A stretch of 64,000 nucleotides of DNA from the NCBI RefSeq assembly GCF_001194135.2, contig NC_068993.1:55887335-55951334 (forward strand), in the 5' to 3' direction. Source of the stretch: Octopus bimaculoides (Eukaryota). Of the stretch, positions 1-64,000 are shown piece by piece. Made by a program: the position numbers and the translations under genes. Within the stretch, counting starts at the first letter, position 1. Each line of letters begins with the position of its first letter. The notes below the pieces were generated by a model that worked only from the letters and a program-made list of their open reading frames with translations, ran no database searches and was not told the DNA's origin.

Positions 1-398
1 AGAACCTTCTAAGTTGTCATTTATTAACCACGAACATATTCTCAAGTTTCAAATCTCTCAAAGCTGTCACCAAATATTATAATAATTTTAGTTTTTCTCT
101 TGTTTATTTTTGCTTCCTGGTAAATATAAAAAAATTCTTGATAAAGTGTCTGTGCAAATCAAACACTAGATAAGTGAGCTTCTCTGATATTTACAGTTTG
201 TCTCTACAGCACCAACAAAAAACACCAGTCATACATTGCATCTAATTCCATGGAATTGTATCTTCTTGAAACCATTTAGACTAATTAGTTACGTGATATG
301 GATTTAGTGCTGTGAACCTTTTGTCAGGCGAGTCCGACACTGTGCCCAGTGCTCTGAAATTTTCTTATTTTATTCTTGTCTTTACTTTGCTATTTCAG

Positions 399-539
399 AC
401 TTGCTGTCCAGTGTGCATGGATCGACTAAAGAACATGATCTTCCTGTGTGGTCACGGAACCTGCCAGATGTGTGGTGACCGTATGGCCGAGTGTCCAATA
501 TGTCGCAAGGCTGTTGAGAAAAGAATCCTTCTCTATTGA
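399..539 (+). CDS. MIB1: E3 ubiquitin ligase Mind bomb 1, terminal coding exon (last RING finger)
   Basis: Acceptor ttgctatttcag at 398; [46 protein letters not shown] is near-identical to the MIB1 C-terminus ([44 protein letters not shown]). Rest of gene lies upstream of the window. Confidence 0.95.
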
Positions 540-960
540 TTTACTTCGAACTGACATTCTCATGTCAGGGCTCCCCTCTAGCAAAAGGATGAGAAGGGAT
601 TAATGCAAATGGAAATTTTTGACAAAAGAAAAAAAACAAAAAAAAAAACATGTATCTAGGGGAGGTTTGGTTACAACTTGCTATTCAAGATGTTTTGCTG
701 TATAATCTATTAGATTTATATCTTCCACCTTCTGACCCTTCAGACCTCTCCTGCTTCTAAATGTTGTTCTTGCAACAGTCTGTCCAGCTTTGATTTTCTT
801 ATTTAATCTTTCACCCTTTGATCTTTGCAACAGTTGTCATGGTGATCTAGTCTGATTCTCATCTGTTTTACTGTTTCCTTGAGTGCATCCCTCCCCCCTC
901 TCTCTCTTTAGTGTTGATACTGACCACCAGTCAGCTAAAACTGCCCTGTGTGTACCTCTT

Positions 961-1045
961 TAGTCTTGAAACTGTCCACACGTGTACTCCTAGTCTTGAA
1001 ACTGTTCACACGTGTACCCTAGTCTTGAAACTGTCCACATGTACT
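961..1045. repeat. About 30-bp minisatellite x3
   Basis: TAGTCTTGAAACTGT(C/T)CACACGTGTAC.. at 961, 991, 1020. Confidence 0.85.
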
Positions 1046-4000
1046 TTTAAACTCAGCACCTCTGCCAGAGGGGGGGGGGGGGAAATAAAAACAACTTTTC
1101 AAATATCTGCTATGACCCCTCCCCCCAAACTTTTAAGAATCAGATTGTGTTCTTCAGTTATTACTTGAAAAACATTCTGTCAATTATTGTCTGTAACCCC
1201 ACCTCCTCTAATTCCTTTCGGTAAAGCATAAGCACTTGAACTTCCATATTTCTCTTATAAATAAGTTTGGCTTCAATGGCATCTATGGTTGTTCTATTCT
1301 TGTTACATTTGATAAATATAATGCAACTCTTAAAAAAAAACATTTTATTCAGAAGAAAAGATTATTCCATCCCCTGTCACAGACTCTAGAAGAATCAACC
1401 GAATGTTGTGTCATTATTCTAAGTCACACAGGATCAAATCATGTCCATAATTTTAAATATATCCTCAAAATTTATTGAACAAACTATTACATTAAAAACA
1501 AAGGCAAACTTTTAAATATAGATGTTTTAGTACCAAATATAATTTAGTTGTATAATGTCTTCTACTTGTATTTCCTGGAGTAGAAACATACAACTAATAA
1601 GCCTTGTCTTTTTTCTGAAAAATCGTAGCTTAGATGTTTCAGGTTATTTTGGTTAATTATGTTAGAGACAGGCTTGTGAAGAGCTCTCTACTTTTCATTT
1701 TCTGTTTCACTTCATTTGACGTTAATAATACCTGTAAGAAAAGCATGAATCTCACACAATATCATTTGTCGTGTTGAAAGATAAGAATTTATCTTGGCAA
1801 TCTATAATTATGGAAATGCGTGAGAGAGAGAACTATTACTGTTTCTCTCCTTAACAAATACTCACATTATTATACTTGAAAGATGGTAATCTATAATGAA
1901 ATATAGATCCTGTAATTCTACATACAATCTTCTGTAACCCTCCACACCCATTACACTGGACGGATCCAAAGAAATATATATATATATATAAAACCTACTT
2001 CATTACAATAAATATCAATTTTAGATTTAAAAAAAAAATTGTTTTTTTTTTTTAAAAACATTTCTTTGAAAAGAGAAACCCCTTGAACCTAGGAGTCACT
2101 GTGAATGATACGTTTCATAGTTGGGTTGAATTACAACAGCCCTATCATTGTAAAAAGTATTAAAATCTTAACCCAAGATAAAAGACGTAACACAACAAGA
2201 CGAAATAATAAGAGACACAAATGGTGGCTTACATAGTTTAATGTCACAATAGCATAGTGATCAGTTTGTATGCCTCAATCTTCCACCACATGACACCTTA
2301 AACAGAGCACAATAAGAGCCTGTCTTCAGCAGAATTTCACACATCCATTCTTCATGCATCCTAATGTGTAAAAATAGAACTTTAAAGTCTTTTTTTTTCT
2401 GTTTTTGAATTCCTGAAAATGATTTTTATAATAAATTTTGGGGTTGGCTAATGTAGCCTTACTGAAATAGGGCCAGGCTTTGGGGGGGGGAAAAGGCCAG
2501 GCTTCTGATTATATCTGTGAAATTCTGCAAACAAACATGAATACAATGATAAATTTTGCAGATGACAAATATCACAGCTTAAAATTTGGATAAAAATATA
2601 ACATTGGCAATTTTACCAAAAATTCATAAATGTAAGCAATCTGTTTCCGAATTTATATTAAACCAAGGTCTTTGCCTGTACTATTTTTCTCTAGAGGAGC
2701 GGTATTAATGGTAATTAGGGTGACAATTAAAACCAAAGGAATGTTTGACTTAATAGAAATAATGACTGTGCTAAAGAATTTATCAAAGGCATTATAGAAT
2801 AGAGAGAGAGACATTGGCTACCGAACTCTGGTCAGTATGAAAATATAATGTAATCATACAAGAACAGTAACCCTATTTAATTAAAGATGACATGTAGAAC
2901 TGATAAATGTACAGAGAAAACCAAAGTAGAAGGAACACTGAAGCAAAGACCTTGGTTGTGTATTTAAACATTGTAGACCATCTTTGGGCAGTTCGAGATG
3001 TATTATGTAACACATTCACTTCCACTGATGAGACTTGTTTAAAATTAAATAGTCTGACCAATTCTTAATGAAACTTTCAATCCTCAGAGAGACTAATAGA
3101 TATAATGGTAAATAGAAGCAAAAACTTAAATAATGCAGACAAGTCTATGGAAGTTGATAGATTCTCTATAAATTAATTTTGTCTGAAATGTCCCTCAGAG
3201 AAAGTAGTCAAAGAAATCTGTGGACATCTTACATCAATTACCAACCAAAAATGGTCTTGAGACTTCAAAAAGAGTCAAGTGTTCACAAATTAGTGCTAAA
3301 TACTGCACTGACAAGCAGTTTTAATCTTCCCAAATGTTGAATAATTTCTCCACAGGAGAATGAAGTTGCTACAGATATTTGTCATCGACCTGCTGAGATA
3401 AAATTATATATACAATACATATGGCCAAAGTCACAGTTAGAATGGAGGGGGGAATTATTGATGTATATATTGTTTTAAAATATTAGTGCAAAGTATGAAG
3501 ATTTCACCCCTTCATGAAGCTTAGTGAGCAGCAAAAGTTTTCGTACTATGTACAGTCAGTAATGTAGTGCCATTGGATGTGTGTTACAAATATTCTGAAG
3601 TTGACATTACATGTAAAAACTATCAACAGCATTTTTATTGCTGCTGTGAATTTACAATTGTTTGACCTTAACTTACAAATAGTGTTGTCTACAAGAGAGT
3701 AAAGAGGAAATTTCAGTAGCTAGACACAACTCCAGGAAGCTAGGTCACTTCAAAGTTCTGTTCAGTTTATCTAAGTGTCAGCAGAAATGACAAATCTGTT
3801 TTAGGTCGACAGAGGTGGCAACTGCTTTAATTGAACAGATACACCAATCACACACAGAAATTACAATGACTTGGCCATAGTTATATTATAAAGCATAGTT
3901 TGAAAAATACAAGCTAAATATTTAAGGGGTTTTTTTGGTTTATTTAATCTAAGTTGGTGGGAGAGGGGACTAAAATAATAGGAATCAAATAAAAAAGCCT

Positions 4001-4679
4001 CAAATTTCAGTTGTTTTTAGCAAAAGTTGAGTAACAGAGACAAGGTGGAAACAAGTTTAGAGTTGACCAGAATTGTTTAATAAAAATTAGTATTTGGGTG
4101 AGAACGAGATTTTCAATGAAATATTCCTTCTTGAAGCACACTAAACCTTCACATTGGAAAAGTTCAATAAGTGGCTGAATAGTTTTAGTTTAAATAATTA
4201 TTACTGATGATGAACATTGCAATTATGTAGTTTCTATATTAAATAGAATACTAGCTGTAATCAGGGATGTAGTCTAGCATGAAATCTAACAAAAAACAAC
4301 CTGGAGGCAGAACTAATAAAATTAAACTACCAACTATTTTTTTAAAACTGGTTTTATGAGGATCATAGATGGTCTAGAGCCGAATGGAGTGTGTGTGTGA
4401 TATGCAGACACCCTCCACCCAACAAAATATGCAGCTGGTTGGTGTGTTAAGATTGGAAAGCAGAAGCCAAAGCATGGTTAAAAATGAAGCAAGAATTTAG
4501 AAGCTTTCCGCAAACAATTCACAGAACAACATAAAGGAGTTTACAGCAAAATATTTGAGAGTTAAAATGGAAAAAAAACAACAACAAAAAAACAAAACTA
4601 TTTGTGCATCATCACCATACATCTATTTTTCCATGCTAACATGTGTGTGTGTATATATATATATTATACTCGCACAGAG

Positions 4680-5810
4680 ATGGGTGGAGTAGGTATACTG
4701 TTGGCAAACAAATGATTAAAGCAACTCAGGTAGTCAGAGTATCTGAGAGAATAATGAAGACGGCAATGATAGCCTTTGCGTATACGCTACAAACAGGACT
4801 GACATGATCAAAAGAACCCTCTGTATGATACTGTGTTTGAGACATATTAGGCAATCGAGAGGATCATGGCTGATCTCCTACCAGCCAGGCAAACACACAT
4901 CCTAACACTGACAAAAAGAATCTGGAGAAGCCAAGGGATCTCTCAGTAGGTTCAAAGTAGTACTATATGACATGGAGAAACAGAATCGTAGTAGAGTCCT
5001 TCGACATACAAGACAACTTGATGCAAGAGCTATAGACCAGATTAGTGAATGTACTAATAATCCAGCCAGACAAGTGAAAGGATGCTACACCGTACAGTAG
5101 ATAGAGCCATAAATGCTAAGGGGCCTGGAAAGAATGAAATTGAAGTGTGGGAATGGGGGCAACAGAAGATATACTAAGCAAAGAGAGAAACTGAAAGCAA
5201 GAGGTTAGTCAATGTTCTCCAATGAGAGACTCTGCATTACAGAGCAGCGTGCTGGTGCGATAGAAGACCTTGCTAGTGAGAAGTGCATATGTAATGAAAG
5301 TGGCACTCTCACCCTAATTAACGAGAAGAAGACCAAGGAACAGAGATGCTACTATAAGATCCGGTTGAATACTCTAGAAGTATTTGAGAATTCTTGTTAC
5401 CTATTTGATCAAAGTAGCAGTGAAGGAGAGATTACTGAAAGCATAGTTATGGGAATGATTAGAAAAAAATACAAGAAACTGTTACCTCAATTGGCTACAA
5501 AGAGATTGCTGTTGCCAGCAGATTGTATAATACAATGCTGCATGTAGAGAAACATGCAGAGAGGATGTACAAAGGCTGGAAAGAAATGAAGCAAGTATGC
5601 TCTAAACGATATTTAATGCTAGTGTGTATGAATGAGGGAAAATGGTATACACAGAACCAGATGTAGGGTACAAGAAATACTGACCTGATATGAACATGTA
5701 GTGTATTGGGAGGGAAAACCTAGGAAGAGATGACAAGTGGTGAGGGTTGATCTCAGAAGGTTAAATTCTAAAAGTGAAGAGACACTGTGCTAGAGAAGAG
5801 CTAGCCAACC
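4680..5810 (+). mobile_element. Degenerate RTE-clade LINE remnant
   Basis: GGVGILLANK (APE-like), LEVFENSCYLFDQ..KYKKLLPQLATK (RT C-terminus), gGKPRKR..DL tail; many stops; ends approximate. Confidence 0.7.
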
Positions 5811-5944
5811 CAATCAAGCATGAGTAATGGCAATGATGATGAGGGGGGACACATTAAATGTAACACACATGCATGGAACGTGGATGTTAAATGATGATGA
5901 TAAATAATATACATTAAATATAAGTATATATGACACACACACAC

Positions 5945-5978
<34 letters not shown>

Positions 5979-6211
5979 TTATATACTGAAACTGAAACAA
6001 GCACATACACGTAGAAATATAGCGTGACACATAAGTTAGTTGCTGGGCAATAAAGACTGAAGAGGCAGCCAGTAATAATAAGCACAAAGAAAAGTGTAGG
6101 TACAAATGACAAAAGAGAATTGAAGCAGCAGCAGAGAGGAGAGGGATGAGGAGGAAGGAAGGAAGGAAGCAGGGATAAATAAGTTGAAATATTGACAAAT
6201 GATAAGGGGGG

Positions 6212-6607
6212 NNNNNNNNNNNNNNNNNNNNNNNNNNNNNNNNNNNNNNNNNNNNNNNNNNNNNNNNNNNNNNNNNNNNNNNNNNNNNNNNNNNNNNNNN
6301 NNNNNNNNNNNNNNNNNNNNNNNNNNNNNNNNNNNNNNNNNNNNNNNNNNNNNNNNNNNNNNNNNNNNNNNNNNNNNNNNNNNNNNNNNNNNNNNNNNNN
6401 NNNNNNNNNNNNNNNNNNNNNNNNNNNNNNNNNNNNNNNNNNNNNNNNNNNNNNNNNNNNNNNNNNNNNNNNNNNNNNNNNNNNNNNNNNNNNNNNNNNN
6501 NNNNNNNNNNNNNNNNNNNNNNNNNNNNNNNNNNNNNNNNNNNNNNNNNNNNNNNNNNNNNNNNNNNNNNNNNNNNNNNNNNNNNNNNNNNNNNNNNNNN
6601 NNNNNNN
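6212..6607. other. Assembly gap (N)
   Basis: N run. Confidence 1.
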
Positions 6608-6808
6608 TACAGGAAGTTACAGAAAGAATAAAAATTACAAGAGGGAGATTTAGAGGGAGGGGGGTATCACCTGATAATTTAATTGTTTTGTCTAAAAGAT
6701 TTTTAACTGCTGTGTGGCCCAGCTGGAGTAGGAGAGGTGCCACCAGACTTTTCAATGTTCTATCGGAATGTTCCCTCATCACAGCAGCAGCAGCAGCTGT
6801 TGTTGTTG

Positions 6809-6884
6809 TTACACCTTCCTGGTTCTTCTGATGGCTTTCTTCACAACACGGCCACTCTGGGGTTGAGAGCTGTCACTGTTGCCA
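6809..6884 (-). CDS. NUP153: NUP153 last coding exon (SGRVVKKAIRRTRKV*)
   Basis: Matches the C-terminal importin-alpha-binding GRKIKTAVRRRK; stop TAA 6809-6811. Confidence 0.9.
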
Positions 6885-9800
6885 CTGAAACAACAAAGTA
6901 AATCAGAATTATGTAACTTCAGAGTGAGGAGGAGGAGGAAGAGTAGAAGAGAAAGCAAAGTAAATGAAGATAAAAAAAAAAAAAACTTACCTGAATGTGA
7001 AATTTCCAGAAGTAAAATTGAAATTTGGGGTTGAATTGAACTGGAACCCTGGTGATGTTCCAGTACCCAGAGGACCAGGATTTGTGTTTGTAGAAGGGGT
7101 CTGACCAAACTGGAACAAATTACTATTCACAGCAGTAGTAGCAGCAGTAGTAGTATTGTCACTTGACTGATTGAAAAGAGAAAGAAGAATGTCTTGATTA
7201 CTGTCATGTTGCACAGACAATAACATTATTTAGCCTTGAAAAAACTTTTCCTTTCTATATTAATCAATGTATAACTTTATATACTGGGGCAGTTGTTGCT
7301 ATTTCCAAAAGTATGCTTCATTGATATGGTCAAAAGACCGAAACATGTTCAGAGTTGTCTCCCGTACTTGCCAGGAAAATAAACATATTGGTTTACAGCT
7401 TTTTCTTCATGTCTATGAATTAAATAGGTTTACACTAATTAACTTGTCTAATAACAATTATAAAACAAAATTACATTAGCATACAACCATGTCTACACAC
7501 ACACAATATGTATATATAAAAGAACTTTCAATATTATTCAGATGCAATCTGCAAATCATAAAAATGATCCTTTTGCTCCAGTCAATCCCGACTGTGGACC
7601 ACAAGGGGATATACTGTTGCTGTTGTGTTGCCTAGGATTCGTTATTTTGTCACATACTTGGCTATCTCAGTTACCATATCTATAATCCATTTTCTACTAG
7701 AACTCCACTTACTCTAGAGTTGTTGCTGACCAACTTCCCACTTGAACACAGTAAACAGCTATTTGGTTTCCCTCTAGAATATCTACAATCTCTTCAGATC
7801 TATTTTCCCTAGTTTACATACATGATTCAGAGGCAACTGGATGACAGTGAGCTAACTCAAACACAGTCGTTTACTAAGTGGCAAGAACATAACTTCAGCA
7901 AACCCTTGCTAAAAAACATTCTTAAGGTGGTGACAAGATTACAAGTAGAATATCTTTCATTAAATTTCCCAGTAACAATTCTACCTCTCAATGGCTAAAC
8001 TTCAGTGATCCAATCACTTCAGTTGTTAGTTGGTCAAGCTAGTTGTCTCCCAGTTACATTTGCATCATGCAAATACACTTGCCAGCTATTTGCAATGTAA
8101 CATTCTACAAAGGTAAAAAGTCAGGGAGTTGATGGATTACTGATAAGGAAACCAGCCATACAAACAAACAAACAAATGAAAGTTGATCATGCACTTACCT
8201 GCTTTCCAGTAAACTGAAACACACCACCAGTATTCGGGAAGCTAAATGGTTCAGAGCTACGGTTGGAGGTAAAATTAGCTGAAAATAACAAAGCTAGAAT
8301 TAGCATCTCAGGTTGGAGTAGAGACATAACAGAGGCAGTAATTGGTCAGCAGTATTATCATTGTGTTGTAAAACCATATAACTGAACTGATAACGAATGA
8401 ACAATAAACACCACTGGAGCATGGAACTTTTTAAAGGAAATGTTTTTCTGCAGGAATTCCTTAAAAAAAAAAAAACTGGTGTGGTGCTGGTGATATTGTC
8501 AAAGCACTCACTTGTGTCACTCAAAATCCATCTTCCATGCTGGCCTGGGTTGGACAGTGTGAAGGAGATGACTTGTCAAGCCCAGTGAAATTGTGGTTGT
8601 GGTTGATAGCAAGGTCATGTAAAAAGCATCCATTACACTCTCGGAGTGGTTGGCATTAGGAAGGGCATCCAGCCAAAGAAACCATGCCAAATTGGATGAG
8701 ATACTAGTGCAACTCTCCAGCTTACGAGTTCCCATACCAGCATGCGAAGCAGATGCTGAATAATGATAATTAAACTGAGACAATGCAGAGTACTTACTTG
8801 TTGCAGGTGTGGTAGTAGCTGCATTAAAAGGCTTGCTGTTAAACAATGGTGGTGTTGGGTTGGCTGGTCTAAATTGAAATGTAGGTGCAGAGGCACCGAA
8901 AGTAGCAGGAGAACTGGCTGCAGAGGCCGGACTGCCAAACACAAAAGCTGGGGTTGACTGAGTAGTAGTGGTAACAGTAGGGGCTGAGGCAGTTGTCTGA
9001 ACCAAGGGAAAATTAAAGCCAGGAGAAGTAAATGTTGAAGGAGCAGTTGTACTGCTACTACCACTGTTAGCACCACTACCACTACTACTATTGCTACTTA
9101 TTACACCAAACGCTGGTAATGAATTCCCAAATTGAAACTGCTGGTTGTTTGAAACTGTGCTGCTGTTGGTAGTGGTGGCAGAGAAAGGATTCTTATTAGC
9201 AGAGTCTGGAAATAGAAGATAAAACAGTAATGCAATAAACGAAAGACAAAACCAGTTTCCATCACAGGTTAAACCAGATAACAATACTGTACTCAAGAGA
9301 AGAAACAATTGGTTTTTTTTTTTCTTCAAGAAATAAAATTTCATATTGATTTTGTTTTCCAATCTATTCTAATGTCCATTAAATGAAGTCCTCACATCTA
9401 CTGGCAAAGATTCAAGATTAATGTTATTTGCAAATGTATACAGTTATCTCATTAAAACTGATCAGTTAGTGAGCTCAATAATTGACTTATGTTGGAACCA
9501 CTGAAAACTTAACACAGTCTGTTGAGGAGAGTCAATATTTCTATGTGTAGAGAGCCACAAGTAGGCAAGAATGGACCGTTGACAGCTAAGTGCTTTGGCT
9601 ATTGATACACTACCACTGACTGGTATGGGCTATCCAATGAACATTTGTATCAATTCTGTCCACTCAATTTCACTTACAAAGTTCAAGACATGATAGAAGA
9701 TACTTGCCCAAGGTATAGTACAATGTGATAACAAAGTGAACTTGACCACATGACAATGTTTGTTGATCTTCCCACTGATAACCTGGTACCTTAATGATTC

Positions 9801-11218
9801 AAAGATGACAGTGACTTTTTCTTAGTCAATAACTTCCAAGAATTATTAAAACATGTCTATGTTGGACTGAAGCAGAGAGCAACTTGCCCAGATGTTGGGG
9901 TCAGCACAGAAACCTAGAATCCAAATCAGCCAAAAGCACTTCCACAACCCTGGGAACCTGCATAAACAGCAGCATTATTTATATTCAGTTGTTAGAACAG
10001 GTCGGATGTTCATTTGGAACAACAATAACATATTCTTGAGTGCGAGTCTGCAGCAGAAGCAAGGCCATAATATCATATCTGTGATGGGGTTATGATTGAA
10101 ATAGTAAAGATAAGATTAATGACCAGTTTTCAATGAAACAAGCACTTACCAGAAAAAGATGTAAATCCTCCAGAGAAAATAGCATTAGGTTGAGCTGCAG
10201 CACTAAAGTTGAAGTCAGCAGCAGGTGTTGCGTTGCCAGAAGCAGAGGTCACTGAACGTTTAGCGCCACTTGGTCCATCTGTTCAATGAAGACATTCAAG
10301 TTTTGCTTAGTACAGAAATAGGGAGAAGCAGACTTATGATACGGTGGGATACAGTTTAGGCATCACAGAGAAATGACCAGCACAGTAATAAAGCCAATGG
10401 CATGGCTATTGATATCTACAAACAGTATATAAAGATGAGAATGTGTGTTTGTCTGTCTGTGTGAATCCCTAAATCTCGAGAACTACATAACCAATTTCAT
10501 TCAAATTTTACACATGCCTTACTTTGGGTCCATGTACTGTCATGGGCCCCCAAAATTTTCAACTTCTTGCCTAATGTGAGCTCAGAGAAATCTCTTATCT
10601 CTTCCGCTATTTCAGTATTACGTGTCAAAAGTAAAACAATAACATCTCTATTGTAACGTCAGACACTTTGGTACAATAATGCGAATCTGAAGCTTTTCAA
10701 AGAGGATATGAGAGGTAGGTTCATAGTCTCTTGTGTTAGAGACTATGGTGAGCAGTACCTTAGTAGAGAGAAAGAGTCACTAACACGTGCGATTATTATG
10801 TTAGTCAATCATAAAGCCAAGCCCACAGCTTCCACAACTTCTATAATATAGTTATAACACAACATACTACTGTAATATGCAGCTATAATATAACACAATT
10901 TACTTCATAAACATAAAACTATATTACATGATAAACTCCTGTAACATAGTAAGAGAGAAACTGAGATATACAGCGAAAGTCTGTAGAGAATTATAAATGA
11001 ATTACAAAATCTAACCTGCTTCATCATCACGTTCTCGCTTCAAAGGTGAAGTTAGACTAAAAGATGATTTAGGTCCCCCAGTAGAGGGAGCATTGGTATT
11101 TTTGCTACTGTCACTACCAAATATAAAGGTACTGGCAACTGAAAATAAAACAGAGATTGAGATTTATCAGTTCAATTCCTGAAAGAGACAGACAAATATT
11201 ACAAAATCAATTTCAGGG

Positions 11219-11250
<32 letters not shown>

Positions 11251-14200
11251 TTTAAATCCAAGAGGACCGAAGTTCTAGGGGAGAGGTTAAGTTGATTACA
11301 TCTACTCCAGCACTCAATTTATTGGGTCCGAAAGGATGAAAGACAAAGTTGACCTCAGCGGAATTTGAACTCAGAACATGAAGACGGACAAAATGCGAAG
11401 CATTTTACCCGGATGGCTAATGATTGCGCCAGCTCACTGCCTTAATAATAATAATAATAAAAAAATTGTGAAGGTTTAACATACCATTCTTAGTGCTGTC
11501 AGAACTCCCTGCAGTCCCAAAAATAGGTGTTGCTGATTTCTCTGTGCTGACTGAAAATGTCGGTAGAGCGGCTGATGAAGTGGTTTTTGTATCAGGAGCA
11601 GGAATCTTGAAACCAGCAGCAACAGGCTTATCTGTCCCCGTAAAACAAAACCCTGATGATGATGATGGTGATGATGAAACTGCTGTAGCAAAAGTAGAAG
11701 TAGGAGCTGTAATAGGTAGTGCTGCACTTGCAGTTGTGCAATTCAGTGAAGAACTGTTGCCACTGTTTGAAGTAGAGGGATCAGCTAAAGAAGTCAAAGG
11801 TGCCGTTGTTTCCTTCATGCTAAATGGAAAGCCATCAGATTTAGGTTGTGAAAAGACAAAACTAGCAGGCTTTGGCTGGTCATCACTTTTCTCTTTTTTA
11901 TCATCACTATTACCAAATTTAAAGTCACTGCCAGGTTTATTTCCAGGTACTGGTGATACAAAACCAAATTTAAAACCTGACGAGTTTCCAACCCCAGATT
12001 CACTTTTAGTTGAATCTTCCTGTGAAGATGGTACTCCAAATTTAAACCCATTGCTTGGAGCACTTGACACGTTGGGATCTAATTTAAAACTTGAAGAAAT
12101 TGGTGCAGTTTCAGAACCAAATTTGAAGCCTGTAGAAATTGGTGCTGCATCAGACGTGGAACTTGTACCAAATTTGAAAGCAGAAGAAATTGGTGCAGAA
12201 TCAGATGAAGAACTTGCAGCACTGAATTTGAAACCTGTTGAGGTTATGACACCAAATTTTGGTAGAACATCAACTGAACCTGAAATAAGGAAAAAAGTTG
12301 GACTGATTATTTGAGAAACGTTTAAAATTTCTTTAAGGTCTAAATAAAAAAAAGGATATTCTCATGAATAATGATGAACAAATGGATATATCTAGTAAAA
12401 CAGTAGAATCTGAGAAGCCTAAATGGTGGAATATATATTATATGATGAGGAAGAAGAGAAATGCAATGTTTTGGGGCAAAACCTTTATCAAGAGTTATCT
12501 CTCTGACAAAGGTTTTTGCCTGAAGCAAACTTTTATTCCTAAAACAGCCTAAAGCTTATTCTACTGTTTCACCCTATTTGTAATTGATATATCTACATTG
12601 TTACATCATTCAGTAATGCTGGTAGAGAACCATACTCACACCGATGCTCACTTCTGCTAGACGGTTTGGTAATGTTGAACTAATTAGAACTTATTTACAT
12701 TCGACGGATATTTGTCCTCATCTTGTTTGTATCGGCCTATATACCCTCCAGCCTTCTGGATCTGAGGAGTACCAAAGAATTGAATTCTTCATGACGACAA
12801 TGCATCCTATCGCCAAGTTCTCCTCACCTGTGACTTATTCACCATAAACAACATGGTATCACTTCCACACCTGTCCCATTCACCAGATTTAGCACCTGCA
12901 GACTTTCATCTCTTCCCCAAGATGAAAATACAGCTCAAAATCCACCGTTTTAACACAGAGCAAACTGCAGAAGGTGCTTAACACACTCATGGAAAACAAC
13001 TTCAAGACCGGATTCCAAAAGTGGCAGGAATGCTTGGATCGGTGTATTGCTGTGCAAGTTGACTATTTCAAAGGAGATGTTAAAACGTAGGTAAATAAGT
13101 TACTTTTTATTAAACATAATTATTCCGGTAACCTTTCGATACCACCTCATAATACATGTGTTTATCTGTGGATATCACTTCTGTTTCCATTGTGGCCGAT
13201 GACAGTACCGTCTGATTGGCACCCATGCCAGTGGAACGTTAAAAGCACTATTTAAGCATGATCGTTGCCAGTGCCGCTGGACTGGCCCCTGTGCCAGTGG
13301 CATGTAAAAAAGCACCATTTTGAGCATGACCGATGCCAGTACCGCCTGGCTGGTCCTCGTGCCGGTGGCACATAAAAGCACCCACTACCCTCTCGCAGTG
13401 GTTGGCGTTAGGAAGGGCATCCAGCTGTAGAAACTTTGCTAGATCAGATTGGAGACTGGTGCAGCCTTCTGGCTTGCCAGCCCTCAGTCAAACCGTCCAA
13501 CCCATGCCAGCATGGAAAGCAAATGTTAAACTATGATGATGAAAGGATCTAGTTGTTTTGTAAATGAAACAGAACTATGAAAACTCCCAGTCAGTTGAAT
13601 GAAACAATGAAGTAGGAAAGAGAATGCCTTGTTTTTTTCCCCATTTTCCCAGTCTGGAGAAAGGGGTAGTGCACAAAATTAGTAAGGACATTATATTAGA
13701 GAGCTGATTTCCAGGGAAAGGATTGGGCATAATTGTCAGTGAGAGGCTGGAGATGGGGTTGGGTGCGACAATGATGATGAGAAATAAAGAGGCAAGGGGG
13801 AGGAGATACAAGACGAGCCAGTTCTGGGTAACAAAGGTCATTACAGGAGCAATAGAAAAAAATGGAAAGCAGAGACAGCATGACTGGACGAGAGGCAGAG
13901 TGTGTCTGATAGGGATTTGACGCCAGTCAGTTTAAGTAGTGCTTCTATGGATGTAGTCCTGGATGTCTGTGTGCATAGCAGCAGGACGGTCCCAAATGTT
14001 GAGAGGAGAACTCCACTGTAGGATTCACTTCAGCTTTGTATAATATCGGCGATTGTTGGGAACTGAACTATTTTATGGCCCTGAAGAGAAGAGCTAGTCT
14101 TTTGAATGTGGTTCTAGCTGAATGGCATTCAACTTTTGGGTTTGGTGTGATGGGGTTTTCTTGTTATAAGCAGGACTTGAACTTTTTGCCGATATAAAGG

Positions 14201-17089
14201 ACAAGCTTAACATGGATCCACAAAAGAAGACAGTTTTGATTGCCATTTATGGAATTAATGCACAGAAACAAAATATAAAGGTGAGTTCAATGATAACAAA
14301 CCAATTGTTCACTTAAATTTAGAGCTCAGTCCCATAAGTTCAGCAAGCTTGCTGCTGCTACTACTACATAGCATGATGATGTGATTGCTTACTTTTAGAA
14401 TGACATTGCAGAGAAGGTGTGAGAGGCCAGATCTGGCCTTTTTGAACATAAAATAGAACATTTGGGTCAGATACGGCCAGTTTAAATGCTGTCAAGTTAA
14501 TCTCTCTTCCACTATGTCTACAACAGGGATTACGTATTTCAGATCTTGATTCTTAAAGCAGTTATGTCCCACAATACTAACTAGTCAATCATTGCTTTAA
14601 TCAGTTACTTCTACACTATAGGATTAACCAATACAACTAACCTCATGTGCGTTGTAGGTCTACATATGCAGAATTGGTCAGGGGATACTTAACAATCAAC
14701 CACTTGTGTATAATGTGTCTAGCTGTGTAGCTAGACACTGATTTGGACCAAGAGATCAGTGCATTATGTTCAACCATATCGCCATACTGGCAAAGATTAG
14801 TTACACACAGATTTGCTAAATACTGAACTAAAGAATCTTTGTAAGCTATGATGATCAACACTATGATAAATATAGTTTATACAGAAGATGTATGTTAAGT
14901 TGGCTGTGATCTGTGGTAACATTCAAATGTGCAAGCCTCATTACAGAAAAGGTAGAACTATGAAAGTGTTATAAGTTAGTAATTATAAGGTCATAAGAAG
15001 ATAATCTGACTGACCGAGTAAATTATATGGAACCATGCTTATTATAAAGATTAGGAAAATTAATAGATTAAAAAGCTATTGTTATAGTTTGGGGTATCCT
15101 CTTTTATAATGTCTATATATCAAGCAAAATTCAATATAACTAGTTTTAAAAGAGAAGCAGAGAGAGAAAGAAAGAGAGAAACTGGTATGTGAAGCTGTTA
15201 AGGAGACTATTTGCACAATAAAGGAGGTGTGATAGCAAGGATAGCGGGACACTACTAACTCCCCCTTTTCCGCATGACAGTTAAGCTGCAGCCAACAGGA
15301 GGCAAGTAGACAGCAACATGACAATATCTTACCTGAGGAATTGGCAGCAATAGTGGCAATAACTGCAGGCTTGATATGAGGGGTGTCACAAGCAATACAT
15401 TTTCTACAATGTAGTGGATTGGAGACGAGACATGTATCACATTTCCACATAGACAAGGCTTTATCAAGCTGACAGTTACTGGTCCCAACTGATTGTTTTT
15501 CAGTCTGAGACAAACAATGAACCATATGGCTAGCAGCATCTGCCAGTAAAAGAAAGCTAAATGTATTTTAATATATCGAATAAGGAAAAGATGAAACCTA
15601 CCTAACATTACATTTATATGTATGCTACTATCATTATATACACATTACGGTTGTTGATGCCATTATTATCTTCCAATATGATGTAAATGAAATTGCAGCT
15701 GTAACTACCAATAAGCAAGAAACCTAGCTTTATAGAGTTTTTCTCTCTGGTATTGTAGAAACGTGTATGATATGTTGAGGCAGGCTTTAAATAACGCAAA
15801 ATCTGTGTAACACGGTCTTGTAATTTATAAATATTTCTGAAACAGCTTATCAAATTTCCATTTTAGTATTGGTTGGACAGGTCTGCCGTGTGGTAGATCT
15901 CCATTCTTTTTGACAGGCTGTCAGTGAAATTCAACATTCTGCACTTCACCCTTGGTTTAAATCCATTTTTCCTCCACTCCAGCTTGTAGCTATTCATTAC
16001 AAGGTGAGATACCACGGACAGTATAATATTGTTAGAAATACAAACATATTCCTAACTGACATAGCAGTGAAAAGTGGAAAGAAATTAAAGAGTGTCCAAT
16101 GGTAAGACAAATAAGTTATGTGCAAAACCAAGGTCTCAAGGATTTAAACTAATCTATGAAAAGAAAAATAAAAGAAAAAAAGAAAAAGAAAAGGAAACGA
16201 ACTTGGTGGTGGTGCTGGTGGTGCATTAGGGTTGGCAGTTTGACAGGCAACACAGACGCTGTCTGATTCTTTGTTCTGTAACATACACACACTGCATTCC
16301 CATGTATCAGATTTCAAGAACTTGGCCATTAATGGATCAACTGTGAAATAAAATTACAAGTTTTAGTTAACATTTAAATCTAGACCATAGCAGTTGAAAT
16401 AGGATCAGTACATCTCCATCTTCGCTTGTTACCTATAGCATAGTCTACATCAACAAGCGAACATGAAGAGATAGAGAGAGAGAAGACATACAGAACAACA
16501 AGAGATTTCACAAAATGTCAGTCAAGAGAAGAATTCTGACATGTAACTAGACAGAATATAAAATCAGTTAACAATAAAATAAAATTAAACCAACCTTTGT
16601 CGGATGAAGTTGGGGCAACGGTTGTAGCAGGAGTAGTAGTAAAGAGTGTTGGTTTACAACCCGGTTTGGGTGTTTCACAAGCAACACACTTAGTAGCTTC
16701 TGCTTTGTTCTGAATCATACAAGTATCACACTCCCACGAACCAGACGATGGCATAAATTTTGCCATCAAGCTATCAGGTTGTAAAGATACACTAGCTGAA
16801 ATAGAAAAAACATACAGAGAATATTTAAACACAAAATTCTATTGTGGAATGGGTCTTGATTATTTGACATGACATCAAAACAGTAAAACACTTCAGAAAT
16901 ACTGGATAGAAACCTTTTGGTTGAGTTGCTGATGGCTTTGATGCTCCACAAGCCACACACTTTGTAGCTTCAGGCTTGTTTAGCAGCATACAGATCTCAC
17001 AATCCCATGAGTCAGGTGAACTGATGAACTTTGCCATCAAACTGTCAGTTACAACGCTAGACGTAGTCGTCGGAGCTGAAGAGACAATT

Positions 17090-17126
<37 letters not shown>

Positions 17127-20100
17127 TATGAATAACTAATAAGTAAAAGTAACAGAAACAGTATCAATATCAAATGGTTTAATATTTATAGCCACTAAAA
17201 AGAGAATATTAATTATTTTTTAATAAGTCCACTGGCTATTTGTAACATTAGTCCCTGATTGGGCACTGAGATTCTATGCATATCATTAGTGGAGAAATTG
17301 CTGCTATTTCCAGCCTTAGACGTCTACCACAGACAAGGCCAAGGAAGGTAAAAATCATGTGATCAGGAGGTCCCAGCGATTGATTTATCTCCCTGCTAGC
17401 GATGTAAACAAGAGTGCTTACATGCACCAAAAGCCCACGAGAGGTTCTTTCATGGTAACAACTACCGCAGTAATCAGTGTTCTAATATAACATCCACTTT
17501 TATGTGTGGATAAATAATACCTATGAATAACCAATTGAATAAACCAGAGCTTCATTGCAGTAATGAGAGATTTTTAAAGAATATTTAAAATAAAGATTCA
17601 GTGAAAAACTGAATGTATGGAAGACAGCAAATTTGCTTAGCTTGATGCATCTTCTCAAGTAGGGCAAATTGCCACAACTCCCAGTCCCTTGTCATTTCCT
17701 CAGTGAGGCCCAGCACCCGAAAATCCTTTCTCACCACTTTGTCCCACATCTTCCTGGGTCTACTCCTTCCACAGGTTCCCTCCACAATTAGAGCTTGGCA
17801 TTCCTTTAAGCAGCTGTCATCATCCAACATGGATGTCTCATTCAAACATGGAAGCTTTATCTCTAAACTGATGGTCACAAAGCTCTTATACACTAGACCA
17901 TCAATGTATGTACAATTAATGTTTTATTTTGAGAGGCTATGACTGCTTTTACTAAAAGATAAACCAAAAAAGCATTAATTGTATGCGTGTCAGTAGTCTA
18001 GTGAATAAGTGCTTTACTAAATTGAAGATCAAATTGAGTGAAATGTAGAGTAGATGGTAAAATTCAAACCATTTTCCATCTCTGAAAATGAAATTAATAG
18101 TTTGAAAAGTAACAACTTCATAGAAGCAATAACTAGTTTTACAATAATCTGGTTCTAACACTATCGGTTTCCTTGCTATTCTTTACTAGTAATAAGTTTC
18201 CTGATATCAAGACTAACTAATTGGCAACGAAATAGGTTTTACAAGAGAAATCTCGAACAATATTAAGAAATTTCAAAAACTGACAAACCTTTAGTTGAAG
18301 CTGCAGATGGTTTTCGTGTCCCACAACTAACACATTTTTTGCTTTCAGTTTTATTTGGGACCATACAAGCATCACAATCCCAAGAGTCAACTGTTAAAAA
18401 CTTGGCCATCAAAGGATCAACTTGTGCTTTGGAAGTTTCTGGAAAAACAAATACATCAAGAACAGAATAAACGCTTTGTCACACTGACAAAGTGGCAAAA
18501 TTTATATCTATCTATCTATCTATATATATATATATATTAAATTCAGCTTATGTTGAAAGTCAACAAAGTTTGCTTTAGAAGTGTTGAGATGTATTCAAAG
18601 ATAGAGATAAGGAAATAATTTTATTCTCAAATGCAGGTTAATGCTAATAACTATCAATCATTGGGAATTAGCATATTTAGTGCTATGGCCAATTTGGGGA
18701 CCTACTAGTTTTATAGTAAGTTGTTTCTTAAGGATTCCACTTGAGGTTCTGACAATTATTTGCCTTACTTAAGCCTTTCTACTATAGACACAAAGCCTGA
18801 AATTTTGGAGGAGGAGGCTAGTCGATTACATTGATCCCAGTATGAAACTGGTACTTATTTCATCAACCTCAAAAGGATGAAAAGCAAAGTTGACCTTGGC
18901 AAAATTTGAACTCAGAACGTAAAGATGGACGAAATGCCGCAAAGGATTTTGCCCAGTGTGCCAATGGTCTTACCAGTTTGCTGCCTTATTTGTCTTAGCA
19001 AGGGAACAATTGAAGGAGGGGCTATGCTATAGATCTCATGCCTAATGAATAGAGTTATAAGTACATACATGTGTGTGTGTGTGTGTGTGTGAGAAAGATT
19101 AAAAACATAGACAAATAGAGAGATAAAGAAAACATATTACCTTTTTTCTGACCACCAAGCACATCCATTACACTTCCAGTCTTCAAAGTGGAAGCAGGTT
19201 GAATCCCTCCAAAGCCGCCGCTGCTGCTGCTGCTGCCACTGCTGCTATCAACTGGTTTACTGCCAGATGTCTTTAGTGTAAAAGCTATGTTAATACATAT
19301 AAATAAAACATCACATGCATTAGAATTTATAGGGAGACACGAGGGAAACATCAAACATGTCTACATCATACAACTACATAGAGACCTAAAACAAAAGATA
19401 GGGGGGGGGAAAAAAATCCTACAGAATGCTCACCTGGTTTTTCATCAAAGATGGAAGTTGATTTTGGTTTAGGCAAAGTTGATGAAACACTGAACTGGAA
19501 CGTGTGTTTAGCAGAGTCTACAATTACTTTGTCAGGAGAACTGAATTTAAAGTCCTGAAATAAATAAATAGAAATCAATACTGAAAATAACTAGACTCCA
19601 TTTATGATGTTAAGCCTTTCAGACTTTGAGGGTTTTAAAGTTTGTGCATTTACATTTACATATATAGCATCATCATCTACATGATGGTATAGAGAAAATC
19701 TAAGATTAGTTTATCTAATGTATTGTGCTTTTAAGACGAAGGGTATGCAAGATTAATAGAAAGCAATGAGAATGAATAAGGATTACACATGATAGAGTAA
19801 CCTGAATGCGAAAGGATTCAGGAGTATTACCAGTGGCTATTGACCATGAAAGGTTGGTCAGTCCACATTACTCAATAAGGAGCCCAAGGTTGACTTCCTG
19901 GTTTCTCTGGCATATATATGTTCTTCCCTAGATGAGAGGCCTGTCTTTTGCAGGATTACTCATTTATACCAGCTGAGTGGACTGGAGCAAAGCAAAAATG
20001 AAGTGTTTTGCTCATGAACACAATGCATTGCCTGGTCCAGGAATTGAAACCACGATCTTCCAATCATGAATCCGACACCCTAACCACTAAGCCATGTGCC

Positions 20101-23100
20101 ACTGCATTGACTATGAAAGAGGTGAGTGCATATTAAAAAAAAATATATATATACATATATAAAAACTTACTGAAACTGAAGGTAAGCCTTCAGATACCAA
20201 GTTTGTATCTGGTAGTGTTGTTTGTATGGGAGTAGAGAATTTAAAATCTGATTCTGATGAATTGAAGCTAGTGTTAGAGCCGAAACTAGTGCTAGCACCA
20301 AAGCTAGGAGTTGCTGTTATAGTTGATGTTGTTGCAGTAGACTGTGCAGTTCCGCTATTAGACTTGTCAGCAGAAATAGTAGTAGTAAGAGGTGTGAAAG
20401 TAGATCTTCCGGATTGATTAGAAAAGCTGCTTGTTGATATTCCAAAAGAGAATTTGGGCACATTTGTGACAGGCAGGACAAAATCAGTCTTCAACTGTAC
20501 AGGCTCCTTTAAGTGAAAGATAGACAGGTAGATAATTAGTGAGAAACTTCAACAGGGTTAGAGAAAGAAACCAAGAAACACTTTTATCATCATGGAATAT
20601 TGTTTGATTCTGTAAAGAATAAATATAATGGCAATCTTTCGGTACGATTACCTAAATATCGGCCTTTTCCGTAAAAGTGTCTTCGGCGATCTTTACCAAA
20701 GATTGCACTTTTCCGTAAAAAGTGTTGGAGAGAAACAGGGAAACGATGTCATAACAGCGAAAGACATGCAGAGAGCGCGATTTATTTTGAAGCGTTTAGA
20801 GTTAGGGTTAGGGTTTTAGGGTTTGCATTAGGGAATTTCGTCCCTAACCGTAACCCTAACACCGCAGTGAAGATCATGCTGGTGTTATGGAAAAGGCCGA
20901 TATTTAGGAACTCGTACCGAAAGATCACCAATATAATATATAGGAGTAGATTTCCATTACATTTGCAGTAAAAGGTTTCACATCACATATTAAAACAAAC
21001 AATTTCACCTAATTAGATATAAGGAGTGTGTCACATGACAGGTCATGTCATATAAGAATACCAGAAACAATACCAATACATCAAAGAGCAAAACAAGAAA
21101 ACAAACAGAATGTGTGATTTGAGCTGTATGTTACCTCAGTTTCATCTTCCATATCTTTCATTGAATTTCCTCTTGTAGAATAACTTTTCTCTCTCTTCAT
21201 CTTACCACTAATTGGTGGTCTCCCTAGAGAAAGTGAGGGTTCTGAAACATTTGTAGCTGTTGGCTGGGTTACCAAGGGTATAGAAAAGAAACTGGATGCT
21301 GTTGCTGATGATGCTGTTGGTATCGAAGCTGTTGCTGTAGCTGCTACTGTTGTTGTTGTTTTCTCACTGCAAGGTAAGATGCTGGATTTAACTACAGGAA
21401 ACTTTCAGATCACAAAATAAAACAGAAAACTTAAAGGAATACTACACAAACCAAATGGTCAAAATTAGAGGACGATAAGGTAAGACAGGTCAATACCACT
21501 TCTACTGTACTTTTGTCACCACTCACCACATTCAGCTTCATATATTGGAAGGACTAATACTGAGATGAAATGGAAGTGATGATGATGATGATGATGACAG
21601 CTTATATGATCTAAAATAAATACATAATTCCAGATAAGAGTAATAAAGACAGTGACCATATACATTTGTCTACCATACAGTAATTATACAAGATCACCAC
21701 AAGCCAACTGTCACAAGACGATGGCAGACAAGCCTACAACTGCATGTCTATAAGATAAAGATCCTACCGCCAAAATCATTGCTTTAACTTCCACTTTACC
21801 AGATTGTCTAAAGCAAGATAATATTTTGTCATGGCATGACATCTTTTAATGGAAATTGTAAACAAAAGACACTGCTTGTATGACAGTGATGCTTGCTGAC
21901 AAAAGGTAAGGACAGACACACACACATCCATATCCACTCATAAAATTCTGGTTGGCCTGGAGCTATAGTAGAAGACATTCGCCCAAGGTGCTGTGTAGGG
22001 GGACAGAATCCAAAACTACAGTGGGGAAGCACACTTCTTGACCACACAGCCATATCAGCACCAGAGAGCATAACAGGATGAATAAGACACACGGCAGTTA
22101 CTTACACTGAGGCAGTCTGTGGAGTTGTTGCAAAGACTCTAGCCAGTTCCTTAGAAGTATCTTTCCCTGTATAGCTGCTTACCTGAAAAATTAAAGCAAA
22201 AATTAGTTCATCAATGTATATAGATTGAAATATTCAGCACTTTCATTAACAACTCATTTAAATGAGAACATCTATGCAAATCTTATGCTTTGATTTAAAT
22301 GGTGAGATAATCTAGCTGCAGAAAATAAACTCACAAGAATCCACACAGAGACAAGAGATAATTTTCTATCTCCTTGTGCTCAACCATGTGGATGGAAAAG
22401 GTATATTGCAACCTTAAATACAACATGTACATGGCCAACATAGATAAAATGAACCAAATGAGTTACTAATTAGTTGTTACACCCAGAAGTGGTGATTGAG
22501 TACTGAGAATGATTTCTCTTACTTATTATACCAAATCATGAGGCACTTAAAAGCAATGTGATCAACTACAATTCCAAGTGGATGTAGCAACACAGTTGAG
22601 TGCACTGCTATAAAGAAAGAAAAAAACCTTGCTGGGAGAAAGATAATACACTGTTATAAATTCAACATCCATCCCCATAACCAAAATATATCAAGAATGC
22701 CAACACCAGAAAAGGAAAGTTTCCAGTGACTTTTTGAGCTTTCCAATGTATGCCCAACAAGGTTCATAATATAGTGGGTTAATATCAAAAGGGTTAAATA
22801 ACTGAGGTAGTATTTCCAATAATGGCAGCATTATGTTTTTGGTCTTTCATACAGATGGTTGACAGCAATAATTCCAACTGTTCACAATTTAATACTACTA
22901 TCAAAGGAAAATGAACATCATAAATTACACAGTGGCTAGCTTGGGCAGTAAATATAAGTGAAGTTCTGTAATATCATCTCAAATATGCTGATGCACTTGA
23001 CTGGAGAGGTGGAAAAAAAAAAAGTAACATTCTCAAGTATAATATATACCCCAAATATTTAGGTTTAAAAGCTGAAAAAAAAAAGTGTACATTATACAGG

Positions 23101-26100
23101 CATAGCTACGGCACTTCCTTTTCAAATTTATGTTGGCAATGAATTGAGAAAAGAAAAGATTCTAACTTTGTTAATATGTTCTGTTTGCTTCTGGGTATTT
23201 TCCATAGTTGGAGAGCTCTTGAAAGCACTGTATGCTGACTGCCTGTTTTTGGCTATGGTAGCTTTCGATGGGGAATTTAGCATAACTGTTGGTGGACCTC
23301 TAGGTGGTAGCTGGAAAAAAATAAATAGATATAATTCTACCAAACAGAATTGTAGTGATATCAGGCATTAATATCAAAATACTTTTAAAATATTCACAAC
23401 TATCTAAGTAACATGACTGGTTAAAAATCAAGGTGATCAATTTTTTAAAAATCTGCTACAGCTCAAGTCAAATACAACTCCCACTGTACAGTTAAGGTCA
23501 GACATTCAGTTATATACAATAACAAAAAAAAAAAAAAAAAAACTAAATGGCACCTTGGTTTTGACAACTAGTATTTCAGTTGTCCCATCAAACCAAACTA
23601 TTTACTTATTGAATTAGAGTAGCGATGTTGTTGATACTACAGTCAGAGATTTTCCAACCCTGATCACCTTGTCTTTTATTTAGTGTAGCTAATAACATTA
23701 TCCTTTTAAGATGGCAGGATGTGATTTAAAAGCAATTCAGCTGCTATTTCTAGCAGGTCTAGCAATTACACAGAGGCCCTTTCATTGGTTTTTAAGAGAA
23801 AGTGATCTGCAATAAGATAAGATTTTTCTCACACTACTAACTCCATAATTAATTCCTTATTTAATATAAAGTTATTTCCTAACAAAGAATTTTGCTTACC
23901 TTTTCAGAATCGTTACTAAAAGTTGAAACTGCAACTGATGGTCTATTGCGTCGTTTAAAATTGGATGGCTGCCAAATATAAATGTGTACCACATGTTATT
24001 GTATATAGTCACTTGAGTTTTAGTCTAAATTCTGGCACCTCTTTACATGACCACCACCCACTTCCAGACAAAAGCATTAATCCAAATCTGAAAATACTGC
24101 ATACTTTGATGGTACAGTACAAATTGTTTAATTTACCCACTGTTTTACAATTGTTTGCTTAGTTTTCATAATGAAGACAAGAAATTTTTCAATGACAAAT
24201 TGGACCCTCACAGACTAGGAATATCCAGGTGAGAGCAGGAATGTAGGTGGAACATTATAGTGCGGGAATATTTAACTCCATGACAACAGTTTTATCACAA
24301 CAAAAATAAATTTCAAGAGAAACTATTTAAATAAAGTAAAACCAATATATACTTTAATAAAAAGTGTTTATATTTATATTTTAATAAAGTTTATATTTGC
24401 AACAAGTGACAAAAGTAAACCATTTAATTCATAGTTAATTTGATGTCCACTAATTTTATAATAATTTGTGGATGTGGTGCTTAAACCAGACCAGTTCACT
24501 TAATTGACCACAGCCCACCTTATCAATATTGAGTAGACTTGTCTGGCAGAAATAACAATAAGAAAACGATTATACTTACAGAAAACTGTAGAACTGTATC
24601 CGCCAAATTGTGATTATTCATTGGAATCTTACGAGCATCCTGAAAAGTAAGAAAGTTACAAACTTTAGTTACAGGCAGAAGACTGGCACAACCTGTGGTA
24701 TTTAACCACAGCTCTTGATGTTCTGGCTTAAATCTATACAAGATCAACTTTACTTTTTATCCTTCTAGAGTTGATTAAGTACAAGTATCAGAGCCACTTT
24801 AATATTTCCTGTAAACGAATTTATACAAAAAAAAAAAAAAAAAAAAAAAAAAGGTATTTCAACATAAAAACATACAGGATGCATCGAATAATGTAGCCCA
24901 AGTTATGCTATGTATAAAAAAAAGACTATTTTATTCTTTTATACGTTTCAGCGCTGAGACTGTGGCTATGCTGGGGCACTGCCAGTATCCTAATAGCTGG
25001 AACAAATAATTAATGTAGACTTGCAATTAGGGAGGAGTCATGGTTAAACAACACACATCACAAACAAGATTATTCTACAAAATATGGTAATGAGAATAAA
25101 TACTGAAAGTGAAGATGTACAAAAAAACTCACTGATATAGGAGTTGCCATCATTTCTAAAATATCTGAGATCCGTTTTGCTGTAGAACTTGTTACAGCCC
25201 CAGTACTGTTCTTATGCAGTGGTTTAGCGTTGACCTGACGCCGATATGGTGTGGCAGCCTACGAAGAAAGAGAAACGAAATTAAGAGTGCAAACACACAA
25301 ACATCTTTCAGTAATCCCTGAGCAATAACTGTGTTAGAGTATCAGATATTTGTTCCTGACATTATAGTTTAGAACAATGTTTTAAGCTCAAATTTTAACA
25401 AGGCCTTCATATCCCATTGACAGTCAGGATTACACTCCCAACTTAATCACAACTGAAAGCTCCAAAGGCTGAGGTATTATTGACTCCTGCTGCTGCAATC
25501 AAACAATGATTTATATGCAAATATCAAACTACTGCAGCTAAGCTGGGTAAGAAGACCATTATATGCCTATTTATTTGTTGTTTCGAACCACATGCAAATA
25601 TTGCAGCCATACTAAGTCTCAAAAGTGCTAGGAGGTGAACAGTCTAGATTATTTAACAATGTAAAGCAGGGAACTTACAGAATATGGGTTACTTTCTTTC
25701 AGGCGCATTTTTCTCCTAGAAGAAGCCCCACCATACTGTGTTTTACCGCCATAAAATGAAGACTCATGCTGACTATCAGAGAGCAAGGAATCTTTCTAGA
25801 AAACACAAACATAGACACATTTAAGAAAGCCAACAACAATGTAGTATGTGAGGTTATACTATAAATCGACGATGATGATGATGATAATAATAATAATAAT
25901 ACTACTACAGTAACTTACCAAGAAGGGAGAGACAAGCAGAGAAGGTTCAAATCTAGGCTTAGTCCGAAAAGAGTCACTTTCATTTTTTTTAATATAGGAT
26001 ATATTGCTCCACACTTTAGAACTTTCACAATCACCTGTAGAGAAAGAAAGAAATTATATGAAATATTATGATTTCCCATGTTAGAAGTTTTAGAGTTATG

Positions 26101-27545
26101 AAGGACATTATAACAATGAGTAAAACTGTAGATTTGTAACTGGTGAGCACTTACAACTCCAGTAGATTACTGGTACATAGGATGTGGGTTAATTTGCATT
26201 ATCTTAAGAAAAAAAAAATAATTACTAAAATTCCTTACAAATAAAAATCAAGATGAATTAATTGGTCTTTAAATTGTGAACATTTAAAAAAATTGAGAGT
26301 ATTATAGATAACATACACCTTCTTCCTGATTTACAACCGAGTTCCATTCTGATCGATAGGTCATAAGATGAATTTATATTTTTCAACACTATTTTCATTC
26401 AAAAGGATTATAAAAATATAAAATATAAAAATTTAATCAATAATTATTGTACATAATGTGAAAAATACATATGTATTTTTTGAGGTCTTACGTGCAGATG
26501 GTTGTAAGTTGAGGAGGTGTATTTTTAAATAGCTCACACCTAGTTGTGGAGAAACCTGGCTCTCCACCTGCTTGTGAAATTAAGAGGCAAGTGGCGGAGC
26601 ACTTCATGTCGTTCTCAGAGAAATTCAGCATGACACACAGAGTGTGACATTGTTGGCTCTTTGAATTACAACTTATTTTTGTGGATTGCTGTGGAAAGAA
26701 GTAGCAGGTTATATGACATTGTTCCTTCTAATAGATCATCGTATCCAAAAGAATATTTCGTTCACTTAACATCACTGAATTAAAGCAAAGCAATGAATGG
26801 TCCCTCTAGGTTGCTTGGAATTTGCAGATATATATATAGTGAGAATTTACAAAAAAACAAAAGACGAAGACAGGTGTGTATTAGTTTAACACTTGGGAAG
26901 TGAGAAAGTCTTTTATGTTTCGAGCCTATGCTCTTCGACAGAAAGGAACACAGAAAGAAACAGGGGGAGAAAATAGAAAAAGGTTTAGTGGCTAGCAATC
27001 TATATATATATGTATGTATGTATATGTAAATATATGTTTATATTCTATGTATTTCACTGATGAAAGGATCATATTTAACTTACAGCTATCTTCAGGATCA
27101 ACACTAATGCTGCCATTCCCATCATCATCATTATCAATAGATGCTGTAGTTGATTGATAATTCATGTCTGAAGAAAGTTGGGCGTCAGCAGAAGGATGTA
27201 ACCGATTCTTTAGTTGTTCAATATCTGCTCCAGTGAGAGAGAGACAGTTCTGTTTATCACCTAACCGGGGCATCGTCTCTGAAATTTGGCCAGCATGAGG
27301 CAATGAACCATCTGAAACAAAATTACATTAATTAGCAATTTTGGTATGTTGTAGTGGTGGAAGGAGAATAACAGTGATAGCGATTAAAAACTAAGAACAC
27401 AAAAAACCTTTTTGATAATTATGCCAATAGAAGTACATATCACATATACATATATGAGATCTGAAAAGTTCCAGGAAATTAGCTGACATATTAATGAATG
27501 ATCAATAGATAAATAAGCAAGTCATGATCAATTTAAGCACACATA

Positions 27546-27576
<31 letters not shown>

Positions 27577-30500
27577 GAGAGAGATAGAGAAAGAGAGAGA
27601 GGGAGAGGGAGAGAGATTAGAGATTTTGTGAGTGTGTGTGTGTGTAACTAAATTGCGCCCAAGCCACGTAAAAGTGTTCATACCAGTGCCACATTTAAAG
27701 CACCTAATACACTCTGTAAAGTGGTTGGCATTAAGAAGGAAATTCAAGCATAAAAACCATGCCAAAAAAAGATGAATGGAACCCAGCCAACACTCCAGCT
27801 GGCCAACTCCCCTCAAACCGTTCAGCCCATACTAGCATGGAGACCTGATGATGATGATGATGAACTATGCCTGTCCTTACCATGATTTGAGGTAGAATAT
27901 CTCGGTCCTGGCGGATACTGCATCTCATGATTACTCGGCATATGATCAGCTGCATAGCCTGTCATTGCTGACCTTCTAGAGACTGCTTTCACCTGTTGAT
28001 GATAGTTGGTATATTCAGGGTGCAACGGCCGTGGTTGAGCTGGACGTCGGTCACCAACAACTGGGTTTTCATGAGGTGACTGCAACAAAAACAAAGTCAT
28101 CGATGTAAAATCTAGTAACAGCTGTGTTTGGAGGGCAGTAATGGGAAGATCTTGCACTATTTATAAACAGGTCTAATGTTTCACAGTCTTCATCAATTTG
28201 CTCAAACTGGTGTGAGCCGGTTTTGACACATTACTCTTAATAATTGGAGAACCTCCGAGTAACATAGGAAGCCACATTTACTTGAGCTTGCAATCATTTT
28301 GATGAATGCATCAAGCAATGGTAGAATAATTATAAATACCTAAAAGTTAGTGAGACGTGTGAATCAAGTAAAGAAGTCAGAATACATACCGAATAATTGT
28401 TGTCATCACTGTCTTTAATTTCATTTCCATTTTGATCTTCTTCGTCAATCACAGTATTTTGAGAATTCTCTGTGGGGTTGTTCTTCATGAAATCGGACAG
28501 CCATGATGGAACAAAAATATCTTTTACGGTGTCAGTGAATTTTGTAAACAATGACTACAAAGAGAGAAAAAGGAAACAAATTTTTTCAATCAGTCATATT
28601 CTTCTATTACATTATCAGATCAATTAGATAAACATGTTGGGATCTTTTTTAAAACGGGGGCCACATTTTTTCATTAACGAAACACTTTGAAACTTGGAAC
28701 ACTGGTAGAATGCGTCATATAAAACATCTTTTTCTCTTAGTCTTCTTTAAAAAAAAAGAAATCCATAAGTTATTCCATGTTAAAGTTGTCGTATTTCTGT
28801 AATTTCAATGACGTCCATTCAGCCGATATACATTAAGTGCCGACTACATAAACAAACGATTCTGAAACAATTAACCCTAACCCTAACCCTATGGTTAGGG
28901 TTAAAGCAAATTTAAAATGCAAAAAGCAAATAAAACGAAGGTATGGAGATTAAATACGCTTTACACAGCTTAATCAGCCAAAGGAGTAAATGTAAACAAC
29001 TGAATACTTGTCAGTGATTGGTTGAAATTATCGAAATAAGACAATTTTTTTACATGAAATAAATTCGAATACAAAAATATTTTTCTGTTCTATAACACAA
29101 AATAGATAAGTATACGAAGTTTGAAAGTCTTTCGCTACCAAAAACACTACGTAAAACATTAATGAAAAATGTGGCCCCCATTTTAAAATAGATCCACATG
29201 TTGCATGAAGTAGATCTACATGATGTGTAATAGCTAAGTGACTGGGATGGTTAAAGGCTCATCAATCGTGATGAGAGATTGTATCCACAGTGAAGACATC
29301 TGTTGGTAAACTCATCTTTCCAACTGTAAATGGTACAATAGTGAGGTAGAGAGATCACCATGCTAAGAGAGTTGGTCCAGTCAACTAATGATGTAAGATG
29401 CTATCAGAAAATGTTTTGAAGATGGTTGACAGACCCTCTGAGGTTGTACTTCTATGTCTGACTGCAGAAATGTCAAATGCCCGCCTGGAGGACAGTGAAC
29501 TCAGCCTTGAGAAAACAAGAAAATGTGCTGAAACCTCAACAACAACAATATTTAAATGATGAGTGTTTGCTGAGCACTACTACTAATACTACATCAAACT
29601 TCAGCTTGTAAGTTCTTCCAAAACAGTAATGTGGAGAAAGGAAACAAAATTTAGTTGTTTGGCCCAGGCCAACGTTGGTCATGAAGACCGCTCATTTTTT
29701 TTTCCAGATGTACAATTTTTAAAACTAAGACATTATTCAACATGTCATTCATTGACCCTTTAATATTCAAACTGGCCATAACCAGTCAAAATATTCCACA
29801 TTTCATTTTCAAACTGGCCAGATCCAGTTTCTCACTACCCTACAATGTCATCCTAAAAAAATTAACAGTTACTGCATCAAAATCTCAACCCACTAGATAA
29901 TGCGGGATTAATTCAAAACAGTGTGAATAAACGCATTACATTTGAAAGAGGATTCCGAATGCTAGAGGATTAAACTGATGATATCTGATTTCATCTACCT
30001 ACCCTATTATGTCATTCTTAAAATAAACTATGAACTTGTCAAAATACTGAGGTTACATGATAATGCATAATTAAATTCAAAATAATGTTGGTAAATAAGT
30101 ATTACATTTGGCAGAGTAATCTGAACGTTGAAAGGTAGACTGATTTGAGACATTTGGTCAGTATTTTTAGCAGGATGAGTGACCATGTAAAAATTCCCTT
30201 ACTGATTTGTCATAATGCAGTTTTTGATCAGAAGTTGAAATTGGTTACATTTTAATGACACAAGATGGCTTAATTAAATGTTAACGGTTTATTTTAGTAT
30301 CAATTTTTAAGAAGCTGGCAGTTATAATTTGGAAGTGTTAAATATTTTATTAGTCAAATATTAATATCTGTAGATTACTAGCAAAGTTAAAATACTGTCA
30401 TTAACAATTTATTCAAAACCCTCTCAACCCAGTAGAAAATGTGGCACCACATTTAAATTATAAAACAGCAGTTTCAATGAAAAAAATGGCTGAATTTGCA

Positions 30501-33500
30501 AGACAAGCCAACCCACAACTGTATGGTTAAGCATAAAGCAGCAGCAAGTTAAACAGTGCTAAGGTTCCGAGTTGTCATGGAAATGGCTTCCAACCTTTAC
30601 CAAAGTAACCATCTACGAAAGATTATCAAAAGACACTAAATATTACAGATCAGATAAAAACCACAGAATGTACATCAGATAAGTGCCATTTTATAGAACA
30701 ACAGAATACACATCAGATGAGTGCTATAAGAGAATGCAGGCCAAGTCAGGTACAATGAAATGCAAACCAGGGTGAGTGCCACCTCATCAGGTTAGATGAG
30801 GGGGGTATCACCACGATATGCATGACAGGTTGTTAGCAACAATAATTACATGTGATCAAAAACCAAGAATAAAGAGAGATCGGAATCAATAAGCCGTTTA
30901 GGAAGAAGAGAGGCAATGACAGCCTACCACACAAACATTTTAACAAAGTGCAGCATATTCTAAAATATCCATACATAGCCATGGGTTAATAAAATTTGAC
31001 ATTATTTTTACATTCATTGCCATACATTGGCCCCCACATCATTTGACTGTTTATTTCAGTGACATCCACATCAGATGAACATGAAATGATGTCACCTAGA
31101 TCCAGCAATGCATTAGTCCAAACTCCTAGATAGAACCTTTGATAACAAAAAAAAAAACACTTAATCTAATGAGAAACTCACTTTGACATGCAGTCTAGTT
31201 AAATACTATAAAATTTCAAAACAAGCAACTAAAGACAAATAAAGAAAATAACAACAGTATGGCTGAAACTATGATGCTTTGGCGATTAGGTCCATATTAT
31301 CCCCAGAAAATATAAAGACTGAATATTCATTCTTGCATAGAATCTATGGTGTTGTTACTCATTTACTGATGCCCTAATGGAGCCTGTGGAGTGAGCAGAA
31401 TTTAAAGAAATAGAAACTTGAAGTCTTTCTTACAAAGACAGAGGGACAACTCCTCCCACTTTGGGTAAGCTTGTAGAGCTGTTATGGGGCAATGTAAATT
31501 AAATAATGAGATTCAAATAGCACACCTAGTGCATACAGGTATGTTTAAGTGATTAAGAAGCTCCCTTTGCAATTGTGTGGTCCTGGGTTCAATTCCATTT
31601 TGTGGCTCCTTGCATACTATCTTCTACCATACTCTCAAATTGACCCAGACCATGTAAATGAAAGTGGGTAGACAGAAATCACATGGAAGTCTATCAGTGC
31701 CCAGGTCAACACAACTACTTAGCCCCATGGTCTCTTTAGAGGAGACTACTCTGTTGCAAGCATTCAGACCAACTCTTTTTGTCTGAGGGATAACCACTAG
31801 ATAGCGAATCCTGAAAAACAATACATGGATATTGCTTCTGTTCCTCTGACAAACCCATATCCCCCTCCCTTTGAAATTATTCCAGATGGGTTGGACCAGA
31901 AAAGTTTTTAATTGTTCAGTGATACAGGTTTTGCTTTGCTAAAACCAAAAAACAATTAAAGACAGTGTCATGAAGGTACAGTTCTTCAAAGACCTTGAGA
32001 GCCGTCTCGTTGTCATTGATAAATGATCGGCTTTAAACCAATAACACGAATTACACAAGCCACAGGAGATAGTTGAAACTAGGAAAATATTTAACAAAAG
32101 AATTTGAAGATGGGCAAGCCTCAACCTGAACAATTTTTTCAAAAGAACTACTGTTCACTACGTCAAGCTCAAGGTTTGTAATACATGTGGACAAAATACA
32201 AGACGAGATGTTAAAAGCGTGACAAAAAAAAAAACTGCTGCTGAACACGGCAGAACTGACCAAGACCTCAGACATGACGATACATTTAATATATCCCCAA
32301 TACCACCACCAAAGAACGTTGGCTGATGTTATTTCTATGTAAATAGTGTAATTTCGTACACACACAACAGTTTCGGCAGTTTGAAATAATATTGAATTCT
32401 GTCTTTAAGAGTTAATATTTTGAGACAAGGTCAAACAGGATGGGAGGTAAATCTTGCAGAAACAAAGAACCGACAGTTTTTTTCCATTTTATTAGAATTT
32501 AGTTTTTGTCATACCACTGATGACAACGTTTAGTAATTTTTAAAAAAAAACCATATGCAACTGCGTAAGGAAAAGGGTCTTTTTTTTTTTTTTTTTAAAG
32601 GAAATTTTTCTTTTAAATTGCGAATGCGAAGAATCAACCTCATCGATCATGTTCTCCGTGTGATAGTTTAATTATCAACTCTCTTAAAACGACAATCTAT
32701 TTAAAGTTGCCTTTAAGTCAATGTTCCACCACGGCAAAAACACAGACTGATTTAATGACACTAAAAAGAAATAGGCTCAAACCAGATGCTGACCTGTATA
32801 TATATAACTATTTACAAAAACATGATAACAGAACAATTTCTTTAATGAGGTCAACTAATATCAATTTAAAAATCACAGCTTTTTTCATAACAAAAGAAAT
32901 TAACCAGATGACTTCTAGCTACTAACGATGAACTATAATTATAAAACAACACACAAAGACATATCCGTCTCAGGAAAACACTCAAATTCGTAGCAAATAA
33001 ATAAATAAAATAAAATAAAAACCCACGCTAAATAAATGATCATATTTCGTGAGGATTTTGTTTCTAGAAACATGTCTTCTAAAATCTGATACGGTATCAA
33101 ATTATTTTTCTTGAAGTGTGTCATAAACCTAGAAACATTTTAACAAGTGGTTGATACTTAGCAATAAATGGTTTTAAACTTTGCTTCAAGGCCACGATAT
33201 TCTGAGGTAGATGACACTTGGTGACATCGCCTCCCAATACTGCACAAGTATTTATTTTATCGATCTCGAAGAGTGGCAAAGTTAAACAAGACCAGACACA
33301 AACTAATGCTGTAGAGAGACGTGACTATCACATGGGATTACTTAAAGCATAGCAGAAAAAGGAAATACTTAAAGTTATAGGTGTGGAACAGAGTTATTCA
33401 TTTGTCCTCACTTTTCACATTTTTATGTTAAACATGAAACTTCAATGTTATGACGTTTACACTATGACTTATTGCTTAAATGAGTCTTAAAGTGGACGTA

Positions 33501-34680
33501 TATTTAATTGAACAGATCTTATTGTACCATGCAGAATCTATCTGTTATGTAATTTATCTTTTTTTTGCCCCCCCCCCCCTCACATTTAATAAAAGAAAGC
33601 TTTCGATGACTGAGATCAAGTGTAGGACTGATATGATTAGGATAACTCAGAAATAATGCAGTCAACTACTATATTGTACATCTTTAAGGAATGCCATATT
33701 ACCCTATAAGAGACGGTGTGGGAATTTAATGTTGCTGACCATTCTTTCTTGTTATCGAGAATAATGATTTAAAATGAACTAGCACCAATCGGGAATCGAA
33801 ACCAGAAAACCAGAACACGGATTACCGCCATACAGATTGTGATTAAAAAGCTCGTTACTCTTCCTATGTTTACCGAGAGCAATAATAAAAAAAGTGTTTG
33901 AACACTTTTCATGTTCAGTTCAAATATTTAGAATAAAGAATAAATGGTAAAATTATTCTTAATTTTTTTCTAAAAAAAAAATTAGATACTTGAATGTTCT
34001 TTGTGGAAGAGAATGTGTCTCCCTTGAAAGAAAATACTGATTTTTTAACCTCAACACAGATCTTCCTTACATATAAATGAAAATGTGTGATGTTTATGCC
34101 CTTTTTTAAGGTGTATGAGCAACAAAAGCGAAATGGCTTTAACCGGGGAATCGAAACCGGGTGGTTGGGGCGGGACTGGTCTCGCCGGAAGCTAACATCT
34201 TTACATGAGAACCAGCTAAGTCAAGGATGAATGAAACTATACACAATATATATTTCTATACAAATATATAAATATCCAAACACGTATATTTATATTATAT
34301 ACATATAAACATACGTAATATATACAGAAAGATAAAAAGACAGATAGATATAAATATATATACATACATTACATATTTCATAACGCTTTATATTATGTAA
34401 CAGCGATTTTTTCTTCTTCGATAGCGTTACTTTCATGTACTTTATGAATAAATGTAATGTTGGTATGTGTTCATTGTTTCGTTCTTCAAGCAACTAATTT
34501 GATATTGAGGGGTTTTATAAGTGAAAAAAGGGACAAAACGAAGAAGACAGTTGGTTGGGGTAAAACGCGTGGTAAGAACGAAATGACCAAGACTGGACTT
34601 ACCTTTCGCCTATCATATGGTTTGGATGACGTATAGGATCGCTTAGATCGAATTTTGCCTCCAATATCTCTGTTGGCCAT
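6809..34680 (-). CDS. NUP153: Nucleoporin 153, whole spliced CDS (27 exons listed below, possibly plus an 8-nt microexon)
   Basis: N-terminus MANRDIGGKIRSKR..KPY / SLFTKFTDTVKDIFVPSWL, motifs FYGGKTQYGGA, VTSSTAKRI, SGKMKRE, FKFSTPI, LKTGSVMDVL, five W-x-C-x2-C-x3-N-x6-C-x2-C fingers, FxFG repeats, C-terminal GRVVKKAIRRTRKV*. All introns GT-AG; phases consistent except E11-E12. Confidence 0.95.
6991..7166 (-). CDS. NUP153: NUP153 exon 26 (FQFGQ..FNF)
   Basis: 176 nt, phase 0-2, AG|GTAAGT. Confidence 0.85.
8199..8278 (-). CDS. NUP153: NUP153 exon 25
   Basis: NFTSNRSSEPFSFPNTGGVFQFTGKQ; 80 nt, phase 1-0, CAG|GTAAGT. Confidence 0.85.
8798..9205 (-). CDS. NUP153: NUP153 exon 24 (FQFG/FVFG repeats)
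   Basis: 408 nt, phase 1-1, A|GTAAGT. Confidence 0.85.
10150..10278 (-). CDS. NUP153: NUP153 exon 23 (DGPSGAKR..FNF)
   Basis: 129 nt, phase 1-1, G|GTAAGT. Confidence 0.85.
10415..10660 (+). mobile_element. Non-autonomous Helitron-like element, 5' part
   Basis: A|TCTA..TATATAAAGATGAGAATGTGTG(TGTC)n..CCAATTTCATTCAAATTTTACAC pattern; no 3' CTAG end found. Confidence 0.45.
11016..11138 (-). CDS. NUP153: NUP153 exon 22 (FIFG..LKRERDDEA)
   Basis: 123 nt, phase 1-1, G|GTTAGA. Confidence 0.8.
11275..11445 (-). mobile_element. tRNA-derived SINE (similar copies about 18815-18990 -, 39217-39425 +, 53649-53790 +, 59885-60060 +)
   Basis: Shared GGCGAGCTGGCAGAA..GAGTTCAAATTCCGC(C/T)GAGGTC(G/A)ACTTT..CATCCTTT.GGGGTCGATAAA with A/B-box-like head. 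Confidence 0.75.
11485..12279 (-). CDS. NUP153: NUP153 exon 21, FxFG repeat region
   Basis: 795 nt, phase 1-1, many FKFG/FVF motifs, G|GTATGT. Confidence 0.9.
12640..13151 (+). mobile_element. Mariner transposase remnant with 3' TIR
   Basis: LHDDNA.., HSPDLAPADFHLFPKMK, KWQECLDRCIAVQVDYFKGD; right TIR ..TTCCGGTAACCTTTCGATACCACCTCATA. Confidence 0.85.
13170..13545 (-). repeat. High-copy interspersed repeat with (CAT)n head (related copies about 8540-8710, 27660-27865, 45560-45900, 49860-50040, 59262-59410, 60115-60298)
   Basis: Shared core TGGCTGGATGCCCTTCCTAACGCCAACCAC and CCATGCTGGCATGGGTTGGAC. Confidence 0.75.
13600..14160 (-). mobile_element. Degenerate L2/CR1-group LINE RT 3' remnant
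   Basis: RLALLFRAIK*FSSQQSPILYKAEVNPTVEFSSQHLG and LSLLSIFFY..CYPELARLVSP resemble LYKAQVRPxLEYxSHIWG / SLFYRY..CSxEL. Confidence 0.65.
15333..15539 (-). CDS. NUP153: NUP153 exon 20, divergent zinc finger 5
   Basis: WKCDTCLVSNPLHCRKCIACDTP; 207 nt, phase 1-1, ctggcag acceptor, G|GTAAGA. Confidence 0.8.
16203..16340 (-). CDS. NUP153: NUP153 exon 19, zinc finger 4
   Basis: VDPLMAKFLKSDTWECSVCMLQNKESDSVCVACQTANP; 138 nt, phase 1-1, donor GTTCGT. Confidence 0.85.
16595..16795 (-). CDS. NUP153: NUP153 exon 18, zinc finger 3
   Basis: DSLMAKFMPSSGSWECDTCMIQNKAEATKCVACETPKP; 201 nt, phase 1-1, donor GTTGGT. Confidence 0.9.
16914..17075 (-). CDS. NUP153: NUP153 exon 17, zinc finger 2
   Basis: DSLMAKFISSPDSWDCEICMLLNKPEATKCVACGASKP; 162 nt, phase 1-1, donor GTTTCT. 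Confidence 0.9.
17600..17830 (-). mobile_element. RTE LINE 3' end
   Basis: MLDDDSCLKECQALIVEGTCGRSRPRKMWDKVVRKDFRVLGLTEEMTRD. Confidence 0.8.
18289..18438 (-). CDS. NUP153: NUP153 exon 16, RanBP2-type zinc finger 1
   Basis: VDPLMAKFLTVDSWDCDACMVPNKTESKKCVSCGTRKP; 150 nt, phase 1-1, donor GTTTGT (not in the supplied ORF track). Confidence 0.9.
19141..19284 (-). CDS. NUP153: NUP153 exon 15 (LKTGSVMDVLG)
   Basis: Matches LKEGSVLDIL; 144 nt, phase 1-1. Confidence 0.85.
19434..19554 (-). CDS. NUP153: NUP153 exon 14 (DFKFSSPDK..)
   Basis: 121 nt, phase 0-1, G|GTGAGC. Confidence 0.85.
20171..20506 (-). CDS. NUP153: NUP153 exon 13 (VLPVTNVPKFSF..FKFSTPI)
   Basis: Donor TCA|GTAAGT; acceptor AAG (20506) or in-frame CAG (20494). 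Confidence 0.85.
20630..20929. mobile_element. Merlin-like MITE with TTAGGG arrays
   Basis: GG..CC ends, about 40-bp TIR (GG.(A/G)ATCTTTCGGTACGA..CCTAAATATCGGCCTTTTCC), 8-bp TSD AATATAAT. Confidence 0.8.
21135..21391 (-). CDS. NUP153: NUP153 exon 12 (..SGKMKREK..EDETE)
   Basis: Matches GGKMRRE; donor GAG|GTAACA; 5' end uncertain (TAG at 21391, phase 1, or AAG at 21401, phase 0). Confidence 0.75.
22106..22182 (-). CDS. NUP153: NUP153 exon 11 (VSSYTGKDTSKELARVFATTPQTAS)
   Basis: Strong acceptor taatttttcag and donor GT|GTAAGT; 77 nt, open only in phase 0, ends in phase 2. Confidence 0.65.
23167..23310 (-). CDS. NUP153: NUP153 exon 10 (LPPRGPPTVML..)
   Basis: tttttccag acceptor; the only GT before the in-frame stop is AAA|GTTAGA; 144 nt. 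Confidence 0.75.
23900..23968 (-). CDS. NUP153: NUP153 exon 9 (PSNFKRRNRP..)
   Basis: tttggcag acceptor, AAG|GTAAGC, 69 nt, phase 0-0. Confidence 0.75.
24580..24639 (-). CDS. NUP153: NUP153 exon 8 (DARKIPMNNHNLADTVLQFS)
   Basis: Continues the DAKRIP motif; 60 nt, phase 0-0. Confidence 0.85.
25133..25258 (-). CDS. NUP153: NUP153 exon 7 (RRQVNAKP..VTSSTAKRISDILEMMATPIS)
   Basis: Matches VTSSTARRILQSLEKMSSPL; 126 nt, GTGAGT donor. Confidence 0.9.
25679..25795 (-). CDS. NUP153: NUP153 exon 6 (SSFYGGKTQYGGASS)
   Basis: Matches SPFYPGKTTYGGAAA; 117 nt, phase 0-0, GTAAGT donor. Confidence 0.9.
25919..26034 (-). CDS. NUP153: NUP153 exon 5 (..KPRFEPSLLVSPFL)
   Basis: ctctacag acceptor, TTG|GTAAGT, 116 nt, phase 1-0. 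Confidence 0.85.
27084..27311 (-). CDS. NUP153: NUP153 exon 4
   Basis: gtttcag acceptor, T|GTAAGT donor, 228 nt, phase 1-1. Confidence 0.8.
27881..28079 (-). CDS. NUP153: NUP153 exon 3
   Basis: ttgcag acceptor, G|GTAAGG donor, 199 nt, phase 0-1, open frame. Confidence 0.8.
28390..28554 (-). CDS. NUP153: NUP153 exon 2 (SLFTKFTDTVKDIFVPSWL...)
   Basis: tttgtag acceptor, TCG|GTATGT, phase 0-0; amphipathic helix like GILSRVTESVKNIVPGWL. Confidence 0.9.
28640..29195. mobile_element. Merlin-like MITE family 2, copy A
   Basis: TIR GGATCTTTTTTAAAACGGGGGCCACATTTTT, 8-bp TSD ACATGTTG, central CCCTAA/TTAGGG. Confidence 0.85.
29752..29973. mobile_element. Degenerate piggyBac-like MITE
   Basis: TT(G)ACCCTTTAATATTC ... 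GAATGCTAGAGGATTAA ends (TTAA-CCCT type). Confidence 0.45.
34603..34680 (-). CDS. NUP153: NUP153 exon 1 (MANRDIGGKIRSKRSYTSSKPYDRRK)
   Basis: ATG at 34680, donor AAG|GTAAGT, phase 0; matches GGKIRTRR...KPY. Confidence 0.9.
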
Positions 34681-34682
34681 TT

Positions 34683-34870
34683 AAAAACAATCATTAACTA
34701 TTACTAATCAGAAAAAACTAAGGTAAATAGGACATAAAAGCTTGCAGGAATGGAACAGTGTCACTCCACGCTTTCAACTCACTAAATATGGCGGTAATAC
34801 AAACTAAATTCCCATTGGTCAATTTGCTAATCATGTGACACATTCCAGCTCGCGGTCATCTCCCCTTTCA
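34683..34870 (-). promoter_or_regulatory. Putative NUP153 promoter/5'UTR
   Basis: Locally CpG-rich; YY1-like AATATGGCGG 34785-34794, CCAAT box (ATTGG) 34814-34818, TCATGTGAC E-box-like motif; TSS not determinable. Confidence 0.4.
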
Positions 34871-35575
34871 AAAGATGAAAGTCAAGGCTGTCTCAGCTGT
34901 CGTTTCTTCATTTCTTCTCTGATTTCCCTCCAGTTTTCTTTTTTTTAATTTTCTGTCTCTTTCTCCATCATGCATTAGAAATTAATACATTTATTTGGTA
35001 AACTTTCTTAAGTTCCTATGCCGTTGTTAGAAGAGTTCCCCCACATTTCGAACAAATGTACATGTTATACTTTATCTCAAGTTAATTATTTATTCCTATG
35101 AAGAAAAACCAATTCCATATGTAATTTTGATGTATCTCAGGACAGCGACCTGAACTAGCGAAGAAATGACTGTTGTCTAACCATGGGCTTAATTTCACAG
35201 CGAGATTGAATGTATCTCTATTAAACCTACGACTATGCTCTTTTATGTATATATTTTAATTCATAACCCACGCTGTTTAAGTATAATAATAATATATGTA
35301 TGCGTACATATTTCCAGAGAAGACCATTTGCCGTATCTTAACTATTGACATAAGCTTTTGTTTTTTTCTTTCAATACAATGGTCTATGTTTAATTACATT
35401 TTTGGTAAGTTTTATATATATATATTTAAAAAAACCCATTCAATTAACGAAAATCCGTTTGCTATAAATACTTAGGTATGCTTTTCATCAAATAGCATTT
35501 CAACAAAAGGTCTGTCAACCCATCTCACCTCTCCACGTACAAGCGTGTGTATGTACAAATATATGTGTGTGCGCG

Positions 35576-35622
<47 letters not shown>

Positions 35623-35736
35623 TAATGAGCAAAATTTATAAAAGTGACGTAAAGAGCCGAAAGTTTCATGCATGGCATTTATCAAGTTTGGTAAGTGTCG
35701 TACACGAAACTCGTTTTTTAAAGTCATTTTTAGTCG

Positions 35737-35769
<33 letters not shown>

Positions 35770-36164
35770 TAGGTGATCTTTGGCTTTAGGCACCATATAC
35801 TCGTGTAATGAGTTCTCTTTCTCCTTTTCTACTAAATATACATATATGTATGTGTGTAAGGATATAATCATATACGGATGTTTGAGTAAATAGAACTTCA
35901 CTACCTACGCATATTTCTTTTAGACAAAGGGAATTTGAAGGTTCACTGCTTCACAAGAATCTGAGTCTGAGATGAAATTCCTGGTCTCTATAAGACATCG
36001 AACATTCCAGTTCATCATCACACCACTACCATCATCATCATAATAATTTAACGTCTATTTTTCAAACTGGCATGGGTTTGCGAGGTACTAGTGAGCTAAA
36101 GGCTGTGTCGTTCGCTTTTTCAACTTTAGCAGTGTGTAGCGGGTGCTTTTTTATGTGTCACGGG

Positions 36165-37230
36165 TTTGCGGTTCGCAAGTAATTTGCAAGACAAGAAAGA
36201 ACAAGAGAAGGCCAAACTGCCTATTGGATCGGTGGATTTGGTCTCCGTTCTGCAGTGAACATAGCTCTGCCGGCATACCTTTCCTCGGTCTCCTCCAGCC
36301 GCAGTCTCTTTTGCGAGATACTCCATGGGATGGCTGAACCAGATGTGGCCCAGGAACTAGAGTCAGCCCTAGCTAATTGGATTGCTGATGGGCTTGCTTT
36401 CCCCCAGAATACGGATGTCTACTGCAAGTGGGACGACATCAGATGTAAGTCCATCTTCGAGCGGCTAGAGATCACAAGACCACCACCGCCTCGCAGCCAA
36501 ATAGCGACGTATGACTCAATTCGGTGCCTTCTTCATCTACTGGCACCCTTCTAGATGATGAGTGCATCCGTATCAGAGTGGCCCAATGCCTCGGACCTGG
36601 TGTGTGTAAGCATCACACACGTCGCAGCGGAGCGATAGTAGACGAATTCGGCCTGCAGCCATTATCCTGCAGTCTTAGCGCAGGCCGATTCTCCCGACAC
36701 ACCGCCCTGAATGACATAATGAGACTTGACGCGGTCAGCTTTCCGTCCGAACTTGAGCCAGCAGGACTCGACCACGGGAATGGTAAGCGCCTCGACGGAA
36801 TACCCCTCTTCTCATTCAAGAGAGGCAGATATCTAGTCTGCGATGCGACGTGCAGCGACACTCTCCAGCTCCAACCCGGCTGCGAACTCGGGTGACGCTG
36901 CCCGTAATGCGGAGGATAGAATAATCAATTAATACTGGAGCTTGGTTAGCTGCTATCAGTTTGTGCCTGTTGCCGTCGAGATGTCAGGTTCCTCGGGACC
37001 TCGAACTACCGATTCCCTTCGCAAAATAAGGATAACAGCGGTCCGTTGGAGAAAGTGTAATGACTACTTCAGCGAGTGACGCTAGCCATTCTCCACGGTC
37101 ATGAGGGTGAGCACACCATTTCTGAGGGATGTGGCCCATCGCGCCCTTCCCCTCCATCTGCTGATAACCTCCTACCTTTCTTCTTTTCTTTTCTCTTGTT
37201 TCGTTATATTTAAATGTTATAAATATATAT
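36165..37230 (+). mobile_element. 5'-truncated, frameshifted CRE-clade (RLE) non-LTR retrotransposon
   Basis: AKLPI..GGFGLRSAVNIALPAYLSS; GTLLDDECIRI..GVCKHH..GLQPLSC..GRFSRHTALNDI; LEPAGLDHGNGKRLDGI..LVCDATC; YQFVPVAVE(M)SG. Confidence 0.85.
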
Positions 37231-37752
37231 ATATATGTATGTATGTATGTGTGTGTCTCCCAACATGGCTTGACAAACCGATGGTGGTGTGTTTACGTCC
37301 CGTAACATAGCGGTTCGGCAAAAGAGACCGATAGAATAAGTACTAGGCTTCTAAAGAATAAGTCCTGGGGGGTCGATTTGCTCGACTAAAGGCGGTACAC
37401 GTATATATGTCGCTGTGGCTGCTAGTCTGTGTGGTGATTACTCGCCATTCCAGTGTATTAAGCTACAGACCAAGCTATTTAAAATATTCTTTAAGAGGCG
37501 ATATGTGTCGATGTTGAGTTGATTCAACAGAGATCAGTTGATGGAACCTGACTGTTGTGAGATTAAGGGTAATAAGTAGGTTATCTCCCCTCCACCATTT
37601 AAAACTCTGAACAACTTTCGCTGGTCGGCATGTTTTTCCTTGTGAATTTTATGTGAGCTGAGTTAAGAATGACTAATTAATATTAATGGTAAATCCAAGA
37701 CGTGCAGCTACTTATCTATACAGCGAGGTCACAGCTCCGGTACTACAGTCTG

Positions 37753-37862
37753 GGCGAGAGTAAAGAATATGTACACTCGGTGTTTAGGGTTAGGGTTAGA
37801 GTTCTTGTTAGAATACGTACACCACCCGAAAACGGGTGGTGTACGTATTCTTTACCTCCGCC
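37753..37862. mobile_element. 110-bp GG..CC mini-MITE with TTAGGG and internal hairpin
   Basis: 24-bp TIR (20/24), perfect 19-bp stem 37810-37828/37833-37851, imperfect flanks ACAGTCTG/GACATCTG. Confidence 0.6.
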
Positions 37863-38840
37863 GACATCTGATTAGAAAGTCGCTGGAAATAATCGCACGA
37901 TTCTTCAAGCCAAGTCAACCGGTAAAAGATTTAGGGATAGACCACCAGGGCTGGATTCATATCCATAGTTTTGGTTGGTGACACTCGGGAATCCAACAGG
38001 AAAGTGTAATGACGGTTGCTTCTGGTAGGAAGGACCCTATGGAAAGGTGCTCGAGGACTCTACCCTTACAACCTTCCCAGGTATCGTGGACAGAGAAAAT
38101 GGATGGATGTGATATGCTAATAATACCTGTATACAATACTAATGATTTTAACATCCCCTTATCGCTTCTTTTCCCACTATCAGACAATGCTTGTGAGGGT
38201 GTCTGGTTTTCTATCTCCTCAGCTAAGCTGAGTGTTTGGGGTTGCCTCAAAGACTTTTAGAGGAAGTAATCCTTCGTTTTATGTATCCAAAACGTAAAAA
38301 AAAAAATGGCAATAATCACCGTTAGATGACTAAAACTCAGCAATTAAATTAAAATGGAAGAATTTTTTTTTCTTTCAAATTAAAAAGATTATTATGAATT
38401 TGTGTATAGAAGAAATAAATGGTTGAAACCTTTTATACAGCATGCGTCTGTGAGGAGCATGGCGGACTTAATTATAATTAAAAGTAATGATGTAATTGAA
38501 AGATATTCTGCACCATAACGTCTGATATTGAAAGTACAATTAATTTTCTTGCATCGTTGGGATTTATTTAATTAAGAGGTTAGCTGAATCAATGCGTTTA
38601 GAGCATTGGCAGCCATGTTCAGATCAAAAAGCTCGGAAGTTTGGTATTGTATATGTTGCAAACATTTCTGAAACATCAAACAAAATTCCTTTTTCCTCTG
38701 AGTTTCATATTTGTCCTGTAGAGCTCGTGTGTGTATTAGTATGCACACGTTCAAATTCATGTATTAACCGCAGGCACCTCCGTCACTACCACCACTATAC
38801 AGCATTCCTTCAGTTTTTTTTTCCTTGTTCTCCCTTTCTC

Positions 38841-38990
38841 TCTATCTCATACACACTCTCTCGCACTTTTCTTTCTCACTCTCTCTCTATCTCATACACA
38901 CACTCTCGCACTTTTCTTTCTCACTCTCTCTTTATCTCATACACACTCTCTCGCACTTTTCTTTCTCACATCTCCCTCTATCTCACACGC
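38841..38990. repeat. 45-bp CT-rich minisatellite x3.3
   Basis: Units start at 38841, 38886, 38931, 38977. Confidence 0.85.
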
Positions 38991-39554
38991 CTTTTTTCAT
39001 ACATACACTCACATCGCTCTCTCACCTCTCTCATGCACACACTCTTTTTTTATGTCTTCTCTTTCTCTTCTTGTTCGTGATTTGTTGACTTTATCCATTT
39101 TCTGAAAGTTATCAGGAAACAAGTCTGAGCAGGCGGGGTGGGGGGTGGACACCCTTGTGTAGGTATGCCATCATCATCGTCATCATCATCATTTCAATGT
39201 TATTATTTATTTATTTAAGGCGGCGAGCTGGCAGAAACGTGAGCACGCCGGGTGAAATGCTTAGCGGTATTTCGTCTGCGAATGTTCTGAGTTCAAATTC
39301 CGCCGAGGTCGACTTTGCTTCTTATCCTTGCGGGGTCGATAAATTAAGTACCAGTTGCGTACTAGGTCGAACTAATCGACCTGCCCTCTCCCCCAAAATG
39401 TCGGGCCTTGTGCCTAGAGTAGAAAACAATGTTATTTATTTAAATATATCAAAATCCTTTGATATCGTATTCCACCTAAACTGATTTAACCAGCTTGAGA
39501 TCGCTCCCAGTTATAGGACACAAACTTCCTCTTTTTAAAGACACCCCCCCCCCC

Positions 39555-39627
39555 NNNNNNNNNNNNNNNNNNNNNNNNNNNNNNNNNNNNNNNNNNNNNN
39601 NNNNNNNNNNNNNNNNNNNNNNNNNNN
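39555..39627. other. Assembly gap (N)
   Basis: N run. Confidence 1.
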
Positions 39628-40059
39628 CCCGCTCATCGCCGTCGTTGTCATCAAAACTTCCAATATCGCGTCTTGGTAACCTTTTTTCTTCATAATCGCT
39701 AAAAACATTATCGGAATCGCCACTACCGCCAAGAACAACCAAATAAATCATATCCTTACCAAAAAAGTTTTTAAAATAAGGAAGCATACAATGCCTATAC
39801 AGAACCCTAGATATACAAAAAGACAGGATGATCACGGTTGGAACACTTTTGATCGAAGCCAACAGCGTCATCAAAGATGGTTATTTCATTATTGTTTTAA
39901 TTGTTTTATTGTTTCATTATCTCTAACCGTCGTTGCATTAAATTATTGTTGTCGTTTCTGTTCCTGTGTATTTATATGTGTTGTGTTGGTTTGTTGTAAT
40001 TATTGTTATTGTTATTGTAAGTTCGTAAGAGCATCAGCGGTTGACTCTATTTTCACATA

Positions 40060-40330
40060 TAGGGGACACGCGCACACACACATGCACACAAAGACAGACG
40101 CACGCACAAACACACACACACTCACATGCACGCACTCACAGACGCCTGCACAAACACACAGATGCAAACACACACACACACACAGACGCAAACACACACA
40201 CACACACAGACGCAAACACACACACACACAGACGCACGCACAGCACATAAACATATACACACAGGCGCACACACACAAGTGCACACATACACACATAGAC
40301 GCACACACATACACATTCACAAACACACAT
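40060..40330. repeat. Degenerate (CA)n microsatellite
   Basis: Direct reading. Confidence 0.9.
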
Positions 40331-40829
40331 TTAATTATGTTGTCCAACAAGAAGAGCAACAATAAACATTGCATATGTCATCATCATCATCATCATCATC
40401 ACCATCACCACCACCACCATCTGCATGATAAAATAACTAAGAAAATTGGTCCGTTGGTGTTGGATCGTCTTTCGGCCGACTTACCTGCACGCCATAAGGA
40501 TTTGCTCGATAAGACCTACCTTGGAGGCTACACAACAATATCATCATCGCCGTCGTCGTCGTCATTGTCATCATGCCCACCACCACCATCATCATTATAT
40601 TAGCATCTTCGTCATTCATCGTCGTTGTTGTCGTCACCACCATCGTCATGATCGACCCATCATCATCACCATCCACAGCAACGGCAACGAAAGTCGCAAA
40701 AGATTTGACAAGACAGGTGAGTGAAAATCGTACAGCACAGTGAGTGTTCGGTTAGCACTCAGTATTTTACCTGGGTGGGGTGAGAGCAGTAGCCCCATGG
40801 TAACAAGAGGTGGGTGGTTAGCACACAAA

Positions 40830-40978
40830 ATGTTGCCCCACAATCGTCTAGAAGAAGTCGGGTTCGAACGACAGAAGAGCTGGGTAGGCTTTACCCGTCG
40901 TTTAACGAAATCTAACAATAGCAACAGTTGTGGTTTCTCATCTGATTCAACATGGAGCCAAAGTGATTTTTCTCAACG
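40830..40978 (+). CDS. Uncharacterised gene, putative first coding exon (MLPHNRLEEVGFERQKSWVGFTRRL..DFSQR)
   Basis: caaaATG context (in-frame upstream ATG at 40797), CG|GTAAGT donor, phase 2, in a CpG-rich zone. Confidence 0.6.
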
Positions 40979-41322
40979 GTAAGTGGACAAACTGTTTGTG
41001 TGAACGCACTACACTACACACACACGAAGTGTGTGTATAAAGCGCGAAACTGATGGGACATTCTGGATATGGACTGAAGAATAAATCGGTTGTGAATGGT
41101 CCATGTATCTTGTCCAGTTTCCTTCTTATGTTATCGTCTAGTTTTCTGTATGTTTTTCGTTGGATTTATGCTTGCTCTGTTTTCTCCTTGTTGTGTTCTT
41201 GTTCAACCATTGATTTATATGTATATAATTGAATAAGATGGTCAACCATACATATATATGTATGTATACGAGGTATGTATGTATGCTTGTGCGGTATAAT
41301 TGTCATTATTATCTGTATTTGA

Positions 41323-41356
<34 letters not shown>

Positions 41357-41365
41357 TTACCTTAC

Positions 41366-41423
<58 letters not shown>

Positions 41424-42255
41424 GTGTGTATGCGTGTGTGTATCTGTCTGTCTATGTATGTATGTATGTATGTATGTATGTATGTATGTATGTGTCTTGG
41501 GTGTCACATACGTAGCCCGAACGGAGAGGGATCGAAAGATTCGAACCCTCTCCGGTTACCGGTATATGGTTTTTCAAAAATATATCTGCATGAGTATATG
41601 TATGTTTATGAAGATAATTTTCGCAATCACTGGACCCCCAAATCGTATCCATTCTATTGCGTAGCATTTAAAACACTTTTTTTTTCATACGGGGTCGAAT
41701 CAAAGCTATGTGAGTAAAACTGTATGGAGGTGACATTACGGAAGCTGATCAAAGAAACTCTATACGTAATGCAAAGGTCCAAGCTTGTCACACTATGTCA
41801 TGTTGCATGTGTTTGCGATATACGTTAAGGATCCAAGTATATGTGGAATATTCAGCCACTTACTAAATAATTTAATAGGTGGGAAGTTCAGTCGATCGAA
41901 CAGCTGGAATACTCATCGTCGAAACAGACGGAAATCCATTAATTTTTTTACTCTGTATATGTGTGAGGAAAATATTTTGACTGAATATCTGTCCGGGTTG
42001 GATGTTTTTATATTAAAAATGAAAGAGAAGAGAGAGAAAAAAAAAAGAGAAAGAATAGGTTTGTTACATGTTGTTACATGTTGTCTGCTTTTATCTGTGT
42101 GTAAGTGCTTTTGTTTTATCACAGCAGGTTGATAATAGGAAGGAAAAAAGTGCCTACGCACACACATACTCACACGCACACACACACACACAGAGAAGCG
42201 TTACTTTTTTATTTACAGATCAACACTGACAGCAATGACCTGGTTTTGCATAATG

Positions 42256-42293
<38 letters not shown>

Positions 42294-42971
42294 NNNNNNN
42301 NNNNNNNNNNNNNNNNNNNNNNNNNNNNNNNNNNNNNNNNNNNNNNNNNNNNNNNNNNNNNNNNNNNNNNNNNNNNNNNNNNNNNNNNNNNNNNNNNNNN
42401 NNNNNNNNNNNNNNNNNNNNNNNNNNNNNNNNNNNNNNNNNNNNNNNNNNNNNNNNNNNNNNNNNNNNNNNNNNNNNNNNNNNNNNNNNNNNNNNNNNNN
42501 NNNNNNNNNNNNNNNNNNNNNNNNNNNNNNNNNNNNNNNNNNNNNNNNNNNNNNNNNNNNNNNNNNNNNNNNNNNNNNNNNNNNNNNNNNNNNNNNNNNN
42601 NNNNNNNNNNNNNNNNNNNNNNNNNNNNNNNNNNNNNNNNNNNNNNNNNNNNNNNNNNNNNNNNNNNNNNNNNNNNNNNNNNNNNNNNNNNNNNNNNNNN
42701 NNNNNNNNNNNNNNNNNNNNNNNNNNNNNNNNNNNNNNNNNNNNNNNNNNNNNNNNNNNNNNNNNNNNNNNNNNNNNNNNNNNNNNNNNNNNNNNNNNNN
42801 NNNNNNNNNNNNNNNNNNNNNNNNNNNNNNNNNNNNNNNNNNNNNNNNNNNNNNNNNNNNNNNNNNNNNNNNNNNNNNNNNNNNNNNNNNNNNNNNNNNN
42901 NNNNNNNNNNNNNNNNNNNNNNNNNNNNNNNNNNNNNNNNNNNNNNNNNNNNNNNNNNNNNNNNNNNNNNN
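42294..42971. other. Assembly gap (N)
   Basis: N run flanked by (TA)n. Confidence 1.
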
Positions 42972-43091
42972 ATATATATAACAGAAAGGGAAGAGTTTCG
43001 ATTATCTCTATGTGGTGAGTTGTAACGCAAAAAAAATAAATAGGTGAAAAATGGTGAAAAAAAATAAAAATGTTGGACTAACGATTATGGT

Positions 43092-43480
43092 TTAAATATT
43101 ATCACCAAGTATATACTTCCTGACTATATAAAAGTACAAACATACATATTGGCAGGCCTTTTGTTTGGTTTTGGTGAGGCCTGCATGAACAGGTACTGAG
43201 GTGCAATGTAACGCGTAAAATTTAACAATGGTAAGGTTGGTCTCAATAGTATTCTTGTGCCCAAAGGAGCTAAGGATGTGAATTAGGTCCTTCCTAAGTC
43301 TATTTAGGGTATACCCATTCGCACCTCTAGAGATGGCTAAAGCATCATCTCTGTATAGACCGAAAAGGACTGATGGCAGCGTCTTTGTTAAGGTGTCCAC
43401 TATATACAACCCTTTGAGGTCACAAATATCAGAGCTGTCTAAGTCTCCCACTGCCACATCGAAAGAGCCCTACCAGGTTA
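43092..43480 (-). mobile_element. Penelope-like element RT remnant
   Basis: GDLDSSDICDLKGLYI..GLYRDDALA..RKDLI..TIETNLTIVKF (YRDD motif). Confidence 0.8.
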
Positions 43481-43802
43481 GTTTGTTTGACCCAGGCCAA
43501 AGGTCAGTTTGTTTGACCCATGCCAAACCTTTATTGAACAGTAGCATTCTCCTAGCATGCATAATTATGTCTATGTTTCTATTGCAGAGTTAACAGAATT
43601 TCTATTCATATAGATAGGCAGACAGATTGTTGACTAGTATATTACTAGTTAAACTAAATAACAGGTCAAAATGTTATTGTGAGTGTGTGTGTGTTTATCT
43701 TTATTTAAATTATCAAGATAACTAAAAGAATGATTTCGTTTTTGGATTTGGTTTGCAAGATTTTTTATGTGATTTCGTGTGTTGAAGCATATTCTGTTGT
43801 GT

Positions 43803-43950
43803 CTGGGGAGAGTCATTTTCTTATTGTGCCTTAAAATTTAACACACTCACCGGAACGAAAATTTTAGGAAAATAAAAAGAAAAATAAGTGGAAATTTTAC
43901 CGGTGAGTGTGTTAAATTTTAAGGCACAATAAGAAAATGACTCTCCCCAG
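43803..43950. repeat. Perfect 51-bp inverted repeat, 46-nt spacer
   Basis: 43803-43853 is the exact reverse complement of 43900-43950. Confidence 0.95.
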
Positions 43951-46068
43951 AGGTAAAAGAATGATGAAATCAGTTATAAGCTGCATTTGCTGGTGATTAA
44001 AACTTCACTGGAATAACTCTTTCCTTTTGAACTGAAAGTTTTATTTATTTCAAAATTGTTTATGTATATGAAAAAAAAAAAAAAAAAAAAATAACCAAAC
44101 TTTTCAGACAGAAAATGTGTGTGGAAGTCACAGAAGGCGTAATTATAATTGACTCTGATGATTTGATTTGAAAGTAATTGCTTCCTATGGGATATTTGCA
44201 ACATGATGATTGCTACTGAAAGTAACATTAAATTTCTTGCATCGTTGGAATTAATTAATAATCCAGCAGTGTGTTGTAATGAGCCAATGTGTTTGGTGAA
44301 TTGCCAGACATGCTCAGATGGAAAACCTTAGAGATGTTGTACTTGCATGCTTTATTGAATTATTAGCCGAGTTTTTTTTCTTTTTTTGTCTGTGGCTCTC
44401 GTATCCCACTGCTTCACCCCGGATAGGTTTATCTGTGGTGGATGGCAATTAACTGCAAACAATCTGTTGTTATGGAGCTGGTTGGTATCAAGTATAGAAA
44501 CAACAGTTAATTGGTATAATGTCTTTGAATTCAGTTGCATTTAATAGCAAGTTTCCGGTTAATGCTGATTATTACTGATTACATTATATATATATATATT
44601 TTTGGACTTGGATGGTCTCATACCACATTCACACAGGTATTTCTACAAGCAATTCATTCATCTCTTCCCTTATAACGCCTCCCTCAAGTCCTGCATTAAT
44701 CTATGAGTGGACTGGAGTAACATGAAATAAAGTGCCTTGCTCAAGGACATACTGTACTGCCAGGAATTGAACTCACGATCTTAATTCTGTGAGCTGAATA
44801 CCGCTAAGTCTTTTCTCCTCAGAATGATCGCTCTCTGGAAAGCCCTTTCCCTGCTCATGTTTTTCTTGCATCTGTTGACTTACAACTGTTCATAAGGAAC
44901 ATTTATTATGTCAGTCTCACTAGTAATGGAGGACTGTGAAAAACCACAAGCACAGTCCCTTCATCCAGAAAAAGAAAAAAAATGATATTCTGTTGGTTAC
45001 GATGATGAGGGTTCCAGTTGATTGGATCAACAGAACAGCCTGCTTGTGAAATTAAATGTGCAAGTGGCTGAGCACTCCACAGACACATGTACCCTTAATG
45101 TAGTTCTCAGGGAGATTCTGCATGACACAGAATGTGACAAGGCCGGCCCTTTGAATTACAGGTACAACTCACTTTTGCCAGCTGAGTGGACTGGAGCAAT
45201 GTGTCTTGTTCAAGGACACAATGGACTACCAAGAATTGAACTCACAACGTCATGGCCATGAGCCGAATGCCCTAACCACTAAGCCATGTGCCTTCACTTC
45301 CCAAGCAAACATGCCACTGCATAACAATACCATCATACAACACCATACTCATTCACTATACTGGTAATTCTCTGTCTTTTTGAATTTGTCGGACACTCAA
45401 GACCAAACCAAAAATTACTGGAGCACTTTTTGTGCAAAGCAAAAAAATTACTGACACATTTCACACAGAAATTAGAAATATAAAAGGATTTAAAGTTAAA
45501 AATTTAGCAAAAATATAGAAAACCATTCTTTTTTGTCTTATTAATCATACATCGTCATCATCATCATCATCGTCAACATTTAACATCTGTTTTTAATGCA
45601 GGTATGGGTCGGATGGCTTGACAGGAACTTGCATGGTCAGGGGTCACACCAGGTTCCATCGTCTTTTTTGGCATGGTTTCTATGGCTGGATGCCCATCCT
45701 AATGCCAACCACTTTACAGAGTGTACTGGGTGTTTTTTTCGTGGCACCATCGCCAGTGCGTTTTATACAGCATCAACACCAGTGTCTTTTATGTGGCACC
45801 AGCGTTCACACCAAAGTGTTTTACATGGCACCTTGGTTTTAGGATCTCAGTTCTGTTATGGTAGGCAGGTCTTCTTGAGTACAGTAATGTGCCACATGTA
45901 TATCTCAGTCCTATTCTTTTATTCTTTTACTTCTTTCAGTAGTAGTAGTAGTAGTAATATAGACAGAGCGACAATATAATGTTATATGCAAAAATCTCAA
46001 GATGGAAGATGTGGAGTTACAACTTTATTACCTGTTCTTTGAATAAAATTTCTCCTCTGTCCTTCCAG

Positions 46069-46194
46069 AAACACATTATTGTCCAATATGAGAACCAAGT
46101 CAGCAGCATATTCCTGCTTCCAAGAGCAGCAAAGCTTTCATTTTGATGACACAACCCCATTTTCAAGAAGTAGCATTCTTCGAACAGAGCCTTG
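46069..46194 (+). CDS. Uncharacterised gene, internal exon (NTLLSNMRTKSAAYSCF..RTEP)
   Basis: Acceptor tctcctctgtccttccag, TG|GTGAGT donor, 126 nt, open only in the phase 2-2 frame that fits the neighbours. Confidence 0.65.
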
Positions 46195-46619
46195 GTGAGT
46201 ACCTTGTTTATCGAGCCATCGAAGAGCTAATAGTTACAGTTGGACCATGTTTCACTGATAAGGTTTAATAAGACTGAAACATACCAGGAGTTGTCACAGT
46301 ACTATTAAAGACCACAATATTTACTCCCTACAATATTCCATATTTAATTAATTTTCATTAATTTAAATTTTGGAGTTGTCTCCCTTGCTTCTTGTTTTAT
46401 TTCTCATTTAGGAAATTATTGTTTTCTTTACTCAAAGAGGAATCTGTATCTGTTTCCAGTCCTTTTATTCTTATCGATACTGACCATGCTACTATTATTC
46501 TGGCACAGTCCATCTAGGATTACATTATCTTATGTATCCTTCTTTTATTGTAACAAAACAAAAGTAGATTGTAATTAGGTTGTCATTTTCCGAGCAGAGG
46601 GACTACATAGAATCTCTGT

Positions 46620-47518
46620 TGTTGGTTTGTGATATTGCTTGTTGTTATTGCAGTGGTGGCGACAGATGTGGTGGTAGTGATGATGCTGACGATTATTGGA
46701 TGGTGGGAGATGTGTTGGTTGTTGGAAGGGTGGTGGTGATAGCTGCTGGAGTAGTGTTGGTCGTGGGTGGTAGTGAGTAGTGGCGGAGGTGGTTGTTCTT
46801 GGAGTGGTAGTGATGTATGAGGTGGTGGCGGTTGTAATGTTGATGGTCGTTGAAATATTGGTAGTGGTGGCAGTAGTTGTTATAGTGGTGGTGGTGGTGG
46901 TGTTGCTGCTGGTTGTTTTGGGGGTGAATGGTGGTGGCAGTAATGGTAGTGGTTGGAGGTAAGTACTTTGGTGGTGGGGACATAATGGTTGAGATTGAGG
47001 AGGTGATGTCACATGAAAATACCTGTTCAGACACGTGCGCTTACGTGTGTATGCATGTATGTGTTTGTGTGTGCTTGTGTTTATATCTACTGATGTGTGT
47101 ATATCTATGTGTGTATATATGCATAAATGTATATGTATGTGTTTGTGTGTGTGTATAAATGTATGAGAGCAGATGTGCTTATACATACTTGTGTATATGT
47201 GGGTATATATATATATGTGTTTTGTATGCTTACGTGTGTGTGTATGTGTGCTTATATCTGCATGTCTATCTGTGTGTGTATGTATGCATATATTATGTGT
47301 GTGTTTGTGTGTGTATGAATGTATGAGAGCTGATGTGTTTATATATGTTTAGTGTGTGTGTATATCTTTTGTATACTTACATGTGTGTGTGTGCTTATAT
47401 CTGCTTATATGTGTATGTATGCATATGTGTATCTGTGTGCGCGTGTGTATGTATTTGTGTTTATGTGTATGTGTGTGTATGAGTGCTGATATGCCCATAT
47501 AATGTACTTATGTGTACT

Positions 47519-47551
<33 letters not shown>

Positions 47552-47560
47552 ATATATGTT
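46620..47560. repeat. Low-complexity (GGT/GTG)n followed by (GT/AT)n tract
   Basis: Direct reading; explains the spurious Thr/His-rich ORFs. Confidence 0.85.
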
Positions 47561-48005
47561 TGTGGTGTAAATGTAGTGAGTTAATCTTTCTATCTGTATG
47601 TTGTTGTTAGGTCCCCAAGTCAAAACTGACAGAGCAAACTTACACTCAAAGCCATTCCACCCATGACCACCCTGTAATTTTAAAAGTATCTATGACAACA
47701 GTATCTAATGTGTCCTTTTCTTTTTCTAAATCAATAGGTTGTGTGATTTGAAGGAGATTTAGGTGTTATTTCTTGCAGGCTGGCCAACCACTTAGCAGTG
47801 CACTAAGTTTCTACAGCTGGATACCCTTCCAAATGCCAACCACACTGAGAGTGTAGGGGTGCTTTTTACATGCCACCAGCACAGGAGCCAGTCAGGGGAT
47901 ACTGGCATTGGTCAAACACACACACACCGTTTCTGTGTCTTGTGACACTATGCATTTGTATATCTATAAATGTAGTGTGTGGGTCTTTGTACATCTATGT
48001 CTTCC

Positions 48006-48045
<40 letters not shown>

Positions 48046-48350
48046 NNNNNNNNNNNNNNNNNNNNNNNNNNNNNNNNNNNNNNNNNNNNNNNNNNNNNNN
48101 NNNNNNNNNNNNNNNNNNNNNNNNNNNNNNNNNNNNNNNNNNNNNNNNNNNNNNNNNNNNNNNNNNNNNNNNNNNNNNNNNNNNNNNNNNNNNNNNNNNN
48201 NNNNNNNNNNNNNNNNNNNNNNNNNNNNNNNNNNNNNNNNNNNNNNNNNNNNNNNNNNNNNNNNNNNNNNNNNNNNNNNNNNNNNNNNNNNNNNNNNNNN
48301 NNNNNNNNNNNNNNNNNNNNNNNNNNNNNNNNNNNNNNNNNNNNNNNNNN
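48046..48350. other. Assembly gap (N)
   Basis: N run. Confidence 1.
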
Positions 48351-48682
48351 GCCCCCCCCCCCACCTCATAAGCTGATAAACAGAAATTGATAAAGTAAAA
48401 AATAAACTGAAAAATACCTCCTCCAGTTGATATGATTAACTGAAATCCTTCAATGCTGCCACATGACCTTAGTTCAATGAATGAAACTGATAATGTGTAC
48501 GAGAATGTTTGTGAGTGTGTGTGTGTGTGTGTGTATGTATGTTTGTGTCAATGAGTACTTAATAATTTGTTTTACAGACCAATTCTACATTAAGCTTAGA
48601 CAATGTTTACTTGGACTGTAAGACCAGTTTGTGTTGATACACTGCACATACACATATACTCATATGAGTGTGTGTGTATGTG

Positions 48683-48737
<55 letters not shown>

Positions 48738-48753
48738 GTGTGTGTGTGTGTGT

Positions 48754-49122
48754 GGACACGCAATGGCCCAGTGGTTAGGGCAGCGGACTCGCGGTCATAG
48801 GATCGTGGTTTCGATTCCCAGACCGGGCATTGTGAGTGTTTATTGAGTGAAAACACCTAAAGCTCCACGAGGCTCCGGCAGGGGATGGTGGCAAACCCTG
48901 CTGTACTCTTTCACCACAACTTTCTTCCTGTTTCTGTTGTGCCTGTATTTCAAAGGGGCCAGCTTTGTCACACTGTGTCACGCTGAATTTCCCCGAAAAC
49001 TCCGTTAAGGGTACACGTGTCTGTGGAGTGCTCAGCCACTTGCACGTTAATTTCACGAGCAGGCTGTTCCGTTGATCGGATCAACTGGAACCCTCGACGT
49101 CGTAAGCGACTGAGTGCCAACA
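48754..49122 (+). mobile_element. tRNA-derived SINE, near full length (related: about 44995-45297 -, 19850-20100 -, 57900-58090 -, 60725-61050 +)
   Basis: Head GCAATGGCCCAGTGGTTAGGGCAGCGGACTC..GGTTTCGATTCCCAGACC; shared tail GTGGAGTGCTCAGCCACTTGCAC..GATCAACTGGAACCCTC. Confidence 0.75.
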
Positions 49123-49639
49123 ATATATATATATATATATATCTTTTACTTGTTTCAGTCATTTGACTGCAACTATACGGAGAGCCACCTTGTAGGGTTT
49201 TAGTCAAACAAATTGACCCCAGGGCTTATTTTTTTTAAAGCCTAATACTTATTCTATCAGTCTCTAATGCTGAGCCACTAAGTTACAGGGACTTAAACAC
49301 ACCAACACAAGTCATCGAGTGTTGATGGGGGACAAACACAGATACAAAGACACACACACATAGATATATACAAATAGATATATATACGACAGGCTTCTTT
49401 CAGTTTCCGTCTCCAAATTCCCCTGACAATTTACCTGTTTGTCTGTGTGTCTGTGTTTATATATATGTAGCCAGTCTAAAGAGGGAGAGGTACTTGTCAC
49501 AGTCATCTCTTTAACAGCGTTGTATCTCAATTCAGCACTGGCTTAATGTATGGATATTTGTATTTGTGCCATAGTGAAACCGCAACCCCTACTGATTACC
49601 AAATGTCCATGCATAAAATCCTGTGATTAACTATTTCAG

Positions 49640-49719
49640 CTTTTTCTAGAATGGACAAGAAGCCAGTCTGCTTTAGACAGCATTGCCAGAAAATATGGCA
49701 CCTACACTATATCTACTAA
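49640..49719 (+). CDS. Uncharacterised gene, candidate exon (LFLEWTRSQSALDSIARKYG..)
   Basis: ctatttcag acceptor (or tag at 49649), AA|GTAAAC donor, ends in phase 2; needs a phase-shifting exon upstream. Confidence 0.35.
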
Positions 49720-52072
49720 GTAAACTAATCGACTGAGAATGAAGTACATTCAGTAAATCTAAACCACACACTAAGAATTAGCATGTGATGTCAAGATAAG
49801 GACACACACACACACACACACAAATACATTCATATACATAAATATATAAATACATGTATCATCATCATCATTATCACCACTGTCATTTAACATCTGTTTA
49901 CCCATGCTGGTATGGGTCAGATGATTTGACTGGATTTAACACTTCACAAAACTTCACTGTGCTCCAATGTTTGATTTGATGTGGTTTCTCTATGGCTGGA
50001 TGCCCTTCCTAACACCAACCACTTTATAGATTCTACTGGGGCCTTTTCTTTTTGTGGACCAGCCTGCAACTTTCAAGATCAAGGGCCCAAAGAAGCCCCT
50101 ATAACTGGAGGAGAACAGTAGAGAGAAGGTGCAATGATTGTCAGTAGGATGATGAGAGAGAGTAAATTATGAAGAGAGGAATAGACTGACAGTTGTGAGA
50201 GGGTGGCAGTGGAGAGACTAACATAGAAGACACTATTTGTGGGAAGAGTATGGATGGAAAAGAGGATAGGGAAGGGCTTTATGTCAGGGGTTTGTGAGAA
50301 AGGGAGGGACAGAGTACTTGATGTGATAAAGGCTCTTGAGTAGGGTGTTCCCAGGTTAACCTAAATTATAAGGGCAAGTATGAATGGAAAGTGTGAGAGA
50401 AAGGGAACATGAAAAAGATAAATGGAGGCTCTGAGGTATTGAGTAGAGGCATATGGTCAAGTGGTTCGGGTGTTGGACTCATGAGCATAAGATTGTGGTT
50501 TCATTTCCTGGACCAGGCAATGCATTGAGTTCTTGAGTAAAACATTTCATTTCACTTTGCTCTAAATCCACTTAGCTGGCAAAAATGAGTAATCCTGCAA
50601 CAGACCAGCACCCTGTTCAGGGGGTAAATATATATACACTGTAGAAACTGAGAAACCAGCCCTTGTGAGTCTATAGGTCTCAAGAAGGATGCTTTTGTTG
50701 AGGTATGGAGAGAATCATTGATGGAAAGGGAAGGTGGCTGTGGAAGTGGGCCAGAGATGGAGAAGTGAAAGTGTATTGAGGTGATGGAGGAACTGTAGGG
50801 AGAGGATGGTGAAAGAAAATGAGGAAGAATATGGGGGAGCAGTGGGTAAGTGCAGTGAGAGCAGGGAGTGAAAGTGATATTGGAGGGCCCTGTAGAGGTA
50901 GGGTGATGAGAGCATCCCAGACATGGAGGCTGATGGGAGAGGACAGTGAGAGAAAATGGTAGTGGAGACAGTGAGAGAAAATGGTAGTGGAGACAGTGAG
51001 AGAAAGGAAGGCTGGAGAACACCTAAGTGGGAAGGAAGAGAGGGTGAATACAGCAAAGAGCATCGAGGTGAGAAGCAGACAGGGAGAGGAAGCTGTTGTG
51101 GAGTTGAGAGGAGGACGACAGGTGAGAACAGTGAAAGCATCCCAGGCAGGGAGATTGAGGAGAAAGGACAGGTAAAGAGAGGTAGGGGAGGAGCAGTGGA
51201 TGAATAACTGTAAGAGTCTGCCAGCTACCAACACTTCCTTGACTAATGTTTTTTCTATCACGCTTGCTTGAAAGAACAGGGTTTTCTCCAGTGTGTCACC
51301 AAATTACAATCAATTGTTGCCTACCTTGTGAGGTTCACTTTCTTGAGATCATGTTTTTCATGGTCCTTTTCTTCCATAGTTACCTTCCATTTTCAGTGCT
51401 TGATACTTGAGCTTTTTTACTGTGTCCTGTCTCTATGAAGCTTTTGGTCAGTTGAGGACTAAAGTAAAATACATTTGCTTGGCATGGCTATGTGTCAAGA
51501 AGCTTGCTTCTCAGCCACATGGTTCTAGGTTCAGTCCCACTCTGTGACACCTTGGGTAAGTGTCTTCTATTATAACCCCAGCCTGACCAAAACCTTGTGA
51601 GTGGATTTGGTAGACAAACTGAAAGAAGTTTCTTATATATGTGTGTGTGTGTGTGTGCCACCTGGGCAACGTTGGGTATCACTAATGCAAGTATATTATA
51701 AAAATGGTTTTTACATTTAATCTTATCAGTTACTTATTTGGATTAATTTTTCTTGTTCTGTTTCTTCTTCTTCTTCTTCTTCTTCCCACCCAGCTCTCTT
51801 TTAATATTTAACACCATGTTTCATGCATACATACATACATACATACATACATAAATGCATGCATACTTACATACACACACACACACATACATATACACAC
51901 ATACATATACACACATGTATATGTGTAGCTATGTATTCTGATTTGTTCCCTAATCTATCTGGAGGCAGGAGAGGGTGTATGACTCAGTTAAAGGTTAATC
52001 TGAAGTACTTGAGATACAAAACTTATCATGTTTGATTTATGTTTTATATTTACCTGCTCACCCCCACATCAG

Positions 52073-52151
52073 TCTACCTCAATTCACTGAGAGATGACCT
52101 CCAGGCAGGACCCATAATTTCAAAACCAGAAGCAATATACACTCTTCATCG
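52073..52151 (+). CDS. Uncharacterised gene, candidate exon (YLNSLRDDLQAGPIISKPEAIYTLHR)
   Basis: cacatcag acceptor, CG|GTAAGG donor, phase 1-2 open. Confidence 0.35.
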
Positions 52152-52494
52152 GTAAGGTCTGGCCTGGGTCTGTTATTGTTGCTGCTGTTGCTGTCATTGT
52201 CACTGTGGTTTACCTAACAACAAATTCTGAATGTTGGATTTACATTTGTCGCAAGGAAAATATGAACGGAAAACAAAGAAAGAACGGCTTCTATTTCCAT
52301 TGAGTGTGTGCAAATTATAGTAAGTAGAGAAACCAGCTGGTAGATTGATTTTCTTTCTGTTAGTCAATGGTGTGCTGCTTATGTACTAACTCTGGTATAT
52401 TTTGTGATAGCCCCTGGTATATCAATTATGCATTCCCTGTTTTTTTTTTTCTAATAGCCAATGGTGAATGGTTATATATTCACTAAACTACTGG

Positions 52495-52684
52495 TATGAG
52501 GGGGTGCTGAAAATTCCTGGTTTTAAGGGTATCATGAAAAGCCTGGTTGAAGGCCCAACTTTCTGGAGGGCTGCTGCAATAAGTGTAAATCTGAGAGGGG
52601 AATATGTTGGTTAAAACCATAATTAACAAATCTTCCTGTATTTTCTTTTACCCAAAGCCAGGAACTTTTCAGCACCCCATCGTA
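52495..52684. mobile_element. Mariner-derived MITE with TA TSD
   Basis: TIRs TATGAGGGGGTGCTGAAAA-TTCCTGG / CCAGGAACTTTTCAGCACCCCATCGTA. Confidence 0.85.
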
Positions 52685-53356
52685 TATTTTGTGATAGTTA
52701 CTGAGTTACTGGGTATGGTTATGTTATCACTGACCAATGGCTTATTTTGTGATAGCCACTAATGGGTTTGTTTTATATATACACTGACCAGAAATATATT
52801 TTGTTACAGCTACAGGTGAGTTGGTTTCCCCACCCATTTTTACGCATTACTACCTATCCCCCTTCTTGTGTGTGTTCCCGTCTGCTGCCACCTCCTCCTC
52901 TTCCTCCATAATCCACTTCTACTATCTTTACATTACCCCCAAACTGAGACATGCCATTACCCCCATCTCCATCTGTGTTCACCATTCACATGCTTTCAGT
53001 TCCGTCCTCAACTCCACCGGCTGATATTCTCCTTTTACACCCTCACAAACCTACTCACCCAGCCATCCTCAATTATCCCCTCACCTTTCATCTTATTGTA
53101 CCTCCATGGTGTGTCTTGATCTCTCCCATACTTCCTCCCTTCCCTGCTGGGGTCGCCATGCATATCCTATACAGCAACTCCTCCTTTCACTGCACTTACC
53201 CACTGTTCCTCCATTACCTCAACACACCCTCAGCTCTCCATCTCTTGCCCACTCCCACCACCACCTGTTTTCATCAATAATTCTCTCCATACCCTCGTTA
53301 AAAGCATCCTTCTCAAGTTTTATGGACTCATAAAGGCCAGTTTCTTGGTTTCCATA

Positions 53357-53403
<47 letters not shown>

Positions 53404-53609
53404 ATCACCATCATCGTTTAATGTCTGCCTCCCATGCTGATATATACATATTTATCCCCTGGACAGAACACTGGTCCATCACAAGATGACTTAGTCTTTC
53501 ATCCTTTTGGGGTCGATAAAATAAGTACCAATTGAGTATTGGGGTTGATGTAATCAACTAGGTCTTTCCCTTGCAGTTTCTGGCCTTGTGTCAAAATTTG
53601 AAACCATTA

Positions 53610-53644
<35 letters not shown>

Positions 53645-54017
53645 AACATGGCAATCTGGCAGAATTGTTAGCATGCTGGGTGAATTGCTTAGTGGCGTTT
53701 CATCTGTCTTTATGTTCCAAGTTCAAATTCCGCTGAGGTCAACTTTACCGTTCATCCTTTTGGGGTTGATAAATTAAGTACCAGTTGTGCTCTGGTGAGG
53801 GAAGGGGGTTCCACCAGAATGTAAATTCCTGTGACAATTGTATGTTAGAAAGGAGCTTCTACTATAACTTCATCAACAAATTCTGTCCCATGCAAGCATG
53901 GAAAAGTGGATAATTAAATGATGATTATGATCACGCACACACACACACAGATATGCATATAAGAACTAATTAGAGAATTCTAATTTGTGTTTTTTTTTTT
54001 TTTAATTGTCGTTTCAG

Positions 54018-54196
54018 TACAAACAATTTACAATCTGCCATTTCTTCATCTCCACTTTTCTCTTTGGCATCACTCGATGAGTCTCAGCAACTTCGAAACA
54101 TTGACTATGGCAAGGATTCATCTGCGTTTCCAGTTTCAGACAGACAACCATGGCACATCGACAGGATGAAACACAAAAATAATCGCAGGAGAACTG
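54018..54196 (+). CDS. Uncharacterised gene, internal exon (TNNLQ..SDRQPWHIDRMKHKNNRRRT)
   Basis: Poly-T gtttcag acceptor, phase 2 start; weak donor G|GTTCTT, so 3' boundary uncertain. Confidence 0.55.
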
Positions 54197-55060
54197 GTTC
54201 TTTTACTGTTTCTGTTTCTATTTCTCTGTTGATTATGAATCCCCGTTGAGATGATATTTTGCTGTGAAAGTGTAGGAGTTTGTTGTTTACAGGGAGTTAG
54301 ACTATCAGTGAATCCTCTGTTGACAATTGACAGCAAGATAAGCTGCCACAGATCACATGATTCCAAAGTGTGCACATATGTGACTGGGGAGCACATGTGA
54401 ACTTGTATTCTCACCGAAACTCTGAACATCAACTCCATACTTCTACAGTGAATGATGTCTGCACTGTTCAACGTGCTTGCCCTCCCAGTGGGGTGTTGTT
54501 ATCCATTACAGCCTTGACTGTGGCTGACAGATTTGTGAGACTTACCAAATTCAATTACAAGGCTATAGCTGAAGGCACTGGCCCAAGGTGGCTATGGAAG
54601 AACTGAACCCAAAACCATGTGGTTGAGAAGCATGCTTCCTAACCATACAGCCATACCTGCACTTATACACACACACACACACACGTTGGTGTATGGTTAA
54701 TTAATTCTAGCTTGAGTCGACTATGTTGGTATGTGACTGATACTAGCTTTAACCAACTGTTGGTATGGGGCTAGTTGACACCAGCTTTAGTTGAATATGT
54801 TGCTATGTGGCCAATACCAGCTTTAACTGACTATGCTAATGTTTTGCTGATACCAACCTAGCAAATAGAACAATCTTCTGATAACTGCCTGTAATTCATT
54901 CGTGGGACCAGGCCTACTTTCATTAATATATATGGTTTCTGGTAAGCTGGTCATTCATATCCATTGATGATGTTAAAACAAATAATTGAGTATTTTGAAA
55001 TAGAGCCACTCCCTTCCAGGTTGACAGAGTTAACTAACATGATTCTGGTTCTCGTTACAG

Positions 55061-55246
55061 TTAAATGTGAAGAAGACAACAGTGGTAATTTCTTGATGGT
55101 ATGGAACCGTTCCATACCTTTGTGTACCACAACCAGTTCTACCAACAATACTGTTTCATGCAACACCAATATTAACAACAATAACTGGAGCTTCAGTCCC
55201 ACTATAGAGTCATTACAACATTCAACCAACACCAATTCTCAGGCTG
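55061..55246 (+). CDS. Uncharacterised gene, internal exon (VKCEEDNSGNFLMVW..SQA)
   Basis: Branch-like AACTAAC at 55032-55038, gttacag acceptor, G|GTGAGA donor, 186 nt, phase 1-1. Confidence 0.65.
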
Positions 55247-55456
55247 GTGAGAGAACTTTCTTCTGTCATGGATTTATAATGATGACGATCACTCTCTATA
55301 TAATATACATACATGCATGTATACACAAGCACACACACATATGTAAGATCATGGAGGCAAAGGCAAGAACGAGTACTTGATACCAAAGGGTTACAGTGTT
55401 TATAATTCTTATTACTTAAGTCATAGTCAGCACCCAATATAACATTTAGTGTTTTC

Positions 55457-56062
55457 GGATCTTTTTTAAAACGGGGGCCACATTTTTCATTAATGTTTTA
55501 CGTAGTGTTTTTGGTACGGAAAGACTTTCAAACTTCGTATACTTATCTATTTTGTGTTATAGAACAGAAAAATATTTTTGTATTCGAATTTATTTCATGT
55601 AAAAAATTGTCTTATTTCGATAATTTCAACCAATCACTGACAAGTATTCAGTTGTTTACATTTACTCCTTTGGCTGATTAAGCGATGTAAAGCGTATTTA
55701 ATCTCCATACCTTCGTTTTATTTGCTTTTTTCATTTTAAATTTGCTTTAACCCTAACCCTAACTACATAAACAAACGATTCTGAAACAATTAACCCGAAC
55801 CCTAGGGTTAGGGTTAGGGTTAATTGTTTCAGAATCGTTTGTTTATGTAGTCGGCACTTAATGTATATCGGCTGAATGGACGTCAGTGATTGGTTGAAAT
55901 TACAGAAATACGACAACTTTAACATGGAATAACTTATGGATTTCTTTTTTTTTTTAAGAAGACTAAGAGAAAAAGATGTTTTATATGACACATTCTACCA
56001 GTGATCCAAGTTTCAAAGTGTTTCGTTAATGAAAAATGTGGCCCCCGTTTTAAAAAAGATCC
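55457..56062. mobile_element. Merlin-like MITE family 2, copy B (opposite orientation to 28640-29195)
   Basis: Same TIRs and internal sequence, 8-bp TSD GTGTTTTC, internal 33-bp perfect hairpin arms. Confidence 0.9.
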
Positions 56063-57034
56063 GTGTTTTCTGCTAGTAGTATATCTGTGTGAAATGGCGT
56101 GAATCCTTGCAAACACTCTCTACTGGCAGGAAACGCAAAGTATTGGATGGGGTGCTGACTATTATTAAAAAGTAAGCATTGCAAATGCAGGAAGTAAACA
56201 ATGCATCAGAATGAGTAATATATATACACACACACACTGCTGAGACCCCCTTCGGTCATGACTGACCATGGGATTGCACTTAGAAAGTTACCCTCCCAGG
56301 CACAAGTCTTTTCCTTTCTGACCCACTCAATACCTTCTCCATCATTTTCAGATAATGTTGACAAAGTGGTTGCCACTACTTCAATCTGCATACCAAGTCT
56401 TACTGATCGAAACGGGAAAACCTTCCAGGGACTACAGTCATCTGTTGCCCCGACAATGACCTTCCAAAAAGCACCCTCACTTTGTAGTAAGCCCACATAC
56501 CCAACTGGTAGCATTAGTTGGCTAGGAAGTCGAACTGTCAATAAAGAAGGTAGGTCTGTTTGACTGGTCTCCACTTCTTAAACTCTGTGAGGAACCATTG
56601 GGTGATGGGGGGGGGGGAATTGAAGATCTGGGTTGGTCTTGAAGGAACAGTTATGGAATTCTTTTAATTCTCAAAATTAAGATAAACAAAGTTCCTTTTT
56701 AATGGAAAATATACTCTCCTTCATTTTCTACAATATTCTTCCATCTATCAGGTAGACTTGCAAGGCCCCTCTTCAAAAATTCACTTGTTCATGATGAAAA
56801 ATACTCCTCCAGTACTGTTCTGACCTTGTCTACAGAATTCAGCTTTGATTTTTATTGCTCTGTGGTCAGTAAAATTAAGCACTGGTCAAACACAAGAGTC
56901 AATATGACTAGATCTTCTCCCCACCAAATTCCTGGCCTTGTGCTTATATTAGAAACATCATCATCATCACAAAATTATTCTTCACATATGAACATCAAAT
57001 GTTTTTTTTTTCTCTTTTTTATTTCTATTTGTAG

Positions 57035-57192
57035 CTGAATTATTATACCAAGATCCTGTCAGTGGGGCTCCTACCTCCTTTCTACAGCGATTAAATGAGA
57101 TTGCAGCTCTTGAAGCTGAAACTGTTCGCCTAGAGAGAGCACGGAAACTGAAGAAGAAGAATAAACACGATAAAGAATCTTACAGCTACTGA
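57035..57192 (+). CDS. Uncharacterised gene, last coding exon (ELLYQDPVSGAPTSFLQRLNEIAALEAETVRLERARKLKKKNKHDKESYSY*)
   Basis: Long poly-T tttgtag acceptor, phase 1 matching the previous exon, helical/basic protein-like sequence, AATAAA at 57508-57513. Confidence 0.7.
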
Positions 57193-57789
57193 CCATTGCT
57201 CTCGGTAAGCTCAGGTCTCAGTTGGCAGCTTCAGGACATGGCTTTACAGCACCCTGTGATGTGATGTGTAACAGGAGCCACTGGTGTGTACAGAGTCATC
57301 TTGACTTGGAACAAGGTATTTCCAAGACGTCCCAGCAAACAAAGTGCTATAATAGAAAGAATTGTGGGATTTGAACTAAAACACCCTCGTCATCCTCCAT
57401 CTTACAATTTTCTCACAAGAAATCAATAATCATCCCTTCATATGAAGTCGTTGAATCAACAAAACTCTTTCTTGAAATCATAATTAACAAAATCAGAGAT
57501 TATTCTAAATAAATATTTACAAGAATATGTTTTTTAAAATCTTTCTTTTGTCTATATGTACAGCAAAGCCGTAACACAATCAAATAAGTTCCTGAAGTTG
57601 CTGCACTAAAGGCATATAAGAAACGGTAATTGGTTCAAGAATTTTCTGCAGGTGTGGCAAGAAGTTTGCTTCCCAGCCACATAGTTCTGGTTTCAGTCCT
57701 AGTGTATGGCACCTTGAGTAAGTGTCTGCAACAGCCTCAGGCTGACCAAAGCCTTGTGAATGGATTTGGTAGATAGAAACTGAAAGAAG

Positions 57790-57889
57790 NNNNNNNNNNN
57801 NNNNNNNNNNNNNNNNNNNNNNNNNNNNNNNNNNNNNNNNNNNNNNNNNNNNNNNNNNNNNNNNNNNNNNNNNNNNNNNNNNNNNNNNN
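57790..57889. other. Assembly gap (N)
   Basis: 100-N run. Confidence 1.
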
Positions 57890-58549
57890 ATATATGCCAT
57901 TCAGAAAGGCAAAGACTGATACAGCTTGGTACCAGTGACGTTGAAGCTCATTTCTACAGCTAAGTGAACTGGAGCAATGTGAAATAAATGTCTTGCTCAA
58001 GAACACAACACACAGCGCGGTCCAGGAATTGAATTCACTACCTCATGATTGTGAGCCTGATGTTCTAACCACTGAGCCATGTGCCTTCAAGAAGGGCATC
58101 TACCACAGAAATCTTGCTTCAATGAATGCTGTCTGACCATGATGATGCTAAAGTTTCATTTCTCCTTGTTAAGTCTTTTTAATTGTAGAGATGCTACTCA
58201 AACAGACATTCCATTTAAATAATGACACTATTGCTTTTGTACCTGAAGTTGGTAGTGCTTGAACTATTTTTTTCTAGTTGTTCTATGTGAAAAATGTGTC
58301 TAGCAATGGGAAAATATCATCTTGCTTGGAAACTGGAGAGGGTTAGCAACTGGAATAGCATCTGGTTGTAAACAATCTGTCTCAAAATATTCTGCCCGAA
58401 TCATGCAACTATAGAAAAGTAGATGTCAGATGATGATAACTGAGATAATGTTAGGTCAATAATATCAAAATTTCCTGCTTCCATGCTATTAAATATTCCA
58501 TACATTGTATCAATTCAGAAGAAACAATTTTACAAAGATAACAGATTGA

Positions 58550-58654
58550 AATTATGAATTAAAAACATTTTTATTATGAGGTCAACATAAATACAAAATG
58601 GTTTGGTTGGTGCTGTTTCTGTAAATTTTGTTTTAACCAAAGAACCAAGGATCT
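58550..58654 (-). other. COX6C: Putative non-coding terminal 3'UTR exon of COX6C
   Basis: Strong acceptor ttttatttttattattgcag; AATAAA at 58570-58575 (minus); upstream donor GAATT|GTGAGT at 59734; 3' end approximate. Confidence 0.5.
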
Positions 58655-58894
58655 CTGCAATAATAAAAATAAAAGAAAGAAATTAAGAATCTGTTTCTGC
58701 AGATTCGATACTTTAACATTTATCTTCATTCAGAGAGGCCTGGTGGTTACGGTATTGCACTCACAACAGCAAGATAGTGGTTTCAAATTCCAGACCAGGG
58801 CTGTGGAGTTGGAGTCAGAAACAATTAAGGAGGAGTCGGAGTCGGTAAAACAGACCACAATCACTTGCTGTGCTTTTGAGCAAAACATGTCATT

Positions 58895-59034
58895 GCTTAC
58901 CTGTACATGCTTACCTGTACATGCTTACCTGTACATGCTTACCTGTACATGCTTACCTGTACATGCTTACCTGTACATGCTTACCTGTACATGCTTACCT
59001 GTACATGCTTACCTGTACATGCTTACCTGTACAT
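58895..59034. repeat. 14-bp minisatellite, 10 perfect copies (GCTTACCTGTACAT)
   Basis: Units every 14 nt from 58895 to 59021. Confidence 0.97.
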
Positions 59035-59047
59035 GTGTACTCTTTAC

Positions 59048-59260
59048 TCTTTTACTTGTTTCAGTCATTTGACTGTGGCCATGCTGGAGCACCGCCTTTA
59101 GTCGAGCAAATTGACCCAATGACTTATTCTTTGTAAACCTAGTACTTATTCTATCTGTCTCTTTTGCTGAACCACTAAGTTACGGGGACGCAAACACACC
59201 ACCATCAGTTGTCAAGCGATGTTGGGGGGACAAACACAGACACACAAACATATATATATA
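59048..59260. mobile_element. SINE family copy (related about 49143-49410 and, inverted, 37250-37400)
   Basis: TTTTACTTGTTTCAGTCATTTGACTG..GGAGCACCGCCTTTAGTCGAGCAAAT..GGGGACAAACACAGA. Confidence 0.7.
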
Positions 59261-59748
59261 TGTGGTTGGCGTTAGGAAGGGCATCCAACTGTAGAAACTC
59301 TGCCAAATTAGATTGGAGCCTAGTGCAGCCATCTGGTTCACCAGTCCTCAGTCAAATCGTCCAACCCATGCTAGCATGGAAAGTGGACGTTAAACGATGG
59401 TGATGATGATATATATATATACAACGGGCTTCTTTCAGTTTCCGTCTACCAAATCCACTCACAAGGCTTTGGTCAGCCCGAGGATATAGTAGAAGAAGGT
59501 CAATGGGGAATGCATTTCATGGAATAGAATTTCAAATATGGTAACCTTTTCTGGAATGCAATATCTCTGTAATATAGAGGATTCTAGTATACGACTGCAC
59601 ACTGAGGAAGTGGTTATTCATTGGAGTTGACCTTGGGTGTGTAGTTGAGCATTCACTCTTATTTGAGTTGAGTCTGAAAATAGCAAGAGAAATATAATAG
59701 AAGTTCTACTATCTAGAACATTGAAATACTCACAATTCTCTAATTCCA

Positions 59749-59842
59749 TTAAAAGTCTGTGTTTATGTTTCCCTCAGCATCTACACATTGGAAAACCCCA
59801 GCTTTTTTCATTCTCTGAAAGTCAGCTTCAGCATCATAAGTT
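59749..59842 (-). CDS. COX6C: COX6C second coding exon (TYDAEADFQRMKKAGVFQCVDAEGNINTDF*)
   Basis: ccttacag acceptor, phase 2; matches YD..DFEEMRKAGIFQSV; total 86 aa. Confidence 0.9.
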
Positions 59843-61234
59843 CTGTAAGGAACAAAACATTATCATTATTAAAGAATTGTTAGAGCATCGCAAAAAATAC
59901 CTTGTGGTATTTCGTCTGGCTCTTTACATCCTCAGTTCAAATCCTGCAGGGGTCAACTTAGCCTTTCGTTCCTCACAGATTAATAATATAAAGTACCAGT
60001 TAAATAATGAGGTCAACAGTACTGACTTACTGCCCTTCTCTCATTATTGTAGGACTTGTAATTAAATTAGAAACAATTTTTGTTGTATTACAAGAGTTAA
60101 ATGTGATAGGACAGTGCCAGTGACATGTAAAAGGCACCCACTACATTCTTGGAGTGGTTGGCATTAGGAAAGGCACTCAATCACAGAAATCAAGCCAAAT
60201 CAGACTGGAGCCTGGTACAGCTCTCCAGATTACTCATTCCAGTTAAACTGTCTAACCCATGCCAGCATGGAAAATGGACGCTAAATGATGATGATGAATG
60301 AGACAGCTCTATGCACTGACTGCACACAGATTAACTAGTAGAGAGTCTCCTTGAATAGTTACTCAGAGTGTTTCGAATCTCTGTTAAACTTGTTACTGTC
60401 ATTAACTGCAAAATGGCTATTCCAGAAATGATGTCAAATATCTACCAAAAAAAATATTTCCTGCAAGTCCCTTTGCCTCAACAAACTTGACATATCTCAA
60501 CAAGAAAATTTCAAATATGATATTCCTCCTCAACAAAAAGTAGATTGATACACAAAACTGCTCTCCGCAGTTAAGGGTAATGAAATTTTGAGTGAAAACA
60601 CCTGATTTCTACAGGTAGATGACCAACAAAAATGTGAACATAAAAGTCAGTTCCACAGTGATTGTATATATGATGAACTATATCAGGACAATATGTATTT
60701 TATCCCACGATAACACTGATCCCTGAAGGCACATGGCCCAGTGGTTAGAGCATCAGGCTCACAATCATGAAGTAGTGAGTTCGATTCCTGGATTGGGCTG
60801 TGTGTTGTGTTCTTGAGCAAGACATTTTATTTCCCATTGCTCCAGTTTACTCAGCTGTAGAAAAGAGTTGTGACATCGCTGGTGCTAAGCAGTATCGGCC
60901 TTTGCCTTTCCCCTGGATAACCTCAGTGGCATGGAGAAGGGAGGCCGGTATGCATGGGCGACTGCTGGTCTTCCATAAACAACCTTGCCCAGATTTGGAG
61001 GGGAACTTTCTAGGTGCAATCCCATGACCTTTCATGACAGAAAGGGTGGGAGCTTTTATCACTGACTTCAAGTTGATCTGAATCCCTTGTTGGCTTTGTC
61101 TTGAATAGAGAAGACCACATTAAATAAAGGTGTCCCGAATGTAAACTGCTTGAAAGGAAGATGGGATGGGAACAGGCCTGTCTCATCAAGACTGATCTGG
61201 GCAAAACGTTTGAAGTATAAAATGAGTAACATAC

Positions 61235-61401
61235 TTGTAGAATTCAGCATATTTAGCTTTTCTTGGGAGTTGAACTCCAAATTTCCAGGCCAAACCAAAT
61301 GAAATAGAAACAGCTGTTCCAATTGCTAGTTCTAAAGGAAGTCTGGAGGTGAGAAGATTTCTCATCTTGGGTTTTGGTAATTTGGTTACAGTAGATGCCA
61401 T
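61235..61401 (-). CDS. COX6C: Cytochrome c oxidase subunit 6C, first coding exon
   Basis: MASTVTKLPKPKMRNLL..WKFGV..RKAKYAEFY matches LPKPRMRGLL..YKF..RKKAYADFY; ATG directly after ctgttttag acceptor; AA|GTATGT, phase 2. Confidence 0.9.
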
Positions 61402-61575
61402 CTAAAACAGAGCATGGAAAACAGACGTTAACTGATGATGATGATGATGTGTGTGTGTGTGTGTGCGTATGTATATATATATATATATAGTTCAAAAAAA
61501 GGAAAAAGACAAAAAACAACGTGAGGACGTGATACAGATTGTGTTACTAGACGCTCGGGAAAGGAAAGAAAGAGA

Positions 61576-61608
<33 letters not shown>

Positions 61609-61633
61609 TATATACATATATAAATGAAATTTG

Positions 61634-61763
61634 GATAAATTTTCAGATTAACACCCGCACGATTTTCACTAGGGTGTTAGAGTTAGGGTCAGGTAATTCC
61701 GTCCCTAACCCTGACCTTAAAACCCTAGTGAAGATCGTGCGGGTGTTAATCTGAAAATTTACC
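61634..61763. mobile_element. 130-bp fold-back Merlin-like MITE
   Basis: Near-total palindrome, 8-bp TSD GAAATTTG, TTAGGG/CCCTAA core; right half resembles 20820-20890. Confidence 0.8.
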
Positions 61764-64000
61764 GAAATTTGTGTGGTTACTCAAATTGCTAAAGATAGTA
61801 GCCAAATCTGTTAGACTAAATAACAAACGTGCAGGCCATGATTAGAACACCTTTGATCACAGCTAACCTGGGGCTAAAGAATATCTGCACACTACGACGA
61901 AGAGAATTTGAGTTGTTCATCCATTGACGGATAAGAGAAGTAAAAAAGAAAGATCGATATCTGATGTATAACATTTTACTTTCATTTGGACTGAAATATA
62001 GAGAATTTATTGGTGTTTTAAAGTAGGTAATACTGAAATTTATTTTATCATTGACTCTCGAAAGTGGAAGGACAAAACCCACGGAGAAATATATAGCCTC
62101 CTCGTGGAGTGTGGTGAGAACAAAGCGAAGGACTAAACACATTATAGAATTTAGATTGGTCTTTTTCGTTTCTGTGGTCAATCAACTCCGACTCGGTCGA
62201 TTTTACAATCTTCCGGGGTTGATACATTAAGTAACATACATTCGTATTTTATCGTTCAAAAGTCGATGAAATAACGATCTTCACCGCGTTACTGGGTGGA
62301 TATTTTCGCTTATCTATAACGAGAAGATTATATTGTCGTTTCTTCCTGCCTAGAAAAGTAGTCAAGCAAGGTTGTTGAACAAAATAGAACTCGCCATTCA
62401 GAAACTAGTTTGAAAATTGGTTCCCGGAAATGTTTTCCCTTTCTGTTCAATTTCTTAAATTAGAATACAAAATAACCACATAGGAATATTCAACGTTCTG
62501 AAATTAATGAAATAGTTGTTTAAAGGATACAATACAGACTAATTAATAAAAAAAGGAGTGGCGTGGTAACGAGGAATAATTTTGACTTTATTTAAATGAA
62601 TAATATATTACTTTTAATTATCAACCTGAATCTATATAGATTAGACAGGTTGTTGTTTAACGAGAAAACAGTTTGATTCTGCAGGACAATGGTAAGGACA
62701 TTCCAGCCATGACCATACAGTGTATTCAGGACATTATCGGTGTCCTTCGTTTTCCCTTTTAAGACTGTTGTGTGTGATTCCAAGGATATTTAGCAACTAT
62801 TTCTTTCAAATCGAGTGACCATATAAAGATTGATCCGTGATAGAGGCTTCTTTTTTTTTTTTTTTGAGGTTAATGTAATTAATGAGAGTAAATGAGAAGT
62901 TACAGGTGAGAGCGATGAATATGAGGAAGAGGTCATTTGAGGTTTGTAGGTAACAGTTTGAAAGTCAAGATTAACAGACCGGAGATATACCTCCAAATAT
63001 GAATTAGAAGCAGCGCTAGTACACACACACTAACCATTAAGCACATCAACATGAAAATAGCATGGCATTTAGATAGATTACTTACGGTGTTTGGTGATGG
63101 CGTGTCTCAGAGGCAACAGACAACGAGTTTAACCTTCACTGCAGAAGGAAGACACAAGCTATCCCAGAATACACCCCTATAAAGCGAGGTAACCGAATAT
63201 TAAATATAAACTTCCGGCAAGGGAAATAACTCTTACGTAATTTCAATAGCAGCCAAGGGAGACTACTGGTAGTCAACAGAGCCCGTGAGATGACCTCTTC
63301 GAAGGCATTTGAGTTACTAGAAACAGCAACCAAATGTATCCCAAATTAAGCTACATTGCTTAAAAACGGTCGAGGATATATTAAACTATATGAGAACTGT
63401 CTGCTGAATCAAGACTAACCTTAAAAAAACTAAAAAACTAAAACTTAAAAAACTAACAGTTAAAAAAAGCAATTGATTGACCAAAAAACCTGGTGTTAAA
63501 TAATAACATCTCTTATATATAAATCGAAGCGGAAGTCTGAATCAATGTGCGTGCTTTAGTGGGGTCGCTGGCTCTACTAGAAATAGCAGCGTAATATTCT
63601 TCAATCTACAAAAAAACAAAAAAAAAGACACATTGAATAATGCCGTCCTAGGGATACAGCACGTTTGAATAAAAGACAGAGTAATCATGCCCGGAATGTC
63701 TTTGATCGAAGGTTTGCTGTTATTAGATCTGTTATGACTGCAGTCACAACTGTATAGCTAAGTGATTTCACATTCGATCCCACGCACGGGTCTCCAGTAG
63801 ATAGAGTCTTGTTAGTGAAACTTGGTAGATGAAAACTGCGTGGAAGTCCGCTTGAAGACCAGGGCCGTCTTAGCAGAATTATAAACCTCTGGACAAATCA
63901 ATGCACTTGGTCTCATAGAATTTATTTATTGACAGCAAGCGGGCACATACATAGATCAGAATTTCCCCTGAGACCAGGGCAACTGCTTAGTATGAGCCAG

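What the first reader, a model, noticed from the sequence alone, without database searches (positions are those of the whole stretch)
58895..59034. Ten perfect tandem 5' splice-site consensus copies inside the COX6C 3'UTR intron
Seen: read on the COX6C sense strand the unit is ATGTACAG|GTAAGC, matching 8 of 9 positions of the U1 consensus CAG|GTAAGT, and also a YAG|GT motif of the recursive-splice type. It lies in the putative intron 58655-59733, whose real donor (GAATT|GTGAGT) has a poorer exonic side. A second strong acceptor (tctcttgctattttcag) sits at 59673. Established: a junction 15 nt after a stop escapes NMD, while one more than about 50-55 nt downstream can trigger it, and clustered U1 sites can suppress polyadenylation. 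Inference: splicing 59673 to an array donor (first at 59027, a 647-nt exon) would make an NMD-type poison UTR exon, and a VNTR could tune expression of a respiratory-chain subunit.
Basis: partly seen in the sequence, partly recalled or inferred. Interest (0 to 1): 0.7.

Follow-up and report, generated by a model that had tools for sequence, protein, structure and literature searches.

The report
Intronic 14-bp repeat mimicking splice donors
A perfect ten-copy, 14-base tandem repeat between two SINE fragments in the 3'UTR intron of the octopus COX6C gene spells a near-consensus splice donor in every copy; it is real, young and lineage-specific, but nothing available here shows that the cell uses it.

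Summary
Window 58894-59035 holds 10.1 perfect copies of a 14-bp unit. On the COX6C sense (minus) strand each copy reads ATGTACAG|GTAAGC, matching U1 at 8/9 core and 10/11 extended positions. COX6C is confirmed by Pfam and is 100% identical to the Octopus bimaculoides protein. The 3'UTR intron is supported by comparison: Argonauta hians also has a GTAAGT donor exactly 15 nt after the stop, an acceptor and a conserved AATAAA terminal exon.

The array lies where a 5'-truncated sense-oriented SINE ends and an opposite-strand SINE fragment breaks off. It is absent from the Argonauta intron. It has no internal divergence, although its host SINE is 13-23% diverged from the other copies in the window.

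The best reading is a young, lineage-specific minisatellite at a SINE tail that is normally removed with the intron. Its donor-like units would be accidental decoy U1 sites, at most causing low-level cryptic splicing.

The recursive-splice idea fails, because there is no pyrimidine tract. Copy number is not secure in this gap-containing assembly.

The parts
58894..59035 (-). 14-bp x 10.1 perfect tandem array. On the sense strand (ATGTACAG|GTAAGC)10 gives ten near-consensus 5' splice-site motifs, with the G of each GT at 59026, 59012 ... 58900.
   Evidence: TRF, exact-match scan, donor matrix and U1 complementarity, direct reading.
59036..59500 (-). 5'-truncated tRNA-derived SINE ('SINE B') in the same orientation as COX6C. 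Its 3' terminus (...CAGTCAAATGACTGAAACAAGTAAAAGAGTAAAGAGTACAC) abuts the array. It carries a nested unrelated repeat at 59262-59410, flanked by (TA)n.
   Evidence: BLAST against other copies in the window. Tail identical over 27 nt to the copy at 49143-49169, which then ends in (AT)n. The tRNA-like head is seen in the copies at 51480-51630 and 57650-57790.
58737..58893 (+). Fragment of a second tRNA-derived SINE ('SINE A') on the opposite strand, with A- and B-box-like head. Its homology to other copies stops at or just inside the array. It is 3'-truncated.
   Evidence: BLAST to copies at 20031-20093, 50461-50517 and 48765-48837; alignment. ARAGORN and Rfam find no intact tRNA.
58655..59733 (-). 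Inferred COX6C 3'UTR intron, 1,079 nt, from GTGAGT to ttgcAG. The two SINE fragments with the nested repeat (622 nt) plus the array (142 nt) make up 764 nt of it.
   Evidence: Splice motifs. Same position and architecture in Argonauta hians, L002 13089-13861. Part lengths. No transcript evidence was available.
59734..59842 (-). Last coding exon of COX6C (…TYDAEADFQRMKKAGVFQCVDAEGNINTDF*). Stop TAA at 59751-59749, followed by 15 nt of 3'UTR.
   Evidence: Translation and Pfam. 80% nucleotide identity to Argonauta across the exon, stopping 7 nt into the intron.
61235..61401 (-). First coding exon of COX6C (ATG at 61401; donor CAA|GTATGT).
58550..58654 (-). Inferred terminal 3'UTR exon. It holds the only canonical poly(A) signal after the stop (AATAAA starting at 58575). 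The 3' end given here is approximate.
   Evidence: Poly(A) signal scan. Conserved blocks including AATAAAAATGTT in the Argonauta alignment.
59174..59196 (-). SINE-B-derived acceptor-like site tgtgtttgcgtccccgtaacttag|TGG, first exon base 59174. With the first array donor it would give a 148-nt pseudo-exon. This is a prediction only.
   Evidence: Acceptor scan.
59673..59700 (-). Using it would need a 60-nt mini-intron from the true donor. This is a prediction only.
   Evidence: Acceptor scan.
59043..59056 (-). Two AGTAAA poly(A)-signal variants in the SINE-B tail, 13-21 nt upstream of the array.
   Evidence: Hexamer scan.

Best explanation
The array is a young, lineage-specific minisatellite. 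It arose by slippage or unequal exchange at the 3' end of a sense-oriented, 5'-truncated SINE, at the point where that SINE meets a fragment of an opposite-strand SINE. Both lie inside the conserved 3'UTR intron of Octopus bimaculoides COX6C.

The unit happens to spell CAG|GTAAGC. The GTAA may come from the GTAAAAGA/GTAAAGA repeats of the SINE tail, but that link is only weakly supported. The pre-mRNA therefore carries ten decoy U1-binding sites.

In the normal pathway the short last coding exon (109 nt) is defined by its own acceptor and the GTGAGT donor 15 nt after the stop. The whole 1,079-nt intron, array included, is then removed. The resulting junction is too close to the stop to trigger EJC-dependent NMD.

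The decoy sites are expected to be mostly silent. At most they would give low-level cryptic products, such as a SINE-derived pseudo-exon starting at 59174 or 59673, or an extended exon. They could also hinder export of transcripts that keep the intron.

Shown: the array, its flanks, the gene, the comparative support for the intron, and the absence of the array from Argonauta. Inferred: all RNA-level behaviour.
For: - The array is perfect and unique in the window.
- It abuts the 3' terminus of a SINE. The only other copy with an intact tail in the window shares those last 27 nt and then carries a different simple repeat, (AT)n. The tails of this family are therefore variable repeat-prone sites.
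- Mollusc SINEs commonly end in terminal tandem repeats (PMC4758252).
- The host SINE copy is only 77-87% identical to the other copies and carries a nested insertion. The ten units have no differences at all. At even about 7% divergence, some 10 substitutions would be expected over 142 nt. The array is therefore much younger than the SINE, or is kept uniform by homogenisation. This is an inference.
- The Argonauta hians intron is at the same position (15 nt after the stop) but lacks the array and both SINEs. Homology stops 7 nt into the intron.
- No canonical poly(A) signal lies in the intron, and no recursive-splice motif is present.
- The array RNA can fold on itself (MFE -55.8 kcal/mol, z = -5.8), which would compete with U1 binding.
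- An ORF across the array has no homologues.
Against: - No RNA data could be examined, so silence of the sites is assumed, not shown.
- The array donors are far stronger than the true donor (11.9 against 6.1 bits).
- They lie closer to the acceptor. In classical competition experiments (own knowledge) that position favours the downstream site.
- Plausible upstream acceptors exist within 148-647 nt.
- The coincidence of a consensus donor in the unit has about 0.08% probability per strand for a random 14-mer of this genome.
- Similarity of the unit to the SINE tail is weak (p about 0.07), so the proposed origin of the seed is not proven.
Confidence: 0.6

Rival explanations
1. The array GTs act as real 5' splice sites in a meaningful share of transcripts. 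They would pair with an upstream cryptic acceptor (59673, or the SINE-derived 59174) to make a 3'UTR cassette exon. Alternatively they would extend the last coding exon. Either way an exon junction would lie more than 55 nt after the stop, making an NMD-type isoform. Copy number would then modulate COX6C output.
For: - Ten sites with 11.9-bit matrix score and 10/11 U1 complementarity, against 6.1 bits for the true donor.
- Acceptor-like sites at 59673 (82% pyrimidines) and 59174 (71%), giving exons of 647 nt or 148 nt.
- Intronic VNTR length is known to alter nearby splice choice in humans (PMC10078293, PMC6692358).
Against: - No junction evidence could be obtained.
- The array is absent from Argonauta and very young, so no conserved function is indicated.
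- A 647-nt internal exon preceded by a 60-nt intron is atypical.
- Self-pairing of the array may hide the sites.
- EJC-dependent NMD has not been demonstrated in molluscs (own knowledge).
- A housekeeping respiratory subunit would be harmed by efficient use of these sites.
Confidence: 0.12
2. The array works as a U1 snRNP landing pad without being spliced. It would suppress cleavage at the weak AGTAAA signals brought in by the SINE tail just upstream (telescripting-like). It could also mark transcripts that retain the intron for nuclear retention and decay through the 5'SS-motif / U1-70K pathway.
For: - Two AGTAAA variants lie 13-21 nt upstream of the array on the sense strand.
- There are ten strong U1 motifs.
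- Intact 5'SS motifs in mature RNAs cause nuclear retention in human cells (PMC9074902).
Against: - There is no canonical AATAAA or ATTAAA in the intron.
- Intronic polyadenylation here would lie after the stop codon and be harmless.
- Sites 14 nt apart cannot all bind U1 at once (own knowledge of the U1 footprint).
- There is no conservation.
- The pathway has not been tested in molluscs.
Confidence: 0.1
3. The array, or at least its copy number of ten, is an assembly artefact of a short-read scaffold.
For: - The window holds 1,552 N.
- One gap starts exactly at the internal microsatellite of another copy of the same SINE family.
- A 142-bp perfect array is about the length of a short read.
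- Others have reported missing or wrong 3'UTR regions in this genome assembly (bioRxiv 10.1101/2022.06.24.497555).
Against: The array has unique, well-defined flanks on both sides and no adjacent gap. An assembler would more likely collapse such an array than invent it.
Confidence: 0.08
4. The units are recursive splice (ratchet) sites that remove the intron in steps.
For: Each unit contains CAG|GT.
Against: - Pyrimidine content upstream of each AG is 35%.
- There is no match to Y5+N0-4YAGGT anywhere in the intron (motif from PMC10156609).
- The intron is only 1,079 nt.
Confidence: 0.01

Closest known systems
3'-terminal tandem repeats and minisatellites at SINE/LINE tails (for example (CA)n, (CAAA)n, (CACCT)n and (CACT)n on mollusc SINEs; PMC4758252)
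   Same: The array directly abuts the 3' end of a SINE in the SINE's own orientation. The tail region is itself made of short GTAAA(A)GA repeats preceded by poly(A)-signal-like hexamers.
   Different: The unit is 14 bp, not 2-5 bp. The only other intact tail of this family in the window carries (AT)n instead. The perfect identity of the units contrasts with an old, diverged SINE body, so this looks like a local later expansion rather than the family's standard tail.
Intronic VNTRs associated with splicing variation (human spl-TRs, PMC10078293; MIR137HG 15-bp VNTR, PMC6692358; ABCA7 intronic VNTR, cited in PMC10078293)
   Same: It is an intronic tandem repeat of 14-15 bp close to splice sites, with a potential length-dependent effect on splice choice.
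   Different: In those cases an effect on RNA was measured. Here nothing was measured. Here every unit is itself a near-consensus donor, which is not the described mechanism in those cases.
Pseudo-5' splice sites and decoy U1 sites (for example the F1/F2 pseudo-sites of the Drosophila P-element third-intron silencer; own knowledge) and 5'SS-motif nuclear retention (PMC9074902)
   Same: These are sequences with strong U1 complementarity that are not used for splicing but can bind U1 and change RNA fate.
   Different: Those elements lie in exons or in mature RNAs and have demonstrated protein partners. This array is intronic, tenfold repeated, unconserved and untested.
Exonisation of transposable elements (Alu-type pseudo-exons; own knowledge)
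   Same: A SINE supplies an acceptor-like site (59174) and adjacent sequence supplies a strong donor, the usual recipe for a new low-inclusion exon.
   Different: The donor comes from a minisatellite rather than from a point mutation in the element. The exon would lie in a 3'UTR, so its only effect would be on RNA stability.
Recursive splice sites (ratchet points)
   Same: Both have a juxtaposed YAG|GTAAG.
   Different: This array has no pyrimidine tract and lies in a short intron. The defining motif is not met.

Membership tests
Minisatellite / VNTR | Head-to-tail copies of a unit of about 10-100 bp | tested here: met
   Period 14, 10.1 copies, 100% identity.
Minisatellite / VNTR | Copy number varies between individuals | not testable with these tools
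No second O. bimaculoides assembly was reachable.
SINE 3'-terminal tandem repeat | Lies directly at the 3' end of the element, in its orientation | tested here: met
   The SINE-B tail ...AAACAAGTAAAAGAGTAAAGAGTACAC is followed at once by the array.
SINE 3'-terminal tandem repeat | The same repeat unit ends other copies of the family | tested here: not met
   The only other intact tail in the window (49143-49169) is followed by (AT)n. The 14-mer occurs nowhere else in the window. The sample is only two tails.
SINE 3'-terminal tandem repeat | The unit is derived from the tail sequence | tested here: inconclusive
   Local alignment of the flank to the unit scores 7; 7% of random 24-mers do as well.
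Functional alternative 5' splice site / poison exon | Good match to the U1 consensus | tested here: met
   CAG|GTAAGC, 11.9 bits, 10/11 complementarity. Only 11 other sites in both strands of the window score as high.
Functional alternative 5' splice site / poison exon | A partner acceptor upstream within exon-size distance | tested here: met
   In silico only: first exon bases 59174 (148 nt), 59370 (344 nt) and 59673 (647 nt).
Functional alternative 5' splice site / poison exon | Spliced reads that use the site | not testable with these tools
Functional alternative 5' splice site / poison exon | Conservation in related species | tested here: not met
   Absent from the orthologous Argonauta hians intron.
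Recursive splice site | Pyrimidine tract plus YAG directly before GT (Y5+N0-4YAGGT) | tested here: not met
   35% pyrimidines upstream; no motif hit in the intron (PMC10156609).
U1 telescripting target | A poly(A) signal nearby whose use U1 would suppress | tested here: inconclusive
   No AATAAA or ATTAAA in the intron. Two AGTAAA variants lie 13-21 nt upstream of the array.
COX6C (Pfam PF02937) | Profile match above the curated cut-off | tested here: met
   93.6 bits against a cut-off of 22, E = 8.2e-27. 100% identical to O. bimaculoides A0A0L8IBK3.
NMD-escaping 3'UTR intron | Exon junction less than about 50-55 nt after the stop | tested here: met
   15 nt in Octopus and in Argonauta, from inferred splice sites. 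The rule is taken from the NMD literature (for example PMC13323391). No cDNA was seen.

The most novel reading that the evidence does not exclude
A copy-number-variable array of consensus 5' splice sites inside a conserved, NMD-neutral 3'UTR intron acts as a dosage dial for a respiratory-chain subunit. The more units present, the more U1 is captured. More COX6C pre-mRNA is then diverted into an NMD-sensitive SINE-derived 3'UTR exon, or into nuclear retention. The array's self-complementary fold could also make it a target for the heavy A-to-I editing of octopus, which would weaken the GUAAG motifs in some tissues only.
Probability: 0.05. Interest if true: 0.65.

Novelty: new member of a known kind. 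Interest (0 to 1): 0.25.

Why it matters
If the sites are silent, as I expect, this shows how repeat turnover at SINE tails can create a dense cluster of very strong decoy splice donors inside a housekeeping gene without harm. It also illustrates how much context, not motif strength, decides splice-site use. If they are used, it would be a natural case of a VNTR made of splice donors. That would allow a direct test of competition between a weak distal donor and ten strong proximal ones, and of EJC-type NMD in a mollusc. The more solid by-product is comparative. COX6C keeps a 3'UTR intron exactly 15 nt after the stop in two octopod lineages, which is the kind of intron expected to be tolerated because it cannot trigger NMD.

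Tried and rejected
As P0001 it has no contig on record.
- The protein search returned no other Octopus COX6C. No other coding exon was spotted within 10 kb of the array that could serve as an anchor. Orthologous loci of other Octopus species could therefore not be fetched.
- The 109-aa ORF across the array was used as bait for other contigs with the same array: no hit.
- An exact scan of metagenome contigs for a two-unit dimer gave 0 hits.
- Rfam and ARAGORN found nothing on the intron. The SINE heads are too diverged to score as tRNA.
- I tested whether the missing 3' part of SINE A lies beyond SINE B, which would date the array to the SINE-B insertion. There was no significant match.
- I tested whether the array flanks are degenerate copies of the unit. 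The right flank is weak (p about 0.07) and the left flank shows none (p about 0.41).
- The decapod cDNA-like contig L001 has no alignable 3'UTR, so it says nothing about the intron.
- L002 was not exposed to the Python sandbox. I pasted the relevant 1 kb by hand instead.
- The donor matrix is my own approximate human-like matrix. MaxEntScan and SpliceAI were not available.

Full report
OBSERVATION

Tandem Repeats Finder gives 58894-59035, period 14, 10.1 copies, 100% matches and no indels. Its score of 284 is the highest of all 43 rows for the 64-kb window. The unit TGCTTACCTGTACA occurs ten times back to back and nowhere else in the window, even with one mismatch allowed; 0.05 matches are expected by chance.

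It matches CAG|GTAAGT at 8 of 9 positions. Because +7 and +8 are A and U, nine of the ten copies match the U1 5' end at 10 of 11 positions and the last copy at 9 of 11.

THE GENE AND THE INTRON

The minus strand encodes an 86-aa protein from two coding exons, 61401-61235 and 59842-59752, with the stop at 59751-59749. The protein matches Pfam COX6C (PF02937) at 93.6 bits, E = 8e-27. It is 100% identical to Octopus bimaculoides A0A0L8IBK3.

- Fifteen nucleotides after the stop comes ATT|GTGAGT, with the G at 59733.
- 1,079 nt further on comes tttcttttatttttattattgcag|AGATCC, with first exon base 58654.
- About 80 nt after that lies the only canonical AATAAA downstream of the stop, at 58575.

I could not see a transcript, but the comparison is strong. 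In Argonauta hians (L002) the stop is followed by 15 nt and then GTAAGT. After 773 nt there is tttttcatttcag|AGAC, then a terminal segment that shares blocks with the octopus one, including AATAAAAATGTT. Nucleotide homology between the two species runs through the last coding exon and stops 7 nt into the intron. The 3'UTR intron is therefore inferred with good confidence and is conserved in position across octopods.

WHAT SURROUNDS THE ARRAY

The intron is mostly interspersed repeats (for lengths).

SINE B.
- From about 59500 down to 59036 on the sense strand runs a 5'-truncated copy of an abundant tRNA-derived SINE. Copies with the tRNA-like head are at 51480-51630 and 57650-57790.
- This copy is interrupted at 59262-59410 by a nested element of another family, flanked by (TA)n.
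- Its last 27 nt, CAGTCAAATGACTGAAACAAGTAAAAG, are identical to those of the copy at 49143-49169. That copy then continues into (AT)n. The COX6C copy instead continues AGTAAAGAGTACAC and then goes straight into the array.

SINE A.
- On the other side, 58737-58893 is the head and part of the body of a different tRNA-derived SINE on the plus strand.
- Its homology to other copies ends at, or a few bases inside, the array. Its missing 3' part is not found beyond SINE B.

The array thus sits exactly between the 3' terminus of one SINE and the break point of another. Mollusc SINEs are known to end in terminal tandem repeats, sometimes preceded by poly(A)-signal-like hexamers (PMC4758252). The SINE-B tail here has two AGTAAA hexamers and GTAAAAGA/GTAAAGA repeats just before the array.

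Direct similarity of the 14-mer to either flank is weak: p about 0.07 on the SINE-B side and 0.41 on the SINE-A side. The origin of the seed is therefore only suggested, not shown.

AGE AND CONSERVATION

The host SINE copy is 77-87% identical to the other copies in the window and has had time to receive a nested insertion. The ten units of the array do not differ at a single base. If the array were as old as the SINE, about ten or more substitutions would be expected in 142 nt. The expansion, or its last homogenisation, is therefore recent; this is an inference.

The Argonauta intron has neither the array nor SINE A or B. It shares only scattered copies of the nested-repeat family, at other positions. 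No other Octopus genome could be reached.

HOW UNUSUAL IS THE DONOR MATCH?

I used an approximate human-like donor matrix of my own; MaxEntScan was not available. The array sites score 11.9 bits, against 6.1 for the true 3'UTR donor and 5.6 for the coding-exon donor. Outside the array only 7 minus-strand and 4 plus-strand sites in the window reach 11.9.

Tandemising every 14-mer of the window shows that 0.08% reach this score on a given strand, and 0.16% on either strand. For one array this is a notable coincidence. In a large repeat-rich genome it should occur many times by chance (my own estimate), and the GTAA-rich SINE tail raises the prior. It is not evidence of selection.

Recursive splicing is contradicted.
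- The AG of each unit has only 35% pyrimidines upstream.
- The intron has no match to the minimal recursive motif Y5+N0-4YAGGT (motif from PMC10156609).
- The intron is short.

The poison-exon idea is coherent but untested.
- The acceptor at 59673 is strong (82% pyrimidines).
- Using it requires a 60-nt intron and a 647-773-nt internal exon.
- The scan turned up a more ordinary candidate: a SINE-B-derived site, ccccgtaacttag|TGG, with first exon base 59174. It would give a 148-nt exon with the first array donor.
- Either exon would put a junction more than 55 nt after the stop. Whether that triggers decay in a mollusc is unknown (own knowledge; the rule as in PMC13323391).

Suppression of polyadenylation by U1 has no canonical target in the intron. 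Only the two AGTAAA variants of the SINE tail are present.

Two further points bear on site use.
- The array RNA can pair with itself through its UGUACA palindromes (MFE -55.8 kcal/mol, z = -5.8, with many alternative registers). Sites 14 nt apart also cannot all hold a U1 particle at once (own knowledge). Both would blunt the sites.
- Against my preferred reading, strong donors nearer the acceptor tend to win in classical competition assays (own knowledge). Some use of these sites would therefore not surprise me.

LIMITS

Every statement about RNA is therefore inference.

The window comes from a gap-containing scaffold with 1,552 N. One gap begins exactly at the microsatellite of another SINE-B copy. 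Others have noted faulty 3'UTR regions in this genome assembly (bioRxiv 10.1101/2022.06.24.497555). The copy number of ten should be checked with long reads.

VERDICT

The recursive-splice element is wrong. The regulatory story is unsupported and, given the youth, position and lack of conservation of the array, unlikely.

The most probable account is a young minisatellite at a SINE tail that by accident spells ten decoy splice donors and is removed with the intron (confidence 0.6). Meaningful use as donors gets 0.12, a non-splicing U1 platform 0.10, an assembly artefact 0.08 and recursive splicing 0.01.

It is a new member of a known kind, namely intronic tandem repeats and TE-derived cryptic splice signals. 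Interest is 0.25. The regulated VNTR-dial reading keeps a probability of about 0.05.

Noticed in passing
window 59733 / L002 13089 / L003 about 6081: The COX6C 3'UTR intron starts exactly 15 nt after the stop in both Octopus bimaculoides and Argonauta hians. The chiton Liolophura sinensis has a GTAAGT 45 nt after its stop, a 'tttgcag' about 370 nt on, and then AATAAA. A short-distance, NMD-neutral 3'UTR intron may therefore be old in mollusc COX6C.
   Followed up: partly
window 61627-61693 and 61704-61770: A 67-nt inverted repeat, 88% complementary with a 10-nt loop, lies 230-370 nt upstream of the COX6C ATG exon. One arm resembles the first 60 nt of the decapod COX6C contig L001. It could be a MITE or a conserved promoter-proximal element.
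   Followed up: no
window 57790-57889: A 100-N assembly gap begins exactly at the internal microsatellite of another copy of the same SINE family. The assembly breaks at these repeats, so repeat lengths in it are not secure.
   Followed up: no
window 59043-59056 (minus strand): The SINE-B tail carries two AGTAAA poly(A)-signal variants just upstream of the array. The array itself contains ten UGUA motifs, the CFIm-type upstream element.
   Followed up: partly
window 59174 (minus strand): A SINE-derived acceptor-like site, ccccgtaacttag|TGG, would give a 148-nt pseudo-exon with the first array donor.
   Followed up: partly
window about 8500-20500 (minus strand): Exons of an FG-repeat protein with RanBP2-type zinc-finger motifs (WECDTCMIQNKAEATKCVACETPKP), probably a NUP153-like nucleoporin.
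   Followed up: no
window 59262-59410 and L002 13173-13784: The repeat nested in SINE B (…ccatgctagcatgggttggac…) belongs to a family that also populates the Argonauta COX6C intron several times, at non-orthologous positions and in both orientations. It is an old and widespread octopod repeat.
   Followed up: partly
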